From the NCBI RefSeq assembly GCF_000315625.1, contig NW_005434518.1, positions 19,566 to 83,565 on the forward strand: 64,000 bases of DNA. The letters run 5' to 3'. A program made the translations under genes and the position numbers. Position 1 is the stretch's first letter; each line of letters starts with the position of its first letter. Source of the DNA: Guillardia theta CCMP2712 (lineage: Eukaryota; Protista; Cryptophyta). Of the stretch, positions 1-64,000 are shown one piece after another. Below the pieces are notes generated by a model. The model searched no databases and was not told where the DNA came from. It saw nothing but the letters and a program-made list of their open reading frames with translations.

Positions 1-995
1 TGTAATAGCTTGTGAATAGAGTGTGAATGCGCAAGGCCAGACTGACACGCTCCGCCCCCGCATCTTCAGGACGACGCCGTCACGGTGATGGCGGCTATGC
101 GGATGCTGGCGGGGAGTCCGAGAGGGCTCAGTGAAGCGGGGGAGCGAGCTGCGTGTATGGGTAGAGGGGGTAGAGGCTGGGTATGCTTGTGCCACTGCGT
201 AGGGGCGGGAGAGTGGAAGAAGGCCCTGCCTGGCGGAGGCGGGCAGGCCTCGAGGGCTTGGGAGGGAGAAAGGGAGGAGGCTTGGGAGAAGGCACGGGCA
301 AGAAGGCATGAGAGGAGGGGCGAGAGCTTGGGAGTCGGGCAGTGGGAGCTGAAGGGGTCGGGTGAGCGATGGTATCTCTAGTAGTATATCTGGTTTGGTA
401 TCTTTCCTTCCCGGCGTCTCTACCCCAGGCCTCCTCCCCTGCGCCTCCATGAGCAGGTCGGGCAGCGGGTGCGCCTTGAGACATGCGAGCAGCAGGAGGA
501 GGACGCGACGGGATCAAGCTCCGAGACACGAGGCAAAAGCTTGCGGGGGAGGGGAGGAAGAGCGTTCTCAATACTGCAAGGCAGCATGTTTGTATCGTAC
601 GGGCTGTACGGCTACTTGACTTGGTTGACGCATGTCTTGATCCAGAGCGACTCATCCACTGCGACCGTTTGTGCCTCGTGACTCGGGTCACACGGACAAG
701 TAGAGTACTGCCCCTATTGAGATCCGATCTTATCTGAGGAGGCACATTCGTCTTCGAAATCGAGCCCTTTCGTCCCACGAGGCCGCCTGCGGCCACAAAC
801 CCCACACATGTGCGCCCTTCCCGCTTCTCATGGGGGCGTATCTCAAGCCTCCCAAGCCTTTCTCGCACCGCTTCGTACCCGCTGACCTGCTTCAGCCATG
901 ACGCCAGCCGTCCCTGCCTGCCCCTATAAGATCACCAGGACAAGGCCAGAGCCTCGGCTCACGCTTGCCATCCCGCACTCCCTCCCAGCCTGACC

Positions 996-1382
996 ATGAC
1001 CTGCTCTCCTGCTTCTATCGTCCTCGTCGACTCTAGCGTCCGGTGGTACCGCCCCGCCTCCTGCCTCCCTTCAAGCTCCCGGCCCAAGCGGCTCCTCCTC
1101 AGCCCCGACCAGCTCCGCTACCTCGAGCGCCTCCAGGACAAGCAGCGGCTGGCCAGCTCGGAGACCTGTGCGCAAGGGGAGGAGGACGCTGGGGCGGCTC
1201 GCGGCGGCAGGACGTCAGAGTCGAGACAGGCGTCAGCGGCAAGGCCGAGCCTGCTTGACGAGATAGGCAGAGTGCGGGAGAGCAGGGGGGCGACCGCCCG
1301 GAGACAGCGAGACGGGAGGAAGAGGAGGGCCCCGGAGGCGGGGAGAGCGGAGGAGGAGTGTAGCCGCGAGCTTGCGGTGTGA
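996..1382 (+). CDS. Orphan intronless small protein, array copy with A-type N-terminus MTCSPAS (128 aa)
   Basis: ccATG start, TATAA at 925-929, ORF intact in all six full copies, TGTAA motifs just downstream; no recognisable domain. Confidence 0.5.
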   Translation: MTCSPASIVLVDSSVRWYRPASCLPSSSRPKRLLLSPDQLRYLERLQDKQRLASSETCAQGEEDAGAARGGRTSESRQASAARPSLLDEIGRVRESRGATARRQRDGRKRRAPEAGRAEEECSRELAV

Positions 1383-2231
1383 GGGGCACAAGTGCATGTA
1401 ATGTAATAGCTTGTGAATAGAGTGTGAATGCGCAAGGCCAGACTGACACGCTCCGCCCCGTGATGGCGGGGGCTGAGTTGATGATTGTGCTGCACTGTGG
1501 GGGGGCTTGGGGACGGAAGATGGTGCTGCCTGAGAGCAGAGGCTGTTTATGTAGTATGCGTTGGTCTACTCTCAGACTGGGGCATCACGGGAGGGGTACT
1601 AAGTGAGTGTGAGGGGAGCTTTGAGTCTGCCGTTGCATGCTTGTGTCAGCTCGGATCGCTCAGGTGGCTGAGGGAGGCGCTTGGCACGTCGCTTGCCATC
1701 CCGGGCTGGTGATACGTCTAGATGCAAACCCGCCTCTTCTCCAGCTTCTTTCAATCAGAGAACACGCTCATGACTGGGCTGAAGCTGCGGGGTAGGAGGG
1801 GGGGCGCGCACTCTCAGATCGGTCTGCTGTAGACGCTCGCGTGCTGAAGCGCTACAGGTGCCCGACGGCCTCAAGCACCACGACATGCTCGTTCCGATGG
1901 ACAAGCTCGGGATCCATTGCCTGAGGTCGCAACTTCGTTTTCGACCTTTTGAGGCTCGTGACCGGTCACGAGGACCAGACTGGGATTGGAAGCGAAAAGC
2001 CTCAAGTTCGGATCGCCTTGAGGCTGACTTGCATGGCCTCCGCATCGCAATGACCTCTTCTCGTTACCGGGCGGCACCCGCCAAGGAGGCCTAAACCTCA
2101 ACCGCTCAGCCCCAGGCCTACTCTCTCCGTGCCACACTCGTGACTTTTGCTGTACGCCCCCGCAACTAGTCGCATGTAAGCCATCGCACTTGCGACACCC
2201 TCAAGCAAGCTGCTGCCGCCCCCTCCCTCCC

Positions 2232-2630
2232 ATGGTAGCCAAGTCCGTCGTCCTCGTCGAGTCTAGCGTCCGGTGGTACCGCCCCGCCTCCTGCCTCCCT
2301 TCAAGCTCCCGGCCCAAGCGGCTCCTCCTCAGCCCCGACCAGCTCCGCTACCTCGAGCGCCTCCAGGACAAGCAGCGGCTGGCCAGCTCGGAGACCTGTG
2401 CGCAAGGGGAGGAGGACGCTGGGGCGGCTCGCGGCGGCAGGACGTCAGAGTCGAGACAGGCGTCAGCGGCAAGGCCGAGCCTGCTTGACGAGATAGGCAG
2501 AGTGCGGGAGAGCAGGGGGGCGACCGCCCGGAGACAGCGAGACGGGAGGAAGAGGAGGGCCCCGGAGGCGGGGAGAGCGGAGGAGGAGTGTAGCCGCGAG
2601 CTTGCGGTGTGGGGGCAGAAGTGCATGTAA
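2232..2630 (+). CDS. Orphan small protein, array copy with B-type N-terminus MVAKS (132 aa)
   Basis: ccATG from spacer B is in frame with the core ORF. Confidence 0.5.
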   Translation: MVAKSVVLVESSVRWYRPASCLPSSSRPKRLLLSPDQLRYLERLQDKQRLASSETCAQGEEDAGAARGGRTSESRQASAARPSLLDEIGRVRESRGATARRQRDGRKRRAPEAGRAEEECSRELAVWGQKCM

Positions 2631-3624
2631 TGTAATAGCTTGTGAATAGAGTGTGAATGCGCAAGGCCAGACTGACACGCTCCGCCCCCGCATCTTCAGG
2701 ACGACGCCGTCACGGTGATGGCGGCTATGCGGATGCTGGCGGGGAGTCCGAGAGGGCTCAGTGAAGCGGGGGAGCGAGCTGCGTGTATGGGTAGAGGGGG
2801 TAGAGGCTGGGTATGCTTGTGCCACTGCGTAGGGACGGGAGAGTGGAAGAAGGCCCTGCCTGGCGGAGGCGGGCAGGCCTCGAGGGCTTGGGAGGGAGAA
2901 AGGGAGGAGGCTTGGGAGAAGGCACGGGCAAAAAGGCATGAGAGGAGGGGCGAGAGCTTGGGAGTTCGGCATTGGGAGCTGAAGGGTCGGGTGAGCGATG
3001 GTATCTCTAGTAGTATATCTGGTTTGGTATCTTTCCTTCCCGGCGTCTCTACCCCAGGCCTCCTCCCCTGCGTCTCCATGAGCAGGTCGGGCNNNNNNNN
3101 NNNNNNNNNNNNNNNNNNNNNNNNNNNNNNNNNNNNNNNNNNNNNNNNNNNNNNNNNNNNNNNNNNNNNNNNNNNNNNNNNNNNNNNNNNNNNNNNNNNN
3201 NNNNGCAAGGCAGCATGTTTGTATCGTACGGGCTGTACGGCTACTTGACTTGGTTGACGCATGTCTTGATCCAGAGCGACTCATCCACTGCGACCGTTTG
3301 TGCCTCGTGACTCGGGTCACACGGACAAGTAGAGTACTGCCCCTATTGAGATCCGATCTTATCTGAGGAGGCACATCCATCTTCGAAATCGAGCCCTTTC
3401 GTCCCACGAGGCCGCCTGCGGCCACAAACCCCACACATGTGCGCCCTTCCTGCTTCTCATGGGGGCGTATCTCAAGCCTCCCAAGCCTTTCTCGCACCGC
3501 TTCGTACCCGCTGACCTGCTTCAGCCATGACGCCAGCCGTCCCTGCCTGCCCCTATAAGATCACCAGGACAAGGCCAGAGCCTCGGCTCACGCTTGCCAT
3601 CCCGCACTCCCTCCCAGCCTGACC

Positions 3625-4029
3625 ATGACCTGCTCTCCTGCTTCTATCGTCCTCGTCGAGTCTAGCGTCCGGTGGTACCGCCCCGCCTCCTGCCTCCCTT
3701 CAAGCTCCCGGCCCAAGCGGCTCCTCCTCAGCCCCGACCAGCTCCGCTACCTCGAGCGCCTCCAGGACAAGCAGCGGCTGGCCAGCTCGGAGACCTGTGC
3801 GCAAGGGGAGGAGGACGCTGGGGCGGCTCGCGGCGGCAGGACGTCAGAGTCGAGACAGGCGTCAGCGGCAAGGCCGAGCCTGCTTGACGAGATAGGCAGA
3901 GTGCGGGAGAGCAGGGGGGCGACCGCCCGGAGACAGCGAGACGGGAGGAAGAGGAGGGCCCCGGAGGCGGGGAGAGCGGAGGAGGAGTGTAGCCGCGAGC
4001 TTGCGGTGTGGGGGCAGAAGTGCATGTAA
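3625..4029 (+). CDS. Orphan small protein, A-type copy (134 aa)
   Basis: As 996 copy; TGG replaces the TGA stop and extends the ORF by 6 codons. Confidence 0.5.
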   Translation: MTCSPASIVLVESSVRWYRPASCLPSSSRPKRLLLSPDQLRYLERLQDKQRLASSETCAQGEEDAGAARGGRTSESRQASAARPSLLDEIGRVRESRGATARRQRDGRKRRAPEAGRAEEECSRELAVWGQKCM

Positions 4030-5024
4030 TGTAATAGCTTGTGAATAGAGTGTGAATGCGCAAGGCCAGACTGACACGCTCCGCCCCCGCATCTTCAGGA
4101 CGACGCCGTCACGGTGATGGCGGCTATGCGGATGCTGGCGGGGAGTCCGAGAGGGCTCAGTGAAGCGGGGGAGCGAGCTGCGTGTATGGGTAGAGGGGGT
4201 AGAGGCTGGGTATGCTTGTGCCACTGCGTAGGGGCGGGAGAGTGGAAGAAGGCCCTGCCTGGCGGAGGCGGGCAGGCCTCGAGGGCTTGGGAGGGAGAAA
4301 GGGAGGAGGCTTGGGAGAAGGCACGGGCAAGAAGGCATGAGAGGAGGGGCGAGAGCTTGGGAGTCGGGCAGTGGGAGCTGAAGGGGTCGGGTGAGCGATG
4401 GTATCTCTAGTAGTATATCTGGTTTGGTATCTTTCCTTCCCGGCGTCTCTACCCCAGGCCTCCTCCCCTGCGTCTCCATGAGCAGGTCGGGCAGCGGGTG
4501 CGCTTTGAGACATGCGAGCAGCAGGAGGAGGACGCGACGGGATCAAGCTCCGAGACACGAGGCAAAAGCTTGCGGGGGAGGGGAGGAAGAGCGTTCTCAA
4601 TACTGCAAGGCAGCATGTTTGTATCGTACGGGCTGTACGGCTACTTGACTTGGTTGACGCATGTCTTGATCCAGAGCGACTCATCCACTGCGACCGTTTG
4701 TGCCTCGTGACTCGGGTCACACGGACAAGTAGAGTACTGCCCCTATTGAGATCCGATCTTATCTGAGGAGGCACATCCATCTTCGAAATCGAGCCCTTTC
4801 GTCCCACGAGGCCGCCTGCGGCCACAAACCCCACACATGTGCGCCCTTCCCGCTTCTCATGGGGGCGTATCTCAAGCCTCCCAAGCCTTTCTCGCACCGC
4901 TTCGTACCCGCTGACCTGCTTCAGCCATGACGCCAGCCGTCCCTGCCTGCCCCTATAAGATCACCAGGACAAGGCCAGAGCCTCGGCTCACGCTTGCCAT
5001 CCCGCACTCCCTCCCAGCCTGACC

Positions 5025-5429
5025 ATGACCTGCTCTCCTGCTTCTATCGTCCTCGTCGAGTCTAGCGTCCGGTGGTACCGCCCCGCCTCCTGCCTCCCTT
5101 CAAGCTCCCGGCCCAAGCGGCTCCTCCTCAGCCCCGACCAGCTCCGCTACCTCGAGCGCCTCCAGGACAAGCAGCGGCTGGCCAGCTCGGAGACCTGTGC
5201 GCAAGGGGAGGAGGACGCTGGGGCGGCTCGCGGCGGCAGGACGTCAGAGTCGAGACAGGCGTCAGCGGCATGGCCGAGCCTGCTTGACGAGATAGGCAGA
5301 GTGCGGGAGAGCAGGGGGGCGACCGCCCAGAGACAGCGAGACGGGAGGAAGAGGAGGGCCCCGGAGGCGGGGAGAGCGGAGGAAGAGTGTAGCCGCGAGC
5401 TTGCGGTGTGGGGGCAGAAGTGCATGTAA
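5025..5429 (+). CDS. Orphan small protein, A-type copy (134 aa)
   Basis: Intact ORF with two substitutions. Confidence 0.5.
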   Translation: MTCSPASIVLVESSVRWYRPASCLPSSSRPKRLLLSPDQLRYLERLQDKQRLASSETCAQGEEDAGAARGGRTSESRQASAAWPSLLDEIGRVRESRGATAQRQRDGRKRRAPEAGRAEEECSRELAVWGQKCM

Positions 5430-6260
5430 CGTAATAGCTTGTGAATAGAGTGTGAATGCGCAAGGCCAGACTGAAACGCTCCGCCCCATGATGGCGGGGG
5501 CTGAGTTGATGATTGTGCTGTACTTGGGGGGGGGCTGGGGAGATCAAGAAGGTGCTGCCTGAGAGCAGAGGCTGTTTATGTAGTATGCGTTGGTCTACTC
5601 ACAGACTGGGGCATCACGGGAGGGGTACTAAGTGAGTGTGAGGCGAGCTTTGAGTCTGCCGTTGCATGCTTGTGTCAGCTCGGATCGCTCAGGTGGCTGA
5701 GGGAGGCGCTTGGCACGTCGCTTGCCATCCCGGGCTGGTGATACGTCTAGATGCAAACCCGCCTCTTCTCCAGCTTCTTTCAATCAGAGAACACGCTCAT
5801 GACTGGGCTGAAGCTGCGGGGTAGGAGGGGGGGCGCGCACACTCAGATCGGTTTGCTGTAGATGCTCGCGTGCTGAAGCGCTACAGGTGCCCGACGGCCT
5901 CAAGCACCACGACATGCTCGTTCCGATGGACAAGCTCGGGATCCATTGGCTGAGGTCTCAACTTCGTTTGCGACCTTTTGAGGCTCGTGACCGGTCACGA
6001 GGACCAGACTGGGATTGGAAGCGAAAAGCCTCAAGTTCGGATCGCCTTGAGGCTGACTTGCATGGCCTCCGCATCGCAATGACCTCTTCTCGTTACCGGG
6101 CGGCACCCGCCAAGGAGGCCTAAACCTCAACCGCTCAGCCCCAGGCCTACTCTCTCCGTGCCACACTCGTGACTTTTGCTGTACGCCCCCGCAACTAGTC
6201 GCATGTAAGCCATCGCACTTGCGACACCCTCAAGCAAGCTGCTGCCGCCCCCTCCCTCCC

Positions 6261-6659
6261 ATGGTAGCCAAGTCCATCGTCCTCGTCGAGTCTAGCGTCC
6301 GGTGGTACCGCCCCGCCTCCTGCCTCCCTTCAAGCTCCCGGCCCAAGCGGCTCCTCCTCAGCCCCGACCAGCTCCGCTACCTCGAGCGCCTCCAGGACAA
6401 GCAGCGGCTGGCCAGCTCGGAGACCTGTGCGCAAGGGGAGGAGGACGCTGGGGCGGCTCGCGGAGGCAGGACGTCAGAGTCGAGACAGGCGTCAGCGGCA
6501 AGGCCGAGCCTGCTTGACGAGATAGGCAGAGTGCGGGAGAGCAGGGGGGCGACCGCCCGGAGACAGCGAGACGGGAGGAAGAGGAGGGCCCCGGAGGCGG
6601 GGAGAGCGGAGGAGGAGTGTAGCCGCGAGCTTGCGGTGTGCGGGCAGAAGTGCATGTAA
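6261..6659 (+). CDS. Orphan small protein, B-type copy (132 aa)
   Basis: Intact ORF. Confidence 0.5.
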   Translation: MVAKSIVLVESSVRWYRPASCLPSSSRPKRLLLSPDQLRYLERLQDKQRLASSETCAQGEEDAGAARGGRTSESRQASAARPSLLDEIGRVRESRGATARRQRDGRKRRAPEAGRAEEECSRELAVCGQKCM

Positions 6660-7491
6660 TGTAATAGCTTGTGAATAGAGTGTGAATGCACAAGGCCAGA
6701 CTGAAACGCTCCGCCCCATGATGGCGGGGGCTGAGTTGATGATTGTGCTGTACTTGGGGGGGGGCTTGGGGATTGAGGATGGTGCTGCCTGAGAGCAGAG
6801 GCTGTTTATGTAGTATGCGTTGATCTATTCATAGACTGGGGCATCACGGGAGGGGTACTAAGTGAGTGTGAGGCGAGCTTTGAGTCTGCCGTTGCATGCT
6901 TGTGTCAGCTCGGATCGCTCAGGTGGCTGAGGGAGGCGCTTGGCACGTCGCTTGCCATCCCGGGCTGGTGATACGTCTAGATGCAAACCCGCCTCTTCTC
7001 CAGCTTCTTTCAATCAGAGAACACGCTCATGACTGGGCTGAAGCTGCGGGGTAGAAGGGGGGGCGCGCACACTCAGATCGGTTTATTGTAGACGCTCGCG
7101 TGCTGAAGCGCTACAGGTGCCCGACGGCCTCAAGCACCACGACATGCTCGTTCCGATGGACAAGCTCGGGATCCATTACCTGAGGTCTCAACTTCGTTTG
7201 CGACCTTTTGAGGCTCGTGACCGGTCACGAGGACCAGACTGGGATTGGAAGCGAAAAGCCTCAAGTTCGGATCGCCTTGAGGCTGACTTGCATGGCCTCC
7301 GCATCGCAATGACCTCTTCTCGTTACCGGGCGGCACCCGCCAAGGAGGCCTAAACCTCAACCGCTCAGCCCCAGGCCTACTCTCTCCGTGCCACACTCGT
7401 GACTTTTGCCTGTACGCCCCCGCAACTAGTCGCATGTAAGCCATCGCACTTGCGACACCCTCAAGCAAGCTGCTGCCGCCCCCTCCCTCCC

Positions 7492-7872
7492 ATGGTAGCC
7501 AAGTCCATCGTCCTCGTCGAGTCTAGCGTCCGGTGGTACCGCCCCGCCTCCTGCCTCCCTTCAAGCTCCCGGCCCAAGCGGCTCCTCCTCAGCCCCGACC
7601 AGCTCCGCTACCTCGAGCGCCTCCAGGACAAGCAGCGGCTGGCCAGCTCGGAGACCTGTGCGCAAGGGGAGGAGGACGCTGGGGCGGCTCGCGGCGGCAG
7701 GACGTCAGAGTCGAGACAGGCGTCAGCGGCATGGCCGAGCCTGCTTGACGAGATAGGCAGAGTGCGGGAGAGCAGGGGGGCGACCGCCCGGAGACAGCGA
7801 GACGGGAGGAAGAGGAGGGCCCCGGAGGCGGGGAGAGCGGAGGAGGAGTGTAGCCGCGAGCTTGCGGTGTGA
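7492..7872 (+). CDS. Orphan small protein, terminal B-type copy (126 aa)
   Basis: Intact ORF with the TGA stop allele. Confidence 0.5.
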   Translation: MVAKSIVLVESSVRWYRPASCLPSSSRPKRLLLSPDQLRYLERLQDKQRLASSETCAQGEEDAGAARGGRTSESRQASAAWPSLLDEIGRVRESRGATARRQRDGRKRRAPEAGRAEEECSRELAV

Positions 7873-8923
7873 GGGGCAGAAGTGCATGTAATGTAATAGC
7901 TTGTGAACAGAGTGTGAATGCGCATGGCTAGGATTGGAGATGATTTTCATTGTCCACGTTGATTGTGACGAGATCGGTCAGTGCAAGTGATCTGCTGTCT
8001 CAGCAAAGTTGCCAGTTTGGTTACAGCCATTTCAATCAGTAGTATGAGTCAAGGATGACCTTTAATGTTTGAGTAAAGGATGTGTTTCAGACTGACATAC
8101 TTCCTGTCGGAACAACTCAAAGTCAAAAGGATTGACCTTGGAAGACTGAGATGATCCCACCTCTCAACTGATGACGACATTCAGAGTGTCAACTGCCTGA
8201 GTGACATCGGCTCTAGTCAATCATGACTACTGAGCTAGCCTGACGACGGTCACTGCACTACTGACTGGTTATTGACTGAAAGTACCTGGGCAGAGTGCCG
8301 GTTACATATCTCTACCAGACCGTTACAAAAAGACCGGTAGTTACCCACACCGGTACAGTCACTTGACCCCACCCCTCAACTAATAAGGAAATTTGGACCA
8401 CCATTCAGTCATAGGGAGGGGTCATGGGGTCATGGGGGTCGTGGCCTTCCAGTGGGGTTCCCTGCCTACGCGCTTCCAGGTATGGCGGGAAAGGGAGAAG
8501 GCGATGAAGAATGGAATGGGTGGTAGCGACGAAGAGAGACAGAGAAGACAAAGGGATAAGAACAGGCTGGATGAAATGAAAGAAATGATAAGCTCAAGTC
8601 CCAACTGAAATGTTGAATTTCTGCTTTTGTAGCTTCAATAAGAGCCTCCCACAAACAGGGCGAGAGAATTGAAAATGATGGTGTGAGGTAGGTTGTTGGA
8701 CAGCCTCTGCATGGAAGTCGATGCCAGCAACTGGATATGATCGTGTTGTGCTATGCTTGCATTTTGCCGTCGTACATGTCAGAAGTAGTAAGGACTTGCA
8801 AAGCTCCAGCTTATAGTTTGTTGGAGCGCTACTGTGCATTTAGAGAGCTTGGTGGAATGGAGTGTGCGTAGACTTGTGCTAATGCTGTGTTCTGCATACA
8901 GAAGAAAATCTTCAAGCGCAGAA

Positions 8924-11900
8924 ATGGGCAAGAAAAATTGGGAGAGAAATTCAAAATTTCCAGAGACAACTAAATCAGAAGCTCCCAAAACAAGATCAGT
9001 CTTCTCGAATGAGAGGACTCAAAACCACGAGCTTGAAAGCAAGAAGGAGTCAAAACCCAGTAAGACTAGAGGTTCTAGCCAAACACATCTTTCTGCAAAG
9101 AAGAACTCAATAGGTGCGTCCGTTGACTTGAGGAGGTGGTAATCACCGTCATGCGCAGATGAGGAGGGTAATGCAAGGAGAGATTCATTGAGGAAGACGC
9201 GAAATAGCGCCAGCAGCAGCAAAAGCACGTCTGAGCCTGACCCTGGGTGAGAATGATTCAATACATGTGAAGGAGACCTTTGCTTATTTAGTCTCAGGTT
9301 AACGGACGGTGCGAACAAAGAAGAACTGACGGAAGTGATAACAGAAGTAGTGTATCTGTCTCCGCACGATGAAGAATCAGACAAGGACTTCGAGTTTCTG
9401 ATTGAAGATGATCAGAAGGAATCAGGATCTCGCACAAAGTACCCGCCATGGCCCTACTTTGTGAACTGTAGAGTTGAAGCCCTGTATGATGATGGGATTT
9501 GGTATCAGGGAATACTCAAAGATGGACCCAAAGGCACTGGCAGCCACGAGGAGAAGCTCTTTCAGATTATCTTCGATGACGGTGAAGAAATTTGGACGGA
9601 GCTTCCAGCTGATGATATTAGAATGGTGGAGGCTGTTCCAAAGAAAGGGCTCAAAGTGTTTGTGTATCTTGATGCAAGTAGGTCCTCCAAGAAGTCGGCC
9701 ATCCTTTATCAGAGCCATGACAACTTGCATGTCAAGGTTGGAGGAAAGAGCTGCTCGCTCACATCCTTTTGTGCTATGGATGATGCATCGCAACCTCAAC
9801 CGCATCCTTATGATGCTGTCTGGGTGGCACAATCCCCTGAGCTGTCGCTGCTTCAATACTTCCAAAAAGCCTTCGGTGGGGAATGCGAGGCTGTGCAAGG
9901 AGAACAAAGTATTCCGGATTCTTCTGCTCAACCAAAGCTGATTCCTGGTCAAGAAGCTCCAATGTCAAAACGGAGCCTCTTGCCGAAAGATTGGAAAGTA
10001 TTGGTCAAGGATGATAATAGCCATTACAACTACATCGCTCCAGACGGAACAATCTTTTCGAACCTGCGCAGTGCTTTGACGTATGCTGGTAAGCATGAAG
10101 CAGATGAAATCTCAGCATCGGAGCCTCGAATGAAGAGCAGTGCAGAAGAGCAGACTGAAAGTATTTCCAACTCTCAATCGTTGAACAGTAAGGAAGCCAA
10201 AAGAGACCAGAATCAAAGGGATACGAGTGAGCACGAAAAGAATATCAAGTTTGAGACTGAAGTGAAGAGAAAAGGCAAGGCCAAGAATGTAGATTCAAAA
10301 GATTCAGACAAATCTGCTCAAGATGATACAAGAGATGATATGGAGGTTGTAACACGATCTTTGCGAAAGAGAACAAAAGGAACACCTTCCAACGAATCTT
10401 CTTCCAAGAATGTACTTGAAGTACAATCAGCTCCTGCAACCCAGTCCTTCCAAGCCACCAGTTCTGAAAATGCTGTCCAGTCAGAAGAGACAGTCAGACC
10501 TCAAGAAGATAGACCTGCTTCAGACGCCATACCCCAGACGAAGGTGATTCTGTTCGAAGAAGACGTGGATGTCGAAGAGATGGACAAGTCGTCGGCAGCA
10601 GACGGGAAGGATTCTGAGCACCAGTCGGATCTAGAAGACGAAAGCGAATTTGAAGGAGTCATTGAAGAAATAGAAGCTGAAGATGATGCTGGCCAAGGTC
10701 AGGAAGGAAGTTTCATCGAAGAGGTGGAAGTAGACGAGAGCTCTGAAACCTCGACCTTGGCCGTCGAGCAAGGAGCTTCTGAAGACACCCAAGAAAACGA
10801 CAAGTCGGTAGAAGACGATTCTGTTACCAAGGGTACGGCTGCCAACCAGCGGCAGTTCAATGTCGGAGATTTTGTCTCTGTAGAAGATTGCACAAAGAGA
10901 TGGTGTACGTGCGAAATTTTGAAGAAAATTGACGGGAAGGTGAAAGTACATTACATCAATTGGAGTAGCGACTGGGATGAATGGATTGACGTGACGTCAG
11001 ACAGGATACAGGAAAGCGATGTGATTATCGACAATGGAAAGAGAAAGTCTTCCAAAATATCCAAAGAATCTGCTGCCATAAAAAAGCCAAAGCCAAAAAC
11101 AATCAAACCTAGGATAGACAGGATTCCCAACTTTGAAGAGAAACAGTCATGGGTATGTTCAGTAGACATGAAGAAGGGATTTGCCAACGGGAACAGATAC
11201 ATCGGAGAACAGGTTCGCATCCGAGACAGGACACATGGTCTTTTGCGTGGTGCAATCGATGACTTTGACGAGCGAGGGTTTCACGTGGCTATCGAGGGTG
11301 ACATGGAAAACCGCTGGATTCGTTTGCCAGATCCAGATGTCGACTTTCTACAGATAGTAGCAGCACGGCCCGAAGTAAACCAGTATCCAAGGAGGACGAA
11401 CCGCCTTTCCTTTGTATGTACAGGCTGTGAGAAACAGTTTCAGACAAAGCAAGGTCTGCACTTCCATATTTCTCGCTCAGAAGAGTGCCAGAATGTATTT
11501 TATAACCTGAACATCCCACTTCCTCCTGGAATCGCATGGAAAATTTCCAAGAAGAACAACCAAAAGAGCAGAACCAGCACCAGTCTTGCATCGGCATCAT
11601 CAGGACCTTTGCACTCAAAACCCAGTGAGTTGCACAAAAGCGCCTTCAAGCAAAAGAAGAGGAAAAGTGACCTGGAGATTTCGGACATTGAGAAACGACA
11701 AAAGGTTTTGTCAAGTGAATCATTCGCATTCGTCTCAAGTCCTCAGATCAAAGACAACTCTTCATCCAGGGCGAGTAACGGACGGTCCATCGCTTCTTTG
11801 GTCATAGCAGAAGTTCTCAGAAGGAGGGCCACAGGTGAATGTCATGATGTTTTTCAGCATCAAGTTATGTGCGTTGAAGGCGAAATGATACCGAACAACT

Positions 11901-12424
11901 TGCAAGCCCTTGCAGAAGTTGTGCGTCAGCCGATACAAAGTAGCTGTTTGACATGGACAGGACCACCAGGAACGGTAACTCGGTTCGCAGGCTCAAACAA
12001 AGCTCCAAAAGCAGTATCTTCAGCTGTTTCATCGACAAACAAGGTGGGAGCTGCGGCTCTCGTCTCTTGATTGTGACTTTGCTGCAGCCTGAGCCACGAG
12101 AACCTGCTAGGAAAGCCTGTGTGCTAGAGCCCCTGAGGTCACTCTACACTCGTTGGTCCAGCAAAATTTCCTTGACTCGCACTTGGCAGGGGCTCTCAAG
12201 CTAGGCAAGCCATCGCTCAATTCTTGGAGAAGAACAACTATTTCGGGATGGCAGATTTGAAGGTTTTCATATATTGTGCTTGCTTGGCTGAGTATGAAGA
12301 TTTGGTTTACAGCAGGTTCTCAGTCAAAAGTTTAGATTTCAGAAAATTGCGTTCTCTTAAAGAAAAACCATTGAAGGCACTTGGAACGTTTGCCGTGCTC
12401 GAAAGAATCGAATCAGTGGAGTGA
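8924..12424 (+). CDS. Multi-exon chromatin-reader-like protein: Tudor + MBD-like + Tudor-knot/chromo-barrel + Tudor-like + C2H2 zinc finger (3' end approximate)
   Basis: 911-aa open frame 9335-12070 contains RVEALYDDGIWYQG..IIFDDGE (Tudor), LPKDWKV..YIAPDGTIFSNL (MBD-like), FNVGDFV..VKVHYINWSSDWDEWI (Tudor-knot) and CTGCEKQFQTKQGLHFH (C2H2-like). First intron 9114-9158 (GT-AG). Confidence 0.8.
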
Positions 12425-12477
12425 TAGAAGCTTTATGATGACAACACAATCTCAGGGCGAAGCGTGAAGCAAGTGTT

Positions 12478-13461
12478 CTAGACAGGTTCCCGCCGGGAGC
12501 TCGTGGAAATTCGTGGGGTTGTGCTCTGGAAGTTTGCCAGCAAGTCCAGTGGGTCCAAACCTGCAGCATCCGCTCAGAACATGCAGGAGGGCGAGGGAGT
12601 CCGATGAAGCTCGCCTCCTTGCTCAGCTCTCTTCTCGCACCACTGCTCCACGGCATCGACCTGTGGCCATGCAAGCGCAGCTCAACGAGGTAGTGAGGAG
12701 CTGAGAACGATGGGCCACCTGATAGATGAAATCCGCGACTTCTCTGTGCCCTGCTCGTTGCGCAACCTCCTGAGCAGTCATGTTCATCAAGCCCTTGGCT
12801 CTGATGGATGTTGTGGCTCCGTTCTTGATCAGCTCAGTGACAGCATCGAGGTGACCTTGAGGTAAGATGCGTCACGAGTGCGGCACGAGAGTTGATATGG
12901 TAGAGACGAGGAGGAGAGGAGAAGGGGAGGAGGAGAGGGAAACAGTGTGTACACATCACAGGACGGGGAAACGAGTGAGAAAGGGAGAGGAGAGGAGAGG
13001 AGAGGAGAGGAGAGGAGAGGAGAGGAGAGGAGAGGAGAGGAGAGGAGAGGAGAGGAGAGGAGAGGAGAGGAGAGGAGAGGAGAGGAGAGGAGAGGAGAGG
13101 AGAGGAGAGGAGAGGAGAGGAGAGGAGAGGAGAGGAGAGGGGCAAGGGTAAGCCTAGCACCTTCTTTCGCGGCGAAATGCAGAGCTGTCAGACCCCTCTC
13201 ATCGACCATGTCCACGTCTACCCCCTACGGTCACGTCAGGCACAAGACTGGTGGAGGCTCATCAACCTTGTCCAGCTCGAACTTGATGCCCGGCAATGAA
13301 CCTCGGTACGCCGACGAGTGGAGCGCGGTTGTTGGGATGAAGCTAGTGGCGTCGGAGTATCAGGCCTTCCCACGTCGCCTCCTCCTGCTCTCTCACCTGC
13401 TCTCGTAAGGGGTTCTGCTGTCGCAGCAAGCTGTCATCGGCTTGCATGCCTCGGCCCCCAT
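12478..13461 (-). CDS. Small multi-exon ankyrin-repeat protein with MG..C..CC N-terminus (possible myristoylation/palmitoylation)
   Basis: Spliced translation MGAEACKPMTACC..TALHSSAYRG..VDMVDERGLTALHFAAKEGHLDAVTELIKNGA..MTAQEVAQRAGHREVADFI. Confidence 0.8.
12985..13140. repeat. (AGAGG)n intronic microsatellite
   Basis: Perfect pentamer run inside an ankyrin-gene intron. Confidence 0.95.
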
Positions 13462-15125
13462 GTCCCCCGCTTGTCAGTCTCAGCCTCGCCTGCCCTCACA
13501 CATTCGTTACAGACAACCCAGAAACAACCAAGGTCCTCATCAAGGAATGTAGGAACTGTCAACTTAGTTTGCATACAACGAAATATCCACAACATCCACA
13601 GTCTCATAAATCGTTGTCATCATCTCTGTTGGTTTCCAATCAACGTTTTTGTTCAGCTCTCGCCTTTCTTCACCGCGATTGCAAAACAAACGCATAAGTG
13701 CCGAAAGAAGTTCTCGCGAAGAACTGAAATACTTCCTCCTCGCCTTTCCACTCTCCTCGACTTTTATCCTCAACTACCTCTTCTCCTCTGTCCTGTCCTG
13801 CCTTTTGTCCTCAATGTATCTGTTCAGTCTCCCCTCCCGTCTTGGTTCATTTTCTAATACTCAAGACCTCTCTGAACCTCTCCACTTGCGATCCAAGTGT
13901 TCAGCATCAAAGACTTCCAACCCCCTTCAGACATGAGCGGCTGACGTCCATAACCGCCTTTTCTTCCCTCATAGCACCATTGAAGCAGGTGATCTCTCAA
14001 CGTTGAGAGATGGTCGTCCCCTCAGTCGGGTCTCTTTCTTCCGCCCGCACGGTGCTCCTCACTGAGTCAGTCACAACTAAGCTTCGCCGTTCAGAGTCGC
14101 CGAGTCGGAGTCGAGCTCCTGCCAGCACTCGCTGTGCTCCTGCTCCTGCTCCTGGAGTACTGCTTCCTGCTCGAGCTCCTGCTCCTGTACCTGCCGTTCA
14201 TCTGCTCCTGCGCACCACCATTGGTACGGACTCCGGTCACTGGTGACCCGCCCCGCCGTAGGGCAGTCAACACATATGTAACGCTTACGGTTACGAACGG
14301 TTTCATTTAATGTAGCTGATCTGTAACGGGCCAATGGGTTTTATAGTTTTATAAAAGGCTCCTCAGATTTCTTTGGTTGAGAAAAACATTTGTATAGACT
14401 CTTAAAACATATGAAATGATTAATAGTGCAAAATTAAATTCAACTTATAAGTACACTACGAATTGTCTCTTTTTTAAAACTATAAAATATTTTTTAACTT
14501 TATAAGGTTCCTCCCGCACCCTGTCAGCCCTGACACCCCATTTTAGTACCCCACCCCTTCCCCATTAGTACCCCCGAATACCCAGTACCCTTCCCACTCA
14601 TCTGTCAGGACCCCTAGTTTCTACATCCCCCTCCCTCGATTCCAAATTCAGCCCATCCCCATCCTTGCTACCGGTCCTTTCTACTTCTATCACCCCCTTG
14701 CTTCTCCATGTAGAGGTACCCCTACAGGTGTAGTACCCCCACCCCTTCCTCCTCCACCCAGGCGACTCTCCCCCTAGGAGCAGCCTCCGTTCCTCCCTCC
14801 AGGCTCCCTCCTCTCCCTTCCCTCCTCCTCCTCCCTCACTCGTGCAGTTTCCATCCTTGCTCTCGATCTTGCGATCCTTCATACAGGTGCTTCTCAGCGC
14901 CCGATCGCTCCTACACAGTACATCAGATCGCTGTTCCCTTGCTCGTTGCTGTGCACATGCACCACTGAGGGAACGTTGGCATCCTTCGCTCGTGGATCCT
15001 TGGAACAGGATCCCCTCGCTCTTGAAGGCTCGAGGCGAGCTCGAGCATCCTGCAGCAACATCTAGCTCCTCCATCGACTCTTGAGAGACACCAGCGAGAG
15101 GGTCCGCGTGCAGCGTCATAGGAGA

Positions 15126-16153
15126 ATGCCACGGTTCGACCACATCGCACTGACTTCAACAGCGATCTTGATCGCCGTCATCCTGCAGAGCAGCCATGCT
15201 GTTGCAAAGCTCCTTGTTGCCTTTCCTGACCCCAGAGTGCATCCTGTGGCGTGCGGACGGGTGGGTCTCAAGTCCTCTCTAGTTTGCGACCCCTCCGGGA
15301 TTCTCACCTCAGGGGGGCAAGACAAGGTCGACATGGTAGCCAGGTAAGAGAGCAAGAAGATGCCGGCTTGCAACAGTCCTTGACATCTGCCTTGAACAGG
15401 AGCGTGTCATCGCAGATCCTCTCAGCAGCCGTCGTGGTGATGCCCAAGGCAAACGTGGGAGCTCCCAACTCCACTGGCTCCTTCCACTGCAACGATGCGG
15501 CCAAGCACAAGGCCGAGAGGATCCTGACGTCCTGGGGGAACGGTCTCACGGTGCTGATCCTTGCATCCAAGGATGATCGGCAGTTCTGCATCGTCCAGCA
15601 GAACCCCAAGTCAGAGCTCGTGAAGAAGGAGGACGTGGATCATATCTACAAAGTAGTCGAGGAGCTGCTCTCCGTGCAGAACCAGGTGACCATGGATCTG
15701 CTGGATAGTGCGATCATATCAGCGCTGCTGAGACTGTGGGAGAGATCGACGGTGGATAAGGCACATGCTCACATGAAGGTTATGCGCCCCTCTAACAGGG
15801 AGCTCATGCAAATGTTCATCGCTCAGTGCATTCCTTTCATCGGGTTCGGCATCACCGACAACGGCCTAATGATAATCTTCGGTGAAGCCATCGAGCAGTT
15901 CCTTGGTAAGCTGATGGGCCTCTCCACCATGGGAGCAGCTGCCACCGGCAACCTCCTCTCGGACATTGCAGGGATTTTCCTGGGAGGACAAGTCCAGGCC
16001 ATCGCTTCTCGTCTCGGGGCAGCCGAGCCGGACCTGACGCTAGAGCAGAGGAGTTTGACCATTACAAGAACGTGCAAGCAGCTGGGAGAGACGGTCGGCA
16101 TCACGATTGGGTGTATCATCGGCATGGCTCCCCTGCTCTACATGGAGAAGTGA
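15126..16153 (+). CDS. Signal peptide + TPM/MOLO-1-like domain fused to a TMEM65 domain (2 exons; intron 15344-15399)
   Basis: Hydrophobic N-terminus; FPDPRVHPVACGR..VCDPSGILTS..; ILTSWGNGLTVLILASKDDRQFCI (TPM-like); C-terminal IPFIGFGITDNGLMI..LSTMGAAATGNLLSDIAG..GITIGCIIGMAPL (TMEM65 signature). Confidence 0.82.
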
Positions 16154-16479
16154 GTTTGTTTCCCCGTGTTGACCCGTTTTCATCCTGATAGTTCTGAATT
16201 AGGGGGCAACCCGCCCTTGAAGTCGATTCTCCTCCCGTGTCTGATGGTATTCATTCTGCGCCTTCCATTTATGGTACATCTTGACACTGTTTTACAGTGA
16301 GTCTGCATGGAGACAGGCCCAACATCATGCAAATCAAGAGCCAAGATGGTTTTTCAGCTTGAAGGGAGTACCTTTTTTTCTTTGCAAATACCGAAGTACT
16401 ATTCGGAATCACATCAGACCTGAACTCGACAACTTCGGCCAGTTAAAGCCACCCCGCGCTGTCTACCGTAGTTGCCAGT

Positions 16480-17160
16480 GAACTTCCCGGCGAACTTCCG
16501 AAGTTCGGAAGGTCGGAACTTCGGAAACTCCGGCAGAGTCAGAGCACGCCGGTCGCCGCGCCGAGCCTTGTCATCATCCGAGCCCCGGGGCCGCGTCCGG
16601 CGGCCGCGGCAACTTCAATAGTAGTCAACCAATCATTTCGGGGGCTGAGGGACTCGGCAGTCACCCGGCGGCGATCATCGGAACGGCCGGTGACCCGGTA
16701 CCGTACGGCGGCAGGCGCGGCCGGGCCCCAGTGAGCGGCCCCGGCCCGGTGCGTGATCGGACGGTGATCGGACTCTCAGTCTGTGAACTGACGCCGCTGA
16801 GTCGGATCTGATCGGACGCCCGTCCGGCCGGGCCCGGCCGGGGCGGGCGGGCGGGCGGCCGTGTGAGCCCCGGGCCCGGCCCCGGCGCCGAGTCCGCCGG
16901 GCGCTGAGCCTCCGAGGCTCGGCCGGGCGAGTCGAGTGAGGCGCCGGGAGTCACTGCCGCTGGCTGAGGTGGCACCGGGCCCGGTCCGACGGACTCGGAC
17001 CCGGCGTTACTTGGCCGTCGGGAGTCAACGTGACGGTCGTCGGCGTGCCGGTCCGACCGTCGTCGGCGGGCCGTCGGCGTGTCACTGAGTGTCGTCGGCG
17101 GCCCGGCCGAACGGTCGGCGGGCCGCCGTCGGCCTCGGCGGCCCAGCCCGCCTACCTTTA
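16480..17160. repeat. Intergenic GC/CpG-rich palindromic island (CCGGG/CCCGG, TGAGTC/GACTC, degenerate GTCGTCGGCG repeats)
   Basis: Composition and motifs seen directly; similar islands at ~21982-22240 and ~26670-26800. Confidence 0.7.
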
Positions 17161-18160
17161 TAAGGGCCGATCAGTTTTAAACTGTAAAAATTGAGGAAGG
17201 GTCGGAAGGCCAAGGGACTCCCGATCACAACCTTCCATCCTAAAATATGTTTTAGATTGCTCGTGCAATCAGTTGTCTGAATTTTAAAAAAGTCAAACGT
17301 TGTCTTTTGAAGGAGTCGACTGGCAGTCCTGATGGTATCCGGATTGATCTCAGTACTGGTAAACTAAAAGCTGAAGCGACGTGTATTTGATCTCCGCATT
17401 ACCAGAGTCATCTGTACCGGAAACTCAACATATAAGTAAGTGTATAACTATTTGAATATTAGGTACATTTACTTTTACGTTTTGTGACTCCCACTATGTT
17501 TCTTATAGAACTTATATGTGTTTTGTAGAGTATGGGTATAGATTGGAGGCTACCATTTTCAAGAAAAGAGTTTTATCACTACGACTCTTATCAAATTATC
17601 TATATATGTTTCTTTTCATGGTAGAAGAAGTCATAAGATACAGAATATTTTGATTTCTTTTGCCTACAATATTTGTACCAAATATCTTTATATAATTATT
17701 TGTTCATTACAAGAAACCCTGAGTTTAAAACATCTCGTGCTAAAATATCAAGTGTACAAGAACTTTTACGTAAGCCGAGGGGGTAGGGGTGGGTGGGGGC
17801 CGCTGCAAGAGAGTCACTTATAGGGTAGGGGTACTTAGAATAAGGGTCATGCTATATCATGGGTGGGTAATTTCTGTCTCGAATTTCCTATATTTGTGGG
17901 TGGGGTAATCTGAATTTGATATGGAGAAGGTGGGGGTGTACTAGCCACGGGTAGTCCACAGTTCTGCTTTGTTGGCGGGACTGGCTCTGCTGCTGCTGCT
18001 GCTCTCCTCCTCTTCCTCCCCTTCTCCCCTCGTTCGTTCTTGCCGTGCCGCTCCTACTGATCATCGTTCCTTCGTCCTCGATCGAATCCTCTCCTTCTCT
18101 TCTCGTCCTTCACCCAAGGCGGTCTGTGTGAATCAGATCACCTCACCCATCTCACTCACC

Positions 18161-19736
18161 ATGGGTGTGGACGAACCTATCCTCCCCAAAGAGCTCGACT
18201 GGTCTCGGACGCCCTTAAACAATGCGTGCGAGAGCTCTTGGTTGCACATTGATGGAGACTCGCTCCACGCAGAGTTAGGAGGTGAGTCTTCTGTGTTCCT
18301 TTGCCCGCAAGCATCGGCACTGACACCGTATTGTGCGTTTGCTCTCCAGGGCCAAATGAACTCTTCTGCTTCGAGGAAAACTTGGAGGGGTCGCTGAGCT
18401 GCGACATGGATGGCTGGGCTGAGCTGGACAGCGGGACCGTCATCGACCCCATCGAGCAGGTAATTAATTCTCCCTCTTGTGATCCCACCCCGCTCTCTAG
18501 TTCGATACCTATTTAACGGGTCGTTCTATGGGCCTTGTGGTCCCTCTTGCTGGCTGTAGTTCATTTTCCGTGGCTGGAAACGTGTAGATGGAATCGGGCA
18601 GCTGGCAATGGGAGGACGACGCGGCGCCGAGCGCTCCAGGGCTCCAAGAGCGAGAAGCTGCAAGGCCCAGGACAATGGGGTGCCCTGCTGGAAGCGCCAT
18701 GGCGCACGCCCCCGCGATTCTGAGGCTTCAGGCACCCAAAGCGAATGCATGTGCTGGTCGGTCCTTGAGTACCAATCTTAAGCCCATGTCCTTTGGTCAC
18801 CTTGGGAGCCTAAATCAGCAGAGCAAGGCTCGCCAAGGTGAAAACTTGAATATGGGATGCCCAAGAGTGAATCTTTCGTGCAGAGCTGAAGGATCTTGTT
18901 AAGATAGAAGCCACAGAAACTCATGCAGCAAGAAAAGGAAGCATGGTTATGCATTTTGCAAACCACCCGATTCGCGCTGCTCAGGCAACCACAAAGCACA
19001 GTTTGAATGCTTCCTTAGAGGTGTGCCTTGCTGTTTCGAATTCTCATCATTGAAACCGTGACCTTGATCAGAAATTCTCGGCCCACATCCCCAGCAACAT
19101 AGGTGGGAGCTTGCCGGAGAAACTAGCGGCTGCAGGCAACAAGGGGCTGGTCGTTGAAGAGCGTGCGAAACGAAGCAGGCCATTGTGCATCACCTACTGC
19201 GACGGCATGAGGTCTGTACTGCCTGCTCGCACTGTGATGGACTCACTCTCTGCTCGCAGCAGCTCCAAGGATGTATCTTCCTACCGCCAACCCAAACAGC
19301 CCAAGATCTCGGAGAAGCTGCTGTGCAAGCCCAGGTCATACGCCCCTGCTAGAGTCGACATGGCTGCCGGCACTTTACTATCACATAGCCATGAGTGGAC
19401 CGACAGCTCGGTCACAGTCCTGCCGACTTGCAAGTTTGTGAGCAAACGTGTTGGCACAACCTGTGAGCATCCTCCGATCAAGTCACTGCACAAGAGAGGA
19501 CATCTCTCTGTTGCTTGCTCAGCCGGTCACCAGGTGGGCTTGTGCCACTGTATCTTGAGCTGAGGTCTGACTGTGGTGTGCTGCAGTGGGTATGGTGTGC
19601 CGAGTGCTGTAATTGTACGAGGAGCTGTACCGCAGACGGGCAGAGGAAGCGGGGTTGCACCAATCCAGTGCACTGGTTCGAAAGAGACGCGTTCGATACT
19701 GGCAAGAGGAACCACATGAATAGGCATCGCAAGTGA
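18161..19736 (+). CDS. Multi-exon hypothetical protein with a C-terminal Cys/His-rich putative zinc-binding domain
   Basis: ccATG at 18161 and several short GT-AG introns; C-terminus CKFVSKRVGTTCEHP..HKRGHLSVACSAGHQ|WVWCAECCNCTRSC..GCTNPVHWFERDAFDTGKRNHMNRHRK*. Confidence 0.6.
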
Positions 19737-20065
19737 GTGCGGTACGAGAGCTGAAAACTCTTGAGGCTTTCGTGGAAAGTGGAATAGTGCAATTTGAAAA
19801 TATTATAAAACAAACTTGTTCCTTAAATTTACCGGCCAGAGTCTCATCAGCCGGCAGTTCTGCTCGGACTGCACGTCAGGTACTGTAAGTTTAGGTTCAA
19901 ACTTGTGCCACGACTCGAAAGGCAGGCAGGAGGGTGCCTCAGGTTACTCCGTTACACTGGGCTTGACTGAGAACATGAAATGGTGGCAAACTCATCATTC
20001 TATTAGCGCCGTCAACCTCTAAGAAAGTCCATAGTGTTGTCTATGTCCCTAGTCATCGCAAGCCC

Positions 20066-20990
20066 TTACGTCAAGCGGGAGGAATCCGCAAGCAGCTGCT
20101 GAAGGAAGACAATCGCCATAGCCGGGATGATCGGCCGCACGTGCACAAAGATTCCTCCTCGGTTTCCTCGCGTCACCCGCAAGTCCTGGGTCGCAGGTCA
20201 GGAGTGAGGGAGCGACTGACGTGGTCGACCTTGTCAAGGTAGAGGAAGTCCAGCCAGCCGCCCTTGACACGGAGAGGAAGAGGAATGGTGAGAAAGTTTG
20301 CTATCGTCACCCGAGCATCCGTGATGTCGCAAGAGATTCTCTCCTCCTATGAGAAGATCAATCGTCACAAAATCCTCCTCCCCCTCCCCCTCCTCCTCCC
20401 CCTCCCCCTCCTCCTCCTCCTCCCCCTCCTCCTCCTTCTCAATCTCTCACTCTTATCATAACACAGCAAAGGTTCGTATCTCTCACGTATACTCTCACCT
20501 TGCCGGGGACTGTATCGAACTTCACTGTCGCCTGCAGATCTGCTACACCAGACAGCACAGACGCCTTGTTGTAGAAAACACCCTCCTTCACGTCAAAGTT
20601 AGCAAAAGTCTTGCCGGAGTCCTCCGTTGCTCTCGTGAACTTCTGCAGAGCTGGAGAGTCGCTGGAGTCCTGCTGGAAGACAAGCTGCCACTCCCCGTCG
20701 GCCGTCTGGCTGTCAAACTTGCACTTGGACGCTGAGAGCTCTTGGATGGCGGAGGTGATGTCCTGAAGATAGCTGGGACTCTGCTCGTCGCCTTTGAGGA
20801 TCACGTCCAGCAGCTTCTCCTTGCTTTCCTTGGCGCTTCGCATTGTCAGCGACTGGGCTGCAGATGCTCTAGAGCAGAGCTTGCTGGGCAGGTTTGAGTT
20901 GAGCGTGACCAAGGAGGAGGAGAGGAAACATGAAGCCCCCGGTGCTGACAAGACCGCGAGGAGAGGAGTGAGGATCCGAAGAAGTTTCAT
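20066..20990 (-). CDS. Plastid-targeted PAP/fibrillin family protein (3' end approximate)
   Basis: Signal peptide ending ASC-F plus a Ser/Arg-rich transit region; KEKLLDVI..DGEWQLVF..GWLDFLYLDK|DLRVTRGNRGGIFVH is the PAP_fibrillin motif. Confidence 0.88.
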
Positions 20991-21299
20991 GGTTCAAGAT
21001 GCAGACGAAGAGGTCAGAGAGGGTTGATGGATCCTGCAGAAGGAAGCAATGAGCACTCATGAAGACATGTTGGCCACACAACATGGATCCTCACACATAG
21101 TCCAGGACTCAGTGAAGGATTCAAGAGTTCTCAGGGAAAGAAACATGAAAGATCTAGGGGCATGATGAAAGTTTGAGAGAGGTGGAGAGAAACATGATCA
21201 AGGTGGGGAATTGGACAAGTGTCAGTGGCAGCGGAGGTGGCACTAGTAGGAGGAGAGCGACAAGGTTGTGCGACAAGGAAGGCAAGAATAACAACAAGA

Positions 21300-21692
21300 A
21301 ATAAGTAGCAGCGATGGTGGTAGTAGAAGAAAACATAGTAGTGTTAGTGTTAGTGTCAGTGTTAGTGGTAATGGTAGTGTTAGTGGTAGTGGTGGTGGTA
21401 GTAGTAGTAGTAGAAGAAGAAGAAGAAGAAGAAATGAAATATTCACAAGGAGGTGGAAGTGGTGAAGGTGGTGGAGGAGTGGGATTGGAGGAGAAGAGTG
21501 CAGGGGATTGCAGGGGAGGAGAAAAGGGGAGGAAGAAAGCAGGCTTTGGGAGGAGAGAAGGGGAGGAGCAGGAGCAGGAGCACGAGCACGAGCAGGTGCA
21601 GGAGGAGCAGGAGCAGAAGAGGAAGGGAGTGAAGATAATAGAAGGAGCAGGAGCAGGAGAGGAGCACGAGCAGGAGCAGGGCAGGGGCAGGG

Positions 21693-21730
<38 letters not shown>

Positions 21731-21800
21731 AGAGGAGGAGGAGGAGGAGGAGGATGAGGAGGAGGAGGAGGAGCAGGAGCAGGAGGAGAAGGAGGAGGGA
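21300..21800. repeat. Intergenic low-complexity GTA/GAA/GAG/GCAGGA tract
   Basis: Compound microsatellite. Confidence 0.9.
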
Positions 21801-22767
21801 GCCATGTAAGGATAGTTTGCGCTGATGCTGGAGGATTACGGTCATGTTCTGTGCTGACTCAACTTCGCTCCCAAGGTATGAATAATCAGGCTCACCTCAG
21901 GGCTATCCGTAAATGAATCTAGAGGCAGCGTTTAAATGTTACCTTCTCTTCTAGTGAAAAGATTCTTCACGAAAGATTCGTGGCGGCGGGCCGAACTTCC
22001 TCGGAACCCGCCGCCCCGGGCCGGGCCGGCCGCCCGGGGTGAGTGCCACTAGAGCGGCTCCTCTCCGAGTCACTGAGTCTTTCAAGAGTCTCCGGTGACG
22101 CGAGTCAGGCTCACTGCCGGGCCGGGCCCCGGCCGCCGAGTCACGCCCGGCCGGCCCGGGCAGTCCGACGCACTCAGTGACTGAGGGCCGAGTCCATGAT
22201 GGCAGTGCGGCACTGCACCGTCACCCGGGTGCCAACCGTACCTTGCACCCACCAATGACCACCCACCCATGTATTCCTGTTGAGTTTTAGCTGAAGTACA
22301 CCGGTAGTTTAATTGGAAGATATGAGATTTGGATTTGAGGGGTGGGGTTATGTTTGATCACCGTTACGGACCGTTATTCCCTGAATGGCGCGCATGGCAG
22401 AGGGGGCGGCGTGAGGAGGGGGCGAGAGGCGAGGAGAGAGGAGGAGGAGCAAAGACAGCGAGAGAAGGAAGAGAGGGAGTGAGCATGCGAGCGATGAAGG
22501 GGGGGAGAGTGGAAGGAGGGTAGCAAGACACCTCTCGGATGCAGAAGTCGGGGATGGGGTGGATATGAGTGAGAATTCTGGAAGAGGGAGATTATCCAGG
22601 GAGGAAGGAGGGTGAAAGTTGTAGAGGAGAGAACGTCGATAAGAGTATCAATAAGAATCTTGTAAAATTCGCAAAGGGACGGTGGAAATGGTTTGATAGA
22701 ACCAGAAGCAAGTCCTGACCCCTGACGGACTCACATAACAAGTTTTTCTCACGTTGTTGTTTCACAG

Positions 22768-24558
22768 ATGGCGGATGTCGAGATGGTGGATGGGGACGAC
22801 GCGTTAGGTAGTTTTACTCTGTCAACCACTGATTGTTGTTCGTGATATGGTGTTTCAGCTCAAATCAAGATTCTAATCGACGAGCTTCGCAACGATGACT
22901 TTCAACAGCGGCTGAAGGTGAGGTGACCTCGGCTCGTGTGTCCTGCTGAACTATCCCTCCCAGTCTGTCAGGAGGCTGACCACGATTTCTTCTGCTCTTG
23001 GGGTGGAGAGGACGAGGAACGAGCTGGTTCCGTACCTGAACGGTGAAGAGCATGCGGCATGAGGCAGGAGGCTAGAACGCTCACCCTCGTTGCAGAGCTC
23101 GCGGTAGAGTCGGAGGATGAGGACGAGGTCCTTCTTGCGATGGCGGAGGAGATCGGAAACCTTATCCCGCATGTCGGCGGCAACGAGCATGTGCACCACT
23201 TGCTGCTTCCCCTCGAGACCTTGTGCGCTCCTGAGGAAGCGCTTGTGCGCGATAAGGTCGGCGCGTCCTTGCCCCGCTCGACGGGCTCTAACGCACCAGC
23301 AGGCTGTGGAGTCGCTGATCAAGGTAGCTGAGGTGATACCCAACGTGGAAGAGGCCTTTGTCCCGCTCATCCGAAGACTTGCAACGGGAGACTACAACTC
23401 GCACAGGATAGCTGCTGCTCCCCTCTTCGCCACGGTCTACAAGCGCGTCTCAGAGTCCTCAAAGGCAGAGATGAGGAGGTGAACACGTGGACCTGCAGAT
23501 GGATGTGCTGCTGACGGGGTTGACCATCAGGCTCTTCGGGCAGCTCTCAAAAGATGATTTCCCGATGGTCAGAAAAGCTGCATGCACGGCCCTCGGCGGG
23601 TTCTCCCAAGTTCTCGAGCAGAACCACCTGCAGAACGAAATCATCCCTCTCTTTACTAGCCTTGCTCGTGATGACCAAGACTCCGTCCGCATCGTCGCTG
23701 TTGACAACTGTGTCACATTGGGGAGGATCTTCCCGACCGACAAGAACCAGTCACTCGTGTTGTAAGTCTGGAATGTGGCCGGGCAAGAGCTCTCGATGTG
23801 ACGGGATTGGCAGCCCTGTGATCCGTCAGCTGCAGCAAGACAAGTCATGGCGTGTGAGATACATGGTTGCTGACCATTTCTGCGAGGTACTCGTCTCCTC
23901 TGATCTGTTCTACTTCTCCCATCTTCCGTTCTCCTCCCCTCCTACTCTTCTCTTGCCCTCTTCTGATGCCCTCCTCTTCTCTTTACTTCCCCCCCAGTCT
24001 CTCTCGTTGTTGTTCAACTAATGCACACTGGCAGCTCTGTGAAAGCATTCCACGAGAAGTGATCGAGGCAGAGATGTGCCCAGCCCTTGTCAAGTTTCTC
24101 AAGGTGACACCCTACCACGCATGACAGAAATCAAAAACTTGTCTGCAAGCATTCACTACATCTCCTAGTCTTCCATATGAGTTGACCTGCTCTCTTGAAT
24201 CAACCTGTCTTGATTCCTTGTGCCCTCCTGCCTTCCTTGAAATCGCCCACAACTGTCTGTACCCTCCCAGACAGCAACCCACTGTTCTGTGTAACCATTG
24301 ACATGCTCGACTTTCGCTGCAGGACACAGAGGCTGAGGTCAGGACGGCTGCAGCTTTCAAGGTCGCGGGCTTCTGCTCTAAAGTCTCGGTGGACGTCGCG
24401 CTGAACCAGATCATGCCCTGCATCCGCGACCTGGTAGTGGACCAGTCGCAGCATGTCAGAGGTGACCCTTGCACCCCTGTTGACCTAAGAATCCTTCTGA
24501 TCTCCTCAACCTTTCATACCTTCCTTTACCTCTTCCCTCTGCCGTCTCTCCTCTGCCC

Positions 24559-24592
<34 letters not shown>

Positions 24593-26506
24593 CACTTCTC
24601 ACCCCCGCTCTCCTCCCACTCAGCCCTGTCCAAGTCGGGCTTGGCTGCTGACACATGCCCCGCAGCTGCTCTTGCGTCAGTGATCATGGGGCTCGCTCCC
24701 GTGCTGGGCAAGGAGCACACGATCGAGCAGCTCGTCCCTCTCTTCCTCTCCCTCCTTAAGGACGAGCACCATGAGGCACGGCTCAACATCATCTGCAAGC
24801 TCGACAACGTGAACCAAGTGATTGGAGTAGAGTGCCTTTCCCAGTCTCTCCTCCCAGCTATCATCGAGCTTGCGGAGGACAAGCAGTGGAGGGTGAGGCT
24901 GGCGATCATCGAGCACATTCCTCTGCTGGCAAGTCAGATGGGCGCCAAGTTCTTCGAGGAGCGACTGGCTAAGATGTGCATCACGTGGCTTGCGGACAGC
25001 GTGTTCACCATCCGAGAAGCTGCTTCCTTGAACCTCAAGTGAGAGGGAGGGAGGGAGGGAGAGAGGGAGAGGGAGGGGGAGGGAGGGAGGGAGGGAGGGA
25101 GGGAGGGAGGGAGAGTCCTGCCGCCTGTCTGCTTGACCCGCCCTCCTCCTGCTCCTCCTGCTCCTCCTGCTCCTCCTGCTCCTCCTGCTCCTCTTGATTC
25201 TCCTGCTCTTCCTCCTTCTACTGCTCCTGCCGTTGTTCGTATGTGTTTCAACACCTTTGCAAACATTTTGAGCTCAAATTTTCTCTGTCCTCCTTCATTC
25301 GCCAAATTAAATTAACCGAAGTCTATGCTAATTTTCACGATTTTGCAGGAAGCTAACGGAGGTGTTTGGAGTGCAATGGGCGTCAGTCTACATCATTCCC
25401 CAAGTGATCGAACTTTGCGGTCACTCCAACTACTTGTATCGCATGACAGCGATCAACAGCATTGCGGTAACATGACGTGACTTTTCAAGACCTTTCCTCT
25501 TGCCTCCCGTGATTGCTGCCTCTGTGACTTTTCTTGCTCCACTCGAGATTATTCGCGCGTGCTAGTTCGTTTGCTTCTCCCTTCCTTCCCCTGCCATTTC
25601 TTTCCTATCCTGTTCGCTCCCCCCTCCTCTCCCTTCCTCTCCTCTCCTCTCCTCTCCTCTGCTCTCCTCTCCTCCCTCCTCTCTCACACCTCCCTCACAC
25701 CCCCCTCCTCCGTCTTGTTCATTTCTCATCGCTTCTGCTGCTCCTACTGTCTTCTCGTTGGCCTCACTCATTTTACAGAACCTCACCAGCGCCGTTGACA
25801 AAGAAAAGCAGAAGCAGATGCTGAATGCTGTCGTAGTAGCTACCAAGGTGATCGCCATTCCTTGACAACGGAATCTTCTCCACCCACCACCACCACCTCC
25901 CTCTCCTCCTCGTCTCTTCTTCCCCCCCCCCTCCGTGTCTTTCCTCTACCCTCCCCGCCCCTGCCTTCTTCTCTCCTTAAATCGTCTCACTATTTTGCTA
26001 CGCAGGATCCTGTTCCCAACTGCAGGTTCAATGCTTGCAAGGCCATGGAGCTGATGCTTCCTGCTATAGACGCGCAGGTCAGTCAAATTTGTTTCCCTCC
26101 CTTTCCCGCTCCCTTCCATCCATTCCAGGCCCCTCCCTGTCTTCCCTCAACCCAATTTTCCGGCTGATTCTTCTCCTCCTGTTATCCCCCCCACTCTTCT
26201 ATTCTGTAATCTTGCTTGCTCGCTCGCTTGCTCCCCTCCCTCCTCTTCTGATTTCTCCTCACTGATACTTCTTCTTGCAGATCGTAGACTCAACAGTGGT
26301 TCCTGCTTTGAACTTGCTGTCCAACGACGAGGACCCTGACGTGAAGGTGCACCTTTTCTCCTGCTCCCCTTGCTCCAGCTCCCCTTGCTCTTGCTCCCCT
26401 TGCTCCTGCCTTTCCTCGGCTCTGCCGTCCTCGTCGCTCACTGTTTCTTCCTGGTATCTGGCAGTTCTTCGCCGCCAAGACCTTGAATGCCTGCATGAAG
26501 GCCTGA
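22768..26506 (+). CDS. PP2AA: Protein phosphatase 2A scaffold (A/PR65) subunit, HEAT repeats, multi-exon
   Basis: [107 protein letters not shown]. Confidence 0.97.
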
Positions 26507-27271
26507 GCTTCTCAACATTCTTGTCATCTCTGTCAAGTTGTAATTTTCCTTGGGCGTTTGCAACCTCAGCTGATTTTACGTGTGAAGTGAAAGGCTGCAC
26601 ATCTCAGTCACCGTACCGTACTGTCTCAAACACCCAGGCTCTCTGGAGGCTCAGTGTCAAGGGCCTTGGGGCCTGAGTCCGGCCGGGCCCGGGCCCGGTC
26701 ACCTGGCACCGGACGGTGGCACGGTTCCGAGTTTACACCCCGGGCCCGCCGGCGGGCAGGCCGGACCGGCTGCCCGACTCGGCGGAGTGACTCATCCGAA
26801 GGTTACGAGCCTCACTTCCTTGGATGACCAGGACCCTCTCTTGTCACCTTAAAAGTACCCCTACTTGTATCACCGCACCTCCAATTTACTTGCAGCTACA
26901 CCCCTACCCACCCGATCCCAGAGCGATACGCCACCGGTCATATGAAGGGGTGCCGATATACAAGAACCAGGGTAGGGGTGAGCTGCATCTACAGATAGTG
27001 CTGGCGGGATGGGGGTGGGGTATGGGAGAACAAAAGAAATGAGACCGGTGGTTCAAAATGTTCAAGTTAGGGGGTGGGGTGGATAGGGCTGTGGTTTCAA
27101 TCCAGGGATTGCAGGGGAGGGGTACCCATTCAACTTCAGGGGTGGGGTTAAATTCACTAGTAGTTTTGGGGGTCCTTATCCACAGACGCAAACTATCAAT
27201 CTGATTAAGATGGGGTGGGTAGGGGTTGCTTTATCTTGGGGGTAGGGGTGCAAAGGACAGGACAAGGCAAG

Positions 27272-30200
27272 ATGGCGGGAGCCGCGTCAATGGTTTGCCT
27301 AGTGCTGCGGGCGCTGGACGTCGCAGCATGGCTGATGAGCATGGGTCCTCTTTTTATGATCCTCAGAATGATGAAGTCCAGGCCCAAGGTGAGCATGCTC
27401 TCAAGAGCCCCTGTTGCAAGCGCTATGCTGGGAAGCGAGCATGTCTGTGACACGTAGGATAGTTTGATGGCCGACCCTACAAGACTTTCTGTGTCCGCGA
27501 GGATGTTGTTGATGCTACTGCGGAGTTTTTGTTTTGATAAGATGAACAATGCGATAGAGGAGTGCGACGTTCTTCTCTCCTTTAGAAATACTGAGGATTT
27601 TAGAAGCTTCGAAGCAATGTGCTATGGGTGATATGCCGCTTCCTGAGCAGCAACTCCATTGAGGAGAGGAAGATGGAAAATGGTTTGTAGGAGCCAGTGA
27701 GGCAATAATGATGTCAGACAAGAGCAGAATACAAAAGGCTCAATCAATGTGACGAGTGAAGAGATGATAGATGTGGTTCATGGGTTTTTCTTAGTGGTAT
27801 GAAGGGGTCGGGGCTACAGCTCCGCTTCCTCCCGCCTTGAGCTTCCTCCACTCACCGCAGCCTCCAGGTCCGAGCCATCTCCAACGAATCAGACACGCCA
27901 AGAACACGGGCAGGATACTCTGACCTGACCTGCTCTCCGTGAGTTCCTGTAGATGGGGTCTATCATTGAATGACTCTGCTCGTCCCGTTCAGGTTCCCGG
28001 AGGACAACGTCTTCACCTTGTTCGACCTGCACCAGTATGTTGTCAAGAGATACGCCGATCGACCCTGCCTTGGCACCCGCGCGTTCCTGGGCAAGGCCGA
28101 CAAGGGAGATCCGTAATGCTTCTTGTGCTGCGTTTTTCCCTCTCACTCGCAGTTGTGCAGCGCTAAGGGGCAGCGTTTTCCTCCGGAGATCTTCGGCGAG
28201 ACCTCGTGGATAACGTATTCTGAATTCGCCGACAAAGTGAAAGCTTTCGGTGAGATCTCCCTGCTGAACGCTCCCCTGCCCCTTCGTTGCTGCCTCTTTC
28301 GCCTCCGTGCCATGGCCATGGCTGTTTGTAGCTCACACAATGCATGCGATGCTGTTCCTCTCTGTCTGAGAAGTTGTCGCTCTGATTGCACGTCATTCAG
28401 GAAGCGCTCTCCGCGACTTGGGCATGGTCTCACACCCGTGAGTGCCTCTTGCTCGCTGCTTCCTGGGGCTGACTGACACTTGACGGCAGGGACGTTGACG
28501 ACTTCGAGAAGGTCCTGCTGATCCTCTGCTGCTCTCCGATATGAGGCTGATGCGATGGTGCAGGTTCATGCTCCATGCACCTTCACCATCTACGAGAACA
28601 CCTGCGCTGATTGGATGATCGCTTCCCACGGCTGCTTCTCTCAGTCCTTGGTCTGCACCACAGTCTACGCGACTCTCGGGATTGATGCAGTGATCGCTGC
28701 GGTGAACGAGTGTGGGTCGACAACTCTCCTTTGCAACCGCATGAACGTGAAGGCGCTGGCGGACAAGGCAGGGGAGATGCCAACCCTGAAGAATATCATC
28801 TACACTGAGGACAAGGTCGCGCCCAAGGATCGTCTCAACAAGCTGAAGCACGACAGGGTCAAAGTCTTCTCCATGGACGAGATTATTGAGATGGGCAAGA
28901 ACCAGCCCCGCGAGTCGGTCGCTCCCACCCCCAACAGCATGGCCGTCATCATGTACACCTCTGGCTCCACGGGCAAGCCCAAGGGAGTGTTGATCACCCA
29001 CAAGGCTCTTCTCGCCATGGTGGCTGGACTCGTTCACCACTTCCTCCCCCACATCAAGCCCGGGCGCGAGGTCTATGCCGCTTTCCTTCCTCTTGCTCAC
29101 ATCCTCGAGCTCGCCGCCGAGAACTCTCAGCTGGCCATCGGCGCTGCCCTCGGCTACTGCGACCCGCGTACGCTCACCAACAGCGGCAGCGAACCGCTGG
29201 GAGCGCTGGAGGAGTTCAAGCCGACGCTGATGGCTGCGGTGCCCAAGATCTGGGACATCATCAAGAAGGGAGCAGAGGCGAAGGCGAAGGCAGCGGGAGG
29301 GCTCAAGGCTGCCCTGTTCTCTTATGCCGTCAAGACTAAGGTAGCAGCGATGAAGTGGGGCATCAGCACGCCGCTCTTCGACCTGCTCGTCTTCTCCAAG
29401 ATTAAGAAGATCACCGGAGGCAGGCTCAAGATCGCCATCAGTGGAGGAGGACCCATCGACGAGGAGGTGCAGTCCTTCTGCTCTGCCGCCATCTGCCCCA
29501 TCATCCAAGGGTACGGCCTCACGGAGACCTGCGGAGGAGGAACTGTCCAGTTCATCGGCGACACGCGCGTGGGGGTTGTGGGCATGCCGCTCTCCTCACT
29601 GCAAGTGAAGCTCATTGACGCCAGGACGGAGGACAACACCGAGTACATCATGGACAGCAACGGAGTCCCCTACAGGACGACCGACGTCCTCAACGCCAAC
29701 GGAGAGCCTTGCCTTGGACGCGGAGAGGTCCTCATCGGCGGCAACGTGGTGACCTCGGGCTACTACAAGATGCCCAAGGAGACGAAGGAGGCGTATCTTC
29801 CTGGTGGATACTTCGCTACCGGAGACATCGGAGAGTGGACCCCCGACGGTTCGCTCAAGATCGTTGACAGGAAGAAGAACCTGGTGAAGCTCAAGGGAGG
29901 AGAGTATGTTGCCATCGAGCACATGGAGATGAAGTTCAACAACTCCGTCTTCGTGGACGCGCTGGCTGGAGGAATCCTCGTGTATGCCGGTGGAGACGTC
30001 GACCGTTCGGTCGCCTACGTACAGGTCAACAAGGGCGAGCTGGAGAAATGGGCCAGGAGCGAGGGGATCGACCTGCCATACCAGCAGCTGATCAACGATG
30101 CTCGGGCGAGGAAGGTCGTGTTCGACTCGCTGGCAGCAGAAGGGAAGAAAGGAGGACTCGGCGACCTTGAGAAGTTGTTCAACGTCACTCTCCTCGACGG

Positions 30201-30548
30201 GCAGATGGGTCAGGGACCGGACGCCTGGACCCCGCAGAATGGCGGGCTGACGGCCACCAACAAGCTGCAGAGGAGGACGGCCATTAAGGTAAGCGGGAAT
30301 GAAGGAGAGTGAGGAGGGAGGAGAGGACGAAAGAATGACGTGGAAGGGAAACAAAGGGGAGGGAGGAGACGGTGGAGACAGGAGGGAGGGAAGCATGGAA
30401 GATGAAGAATGGGTGGGAGGGGAGGAGGAGCAACTAAGTGCATGCTGTCTCTGATCCTGCTTGACCCGTGACGCAGTTGATCGGCCAAGAAAGGTTCGAG
30501 AAAGGAAAAGTTGACGCAAGACAGGACTGGATGAGAAATTTGAAGTGA
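27272..30548 (+). CDS. LACS: Long-chain acyl-CoA synthetase (ACSL3/4, LACS8/9-like), multi-exon
   Basis: AMP-binding motifs IMYTSGSTGKPKGV and GYGLTET; ATGDIGEW..LKIVDRKKNLVKLKGGEYVA; N-terminal membrane anchor. Confidence 0.95.
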
Positions 30549-30679
30549 AGAGCCCAGGCATCAAGTGTGTTAGATTCATTTGACAGTGTTCTGGTTAAAG
30601 ATACCAAAATCCTTCATTCACGATACAAAAATCTTTCATTCTCCGACCCTTCCCTTCCTCCTACGGCGCCATAGGTCCT

Positions 30680-32188
30680 CATAGCCACCGAGGAGGATAT
30701 ATTACATTCATCAGGCTGGTCTGTTAAGAGTTCACGGGTGAATCCGTCCCACTAGAGTCCTTTCCGTCCATCTGATCCATATGTCAAGATGCTTCCTTCC
30801 TTCTCCCTCCCTCTCCTTGTCCCTCCCTCTCCCTCTCCTTGTCCCTCCCTCTTCTTGTCCCTCCCTCTCCTTCTCCCTGCGTTTCTCATTCTCTCCTTTC
30901 TCCATCTTCCCCCTTCTCACCTCAGCAAGCTCCACCACATGCCCTTGCGGCAGGTCCATGACAGTGATCTTCTCGATACTCGCCAGCGTCACTTCCTCGA
31001 ACATGTGGGCCTCTCGCTCGGGCACACGACCGACGTCCGACATGCCTGCCACGAGCTCAGAAGGGCACAAGTCGAGGAGGGGATGGGGGAAGTAGCAGGA
31101 GAGGAAGGAAGACATGGGAGGAGGATGGAGGAGGGTAAACATGATGTAGGAGGAGACAAGAGGATAGATGGGAGGCGGAGGAGCAGGAGAAACAATCGGA
31201 AGCGTGAGGACGATACCTTTCTCATGATCGACCCAGAAGATTAGGATGATTCCCAGGATGCTCATTCCGCAGAGAAAAAAGAAGGCAGCGCAGATGGAGT
31301 CTGTTGAGAACTCGTCAAGGGAAGAATGAGAGCGAGGCAAGACGGACTTGTCTTGTTGTAGATCTCAGCGCAGACGAGAGGACCCAGCCATGATGATCCC
31401 TGAGAGAGGAGAGGAGAGGGGAGGAGAGGAGAGAGGAGTGGAGAGGAGGAGAAGAGAAGAGAAGGGAGGAGGGGGGAAGGACGAGAAAGAACGAGAGGAA
31501 AGGAGCAAGATCAGTCATGTTGATATCAGGTGACATCATCTCACCTTATCCGTGATGGCGTAGAAAGCAAAGAATTCGCTCTCCTTGCCCGGAGGTGATA
31601 AATCCGCCCATGTGGCCCTTGAGTACCCGTGAAGAGCGCTGCAAGAGCATGTAAGTTCCTCCTTCTTTCCTTCCTGTCCCCTTCTCCCTCCCCTCCCCTC
31701 CCCTCCCTATCTCTACTTGCCTACCATCCCTTTGCTGACTGCCTCCTTCTCCCTTACCCGATTAAAAGGCCGTAGAAGAAGCCAAAAGGCCAGAAAAGCT
31801 CCCACACGTGACGCATGCCAACTTGCGATGACTGCCAGCCAGTGAGAAACAGAAGAGCGAAGGAATGGTGAACTGCAAGAGATGATAGAAGAGGCGAGAT
31901 GATAGAGGAGAGGAGAGGAGAGGAGAGGAGCGGAGAGAAGAGGAGCGGAGAGGAGAGGAGCGGAGAGCAGAGAAAGAGGAAGAGAGCAGAGAAGTGGGGC
32001 AGGGCAGAATTTTTTCGTTGACCTCAAAAAATCCTGACATTCCCCATGCGCTGATGAAGACATTGATAAGGACCAGCATCATCAGCACGTACTTGACGGG
32101 AATCTTGAAGTGTCCTGCGCCCTCCAAGTCAACCGAATGCTTTCAGTCTCTCTCCATTCACTCTCTCCTTCAACGTCTTTTTTTTCCG

Positions 32189-32223
<35 letters not shown>

Positions 32224-34437
32224 CACACACACACAGACTGTTGCTCTACCCTCTCGCTATGTGCTCCTCCTCCTCCTGCTCCTGCTCCTCGACTCACCTT
32301 CCAACCAGAAGAAAAAGTAGCATCCAAAGATTGCCACTACGTGGACTTCGATGACAACGTACAAGATTTGGGTCGCGTTCATACACAAGATGTTGGTCCC
32401 AGCAAGCACTCCGACTGAGGGGAATACATTCAGTCACTCGTTCTCGTCTTCTCCTGCTCCTCATGACTCACCTGTTGAGAGCGTTGAGCAAGCGTCGGAG
32501 TAGACGAACCTGTTCGTGAACATCACCACTCTCTCTTTCATGCCGCATGGATTTCAACCCCTCCCCCTCCCCGCTCTTCACTCGCTCCTTACCATGCCAG
32601 AGCGAACTTAGCAGTTTCCGGGTATTTCATGATCTCTGTAAGCATCAAGTGAGACCCATCAATCGAGAGAGTCCAGCACACAAACCTCGGAGAGTTCGAT
32701 AAGTGTTGATCCATCCCTTGAAAATCAATCGTTCTCCTGTTGTCACACCGTCAGAGTTTGCATGAAGCAGCAATGCTCATCGAGCTTTCACAACTTTCAT
32801 AACTTGCTTCAACAAGCCATGCAAACAAGCATGCAGCACAAACATGCTTTCATCACCTGCTGGGAGATCTTTTCCAGGATATTCACGCATATACTTGAAG
32901 GTCCATAAGGAAAACAGCATAAACCAGCCCCCGCAGAAGGCAAGTGCTGCCCGTGTGCCTATCCTGTATCCAAATCCTGCAAACCTCGTCACCATCACCT
33001 TCTCCTCTCACATCTCCCTTGTCTTCTCCCTCCACCCTGAGCACGATTCCTCCTCCCTCCTCGCTGCCTCCCTCTCCTCTCCTCTCCCCTCCCCTCCCCC
33101 TCCTCGCCCCTCGTCTTCTCCTCACCGGGTAGGAACGAAGACCCGTCCTTCTTCGTCAGCCCCAGGGCGATCATTGCGCATACCACGCACGTGATAATTC
33201 CTGCCACGTACCCGATGACTACTCCGATCCCACTCATGGCGTTTTGAATTCGCTGCCACAGTCGCAAGTCGCCGTTGGAAGCCTTGTAGTCCTTGTGCTC
33301 CGATGCCAAGAGCGGGAGGAACTGTCACGAGAGAGCAGTGAGCAAGGGAAAGGGAGAGGGCGACAGCAGCGAGGAGAGGAAAGGAGGAGAAAAGAGGTAG
33401 AACATATGGTATCAAGAAACGAGCGAGAAGAGGTTACCGAGTTGTAGAAGACTGTGCCGAGGCCGTAGAAGCCGTTCATCAGGATGGTCAGGATTCCAGC
33501 ATAGACGTACATTGAGGGTTTCGTGATGGCGAGGTACAAGAATAGGCAGATGCAGCATAGCACAGTCGAGATAACAAGACCCTGTCTCCCAAGATTATTC
33601 TCCCCTCTCTACCTTCCTCTCCTTCTCCCCTCTCACCCCACCACACTTCACCGAGATCCATCAAGTGCACCTCTGTCAGCTCCCCCCCTCCCCCCTCCCC
33701 CCTTTCCTCGACCCCCTTTTGAAACCCCTCTCTCCCTTTCCCACCTTCTTCCTATGCGTGCCGTAGTCGCCCATCGGGCCACAGGTGATGTAGAGAAACG
33801 CTTGCAGGGCAACGCTGAGCGACGTGACCTTCATAGCAAACTCGAAGGGCCCGACAGGGAACATGAAGTCAACAGTCTTGGGGACGATTGGAGTGATCGA
33901 TGCTGCCTTGGGGTTCCACTGGAAGACTCCCTCACCCACTACGCAAGCCTTGCAGGGGTATTTCGTCCCCGGACAGCCACCCTTTTGTGCACAAGTGAGG
34001 AGAGAGGACGTGCGAGAGCCGAGGGAGAGCACGATCGAGGGAGGAGAAAGCAAAGGTGACAGAGGGAGGAGAGAGGTCGGTGCACAGAGAGAAAATGATG
34101 GGAGCAAGGAAAGCTACAGTGATCACCTGCAAAGTACAAACATCTGGACAAGGGACGGTGAGGGAGCCTTTGTAAGCTTCGTCGGCGGCTATGTTGTTCA
34201 GGAAGACAGGAAGAAGCACAGCAAACGCTGCTGACGCGATCGATTGATTTGCCCAGTCGTACATGTACCATGCTATCCTCTGTTTCCGAGAACCAGTTAC
34301 ACGGGGCCAGGTATCACTTCAGTTCATACCTCCTTGCCTTCATCTTTGTACTTGCTCAGGTCATATTTCAGGAAGTTCCATAGATTGATCTTTTCTGCTT
34401 TGGTGAAGATAACCTGATCTTGATTTTCCTCATCCAT
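30680..34437 (-). CDS. MFS transporter, ATG22/UMF1 family, multi-exon (ends approximate)
   Basis: WYMYDWANQS..AVLLPVFL; GPMGDYGTHRKK; VFYNS; GGWFMLFSLWTFKYMREYPG; SRATWADLSPPGKESEFFAFYAITDK. Confidence 0.88.
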
Positions 34438-36016
34438 TCTTCACAATGGCGCTCCTTCGATCCTTCAACGCGGCGATACTTCAGTTGGAGAACATAATCT
34501 AGTCTACGAGAAGCTTGTAAACCTGTCAACCAGAGCAAGATTCAGCTGTGCATCACACAAGTCTGAGCTAGGATTATTCATCATCAATCACCCGCTTCCT
34601 CTTTGTAATGTTCTCCTTTCTCTTCTGCATTTTTCTCCACTTCCTCCCCATACTCACTCGCTACCCCACATTTCTTCGCTGCTTTACTGCCGAGCGCCGG
34701 AGCACCTGCCCCCGCTTCAACCGTGTAAATCACACCCCCGGCAATAAATAGTCCACCCGGTCCTAATACCTGATATACCCCACCCTTTTAGCATCGATTA
34801 GAGGACCCCACACCCACCTGAGCAGTGTCGGGACACCCTCACCCCCACATTCAAGGAGTTACTACCCCACCCCTAAGTTACTCCACAACACTCCTCTTGT
34901 GCAGATCATAACCCCACCCTGGCTAGGATGTTTGTTCACCCCTACCCCAATTTTTCCATATTGTCACCCCACAAAATCACTGCAACAAGAAATTATCAAC
35001 CCCTGTGGCTATGATGAAGTACCCACCCCCGTATTCCCGTCGATGTGGGGGAAACTGATAATGTTTTAATTTTAAAATAGTTTTCGGACCTAGAGGCGAT
35101 GACCACCGAAACCCGAACCAACCTTCTGCCTAACATTTGATATTTACAGACAAAATTTGGAGTATATTTACTACATGTTTCAAGAAAGTGCACCCCTCGG
35201 TGCTGGTGTCACTCCGTACAAGGTACATTTTAGCCAATAATATGAAGCCTCACGAACTTCTATCATAGGATTTGAAATTTCTATTTGATAACAAGCAGAA
35301 TTGGAACGTCGTATTCATTTTTGAGCTTCATGGACGAAGGGAGGGAAGGAGGGGTGGATTTTGATAGGAGAATGGACGGGTACATCTGGCAGTCGGAGCT
35401 CGTTGTTTCTTCGGCATTTCTTTTTTTTGTCATCAAAGAGCCGAACTAACTCGTTTCAAATCTTGAAGCAGAATTTCAAAAGGAGCTTTATCACGGTGCA
35501 AAAGTCTTCCGATCGGTATGCAGGGAGGGGTGGTAGACGGTAGATGAGTGAGTAGGGGTAATCCAAGGTGTTGGTGGAGAGATAAAGCTCATACCGGATG
35601 CACAACTCGGACATGGCAACAGCGGCAGCAACAGCGGGTGATCGACGACAGGTGGGATCACGAGATTCTACCAACTTGCCTTGAAGGATCACCTTTGACA
35701 TGATGAGAGGAGTTGAAGACGTTGGAGTAGATCGAATGATCAGTGTTCAACAACACCAGCCAGGAAACAGCATCTGGTCCGTGCATGTAAAGTCATAGAA
35801 ATTGATACGCAGATGTGAAAAGACACCTACAAAGGTGCCAGCAAGATAAAAACAACCACAAGGACTTGCTTTTGATGAAGCAGGAGAATTGAAATCGAAA
35901 GATCAATAAAAGGGAAAGTGCAATGCAAAGAGGAAAGTCAAAACTTCGTGAGTATACTTTATTGTCGTAATCGACTCAGACAAAGAAAACTCCGATTCAC
36001 AGGCCTTCTTGCTCAT

Positions 36017-37441
36017 CTACACCCCCACCCTCCCCAGCAGCTTCACGATGTGCTCGGACGCTTGCCTCCGCACAGCCTTTACTTGCTCCTCACCGCCAAC
36101 GAGCCATCGGTCCCTTGGCAAGATGCGGCTGTAGTTGTCCGAGATGGTGCTCGCAAGCATCGCATAGCCAAGCATCAACTCCCTGCTCACCTTGTGCATC
36201 GCCTTCCGGCGCCTCCGGGTAAGAATGGTGAGACCGCTGTTGGACATGTCGGCCAGAAGGTGTGGGGCGTAGTCGAGGCGAGGACGCACACAAAGCTTGA
36301 CTCTGGCAGCAAAATTCTCGTAAGACACGCTGGTGTGATTGCAGAGTCTGATGAAATCCAGAAAGCTAAGGAAGACATCAACATGCAGGGAAGTGCGGCG
36401 GAGACTGGGCCTCAGGTCCCCGACGGCGTCTCGGAGGATGAGGGAGAACATGGCCGAGAAGGGCACGTCGTCGTCGGGCAGCAACTGCAGCATGTCTGCA
36501 AGCACCCCGGTGCTCAGCCCCACCCCTTCTGCCTCCCACAGGCCCAGGAACTCCGCCCTCCGAAACAGCTCCCTCCATGGGCACTGGCAACCGTTTTGGA
36601 CGGCCTCCCTGAAGCCCCTCTCTGCAATGAGGTCGAGCATCTGGCGCATCATGTCCTGGTACTCGGCGCTTGCCCACGAGAACAGCCTCATGTACTTGGG
36701 CACTAGCACCTTCCTCCTGTACAAGTGCATGCGCAGCTCCTCCTCGCCGGTCAAGACAAGGGCCGGGCAGGCCAAGAACGCTCCTTTGTCCTGGATGACG
36801 TCGGCAAGGACGCGGTCTGCGAGGTAGTCGGCAGCCTCATCTCGGATAGAGGCAAGCTGCTCATCATCCATGTCCAGGTCAAGCAGGTGGTACCACCAAC
36901 CCCTGTCCTCGCTGGCTGACCTGTAGATGTAGTAGCACAACACCAGGGCAGGGAAGACGGCGTTGAGGCCGTCGAGCTGAAGGTCGTTGAGCATGGACAG
37001 GCCGGTGCTCCTGCACCGTCGGCGCATCACAACGATAGGAGCTTCTTCCTGCATATACTCGCTCGCTAGGCATCCAACCAGCACGGCCGCGCACGCCACG
37101 ATGGGCGGAATGAGGTCCTGAGGGACGATGGGAGCGAGCATAGCGGACAGCTCAGAGACTAAGATGGAGGAGTTCGTGTCATAGCAGCTGTTGTCGTTGT
37201 TGATCGAAAGCATCATGCTAAAGTACAGGTGGTAGCGTGTTTCCTCCACGTCCTCTATCGCCCTCGCCTCCCCATTGCGCATCCCACTGGAGACCATGGT
37301 GTAACAGCCCCTCACGGAAGACAAGATGAGCCTGCCAGCGAGGGACTTGATCCTACAGCTGGCTCCTTGCAAGCTGCGCATGTGCTTGTCCATGACGCAC
37401 ATGATGAACTCTTGTTCGTTCCTGAACTTCGTCACGGGCAT
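36017..37441 (-). CDS. Intronless orphan protein, 474 aa, array copy 1
   Basis: Long ORF with globular composition, AAAAATG start context, AATAAA ~55 nt after the stop (35958-35963). Confidence 0.8.
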   Translation of the reverse strand: MPVTKFRNEQEFIMCVMDKHMRSLQGASCRIKSLAGRLILSSVRGCYTMVSSGMRNGEARAIEDVEETRYHLYFSMMLSINNDNSCYDTNSSILVSELSAMLAPIVPQDLIPPIVACAAVLVGCLASEYMQEEAPIVVMRRRCRSTGLSMLNDLQLDGLNAVFPALVLCYYIYRSASEDRGWWYHLLDLDMDDEQLASIRDEAADYLADRVLADVIQDKGAFLACPALVLTGEEELRMHLYRRKVLVPKYMRLFSWASAEYQDMMRQMLDLIAERGFREAVQNGCQCPWRELFRRAEFLGLWEAEGVGLSTGVLADMLQLLPDDDVPFSAMFSLILRDAVGDLRPSLRRTSLHVDVFLSFLDFIRLCNHTSVSYENFAARVKLCVRPRLDYAPHLLADMSNSGLTILTRRRRKAMHKVSRELMLGYAMLASTISDNYSRILPRDRWLVGGEEQVKAVRRQASEHIVKLLGRVGV

Positions 37442-38674
37442 TTTTGTTTGCCCACCGCCCCGACCGCCATCTTATGAAGGCCTCTCGGACCCACCCACCT
37501 CCAATTCCCACAAACAAGGCTCGAGTCAGGGGTACAGGGGTACAGGGGTCCTGCGCCTCCCACAAACCATGGAGAAACATGGCTGGGGAGCAAGATAGTC
37601 AGATGAGATTGAAGATGTTTGATATCAGATGGTTTAACTTACATGCTTGTCTAAGTTTTCATTGCTCATATCTAACGACTGAGTATTTCAACACATGCTT
37701 ACTTCACATACAGACGATTATCAAGTGAAATGGGTATGTAATGAAAGATTTACACGTCTTGTTGTCCATCTTTCTTAGTTATTGCCTCCGTCGTTAGATC
37801 ATAGAATTGAGGACGTTTATGTTGTGGGTTAGTATTCATGCACCTCAGATCACTTGTGATGTTTCATTAAGACCTCACGATAACATGTTTCAAAAATAAT
37901 TTCAAACTCAAAAATAACATGAATCTTCGCAGCGGGAAATGACTGCACACTCCCAGACCCAACGCGAGAAAGTGCAGGGCCCCTGAGCCCTGCTCCATGG
38001 CTAAGAAGAGAGGAACAGGAAAGGCAGGAGCAGGACGTGGCAAGCATCGCTCTCCTTGCTTCAATCTCCCTCGACCAGCTCGTCGAGCGCAGCCATAGCT
38101 CTTTTCCAGTACAGACCAGGTGCTGCTTGCCCCAAGGTAGCTACCGTATCCTTCTCTCGTTCGATGACCTCCTGCTCAGGGCCTTGAGTATGCTCAACCT
38201 CTCCCCGCAAGTATCCTCACCTTTAGCGTCCTCCTCAGCCTGGAAGAGTGCGGGCAGTAGACTGTCTCCTCCTCCTGCTGATCAAGGCCATTGTGCCTGA
38301 AGTCTATGTCTGTGGACGTACCAACTTGAGGGCATACGAGTGACTTGATGAGAGGAGTTGAAGNNNNNNNNNNNNNNNNNNNNNNNNNNNNNNNNNNNNN
38401 NNNNNNNNNNNNNNNNNNNNNNNNNNNNNNNNNNNNNNNNNNNNNNNNNNNNNNNNNNNNNNNATACGCAGATGTGAAAAGACACCTACAAAGGTGCCAG
38501 CAAGATAAAAACAACCACAAGGACTTGCTTTTGATGAAGCAGGAGAATTGAAATCGAAAGATCAATAAAAGGGAAAGTGCAATGCAAAGAGGAAAGTCAA
38601 AACTTCGTGAGTATACTTATTGTCGTTATCGACTCAGACAAAGAAAACTCCGATTCACAGGCCTTCTTGCTCAT

Positions 38675-40099
38675 CTACACCCCCACCCTCCCCAGCAGCT
38701 TCACGATGTGCTCGGACGCTTGCCTCCGCACAGCCTTTACTTGCTCCTCACCGCCAACGAGCCATCGGTCCCTTGGCAAGATGCGGCTGTAGTTGTCCGA
38801 GATGGTGCTCGCAAGCATCGCATAGCTAAGCATCAACTCCCTGCTCACCTTGTGCATCGCCTTCCGGCGCCTCCGGGTAAGAATGGTGAGACCGCTGTTG
38901 GACATGTCGGCCAGAAGGTGTGGGGCGTAGTCGAGGCGAGGACGCACACAAAGCTTGACTCTGGCAGCAAAATTCTCGTAAGACACGCTGGTGTGATTGC
39001 AGAGTCTGATGAAATCCAGAAAGCTAAGGAAGACATCAACATGCAGGGAAGTGCGGCGGAGACTGGGCCTCAGGTCCCCGACGGCGTCTCGGAGGATGAG
39101 GGAGAACATGGCCGAGAAGGGCACGTCGTCGTCGGGCAGCAACTGCAGCATGTCTGCAAGCACCCCGGTGCTCAGCCCCACCCCTTCTGCCTCCCACAGG
39201 CCCAGGAACTCCGCCCTCCGAAACAGCTCCCTCCATGGGCACTGGCAACCGTTTTGGACGGCCTCCCTGAAGCCCCTCTCTGCAATGAGGTCGAGCATCT
39301 GGCGCATCATGTCCTGGTACTCGGCGCTTGCCCACGAGAACAGCCTCATGTACTTGGGCACTAGCACCTTCCTCCTGTACAAGTGCATGCGCAGCTCCTC
39401 CTCGCCGGTCAAGACAAGGGCCGGGCAGGCCAAGAACGCTCCTTTGTCCTGGATGACGTCGGCAAGGACGCGGTCTGCGAGGTAGTCGGCAGCCTCATCT
39501 CGGATAGAGGCAAGCTGCTCATCATCCATGTCCAGGTCAAGCAGGTGGTACCACCAACCCCTGTCCTCGCTGGCTGACCTGTAGATGTAGTAGCACAACA
39601 CCAGGGCAGGGAAGACGGCGTTGAGGCCGTCGAGCTGAAGGTCGTTGAGCATGGACAGGCCGGTGCTCCTGCACCGTCGGCGCATCACAACGATAGGAGC
39701 TTCTTCCTGCATATACTCGCTCGCTAGGCATCCAACCAGCACGGCCGCGCACGCCACGATGGGCGGAATGAGGTCCTGAGGGACGATGGGAGCGAGCATA
39801 GCGGACAGCTCAGAGACTAAGATGGAGGAGTTCGTGTCATAGCAGCTGTTGTCGTTGTTAATCGAAAGCATCATGCTAAAGTACAGGTGGTAGCGTGTTT
39901 CCTCCACGTCCTCTATCGCCCTCGCCTCCCCATTGCGCATCCCACTGGAGACCATGGTGTAACAGCCCCTCACGGAAGACAAGATGAGCCTGCCCGCGAG
40001 AGACTTGATCCTACAGCTGGCTCCTTGCAAGCTGCGCATGTGCTTGTCCATGACGCACATGATGAACTCTTGTTCGTTCCTGAACTTCGTCACGGGCAT
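38675..40099 (-). CDS. Intronless orphan protein, 474 aa, copy 2 (one G>S change)
   Basis: Same ORF as copy 1. Confidence 0.8.
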   Translation of the reverse strand: MPVTKFRNEQEFIMCVMDKHMRSLQGASCRIKSLAGRLILSSVRGCYTMVSSGMRNGEARAIEDVEETRYHLYFSMMLSINNDNSCYDTNSSILVSELSAMLAPIVPQDLIPPIVACAAVLVGCLASEYMQEEAPIVVMRRRCRSTGLSMLNDLQLDGLNAVFPALVLCYYIYRSASEDRGWWYHLLDLDMDDEQLASIRDEAADYLADRVLADVIQDKGAFLACPALVLTGEEELRMHLYRRKVLVPKYMRLFSWASAEYQDMMRQMLDLIAERGFREAVQNGCQCPWRELFRRAEFLGLWEAEGVGLSTGVLADMLQLLPDDDVPFSAMFSLILRDAVGDLRPSLRRTSLHVDVFLSFLDFIRLCNHTSVSYENFAARVKLCVRPRLDYAPHLLADMSNSGLTILTRRRRKAMHKVSRELMLSYAMLASTISDNYSRILPRDRWLVGGEEQVKAVRRQASEHIVKLLGRVGV

Positions 40100-40344
40100 T
40101 TTTGTTTGCCCCCCACCCGACCGCCATCTTAAGAAGGCCTCTCGGACCCACCCACCTCCAATTCCCACAAACAAGGGTCGAGTCAGGGGTACAGGGGTAC
40201 AGGGGTCCTGCGCCTCCCACAAACCATCGAGAACATGGCTGGGGAGCAAGATAGTCAGATGAGATTGAAGATGTTTGATATCAGATGGTTTAACTTACAT
40301 GCTTGTCTAAGTTTTCATTGCTCATATCTAACGACTGAGTATTT

Positions 40345-40500
40345 CAACACATGCTTACTTCACATACAGACGATTATCAAGTGAAATGAGTATGTAATGA
40401 AAGATTTACACGTCTTGTTGTCCAACACATGCTTACTTCACATACAGACGATTATCAAGTGAAATGGGTATGTAATGAAAGATTTACACGTCTTGTTGTC
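40345..40500. repeat. 78-bp internal tandem duplication upstream of the 474-aa gene (double in units 2 and 3, single in unit 1)
   Basis: CAACACATGCTTACTTCAC... at 40345 and 40423. Confidence 0.9.
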
Positions 40501-40794
40501 CATCTTTCTTAGTTATTGCATCCATCGTTAGATCATGGAATTGAGGACGTATATGTTGTGGGTCAGTATTCATGCACCTCAGATCACTTGTGATGTTTCA
40601 TTAAGACCTCACGATAACATGTTTCAAAAATAATTTCAAACTCAAAAATAACATGAATCTTCGCAGCGGGAAATGACTGCACACTCCCAGACCCAACGCG
40701 AGAAAGTGCAGGGCCCCTGAGCCCTGCTCCATGGCTAAGAAGAGAGGAACAGGAGAGGCAGGAGCAGGACGTGGCGAGCATCGCTCTCCTTGCT

Positions 40795-41030
40795 TCAATC
40801 TCCCTCGACCAACTCGTCGAGCGCAGCCATAGCTCTTTTCCAGTACAGACCAGGTGCTGCCTGCCCTAAGGTAGCTACCGTGTCCTTCTCTCGTTCGATG
40901 ACCTCCTGCTCAGGGCCTTGAGTATGCTCAACCTCTCCCCGCAAGTATCCTCACCTTTAGCGTCCTCCTCAGCCTGGAAGAGTGCGGGCAGTAGACTGTC
41001 TCCTCCTCCTGCTGATCAAGGCCATTGTGC
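40795..41030 (-). pseudogene. Two orphaned terminal exons carried in each repeat unit, probably from the right-hand neighbour gene
   Basis: Exon 41030-40955, GTGAG..CAG intron 40954-40906, exon 40905-40795 ending in TGA: HNGLDQQEEE..RTLK|EVIEREKD..ELVEGD*. Confidence 0.55.
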
Positions 41031-41400
41031 CTGAAGTCTATGTCTGTGGACGTACCAACTTGCCTTGAAGGATCACCTTTGACATGATGAGAGGAGTTGA
41101 AGACGTTGGAGTAGATCGAATGATCAGTGTTCAACAACACCAGCCAGGAAACAGCATCTGGTCCGTGCATGTAAAGTCATAGAAATTGATACGCAGATGT
41201 GAAAAGACACCTACAAAGGTGCCAGCAAGATAAAAACAACCACAAGGACTTGCTTTTGATGAAGCAGGAGAATTGAAATCGAAAGATCAATAAAAGGGAA
41301 AGTGCAATGCAAAGAGGAAAGTCAAAACTTCGTGAGTATACTTTATTGTCGTAATCGACTCAGACAAAGAAAACTCCGATCCACAGGCCTTCTTGCTCAT

Positions 41401-42825
41401 CTACACCCCCACCCTCCCCAGCAGCTTCACGATGTGCTCGGACGCTTGCCTCCGCACAGCCTTTACTTGCTCCTCACCGCCAACGAGCCATCGGTCCCTT
41501 GGCAAGATGCGGCTGTAGTTGTCCGAGATGGTGCTCGCAAGCATCGCATAGCCAAGCATCAACTCCCTGCTCACCTTGTGCATCGCCTTCCGGCGCCTCC
41601 GGGTAAGAATGGTGAGACCGCTGTTGGACATGTCGGCCAGAAGGTGTGGGGCGTAGTCGAGGCGAGGACGCACACAAAGCTTGACTCTGGCAGCAAAATT
41701 CTCGTAAGACACGCTGGTGTGATTGCAGAGTCTGATGAAATCCAGAAAGCTAAGGAAGACATCAACATGCAGGGAAGTGCGGCGGAGACTGGGCCTCAGG
41801 TCCCCGACGGCGTCTCGGAGGATGAGGGAGAACATGGCCGAGAAGGGCACGTCGTCGTCGGGCAGCAACTGCAGCATGTCTGCAAGCACCCCGGTGCTCA
41901 GCCCCACCCCTTCTGCCTCCCACAGGCCCAGGAACTCCGCCCTCCGAAACAGCTCCCTCCATGGGCACTGGCAACCGTTTTGGACGGCCTCCCTGAAGCC
42001 CCTCTCTGCAATGAGGTCGAGCATCTGGCGCATCATGTCCTGGTACTCGGCGCTTGCCCACGAGAACAGCCTCATGTACTTGGGCACTAGCACCTTCCTC
42101 CTGTACAAGTGCATGCGCAGCTCCTCCTCGCCGGTCAAGACAAGGGCCGGGCAGGCCAAGAACGCTCCTTTGTCCTGGATGACGTCGGCAAGGACGCGGT
42201 CTGCGAGGTAGTCGGCAGCCTCATCTCGGATAGAGGCAAGCTGCTCATCATCCATGTCCAGGTCAAGCAGGTGGTACCACCAACCCCTGTCCTCGCTGGC
42301 TGACCTGTAGATGTAGTAGCACAACACCAGGGCAGGGAAGACGGCGTTGAGGCCGTCGAGCTGAAGGTCGTTGAGCATGGACAGGCCGGTGCTCCTGCAC
42401 CGTCGGCGCATCACAACGATAGGAGCTTCTTCCTGCATATACTCGCTCGCTAGGCATCCAACCAGCACGGCCGCGCACGCCACGATGGGCGGAATGAGGT
42501 CCTGAGGGACGATGGGAGCGAGCATAGCGGACAGCTCAGAGACTAAGATGGAGGAGTTCGTGTCATAGCAGCTGTTGTCGTTGTTGATCGAAAGCATCAT
42601 GCTAAAGTACAGGTGGTAGCGTGTTTCCTCCACGTCCTCTATCGCCCTCGCCTCCCCATTGCGCATCCCACTGGAGACCATGGTGTAACAGCCCCTCACG
42701 GAAGACAAGATGAGCCTGCCAGCGAGGGACTTGATCCTACAGCTGGCTCCTTGCAAGCTGCGCATGTGCTTGTCCATGACGCACATGATGAACTCTTGTT
42801 CGTTCCTGAACTTCGTCACGGGCAT
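41401..42825 (-). CDS. Intronless orphan protein, 474 aa, copy 3
   Basis: Protein identical to copy 1. Confidence 0.8.
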   Translation of the reverse strand: MPVTKFRNEQEFIMCVMDKHMRSLQGASCRIKSLAGRLILSSVRGCYTMVSSGMRNGEARAIEDVEETRYHLYFSMMLSINNDNSCYDTNSSILVSELSAMLAPIVPQDLIPPIVACAAVLVGCLASEYMQEEAPIVVMRRRCRSTGLSMLNDLQLDGLNAVFPALVLCYYIYRSASEDRGWWYHLLDLDMDDEQLASIRDEAADYLADRVLADVIQDKGAFLACPALVLTGEEELRMHLYRRKVLVPKYMRLFSWASAEYQDMMRQMLDLIAERGFREAVQNGCQCPWRELFRRAEFLGLWEAEGVGLSTGVLADMLQLLPDDDVPFSAMFSLILRDAVGDLRPSLRRTSLHVDVFLSFLDFIRLCNHTSVSYENFAARVKLCVRPRLDYAPHLLADMSNSGLTILTRRRRKAMHKVSRELMLGYAMLASTISDNYSRILPRDRWLVGGEEQVKAVRRQASEHIVKLLGRVGV

Positions 42826-44127
42826 TTTTGTTTGCCCACCGCCCCGACCGCCATCTTAAGAAGGCCTCTCGGACCCACCCACCTCCAATTCCCACAAACA
42901 AGGGTCGAGTCAGGGGTACAGGGGTACAGGGGTCCTGCGCCTCCCACAAACCATCGAGAACATGGCTGGGGAGCAAGATAGTCAGATGAGATTGAAGATG
43001 TTTGATATCAGATGGTTTAACTTACATGCTTGTCTAAGTTTTCATTGCTCATCTCTAACGACTGAGTATTTCAACACATGCTTACTTCACATACAGACGA
43101 TTATCAAGTGAAATGGGTATGTAATGAAAGATTTACACGTCTTGTTGTCCAACACATGCTTACTTCACATACAGACGATTATCAAGTGAAATGGGTATGT
43201 AATGAAAGATTTACACGTCGTATTGTCCATCTTTCTTAGTTATTGCCTCCATCGTTAGATCATGGAATTGAGGGCGTATATGTTGTGGGTCAGTATTCAT
43301 GCACCTCAGAAAGCTTGTGATGTTTCATTAAGACCTCACGATAACATGTTTCAAAAATAATTTCAAACTCAAAAATAACATGAATCTTCGCAGCGGGAAA
43401 TGACTGCACACTCCCAGACCCAACGCGAGAAAGTGCAGGGCCCCTGAGCCCTGCTCCATGGCTAAGAAGAGAGGAACAGGAGAGGCAGGAGCAGGACGTG
43501 GCGAGCATCGCTCTCCTTGCTTCAATCTCCCTCGACCAACTCGTCGAGCGCAGCCATAGCTCTTTTCCAGTACAGACCAGGTGCTGCCTGCCCTAAGGTA
43601 GCTACCGTGTCCTTCTCTCGTTCGATGACCTCCTGCTCAGGGCCTTGAGTATGCTCAACCTCTCCCCGCAAGTATCCTCACCTTTAGCGTCCTCCTCAGC
43701 CTGGAAGAGTGCGGGCAGTAGACTGTCTCCTCCTCCTGCTGATCAAGGCCATTGTGCCTGAAGTCTATGTCTGTGGACGTACCAACTTGCCTTGAAGGAT
43801 CACCTTTGACATGATGAGAGGAGTTGAAGACGTTGGAGTAGATCGAATGATCAGTGTTCAACAACACCAGCCAGGAAACAGCATCTGGTCCGTGCATGTA
43901 AAGTCATAGAAATTGATACGCAGATGTGAAAAGACACCTACAAAGGTGCCAGCAAGATAAAAACAACCACAAGGACTTGCTTTTGATGAAGCAGGAGAAT
44001 TGAAATCGAAAGATCAATAAAAGGGAAAGTGCAATGCAAAGAGGAAAGTCAAAACTTCGTGAGTATACTTTATTGTCGTAATCGACTCAGACAAAGAAAA
44101 CTCCGATCCACAGGCCTTCTTGCTCAT

Positions 44128-45332
44128 CTACACCCCCACCCTCCCCAGCAGCTTCACGATGTGCTCGGACGCTTGCCTCCGCACAGCCTTTACTTGCTCC
44201 TCACCGCCAACGAGCCATCGGTCCCTTGGCAAGATGCGGCTGTAGTTGTCCGAGATGGTGCTCGCAAGCATCGCATAGCCAAGCATCAACTCCCTGCTCA
44301 CCTTGTGCATCGCCTTCCGGCGCCTCCGGGTAAGAATGGTGAGACCGCTGTTGGACATGTCGGCCAGAAGGTGTGGGGCGTAGTCGAGGCGAGGACGCAC
44401 ACAAAGCTTGACTCTGGCAGCAAAATTCTCGTAAGACACGCTGGTGTGATTGCAGAGTCTGATGAAATCCAGAAAGCTAAGGAAGACATCAACATGCAGG
44501 GAAGTGCGGCGGAGACTGGGCCTCAGGTCCCCGACGGCGTCTCGGAGGATGAGGGAGAACATGGCCGAGAAGGGCACGTCGTCGTCGGGCAGCAACTGCA
44601 GCATGTCTGCAAGCACCCCGGTGCTCAGCCCCACCCCTTCTGCCTCCCACAGGCCCAGGAACTCCGCCCTCCGAAACAGCTCCCTCCATGGGCACTGGCA
44701 ACCGTTTTGGACGGCCTCCCTGAAGCCCCTCTCTGCAATGAGGTCGAGCATCTGGCGCATCATGTCCTGGTACTCGGCGCTTGCCCACGAGAACAGCCTC
44801 ATGTACTTGGGCACTAGCACCTTCCTCCTGTACAAGTGCATGCGCAGCTCCTCCTCGCCGGTCAAGACAAGGGCCGGGCAGGCCAAGAACGCTCCTTTGT
44901 CCTGGATGACGTCGGCAAGGACGCGGTCTGCGAGGTAGTCGGCAGCCTCATCTCGGATAGAGGCAAGCTGCTCATCATCCATGTCCAGGTCAAGCAGGTG
45001 GTACCACCAACCCCTGTCCTCGCTGGCTGACCTGTAGATGTAGTAGCACAACACCAGGGCAGGGAAGACGGCGTTGAGGCCGTCGAGCTGAAGGTCGTTG
45101 AGCATGGACAGGCCGGTGCTCCTGCACCGTCGGCGCATCACAACGATAGGAGCTTCTTCCTGCATATACTCGCTCGCTAGGCATCCAACCAGCACGGCCG
45201 CGCACGCCACGATGGGCGGAATGAGGTCCTGAGGGACGATGGGAGCGAGCATAGCGGACAGCTCAGAGACTAAGATGGAGGAGTTCGTGTCATACGCAGC
45301 TGTTGTCGTTGTTGATCGAAAGCATCATGCTA
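44128..45332 (-). CDS. Intronless orphan protein, copy 4 (5' end lies in the assembly gap)
   Basis: Same sequence up to the gap at 45333. Confidence 0.7.
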
Positions 45333-45432
45333 NNNNNNNNNNNNNNNNNNNNNNNNNNNNNNNNNNNNNNNNNNNNNNNNNNNNNNNNNNNNNNNNNNNN
45401 NNNNNNNNNNNNNNNNNNNNNNNNNNNNNNNN
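45333..45432. other. Assembly gap (other gaps: 3093-3204, 38364-38463, 55595-55694, 61084-61464)
   Basis: Runs of N. Confidence 1.
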
Positions 45433-45475
45433 GGAACTAATTAGGAGGGGAGGTGGGAAAGGCAGTCTGGTAAAC

Positions 45476-48048
45476 CTGATTTTGTCTTGGATGTCACGGC
45501 GGCGCGTGACTTGATAGTCATCAAAGAGGGCCTTCGGTGACTGTGAGGCAGAGAAGCAGGCGAAGGGAGGAGGAGAGGAGGAGGAGAGGAGAGGAGAGGA
45601 GAGGAGAGGAGAGGAGAGGAGAGGAGAGGAGAGGAGAGGAGAGGAGAGGAGAGGAGAGGAGGAGAAAAAGGGGGAAGGACGGTGATGGCGCCTGTTGCTC
45701 TATCTTCTGTCTACCTTGGTGGATCGTCGAAGAGCAGACATTCGTTCCCTGGCCTCGTCCAGCGTCTACAACAGTCACATCCTGTGGGAGAAGAGAGGCA
45801 GGGTAGGAACCTGAAGCTTCTCCTTGGAAAAGTCAAAGTCTTCGTCTCCTAGGAATTTTCCTCGTCCCACTTGGCCGTCAAGATCTGTGCTGTCGACGTA
45901 GGAAGACCACACATGCCCTGGTTTGCAATCTGCTAGAAAGAATGACAAAGTTAGAGGAGAGGAGGAGAGGAGGAAGCGGGAGAGGACAGAGAGGGAGTGG
46001 AGAGAGAGTGAAGAGGATATGGAAGAGCGATGAGAGCTGCGCACCGGCTGACAGCCTTGTAGTCGAGTCGGTGAATTGTCTGACTCCGCTAGAATTGCTG
46101 GAAGAGGCAAGGGGAAGAGGAGAACAACAAGGAAGAGAGCAACAGAGACGATCGAGGTTCGAGGCAGACAAAGAAGGGGAGGAGGGAGAAGGCGGGGAGA
46201 GGTCAGACTCATTCTTCACCATCCCCACATTTCAACTCACAAGGGGGATTTCTCAGGTGACTTCTTGCTGCTCCGAGGAGGCGTTGCCCGGGATGGACTC
46301 TTTCCGTTGCTGTGCTTCTGCATCTTCCGCTTACCGACGTGCTTCACTGAGGACGCGGAAAGTTACCTGGCGCCGGCGGGCAATGCCTGACAAACCCTCT
46401 GGGGAGTAGGAGGGATCCTCCTGGGTGAGGGTAACATGACATCATGGCAGGGAGAGATCGGAAAGCGGAGGAGACGGCAGGAAAGCAAGGAGACAGCGAA
46501 GAGTCTTAGAGGGGAGGATGATGGGGGGATACGGAGGCTCGGAGATCAGTGGGAGGGGGGAGGGTATGAGATGATGTATGGAGGATTGGTACCTTATTCA
46601 AGGGTACGGGCAAGGGATCGTCCTTAGCAAGAGGAGTCTGCGGTGAGAGTCAAACGAGTTGAACGAGGATAGAGTCGTGATAAGCAGAATGAAGCGGAGA
46701 TGAGGGAGAAGCCGGGGTGAGGGGAAGAATCGAGTGAGAAGGGGTTCGAAGGTAACTTGAAGGAGCGAGAGGAGGGAGAGAGAGGAGGGAGAGGAGGGAG
46801 AGGAGGGAGAGGAGACTTGGAATTTAAGATGAAGATGCAAAAAGGTTTGACCTGCTTCCACCACGGCCAATTCGACGGTTCTCCTCTCTTCTTCCACTTC
46901 TGAAATAATAGGTCATTCTGTGAAAGGAATAGTAGAGGGTAGGGACGAGTGGGCAGGAGAGGACTGTATGAGGAAGAGAAGAGGCGGAAAGGAGAGAGGA
47001 ATAGCGGAAATGTGGACGATAGTCGGAGGGAACGAGGAACAGGGAAGGGGAGGTGTGGGAGGGCCAAATGCGGAGGAAGAGGGAGGAGGAGGGAAGGAGA
47101 AGGAATGGGGGAGGGTTGGAAGGGGGGGGGGGAGGTATCGGGTCAACCTCTGCCTGGGATTTCCTATATTGTTCCGTTGCCAAGGTGTTTCTCATGTAGC
47201 TCCTCGTACGAAGGTCCGGCGGCGACACGTCACCTATAGGCAAACTGCATGATGAGAAGGGAGGAGGAAGGGAGGAGGAAGGGAGGAGGAAGGGAGAGAG
47301 CCGGGGAGGAGGACTCAAAGCAGGAGGAGGTTGGAAAGCTGCAGCGAGGGAGGAAGGGGGAGAGGGAGGGGAGTGGAAAGAGGAGAAGAGTGGAGCCAAC
47401 GGCGTACTTTTCCATCTCTCGATGTTCGACTGCAGCGAACGGTCGACCTTCCCGTCTCTCTTGTGCGTCCTGTCAAGAGAGTGGCTCCTAACGTGCTGCG
47501 AACCCGATCTCAGACAAACAAGACGCAAGGCCTTCAGCATCAGAGCAGACAAGGTTGAGAAGGCAACAGAACCCTCCAAGACTAAGAAACGAGGGGGAGG
47601 AGGAGCTCTCCATGATTCACCTGGCGGCTGCTCCCATCGGCGGGACTTCGACCTCTCCTGCCAGGGGAAACACCAACCGACAGCTGCTGCTTCTTCTTCC
47701 CTATCAACCGCCGCCTCAATCCTCTTCCTCCACCCACCCTCTCGTAGTACCGGATTTCGAAGACTGGGGGGTCCTCGTCTTAGTCGAGAGCCTCTCCATC
47801 CACCCCTCTTCCTCCTCCAAGACGCTTCCCGACCCGCTGGTCTTCTCGTCCTCTCCTGTTGGGTAGATGCTGTGCTGTAACCCCCGGGGCCTCGACGACC
47901 CTCCCCGGGATCCTCCTATGAGAAAGGTGCAATGTGGGGCGCTGTCGGCAAGGTAACGTGCGAGCTGCTTCTTCCTCAGCGAGCTCTCGACTCTCGCCTT
48001 CATCTCATCGTACGCATGCTGCATCTCGGCAGGCTCAGCTCCTTTCAT
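45476..48048 (-). CDS. Multi-exon hypothetical protein; 3' end lies in the gap
   Basis: Coding-like exons bounded by GT/GC-AG and separated by pyrimidine-rich introns (e.g. MKGAEPAEMQHAYDEMKARVESSLRKK; NDLLFQKWKKRGEPSNWPWWKQ; CKPGHVWSSYVDSTD). Confidence 0.55.
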
Positions 48049-48718
48049 CTGGCTGATGGCGGGGGAGACTGGAGCGAAGGATTCGTAAGGCACGAATGGC
48101 GGGTGGGGGAGGGGCAGCGGAGAGGAGATGAAGCTTGTACGAGTCTGGGTGGGACAAGACTGATACAGTCTGAGATGGTAGAGGAGGGGAGTGAGGAGGA
48201 GGAAGAGAGGTACACAGGGGAGGAGGGGAGGAGGGAGGAGGGAGGGGGAGGGGGAGGGGGAAAGGGAGACGTTGTAAAACTGCCTCTGAGTAGTTTTAGA
48301 ATTATTAGTTGCGTACTGCTCGCTAAGGTCGTACTTATTAATAATATTTTATGATTTTTTGTAATGTTTTTATAATAAAAGAGTTTTAAAAAGTACCAAA
48401 TCAAAATAGGTCATCATGTGGTATAACAACAAAGCAGGACCTGGGCGATTTGCCGCCAATGCGCTACTAGCAGGAGAAAAGCGGCAGGGGCAGGGGCAGG
48501 GGCAGGAAGAGGAGGAGGAGCCGCTGACAATGCGCATGAATGGAGACACTCGGTCCTGTGCTGAGATCGTAGGACAAGATAGGAAATGGCAGGGCCCAGC
48601 AAGTGAGGAGGGAGGAGACAGGATTTCCTGATATTGTAGCAGGAGACTGGTCAGAGCTATAGAAACACGTTTCTCAGGAGAGAGCTGAGATTTCTCTGCA
48701 GGTGGTAGAGGAGGCAAT

Positions 48719-51700
48719 ATGTCAGCTTCAACTGTGTCCGAGCTGCTAAGGTGCATGAACCGAAGCTATGAAGCCCCTGCCCAGGGAAGGTCGGCACTCC
48801 CACGAGATGGGGTGAGAAACCTTAGCTTTAAGAAAGTCTCAGGCAAGACAAATGCCTCTGGTGGAGAGGAGAGCTTCAGCGACAGGCAGCAGAGAGGGCA
48901 GAGCGCGGACGAGCTGTGGTTGGCGCACATGGCGGGAAAACGGATGCTGCCAGACTTCATTATGGAAACCGACTGGAAACAACTGTCTGTCCTCATTGCG
49001 GAGGTTCAGAGAGTTGCAGTCACCAAGTGCTTGACGACCCGCACCAACGCTTGCTCGAGGAGCAAGAGGATGAGCTCTGTAGACAACATCGTCTGCTTCC
49101 TCGTCAAGGCAGCCTACTCTTCCCAACTCAAAGATAAAACTTCGGTTTCCATTTCACTCAGTCGGAAATGTGGTGAGGTCTTGAACGCCGCATGCAGCCT
49201 GTCGGAGGACTTGATGGTTGTCTTGCTGTCCTTGTGTCTGTGATGCTGAACCATGTTCGAGCAGAAAGGATTGTCCTGTACCCTGTATATCCTCGAGATT
49301 GCCAAGGAAATAGATACGAAGGGGGATGTATTCGTTCCCTTGCTTCGAGACAGGACCCGCTACCTCTTTTCTGCGTCAAGGTTCACAACTCCGAGCAGTG
49401 ATGACGGAATCTCTTTCAACCAACTTTCTTATCATTTCTGGGACCTGCTTGTGAGTCCGACGTTGCAAGAAGCCCGGAATATGTTGTACAGGATTTTCCG
49501 TCACTTGTTGTCAAACAAGGAATCCTCGAAAATCTTTGATCTGGTGATGCCCAGTGAAGTCTTCATTGTTTTCAGGGATGATTGTGCCCTTCTACAGATT
49601 TCATCGCAACTGGAGCCAGATGGCTCGTGTCTTGGTTTAGCTGCAATCATGATACGATTGCTTTCAAGGTCGGACGAGATCAGCGGTATGAAGGCTGGGG
49701 CTGACCGACACCTGTTGACAAGTTTCTGATCAGCACGGTCCGTCCAAGAGCTGGTAGACAACGAAGTCACTTCCGCTCTGTCCGCATGCAATGCTGAGAA
49801 GATGGGAAGATGCATTCTCATCATGATCTTTCTCTCAGAGGTAAAAGAGCTGCCTGTAGTTTTCTCTGATGTTTCAACCAGGACGTGAAGAATCTCCATA
49901 CCTCCCTGAGGGGTTGGGCGATACACGAGCTCTGGATGCGAAAGGTGAGACTTGGAATGACATGCTGAAGAGGTTGAGGCCCTTTATGCACAGCTCATCG
50001 TACGGGGGAACAACAATCCCTCATGCTCGAAGAAGTGTGTTTCTATGATGATCGGATTGATGAAGGTCGACCGACTGCCCTCCTGTCTGTCCCGTCTCAA
50101 GTGGCTGACGTCCCAACAGCAACTGGTCGCTCAAGACTCTTGGCACTCGTCCGCCTATCGGATACAAGGGGATTCCCTCAAAATGCACGTTAGCGCCTTG
50201 ACCAACTCAAACCTCCAAAAGTGCTACGTCCGGGACTACACAGTGACAACCATCAGCTAGTGAACAATTCTGTGACCTTGTCTTAGGTGCTTGCGAAGTC
50301 AAGGCTGTCAGAGCTCAGCGGGCTCGTCGAGGGAGCATGTGCCGCAGCAGGTATCGATGCGTTGGAGGATGGTAGACCGGACGGCAGCGAGCTGGAGACG
50401 ACGGTGAGATCTCAGTATCAGATCAACGGCACGTGTGAGATGAGAACAGGCCGAGGGCAGCCCAGCAGGTCTCCAGAGATCCTTTGACCTTCTCTGCTCG
50501 TAAGTGATGGAGGTGATGGGTCGGTTCGTGTGCTCACTGGGCCAACGCAGGCGTTTCGAGGAGAATCTTTCGTCCTTCCAGATCTACGAGGCCTCGGCAG
50601 ACCTTACCAAGGAGATCGAGCGATGTGGTCAGGTGGTGGAAACACTCGAGGAGCAGTCGGCGTTCCTTAGCAGCTTCAGCGTCACGTTCCTCAATGGCAT
50701 GCTGAAGCTCTTCATCGCCCACTGCAACAGGTCCATCGAGAGCGACCTACCCGCTCCTGCCCTAGGATGTCACCTGTGGCTGTCTCGATGCTTCTTGGTC
50801 GTTGCAGCCCATGGCAGACTGCTGGATGCCGTTGTTGACCTCGCGAGGAAGTTGCTCTCGGAACAACATGACCAGCTCGACAGCGCTCAGCACACGGTCT
50901 TGACCTACTTGATGCTCCACTCCTTCTCCCTCCAGTACTCTCAACCCCTCAGCTCGTCTCCACCAGTGTCAGAGAAGCCTTTCGGTCAGAGGCCGAAGAC
51001 TGCGGGAGAGTGCGGAGGCTCTTGTTGGTTCTTGGAGGTGCTGCTGTCGCTTCTCAGGCATGGCGCCCGGGGGAGGAGGACGGTAGTCGAGATCTGCTGT
51101 ACTTACCTGCAAGTCGCTGCCTGCGAGTTTCCATTGATCCATGTTGCCCATGAAGATCAGGAGGGCAGTGCAGCTAATGATTCCTTGGCTCCCGACAGCC
51201 TCCGTCATCAAGATCAGCAGCGAGTCGCCGTGGTCCCCTCGCTGATCGTCTCGCTCCTCAAGTGGATCTCGGGGAGGTTTGACTTTGCCGGCCAGGACTT
51301 GGGTCATGCCCGCAACAACGTCGAATACCTCATGGCTGCTCCTGTCCTCTCCTCCCTGGTCGCAGAGACAAGACTCAGTCTGACGCACTTCCTCGATTTC
51401 GAACTTCGTACCCCCGATGAAGGCGGCGACAGAGACCTGAGGCTGAATCACATGCAGTGTTTCTTCTCAGAGGCCGTGAGGAAAGATTGCAACAACGACA
51501 CTGAAAGGTTCTTCATGACGGTCTTCAGAGCCCTCACCGTCGGCAATCTGTCAGACACGAGGGGGAGGAACGATGTGATCGTGGCTGTTGTTGGATTTCT
51601 TGATGAGTTTGTAGCACCTCAACTACACGTGGACAGATTCTTGTTGGAGTATGTTGATGCTGTGCGAAGGACGGAACAAGGGGATAGCAAGAAAGTTCGA

Positions 51701-53512
51701 GAGAAGATAGAAACAGTCCTAAATGTCTGCAATCTTTTCCCGTCAAGACTAATCTTCGCTTCTTGTGACGATCAGCAAGAGCCGAATCTTCGTTTCCTGC
51801 AGACATTCTCAACTGTCTGCCAGGTTGTCTTCGAGGGCCAGGAGAGCAAGACTTCAACTGGCGAGATGTTTCCGCTCTCTCTCGCAAGGTTTATCATGAG
51901 GGGTATGAAACACACCGGACAAGACTTGTTTTCTCAGACAACGGGACGGAATCTTTCTTTCCTCGTGCGGCTGCTGCTGTTTCGATACCATGCCCTCTCC
52001 ATCGACATGCGGCAAAACCTGCCAAAGCACAGGCTGATGGAACTGTTCGTTTTCATTGGGGGTTTACTCTCCTCTGAAATTGATGCGTCCACAGACATAT
52101 CTTCCCTGAAGAATTTCTTAGAAGGATATCAGGGACGGCAGATGTTTGTGATGTTGCTGCGAAGTTACACGATGCTGTCCGAGGAACGAGAATCATTCTC
52201 ATCGTCTCAAAGTTTCTTTCCGCCATCGTTAGCCAAGCTGATTCAGAAATGCGATGCAGAATGCAAGCAAGCGATGGCAATGGCTCTTGTTGAAGCGGCA
52301 GGAAGGGACGGCGAAATGTCAAGGGAGGAAAAGGAGGGGGGAAGCATGAAGACGATGAGACTTTGTTGCTGTGAGCATGGGAAGGGGAGCTACGCTGCTT
52401 CCTTCTTGTTGGAGTCGTTCAGGCTGTCGTCGGATGACTCTTGGGTGGATCTTGTACAGTCTTGCTTCAAGGATGATCGCAGAGCAGTTGAGGCTCTTCT
52501 TGTCATGGTCTTGTCCACCATAACTTCGAGGTACACTTGTGCTGCTGATGGGGGGAGGAGAGGAGAGGAGAGGAGAAGAGAGGAGAGGAGAGGAGAGGAG
52601 AGGAGAGGAGAGAAGGGGAGAGGAGAGGAGAGGAGAGGAGTGGAGAGGAGAGGAGAGGAGAGGAGAGGAGGTCAGGGGCAAGACGAGGGGAGGCAGTAGG
52701 TGATGTTTGACTCTTCCATGACGCGGTACAGGGGCGGAGGGCCAGCCACCGTGATCGACATTCTGCTGTCCTTCAACCCTCAACAGACTGAGAGGTTGAC
52801 CAGAAGGCTCGTTGCTGGCTGCGGTCGGGGTAGTTCTCGACCCCTCCCACTTTCCCTTCTCCCTTACGGACTGTGCCAGTTGCCCTCCTGACTTGCTCGT
52901 GCGGAGAAAAGTCGAATCTGAGTGACGTGAAGAAGAAGGTAGGTTTCCTTTCTCCTCTCCTCCTTCCCTCACGCCTTTCTCTTCCCGTCCTCCTCTATCT
53001 CGATCTCGATCTCCCTCCTACCTCCTCATTCCCTCTCCCGCTCGTGTTACTATTTCCTCCTCCTTTTATGCATCTTCTTGCTATCCCAGTCTGTCATGTT
53101 ACCATCCTCCTCTTCCTTCATCTTCCCCGCCTATTTTTTCTCCTGCTCCTCTTCCTCCTCCTCCTTGGTAAAGCTGAGCGTTCAGATTTTCTCTCTGCTC
53201 AACTACGTCACGGCGAGACAAACTCAAACTTGTAGGGGAGGAAATGAAGAGGTGAACGCAGAGCCTTTTCCTTGCTCCTCCCCTACCTCTTCCTTCCGTC
53301 CTTGCCTCTCACCCTAACGACTATCGTCCACTTCCTCCTATTCCTCTTCCTTCCTCCTTCTACCACCACCACCACATCATCATCTTCCTAATTTTCATCT
53401 TTTCCTGCTCTTCGTCTCGCCACTTTCTCGTGGTTCCTCCTGACATGTCCAACAGGGAGCGACGAATCTGCCTCATGAAGAAGAGAGCATGCCTGTCGAG
53501 GCGCTCGAGTGA
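48719..53512 (+). CDS. FANCA: Probable Fanconi anaemia group A (FANCA) homologue, multi-exon (start uncertain)
   Basis: Spliced segment CSKKCVSMMIGLMK|QLVAQDSW|DSLKMHV..VRDYT|VLAKSRLSEL matches the recalled FANCA N-domain [41 protein letters not shown]. Later FLDFEL..DCNNDTERFFMTVFRAL resembles WLELEI..GCDGDLQAACTILVNAL. Large helical protein. Confidence 0.68.
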
Positions 53513-53694
53513 CAGCATAAGGAAGGGAAGGGGGTAAGGGGAGAGGAGGAGGGAGGAGGAAACGAAGTTAGTCAAGGGCGAGGTGGAGCCGGGGAAAGGG
53601 AAGGGGAAAAGCAGGAGGAGGAGGAGGAAAAGCAGGAGGAGGAGGAGAAGGAGCAGCAGGAGGAGGAGGAGGAGGAGGAGGAGGAGGAGGAGGA

Positions 53695-53770
<76 letters not shown>

Positions 53771-53800
53771 GAGAGAGACGATAATAAAATCAATTTCATT

Positions 53801-58592
<4,792 letters not shown>

Positions 58593-58619
58593 TCCTTGGT
58601 TCCAGTTCCCCTCTCTATG

Positions 58620-58935
58620 GGTAGGGTAGTAGGCTGGGCAAGGAGGGGTCCATGGTTTACAGAAGGGGTTCTAATCTGGTACTTCTAGGGGGTACTTCGG
58701 TCGGAACATTTGCAAAAGACCCCTGATGGACTCGATGATGTTGGTCAGAGAGGGGGTGGGGTGGATGTTTGTGGTTTGGTGGGTGACAGGGTGGTTGAGA
58801 TCTCTAATATCGATTTTTCTAGGGGGTAGTCTTTCAATCTCTTGTGGTAGGGTAGTTGGAGGGATTAGAAAGGGGTACAAGTAACATCTGACAATGGTTG
58901 GGGGTGGGGTGAACTTAAGGATGGGGTGGGGTAGG
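58620..58935. promoter_or_regulatory. GGGGT/GGGTA-rich putative promoter tract between divergent genes
   Basis: The same motif class recurs upstream of most genes in the window. Confidence 0.4.
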
Positions 58936-59509
58936 TTAATCCCTCACCAGGGAAAGGGGGCATGGTGTACTAGCAAGGCAGCGCACCAGGGGAGGAGAGG
59001 GAGAGCGAAGGAGGAGAGGAGAAGCAGGTAGAGCAAGAGCATGTGGTGATGGTGTGACGAAGCGAAAGCTGCATGCTGAGGAAGCGACCTGCTGTGACGA
59101 GAGGCAGATGACTGGAGGAGGGGCATTCAAGGATGACAGGATGACAGGGTGAGTTTCAAGGGAGTGCGACGATGAGATGGGATAGGGTAGATACTATGCG
59201 AAGACGATCTGTGAGTATGAAAATGCAGGAACAAGCCAAAGAAATCTGAGAACATACCTGATCGCTGGTTATCACGCCTTAGACTAGAGGTTGTTTCGAA
59301 TTGCACACACGATATGAATTGGAGGTTACTCTCTCACATAACATGTGACATCGCATGACGAGCCAAGTGATGAATTTTTGTATTACAAGAAACGTAACCG
59401 CTCTGACTTACCGCACCAACATTATGTTGTATTCCACCAGACATCTGGTTGCTGTGATGCGATGTTTTATGTTACGGGTAAATTCGTGGCTCTGACATGC
59501 GTCGCAGTC

Positions 59510-60064
59510 ATGAAGCAAACAAGTTTCAGCCTCCTCCTCCTACTTCTCCATCTCTACGTTACCTGCGGCTTCATCAACAGGCCCCTGGTGATTGCGTCGT
59601 AGAGTCTGCCAGCAGTAACGCGGTTGTTTGATGTTCCAGTCACGGCCATCATATCTTAAAAGTCAGAATGGATGTGCGACCAACAAGCTCTACCCGACGA
59701 AGCTCATCTCCTCCCCGAGGAATGCAAGGCTGAGGTGAGCTCGTGTTTGTCTACAATGTTGCTGCCCGCGATTGCTCCATTTTCCATGCTCCTTCTTCTT
59801 CTCTTGCTCCTACTCCTTCTCTTGCTGATTCTCCTGCTGTTGCTGCTGTTGCTGCTGCTGCCACTGCTGTCTGTCACGCAAGTGATTGCAGGAATGTTGT
59901 TCGCTGTACCAGAGAAGGTGCCCCTTCAGTTACCGCCCAGGTTGGTCAACCATCTCTCAACACCTCTCTTCTCCTTCTCATTTCAACATTCAATCTGATT
60001 GCAAACCTCACGAACAAAGTCGTTCTGAGCTCGGATGGGTTCCTCTATCGATCATTGACTCGTT

Positions 60065-60131
<67 letters not shown>

Positions 60132-62676
60132 CTGAGCAACTGGCAGAATCACAATACTGGTAGACACAGGTGATGGTGTGCGTCCGCTCTCTGAGCTCCG
60201 TCACAGGGAGTGGAGGAACGGTTGGAAGATACACTACAAGAAGTATGGGAAAGGTGCTTCGTCGTCTTCCTCCCTCCCTCCCTCCCTCCCTCTGCCCCCT
60301 CCCCTTCTGCCCTTCCCATCTATCGGTATCCTTCCTGTCTTTCCTTTCACCTTCCTTTCTGTCCCTCCCCTTCCTCCCCTTTCCTTCTTTCCCCTTTCCT
60401 TTCTCCCTCTTCCTATCCTGCAACTTACCTTCTCCCCTCCTCTCCCTTTTCTCTCTCTTCCTCTTCCCCGGAGCTTCTCCTTCCTTCTTCTTTGAGACGC
60501 GCTCCCCTTGTGACGGAGAGATGTCAAAGGGCTGCCTCTGCTGCTGCTGACAGGGTTCGGGGTGGGAGAATTTCACTATGAAAGGTCTTGGAACACCTGC
60601 GGGCACTGATCGTCCATGACATGTTGAACTCAGGAATGTCGAGGAACTGTCAAAGGACTTTGAAGTTTGGGTGTGATCTACACTTGTTGCGCTGAGATAT
60701 ACAACCTGACGGCCTTCTCTCCCTCCTTCCCTTCTCCTTCCCCACCTTGTTCATCACTCCCCCCTCCCCTCTATCCCCTTCCTCGTTGTTCACCTCCTCC
60801 TTCTCTTTCCTTTTCTCCGCTCCCTCATCTTCCACCTCCACGATCCTCATCTCCACTCATTCTACTGTTCTCCCTGCTCCTCTCCTTCTCTTCGCAGACG
60901 ATGGATGTCATAGGACAAGGCAAGAGTTGGCCCTCGCAAGACCCTGCCCCAGGAGGTTGAGGAGGAGAGGAGGAGAGGAGGAGAGGAGGAGGAGGAGAGG
61001 AGGAGGAGGAGGAGGAGGAGGAGGAGGAGGAGGAGGAGGAGGAGGAAGAGGAAGAGGAAGAGGAGGAGGAGGAGGAGTAACCGNNNNNNNNNNNNNNNNN
61101 NNNNNNNNNNNNNNNNNNNNNNNNNNNNNNNNNNNNNNNNNNNNNNNNNNNNNNNNNNNNNNNNNNNNNNNNNNNNNNNNNNNNNNNNNNNNNNNNNNNN
61201 NNNNNNNNNNNNNNNNNNNNNNNNNNNNNNNNNNNNNNNNNNNNNNNNNNNNNNNNNNNNNNNNNNNNNNNNNNNNNNNNNNNNNNNNNNNNNNNNNNNN
61301 NNNNNNNNNNNNNNNNNNNNNNNNNNNNNNNNNNNNNNNNNNNNNNNNNNNNNNNNNNNNNNNNNNNNNNNNNNNNNNNNNNNNNNNNNNNNNNNNNNNN
61401 NNNNNNNNNNNNNNNNNNNNNNNNNNNNNNNNNNNNNNNNNNNNNNNNNNNNNNNNNNNNNNNNTGAAGGAGCTGGAGAAAGTTAGGACAAGGGAGTAAA
61501 AGGCAGACATAGAAAACAAAGGGGAGAGGGAGGGAGGAAGGCAAAGACAAGGAAGGGGAAAGGGAAGCAGGGAGAAAGGATGGCTCATCCTGTCTGACTT
61601 GTCACATCAGGTCATCGATTTCATCGAGCAGATCGTTCAGCGTCCCTGCTACGTCGCCGGGAATTCTCTGGGGTGAGGAGGAATCGAAATTTAGCGACCA
61701 CTGGTCCCTCACCTCCTCCTCCTCCCTCAGCGGCTACCTGGCGGTCATGACTGCCTCCTCGCGTCCAGAGCTCACCAAGGGTAGGAAACTCTCTCCTCTC
61801 TCCAACCTGCTACACTCTCCCTCTCTCCTCTCCCTCCTCGCTCTCTATCCCTCCCCCTTCTCTCCCCCACCTCTCTCCTCCTCCTGAGATCTCTCTCTCT
61901 CCTGGCATCCTACAGGTCTGCTCCTCCTCAACGCAACTCCCATCTGGGGTGTTGGCATCCAGAAAGTCCTGCCATGGTCGGGAGGTTACCCGGTGCCCGA
62001 GTGGGTCCGTCCCATCACCTTCACCTGGTAGCCACCCCTGCTTCCTCCCCTTGCTCTCCTGCTCTTGGCTTGCCCCCTCCTCCTCCTCATCATCATCATC
62101 ACAACTACCACCATCACCATTCTCCTCCTCCTCCTCCTCCTCCTCCTCCTCCTCCTCCTCCTCCTCCTTATGACCACCACCACCACCACCACCACCACCA
62201 CCACCATTCTCCCTCACCACCACCACCCCTCGGTTCTCAACTTACTTTCTCTTGCCTCCTCCGACTCTCACGTAGCCTTCCTTACATTCGTCCTCCCCCC
62301 TCCTTGTCCTGTTTGATTCTCTTTCGTATCCTCCCTCCCGTCATGCTGACCTCTCGCAACAGGTGGGACGGCATTCGCAGCTCGTCGACCATCACTTCCC
62401 TCCTCTCCTTCGTTAGACTGCTTCTTCTCTTCTTTCCTCTCTTCTCCTCTTTCTCTCCTCCTCTTTGTTTTCCTCCGCCGCTTTTCCTCTCCTCCTGCCA
62501 CTTCTCCTCCTCCCTACCACAACCACCTGTCTCCTCCTCTCATTTACATGCAAGGTCTACGCCAACAAGGAAAGGATTGGACCCAAGTTGATCGAAGATG
62601 TGAGTGCTAGCAGGAGAGGCACAAGTACAAGAAACAAATGGGGAGGAAGCGGGGCGGGTAGGGTGGCGGGGGGGGA

Positions 62677-62708
<32 letters not shown>

Positions 62709-64000
62709 TTTGACGTGAGAAGGGGAAAGGAAGGTAGAGAAGCAGAGAAAAGAGGAGAGGAGATGAGGAGATATTCTTCTTCTTATCAGACATTTCAGAT
62801 TATCGAGCCAACGGAACATCCTGCCGCTGCTTCTGCTTTCGCTTCGATCTTATGCTCGCGAGGAAGCCTGAAAACGTGAGGAGGGAGAGGGAGGGAGAGA
62901 GGGAGAGGAAGCGGGAGGAGGAGAGGGGCAGTGACGACAAACGAGGTCGCGACTGTGTGACACTAACATTTTCGATTCAGGTTTGATCAGATGCTCGGAA
63001 AGATCAAAGAAGACAAAGTTCCGGTGAGCAAGAGCAAGAGCATGCAGGATGAAGGGAGGAGAGAACGGAGAGGAACGAGTGGGAACAGAAGGAGGAGGAT
63101 GAAGGTCCAGAAGTAGGAGTGAGAAACATTGTTCAGGTTGCTCTCCTCTACGGTAGAGATGATCCTTGGATCGTTCCTCTCTGGGTAAGCGGGAAAGGAT
63201 GAAACGTCCTCAACGCATCCTCTTCTCCCTTCCTCCTCCTTTTCCTCATCTACTTTCTTTCCCTTTCCTTCCTCTCCTGTCCCCCTCCTTGAATCCTTCC
63301 TTTCTCTGCGTATCTTGCTCCTCATACTACTCTATCTCCTCCCTCACACTCACTTTTGTTTCTTTTCCTAGGGGTACAGGGCGAAACGATCTCTTCCTCA
63401 CTCACAGTACTATGAAATCACTCCTGCAGGCCACTGCCCGTGAGTGAAGAGAAAGAAAGAGGAGAGAAGACAAGAGCGAAGAGGAGGAGGACGAGGAGGG
63501 CGAGGAGGAGATTGGGAGGAGAGTATGGAAGGGGGTTCAAACGTTTGCGTGCAGGCATCATGAGGTACCGGAGGCTATCAATTATCTCATGCGCGAGTGG
63601 ATTCTTGGTGAGAGGGACGAAGAAGTCGTATGCGCAAGAGAGGCGGAGAGGAGTAGAGGAAGGAGAAGGGGAGGGGCGGGATGGCGGGATTGGAGGAGGA
63701 AAGCAGGAAGGGGACAATGCTCGTTGTTGATCTCTGCTTTCAGACATCGAAGGAGGAGGCGATGGGAACTTGATGGAGGAGGGGGAGAGGGTGAGTGGGA
63801 GGCTCCTTGTGGCGGGGAGAATGAGGAAGAACGGCAGACGTTGACGCTGCAGTTCGACGAGACCCACGGGAAACCGAAGCATGACAAGCTGACTGTCACG
63901 CTATGTGAGCAGCAGAGAGAGAGAGGGTGGGAGAGAATGGAGGAAGGGGGGGAACGGAGGAGGAGGGAGGAGGAGGAAGGAGGAGGAGGAGGAGGGTAGG
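59510..64000 (+). CDS. PPH: Pheophytinase-like alpha/beta hydrolase, multi-exon; 3' end uncertain and may run off the window
   Basis: LLLLTGFGVGEFHYE; MDVIGQGKSWP..DP; YVAGNSLG|GY; LLNATPIWG..PWSGGYPVP; HPAAASAFASI; LLYGRDDPWIVPLW; YYEITPAGHCP|HHEVPEAINYLMREWI. All match recalled plant PPH motifs. N-terminal signal peptide. Confidence 0.88.

Follow-up and report, generated by a model that had tools for sequence, protein, structure and literature searches.

A tandem array with a homogenised core, two diverged spacer types and an orphan, possibly coding, open reading frame in the Guillardia theta nuclear genome

Results

Layout of the array

On scaffold JH993120.1 of the Guillardia theta CCMP2712 nuclear genome lies a GC-rich, head-to-tail array of 11.3 kb in which a short core alternates with spacers of two types, A and B. 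Our analysis centered on a stretch of 64,000 nucleotides of this scaffold (referred to below as the window), onto which one core, one spacer A and one spacer B were mapped by BLAST. The near-identical core of about 445 bp described in the initial annotation was recovered as a 441-bp sequence, with 98.2-100% identity among the matches in the window, and the irregular unit order A-B-A-A-B-B was reproduced as well. The copies of spacer A (958 bp) and of spacer B (789 bp) found in the window are 98.5-100% and 97.7-100% identical, respectively, and the spacer type sets the head-to-tail period of the core at either 1,230 or 1,400 bp. The BLAST matches extend over positions 60-1017, 2690-3646 and 4089-5046 for spacer A and over 1461-2246, 5488-6276 and 6718-7507 for spacer B. 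Six full cores are located in the window and nine are present in the assembly as a whole, since the array extends 3.3 kb upstream of the window start. It occupies positions 5667-16936 of L001, an overlapping stretch of the same scaffold (position 1 of the window corresponds to L001 9006), and its full spacer order there reads A'(partial)-B-B-A-B-A-A-B-B, so that each of the four possible pairings of an upstream with a downstream spacer type is found around the cores. The features that fall within the window are compiled in Table 1.

Table 1. Elements of the tandem array located in the window
Feature	Position	Strand	Remarks
Core copy 3, 3' end only	1..57	+	Remainder upstream of the window; L001 8623-9062
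Spacer A copy 1	58..1017	+	958 bp type; ends with A-type ccATG at 996
Core copy 4	1018..1458	+	ORF 996-1382, 128 codons; 1-nt insertion leads to early TGA
Spacer B copy 3 (counted over the full array)	1459..2247	+	B-type ATG at 2232
Core copy 5	2248..2687	+	ORF from ATG 2232 to TAA 2630; same sequence as core copy 6
Spacer A copy 2	2688..3646	+	Broken by assembly gap
Assembly gap, 112 N	3093..3204		Stands for A405-516, within spacer A copy 2
Core copy 6	3647..4086	+	ORF 3625-4029, 134 codons
Spacer A copy 3	4087..5046	+	TATAAG at 4954-4959, 66-71 nt upstream of ATG 5025
A-version of shared 41-nt element	4689..4729		Imperfect palindrome CGTGAC..GTCACA; 296-336 nt upstream of ATG
Core copy 7	5047..5486	+	ORF 5025-5429; three private changes plus R->W shared with copy 9
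Spacer B copy 4	5487..6276	+	B-type ATG at 6261
B-version of shared 41-nt element	5969..6007		254-292 nt upstream of ATG
Core copy 8	6277..6716	+	ORF from ATG 6261 to 6659
Spacer B copy 5	6717..7507	+	ATG at 7492
Core copy 9, last unit	7508..7931	+	ORF 7492-7872 with early TGA

The array forms a sharply bounded island of about 58-70% GC, with 59-67% GC in its units. At its right end, the similarity breaks off near position 424-431 of the last core and gives way to an unrelated flank with 40-49% GC. Positions 8,000-64,000 of the window gave no array match beyond a single low-complexity stretch of 37 nt, and no further copy of the core was detected across the 73 kb made up by the window and the upstream scaffold sequence. 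The left and right flanks, both with 40-49% GC, each share no similarity with the opposite side of the array. Neither do they resemble spacer A or spacer B, and a local origin of the spacers can consequently not be demonstrated.

Relationship of the two spacers

The spacers had been described as largely dissimilar. This holds for most of their length, over which A and B cannot be aligned; they are, however, not unrelated, as they share four co-linear islands that stand well above chance. The island formed by A117-174 and B13-74 reaches a score of 47 (null 19.7 +/- 2.9), and that formed by A601-641 and B482-520 a score of 38 (null 23 +/- 2.4), a value attained by none of 300 shuffles. Co-linear with these two islands are TGATGGCGG and CTCCCTCCCA. 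The second island corresponds to a palindromic element of 41 nt that is common to both spacers and is positioned about 250-340 nt upstream of each ATG. Its B-version contains a perfect 18-nt palindrome, CTCGTGACCGGTCACGAG, at positions 5984-6001; this palindrome is confined to the B spacers of the window and does not occur elsewhere in it, and hence it does not represent a general motif here. The shared 41-nt element may serve as a promoter element, and the TATAAG of spacer A is a candidate TATA box; both suggestions are drawn from the DNA sequence. A scan for bacterial promoters and terminators, a model irrelevant to a eukaryote, returned nothing.

A minus-strand open frame of 246-267 codons in spacer A was considered and dismissed: its length is equalled in 5-7% of shuffles, and no Pfam match was found. 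The sole GC-phase signal of spacer A lies in a phase other than that of this frame. A search for small RNA genes (5S, snRNA, spliced leader) was likewise empty, both with Rfam over positions 1-9000 (E <= 1) and with the tRNA scan by ARAGORN, and an array of small RNA genes was accordingly rejected.

Exchange of core sequences between units

Core copies differ from each other at 0-7 of 441 sites and B spacers at 16-20 of 789; the core is thus more uniform than the spacers, as it is in tandem arrays under concerted evolution. The interior of the core contains not a single fixed difference that would separate A-type from B-type cores, and every variant class is shared. An R->W exchange is found in copies 7 and 9, which have an A and a B spacer upstream, respectively; a 1-nt insertion that creates a TGA is present in three of the nine copies (2, 4 and 9), and a W->C exchange in copies 1 and 8. 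All four gametes are present when the spacer type is combined with the three core variants, and the last variable core site alone tracks the downstream spacer. Since core variants are common to A- and B-type units, the units have exchanged sequence, that is, they have undergone concerted evolution. The route of this exchange is unequal crossing-over or gene conversion, and the recombination between cores that had been proposed from the initial inspection of the locus is thereby borne out by mosaic variants lacking type-specific fixed differences. Identity of the core begins 22 nt (A) or 16 nt (B) past the A of the ATG, in keeping with the earlier remark that it starts a few codons downstream of the start, and stops 57 nt past the TAA.

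Reliability of the assembly

The array is also represented in contigs of two independent data sets, a DNA run from 2021 and a metagenome run. The core-to-A junction was recovered in runs X1 and X7 and the B-to-core junction in X7; both runs also contain the array's left edge (A404), in the form of a loose end identical to the left flank of the scaffold. As the sole loose end in X1 is the array's own left edge, the core is not placed in many contexts. The depths in X1, 193 for the 5' part of A, 266-311 for its 3' part, 234-256 for B and 492 for the core, roughly fit the assembled ratio of 3:4:5:9 and hint at one or two A units beyond those assembled. With contigs shorter than 500 bp, the A/B order is not confirmed by them and depends on the Sanger assembly. 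The left side of the gap in the array stops at A404, which is also where the array as a whole starts, and its right side resumes at A517, so that the 112 N equal the 112 missing bases; the gap may, however, conceal extra whole units. The gap lies within the spacer; the next ATG follows 421 nt further downstream, and no copy of the ORF is affected.

Coding potential of the core ORF

The core carries an ORF of 128-134 codons that is rich in Arg, Ser, Ala and Glu. Both spacers end in an in-frame ccATG, as had been described (A at 996, 3625 and 5025; B at 2232, 6261 and 7492), and each of them, A and B alike, supplies exactly one in-frame ATG. These two phased starts had been taken as an argument that the ORF is real; it is a weak one, the joint chance of both spacers supplying a phased ATG being about 3.7%. 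The A- and B-type N-termini differ by 5-7 residues only. The frame is intact from start to stop in all nine copies, and the sole indel produces an immediate TGA, eight codons early, which leaves 128 instead of 134 codons in the copies with the insertion. By itself, the intact frame carries little weight as coding evidence. Length had to be rejected as such evidence altogether because block shuffles give frames of this kind readily: open frames of at least 134 codons appear in about 80% of block-shuffled units. Three reading frames are open across the core.

Base composition provides some coding-like signal. GC content by codon position amounts to 0.64/0.61/0.83 (Fisher p = 3e-5), i.e., 83% at third positions against 61-64% at the others, and this GC3 periodicity is present, in the phase of the ORF, in all thirds of its length. 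The phase statistic of the ORF (0.20) lies above the maximum of 0.172 reached among 128 segments from the spacers and flanks; elsewhere in the window, the tested genes and long ORFs are among the sequences with values above 0.19. In a G. theta codon model, the frame of the ORF ranks first of six, by a modest 0.11 bit per codon, a margin that some segments of spacer A equal. Both codon-position periodicity and agreement with host codon usage are coding-like.

The estimate of dN/dS, which the initial annotation had called for, reveals no purifying selection among the copies. Changes between copies comprise 7 nonsynonymous and 3 synonymous events (omega about 0.8), a neutral-looking ratio that, with 10 events only, is compatible with weak constraint; an omega <= 0.2 is rejected on the same 10 events (p about 0.04).

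We found no homologue, domain or fold that would mark the ORF as a protein-coding gene. An exhaustive HMMER search among 1.84 billion cluster-representative proteins, a word-based protein search and the ESM atlas all yielded only the scaffold's own model, GUITHDRAFT_119734, in line with the earlier description of the ORF as an orphan, and its atlas recognition score lies below the usual range of known families. Neither the ORF nor 12 further open frames on both strands of the core and spacers matched Pfam; no transposase or reverse-transcriptase domain was therefore found. Scans of metagenome and viral contigs with protein patterns gave nothing, an exact 30-mer was absent from metagenome contigs, the A-type and B-type products were not on record in public assemblies by exact look-up, and a literature search by locus tag returned no paper. 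The AlphaFold2 single-sequence model is of low confidence (pLDDT 56.6). The public gene models of 197 aa and 403 aa read on from a core into spacer B or the core that follows; both are probably artefactual.

Transcription of the array

RNA support consists of 5 reads in 764 million letters and one low-depth contig of 241 nt (X9). These map to the core or to the 3' end of B, with four of the five reads in the core (p about 0.05) and at most one touching the 3' end of the B spacer. Mapping of RNA to the A- and B-type starts, foreseen as a check of the initial proposal, thus lent it no support, as none of the 5 reads defines either start. In four of the five, the first mate of the pair lies on the + strand, which would be antisense if the library is dUTP-stranded. 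Expression of the ORF is very low under culture conditions.

Discussion

The array is a real tandem array, and the gene within it is an orphan that possibly codes for a protein. We consider an ordinary tandem family, with cores homogenised by recombination, diverged spacers and an orphan ORF that is slightly more likely coding than not, to be the best explanation for the locus, and we assign it a probability of about 0.55. Each unit would consist of a 441-bp core with either spacer A or spacer B in front of it, the two spacers being strongly diverged descendants of a single ancestral spacer in which four short islands can still be aligned. Repeated unequal crossing-over and gene conversion between the cores would keep both unit types 98-100% alike; the same exchanges would yield the irregular A/B order as a by-product, and biased gene conversion may add to the high GC content. 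The ORF may be translated, and the balance tips slightly toward a present or recent species-restricted protein-coding gene.

The locus could possibly, though with clearly lower probability, be a non-coding macrosatellite, composed of GC-rich 1.23- and 1.40-kb units that give rise to no protein product. The ORF would then be a compositional accident, and its 3-base periodicity would reflect triplet-like runs rich in purines or an old coding fragment that is now dead. The ready appearance of equally long frames in shuffled units, the three frames open across the core, the lack of a homologue, the neutral-looking substitutions, the near absence of RNA, and the low-confidence fold together with the low atlas score all fit this proposal. 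It does not readily account for a GC3 periodicity that runs in the phase of the ORF through all of its thirds and surpasses that of every spacer and flank segment, for a frame kept in nine of nine copies, for the single in-frame ATG that each spacer provides, or for a homogenisation that ends near the limits of the ORF despite the common origin of the spacers. Very improbable, in our judgement, is a derivative of a mobile element, with the core as a transposon terminal repeat, or an artefact of repeat assembly that affects the A/B alternation and the copy number. The gap inside the array with its left edge at the array's own starting point, the read depth that hints at unassembled A units, and the sharply bounded GC island with unrelated flanks might be read in this way; however, open frames of core and spacers on either strand matched no Pfam family, no tRNA or Rfam match was obtained, two independent data sets contain the same junctions, and the distinct private variants carried by units are unlike a collapsed or invented repeat. 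Nor do flanks lacking similarity to the opposite side of the array point to a transposable element of the LTR/TRIM or another kind, and the idea of a terminal repeat dispersed through the genome, named at the outset as a potential objection, is countered by the absence of another core copy in 73 kb and by the single loose end in X1.

The initial annotation had viewed the spacers as interchangeable promoter/N-terminus modules that are dealt out by recombination, so that A- and B-type genes would be regulated differently and dosage or expression tuned. We judge such a device decidedly unlikely. The cores show every one of the four pairings of spacer types on their two sides, both spacers provide an in-frame ATG, and the palindromic element is conserved at a similar upstream distance in both; furthermore, TATAAG is present at -66 to -71 in spacer A alone, and A and B could therefore differ in promoter type. 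A precedent for such an arrangement exists in the msp classes of Leishmania (PMC6006689). Against it stand the near-nil RNA with no transcript start seen from either spacer, an N-terminal difference of a few residues only, and the irregular A/B order, which is the expected by-product of random unequal crossovers and for which no function is needed. Collectively, regulated cassette shuffling is not supported. An unlikely variant, somewhat less so than the cassette device itself, would be a young Guillardia-only gene, arisen de novo or acquired, that was amplified as a GC-rich mini-macrosatellite: conversion would be confined to the coding core, the diverged flanks would keep cis-elements (the 41-nt element and an island downstream of the stop), and identical proteins might be made under two regimes in unsampled conditions such as stress or a life-cycle stage.

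Returning to the ordinary tandem family that we favor, the dual 5S rDNA of fishes and the somatic and oocyte 5S of Xenopus (PMC3123226) are similar in that head-to-tail copies of a short conserved gene core are combined with two very dissimilar spacer classes, each of which varies little internally, and unequal crossing-over or gene conversion is invoked for homogenisation there as it is here. In contrast to 5S rDNA, the Guillardia core matches no Rfam family and contains an ORF of protein type, its spacer classes are interleaved in a single array of nine units whereas the 5S classes are separately organised in the genome, and its copy number is tiny. The likewise tandem msp (GP63) array of Leishmania, whose gene classes are defined by 3' UTR sequences, is the closest protist precedent for the same protein under different regulation; it encodes a known, highly expressed protease, and its classes have been shown to be differentially expressed (PMC6006689), whereas the Guillardia protein is an orphan with expression near zero. 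Kilobase-sized tandem units with one ORF each are also described, in the cited passages on human macrosatellites, for D4Z4/DUX4 and the TAF11-like family (PMC5687341, PMC3018141), and the GC-rich Guillardia units of 1.23 and 1.40 kb, each with one ORF, correspond to this pattern. According to the same passages, D4Z4 is GC-rich (71%), DUX4 is usually silenced in normal tissues, the units measure 3-3.4 kb in up to about 150 copies, and their ORFs belong to known families (homeobox, TAF11). The two-spacer organisation of the Guillardia array is not among the features given there (PMC5687341, PMC3018141).

No new mechanism is added by this locus in either case. Without translation of the ORF, it is simply a small macrosatellite. 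If the ORF is translated, the array would show, in compact and natural form, how concerted evolution maintains and amplifies an orphan gene in a cryptophyte. One coding sequence would then be available in two flanking contexts for direct comparison, which could serve to study the poorly known promoter elements of Guillardia.

Results

When single copies of the core, of spacer A and of spacer B were mapped by BLAST against the window and against L001, a fetched scaffold locus that covers the window from its position 9006 on and makes 9 kb of upstream sequence readable, the core and spacer layout described in the initial annotation was borne out, and the array was found to start 3.3 kb upstream of the window. 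It contains nine cores of 441 bp and spacers in the order A'-B-B-A-B-A-A-B-B, A' being a partial copy that begins at position 404 of spacer A (A404). The rest of the 64-kb window is free of any unit-like sequence detectable by BLAST, save for one low-complexity match of 37 nt. The array forms a sharply bounded GC island (58-70% GC; flanks 40-49%) between a Methyltransf_21 gene on its left and a 911-codon ORF on its right, and neither flank has similarity to spacer A or B. In a word-based protein search, the core ORF matched a sole protein, GUITHDRAFT_119734 of Guillardia theta CCMP2712, which is encoded on scaffold JH993120.1 of GCA_000315625.1. This and a second public gene model are probably artefacts that arose when ab initio prediction was applied to a repeat.

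Coordinates of the array, its assembly gap and the public gene models located in it
Feature	L001	Window	Remarks
Array	5667-16936	-3339 to 7931	
Public gene model, 197 aa, GUITHDRAFT_119734	10001-11026	996-2021	A-type ATG start; splice over stop region into spacer B
Assembly gap, 112 N		3093-3204	In spacer A
Public gene model, 403 aa	14030-16285	5025-7280	A-type ATG start; range reaches second following core

The run of N is flanked by A404 on its left, and the sequence resumes at A517; since the N count exactly equals the number of bases by which this spacer falls short of intact A copies, the two sides of the gap are co-linear and in register. Further whole units may lie inside it. The gap is located 463 nt past the previous stop and 421 nt ahead of the next ATG and leaves all ORF copies untouched; long minus-strand frames called through the N run in an ORF listing are artefacts. 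A404 is both the left edge of the gap and the array's own start point, and the assembler may have broken at this position since the array begins there too.

Independent support came from comparing A+core+B with the contigs of two runs: X1, a 2021 DNA run that carries the same species label, and X7, whose label is freshwater metagenome. The core-to-A junction is present in both, the B-to-core junction in X7, and the two share a loose end at A404 whose letters are those of the scaffold's left flank. As these contigs are shorter than 500 bp, the A/B order rests on the original assembly. The word depth in X1 (193 for the 5' part of A, 266-311 for its 3' part, 234-256 for B and 492 for the core) comes close to the 3:4:5:9 of the assembly and hints at one or two A units beyond those assembled. 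The array edge is the only loose end in X1, and the core is therefore not a dispersed repeat. X7 also contains the exact left array junction, together with loose ends at 4164 and 5232, two contexts that the scaffold lacks. Sequence of window 4089-6276 was found at at least 95% identity in X7, X8 and X10-X15, whose labels name freshwater, lake or runoff metagenomes, which is odd because G. theta is a marine species; the sequence may stem from a closely related organism, from brackish water or from cross-contamination.

The best local alignment of the two spacers joins A601-641 to B482-520 (41 columns, 33 identities) with a score of 38; the null is 23 +/- 2.4, and none of 300 shuffles attained the observed score. 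A second island (A117-174 versus B13-74) scores 47 against 19.7 +/- 2.9, and with TGATGGCGG directly after the core and CTCCCTCCCA directly before the ATG, four co-linear islands result. These alignments show that A and B are diverged homologues, not unrelated cassettes. In B, the 41-column element includes a perfect 18-nt palindrome that, within the window, occurs in B spacers only; the ATG follows the element at a distance of 296-336 nt in A and 254-292 nt in B. A' is without 48 bp (A620-667; L001:5880-5890), including most of this shared element, and differs outside the deletion from full A copies by 2-3 substitutions. The islands may represent cis-elements or mere remnants.

The 5' half of spacer A carries a frame of 97-98 codons from a shared ATGGCGG (window 4114-4410, also 85-381 and from 2715 on). 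This frame is moderately periodic in the manner of GC3, its phase statistic reaching 0.17, and has no match in Pfam; its B counterpart is truncated at about codon 23 by a run of G whose length varies. In spacer B (window 5488-6260), codon-phase GC periodicity is low (maximum 0.078 over 402-nt segments), with a short stretch of higher values at about 5590-5890, and its open frames had zero Pfam matches; periodicity and Pfam thus give no support for a gene within spacer B.

With the final 20 nt of copy 9 excluded as diverged, cores differ pairwise at 0-7 of 441 sites, A spacers at 2-9 sites and B spacers at 16-20 of 789, the first two B copies at only 5. An R-to-W change is found in copy 7, which follows an A spacer, and in copy 9, which follows a B spacer, a 1-nt insertion in copies 2, 4 and 9, and a W-to-C change in copies 1 and 8; each of the three makes up all four gametes with spacer type, and the downstream spacer is tracked by the last variable core site only.

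A second amplification, unrelated to the nine-core array, occupies window 35900-45300, where three to four copies of a unit of about 2.7 kb carry an ORF of 474 codons on the minus strand, strongly periodic in GC3 and without a Pfam match, each unit being followed by a duplicated 78-bp motif (40345-40502 and 43072-43229).

Discussion

Is the core ORF a functional protein gene? For a gene speak its GC contents at codon positions 1/2/3 (0.64/0.61/0.83; p = 3e-5), a pattern present in each third, and its phase statistic of 0.20, which exceeds all 128 spacer and right-flank segments (maximum 0.172); elsewhere in the window, values above 0.19 include those of tested long ORFs and of tested genes with a Pfam match. 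The frame of the core ORF ranks first of six under a codon model whose training set comprised seven ORFs from the window and L001, four of them backed by Pfam and three picked solely for their length. The frame is intact in all nine copies, each spacer provides exactly one in-frame ATG (joint chance about 3.7%), and the few RNA reads, together with the one contig from a run presumed to be RNA, map to the core in preference to the spacers (p about 0.05). Against a gene, sequence of such a composition is expected to contain open frames this long by chance, and some spacer A segments equal the codon-model margin of the core ORF. The dN/dS estimate proposed in the initial annotation gave an omega of about 0.8 among the copies (7 nonsynonymous, 3 synonymous changes), with omega of 0.2 or less rejected (p about 0.04). 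Searches of 5.8 billion clustered proteins (words), 1.84 billion representatives (HMMER), Pfam, the atlas, metagenome contigs and viral contigs yielded no relative other than the scaffold's own GUITHDRAFT_119734. A single-sequence AlphaFold2 model has two long helices at a pLDDT of 56.6, and an RNA-seq run of 764 million letters placed only 5 reads on the array, 4 of them from pairs with the first mate on the plus strand, which would be antisense RNA if the library was dUTP-stranded. On balance, the core ORF is about as likely as not to be a functional protein gene.

Core variants that cut across unit types are the mark left when cores exchange sequence by unequal crossing-over or gene conversion, and since such exchange yields any A/B order, no further explanation is needed for it. 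The recombination between cores envisaged in the initial annotation is supported; its regulatory device for shuffling cassettes is not. A transposon failed as a reading of the array in Pfam searches of core and spacer frames and because the core is not dispersed; a small-RNA reading failed its tests as well.

The array behaves as a tandem multigene family under concerted evolution, and close precedents exist: dual 5S rDNA, in which a conserved core is combined with spacers of two dissimilar classes (PMC3123226), the Leishmania msp array, whose differentially expressed gene classes are distinguished by their 3' UTRs (PMC6006689), and ORF-bearing macrosatellites. The latter, such as D4Z4/DUX4 and TAF11-like, consist of units of kilobase size with one ORF each; D4Z4 is rich in GC (71%), and in normal tissues DUX4 is usually silenced (PMC5687341). 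The G. theta array differs from all three in that its two spacer classes are interleaved in one nine-unit array, and in that its core ORF is an orphan, putative gene.
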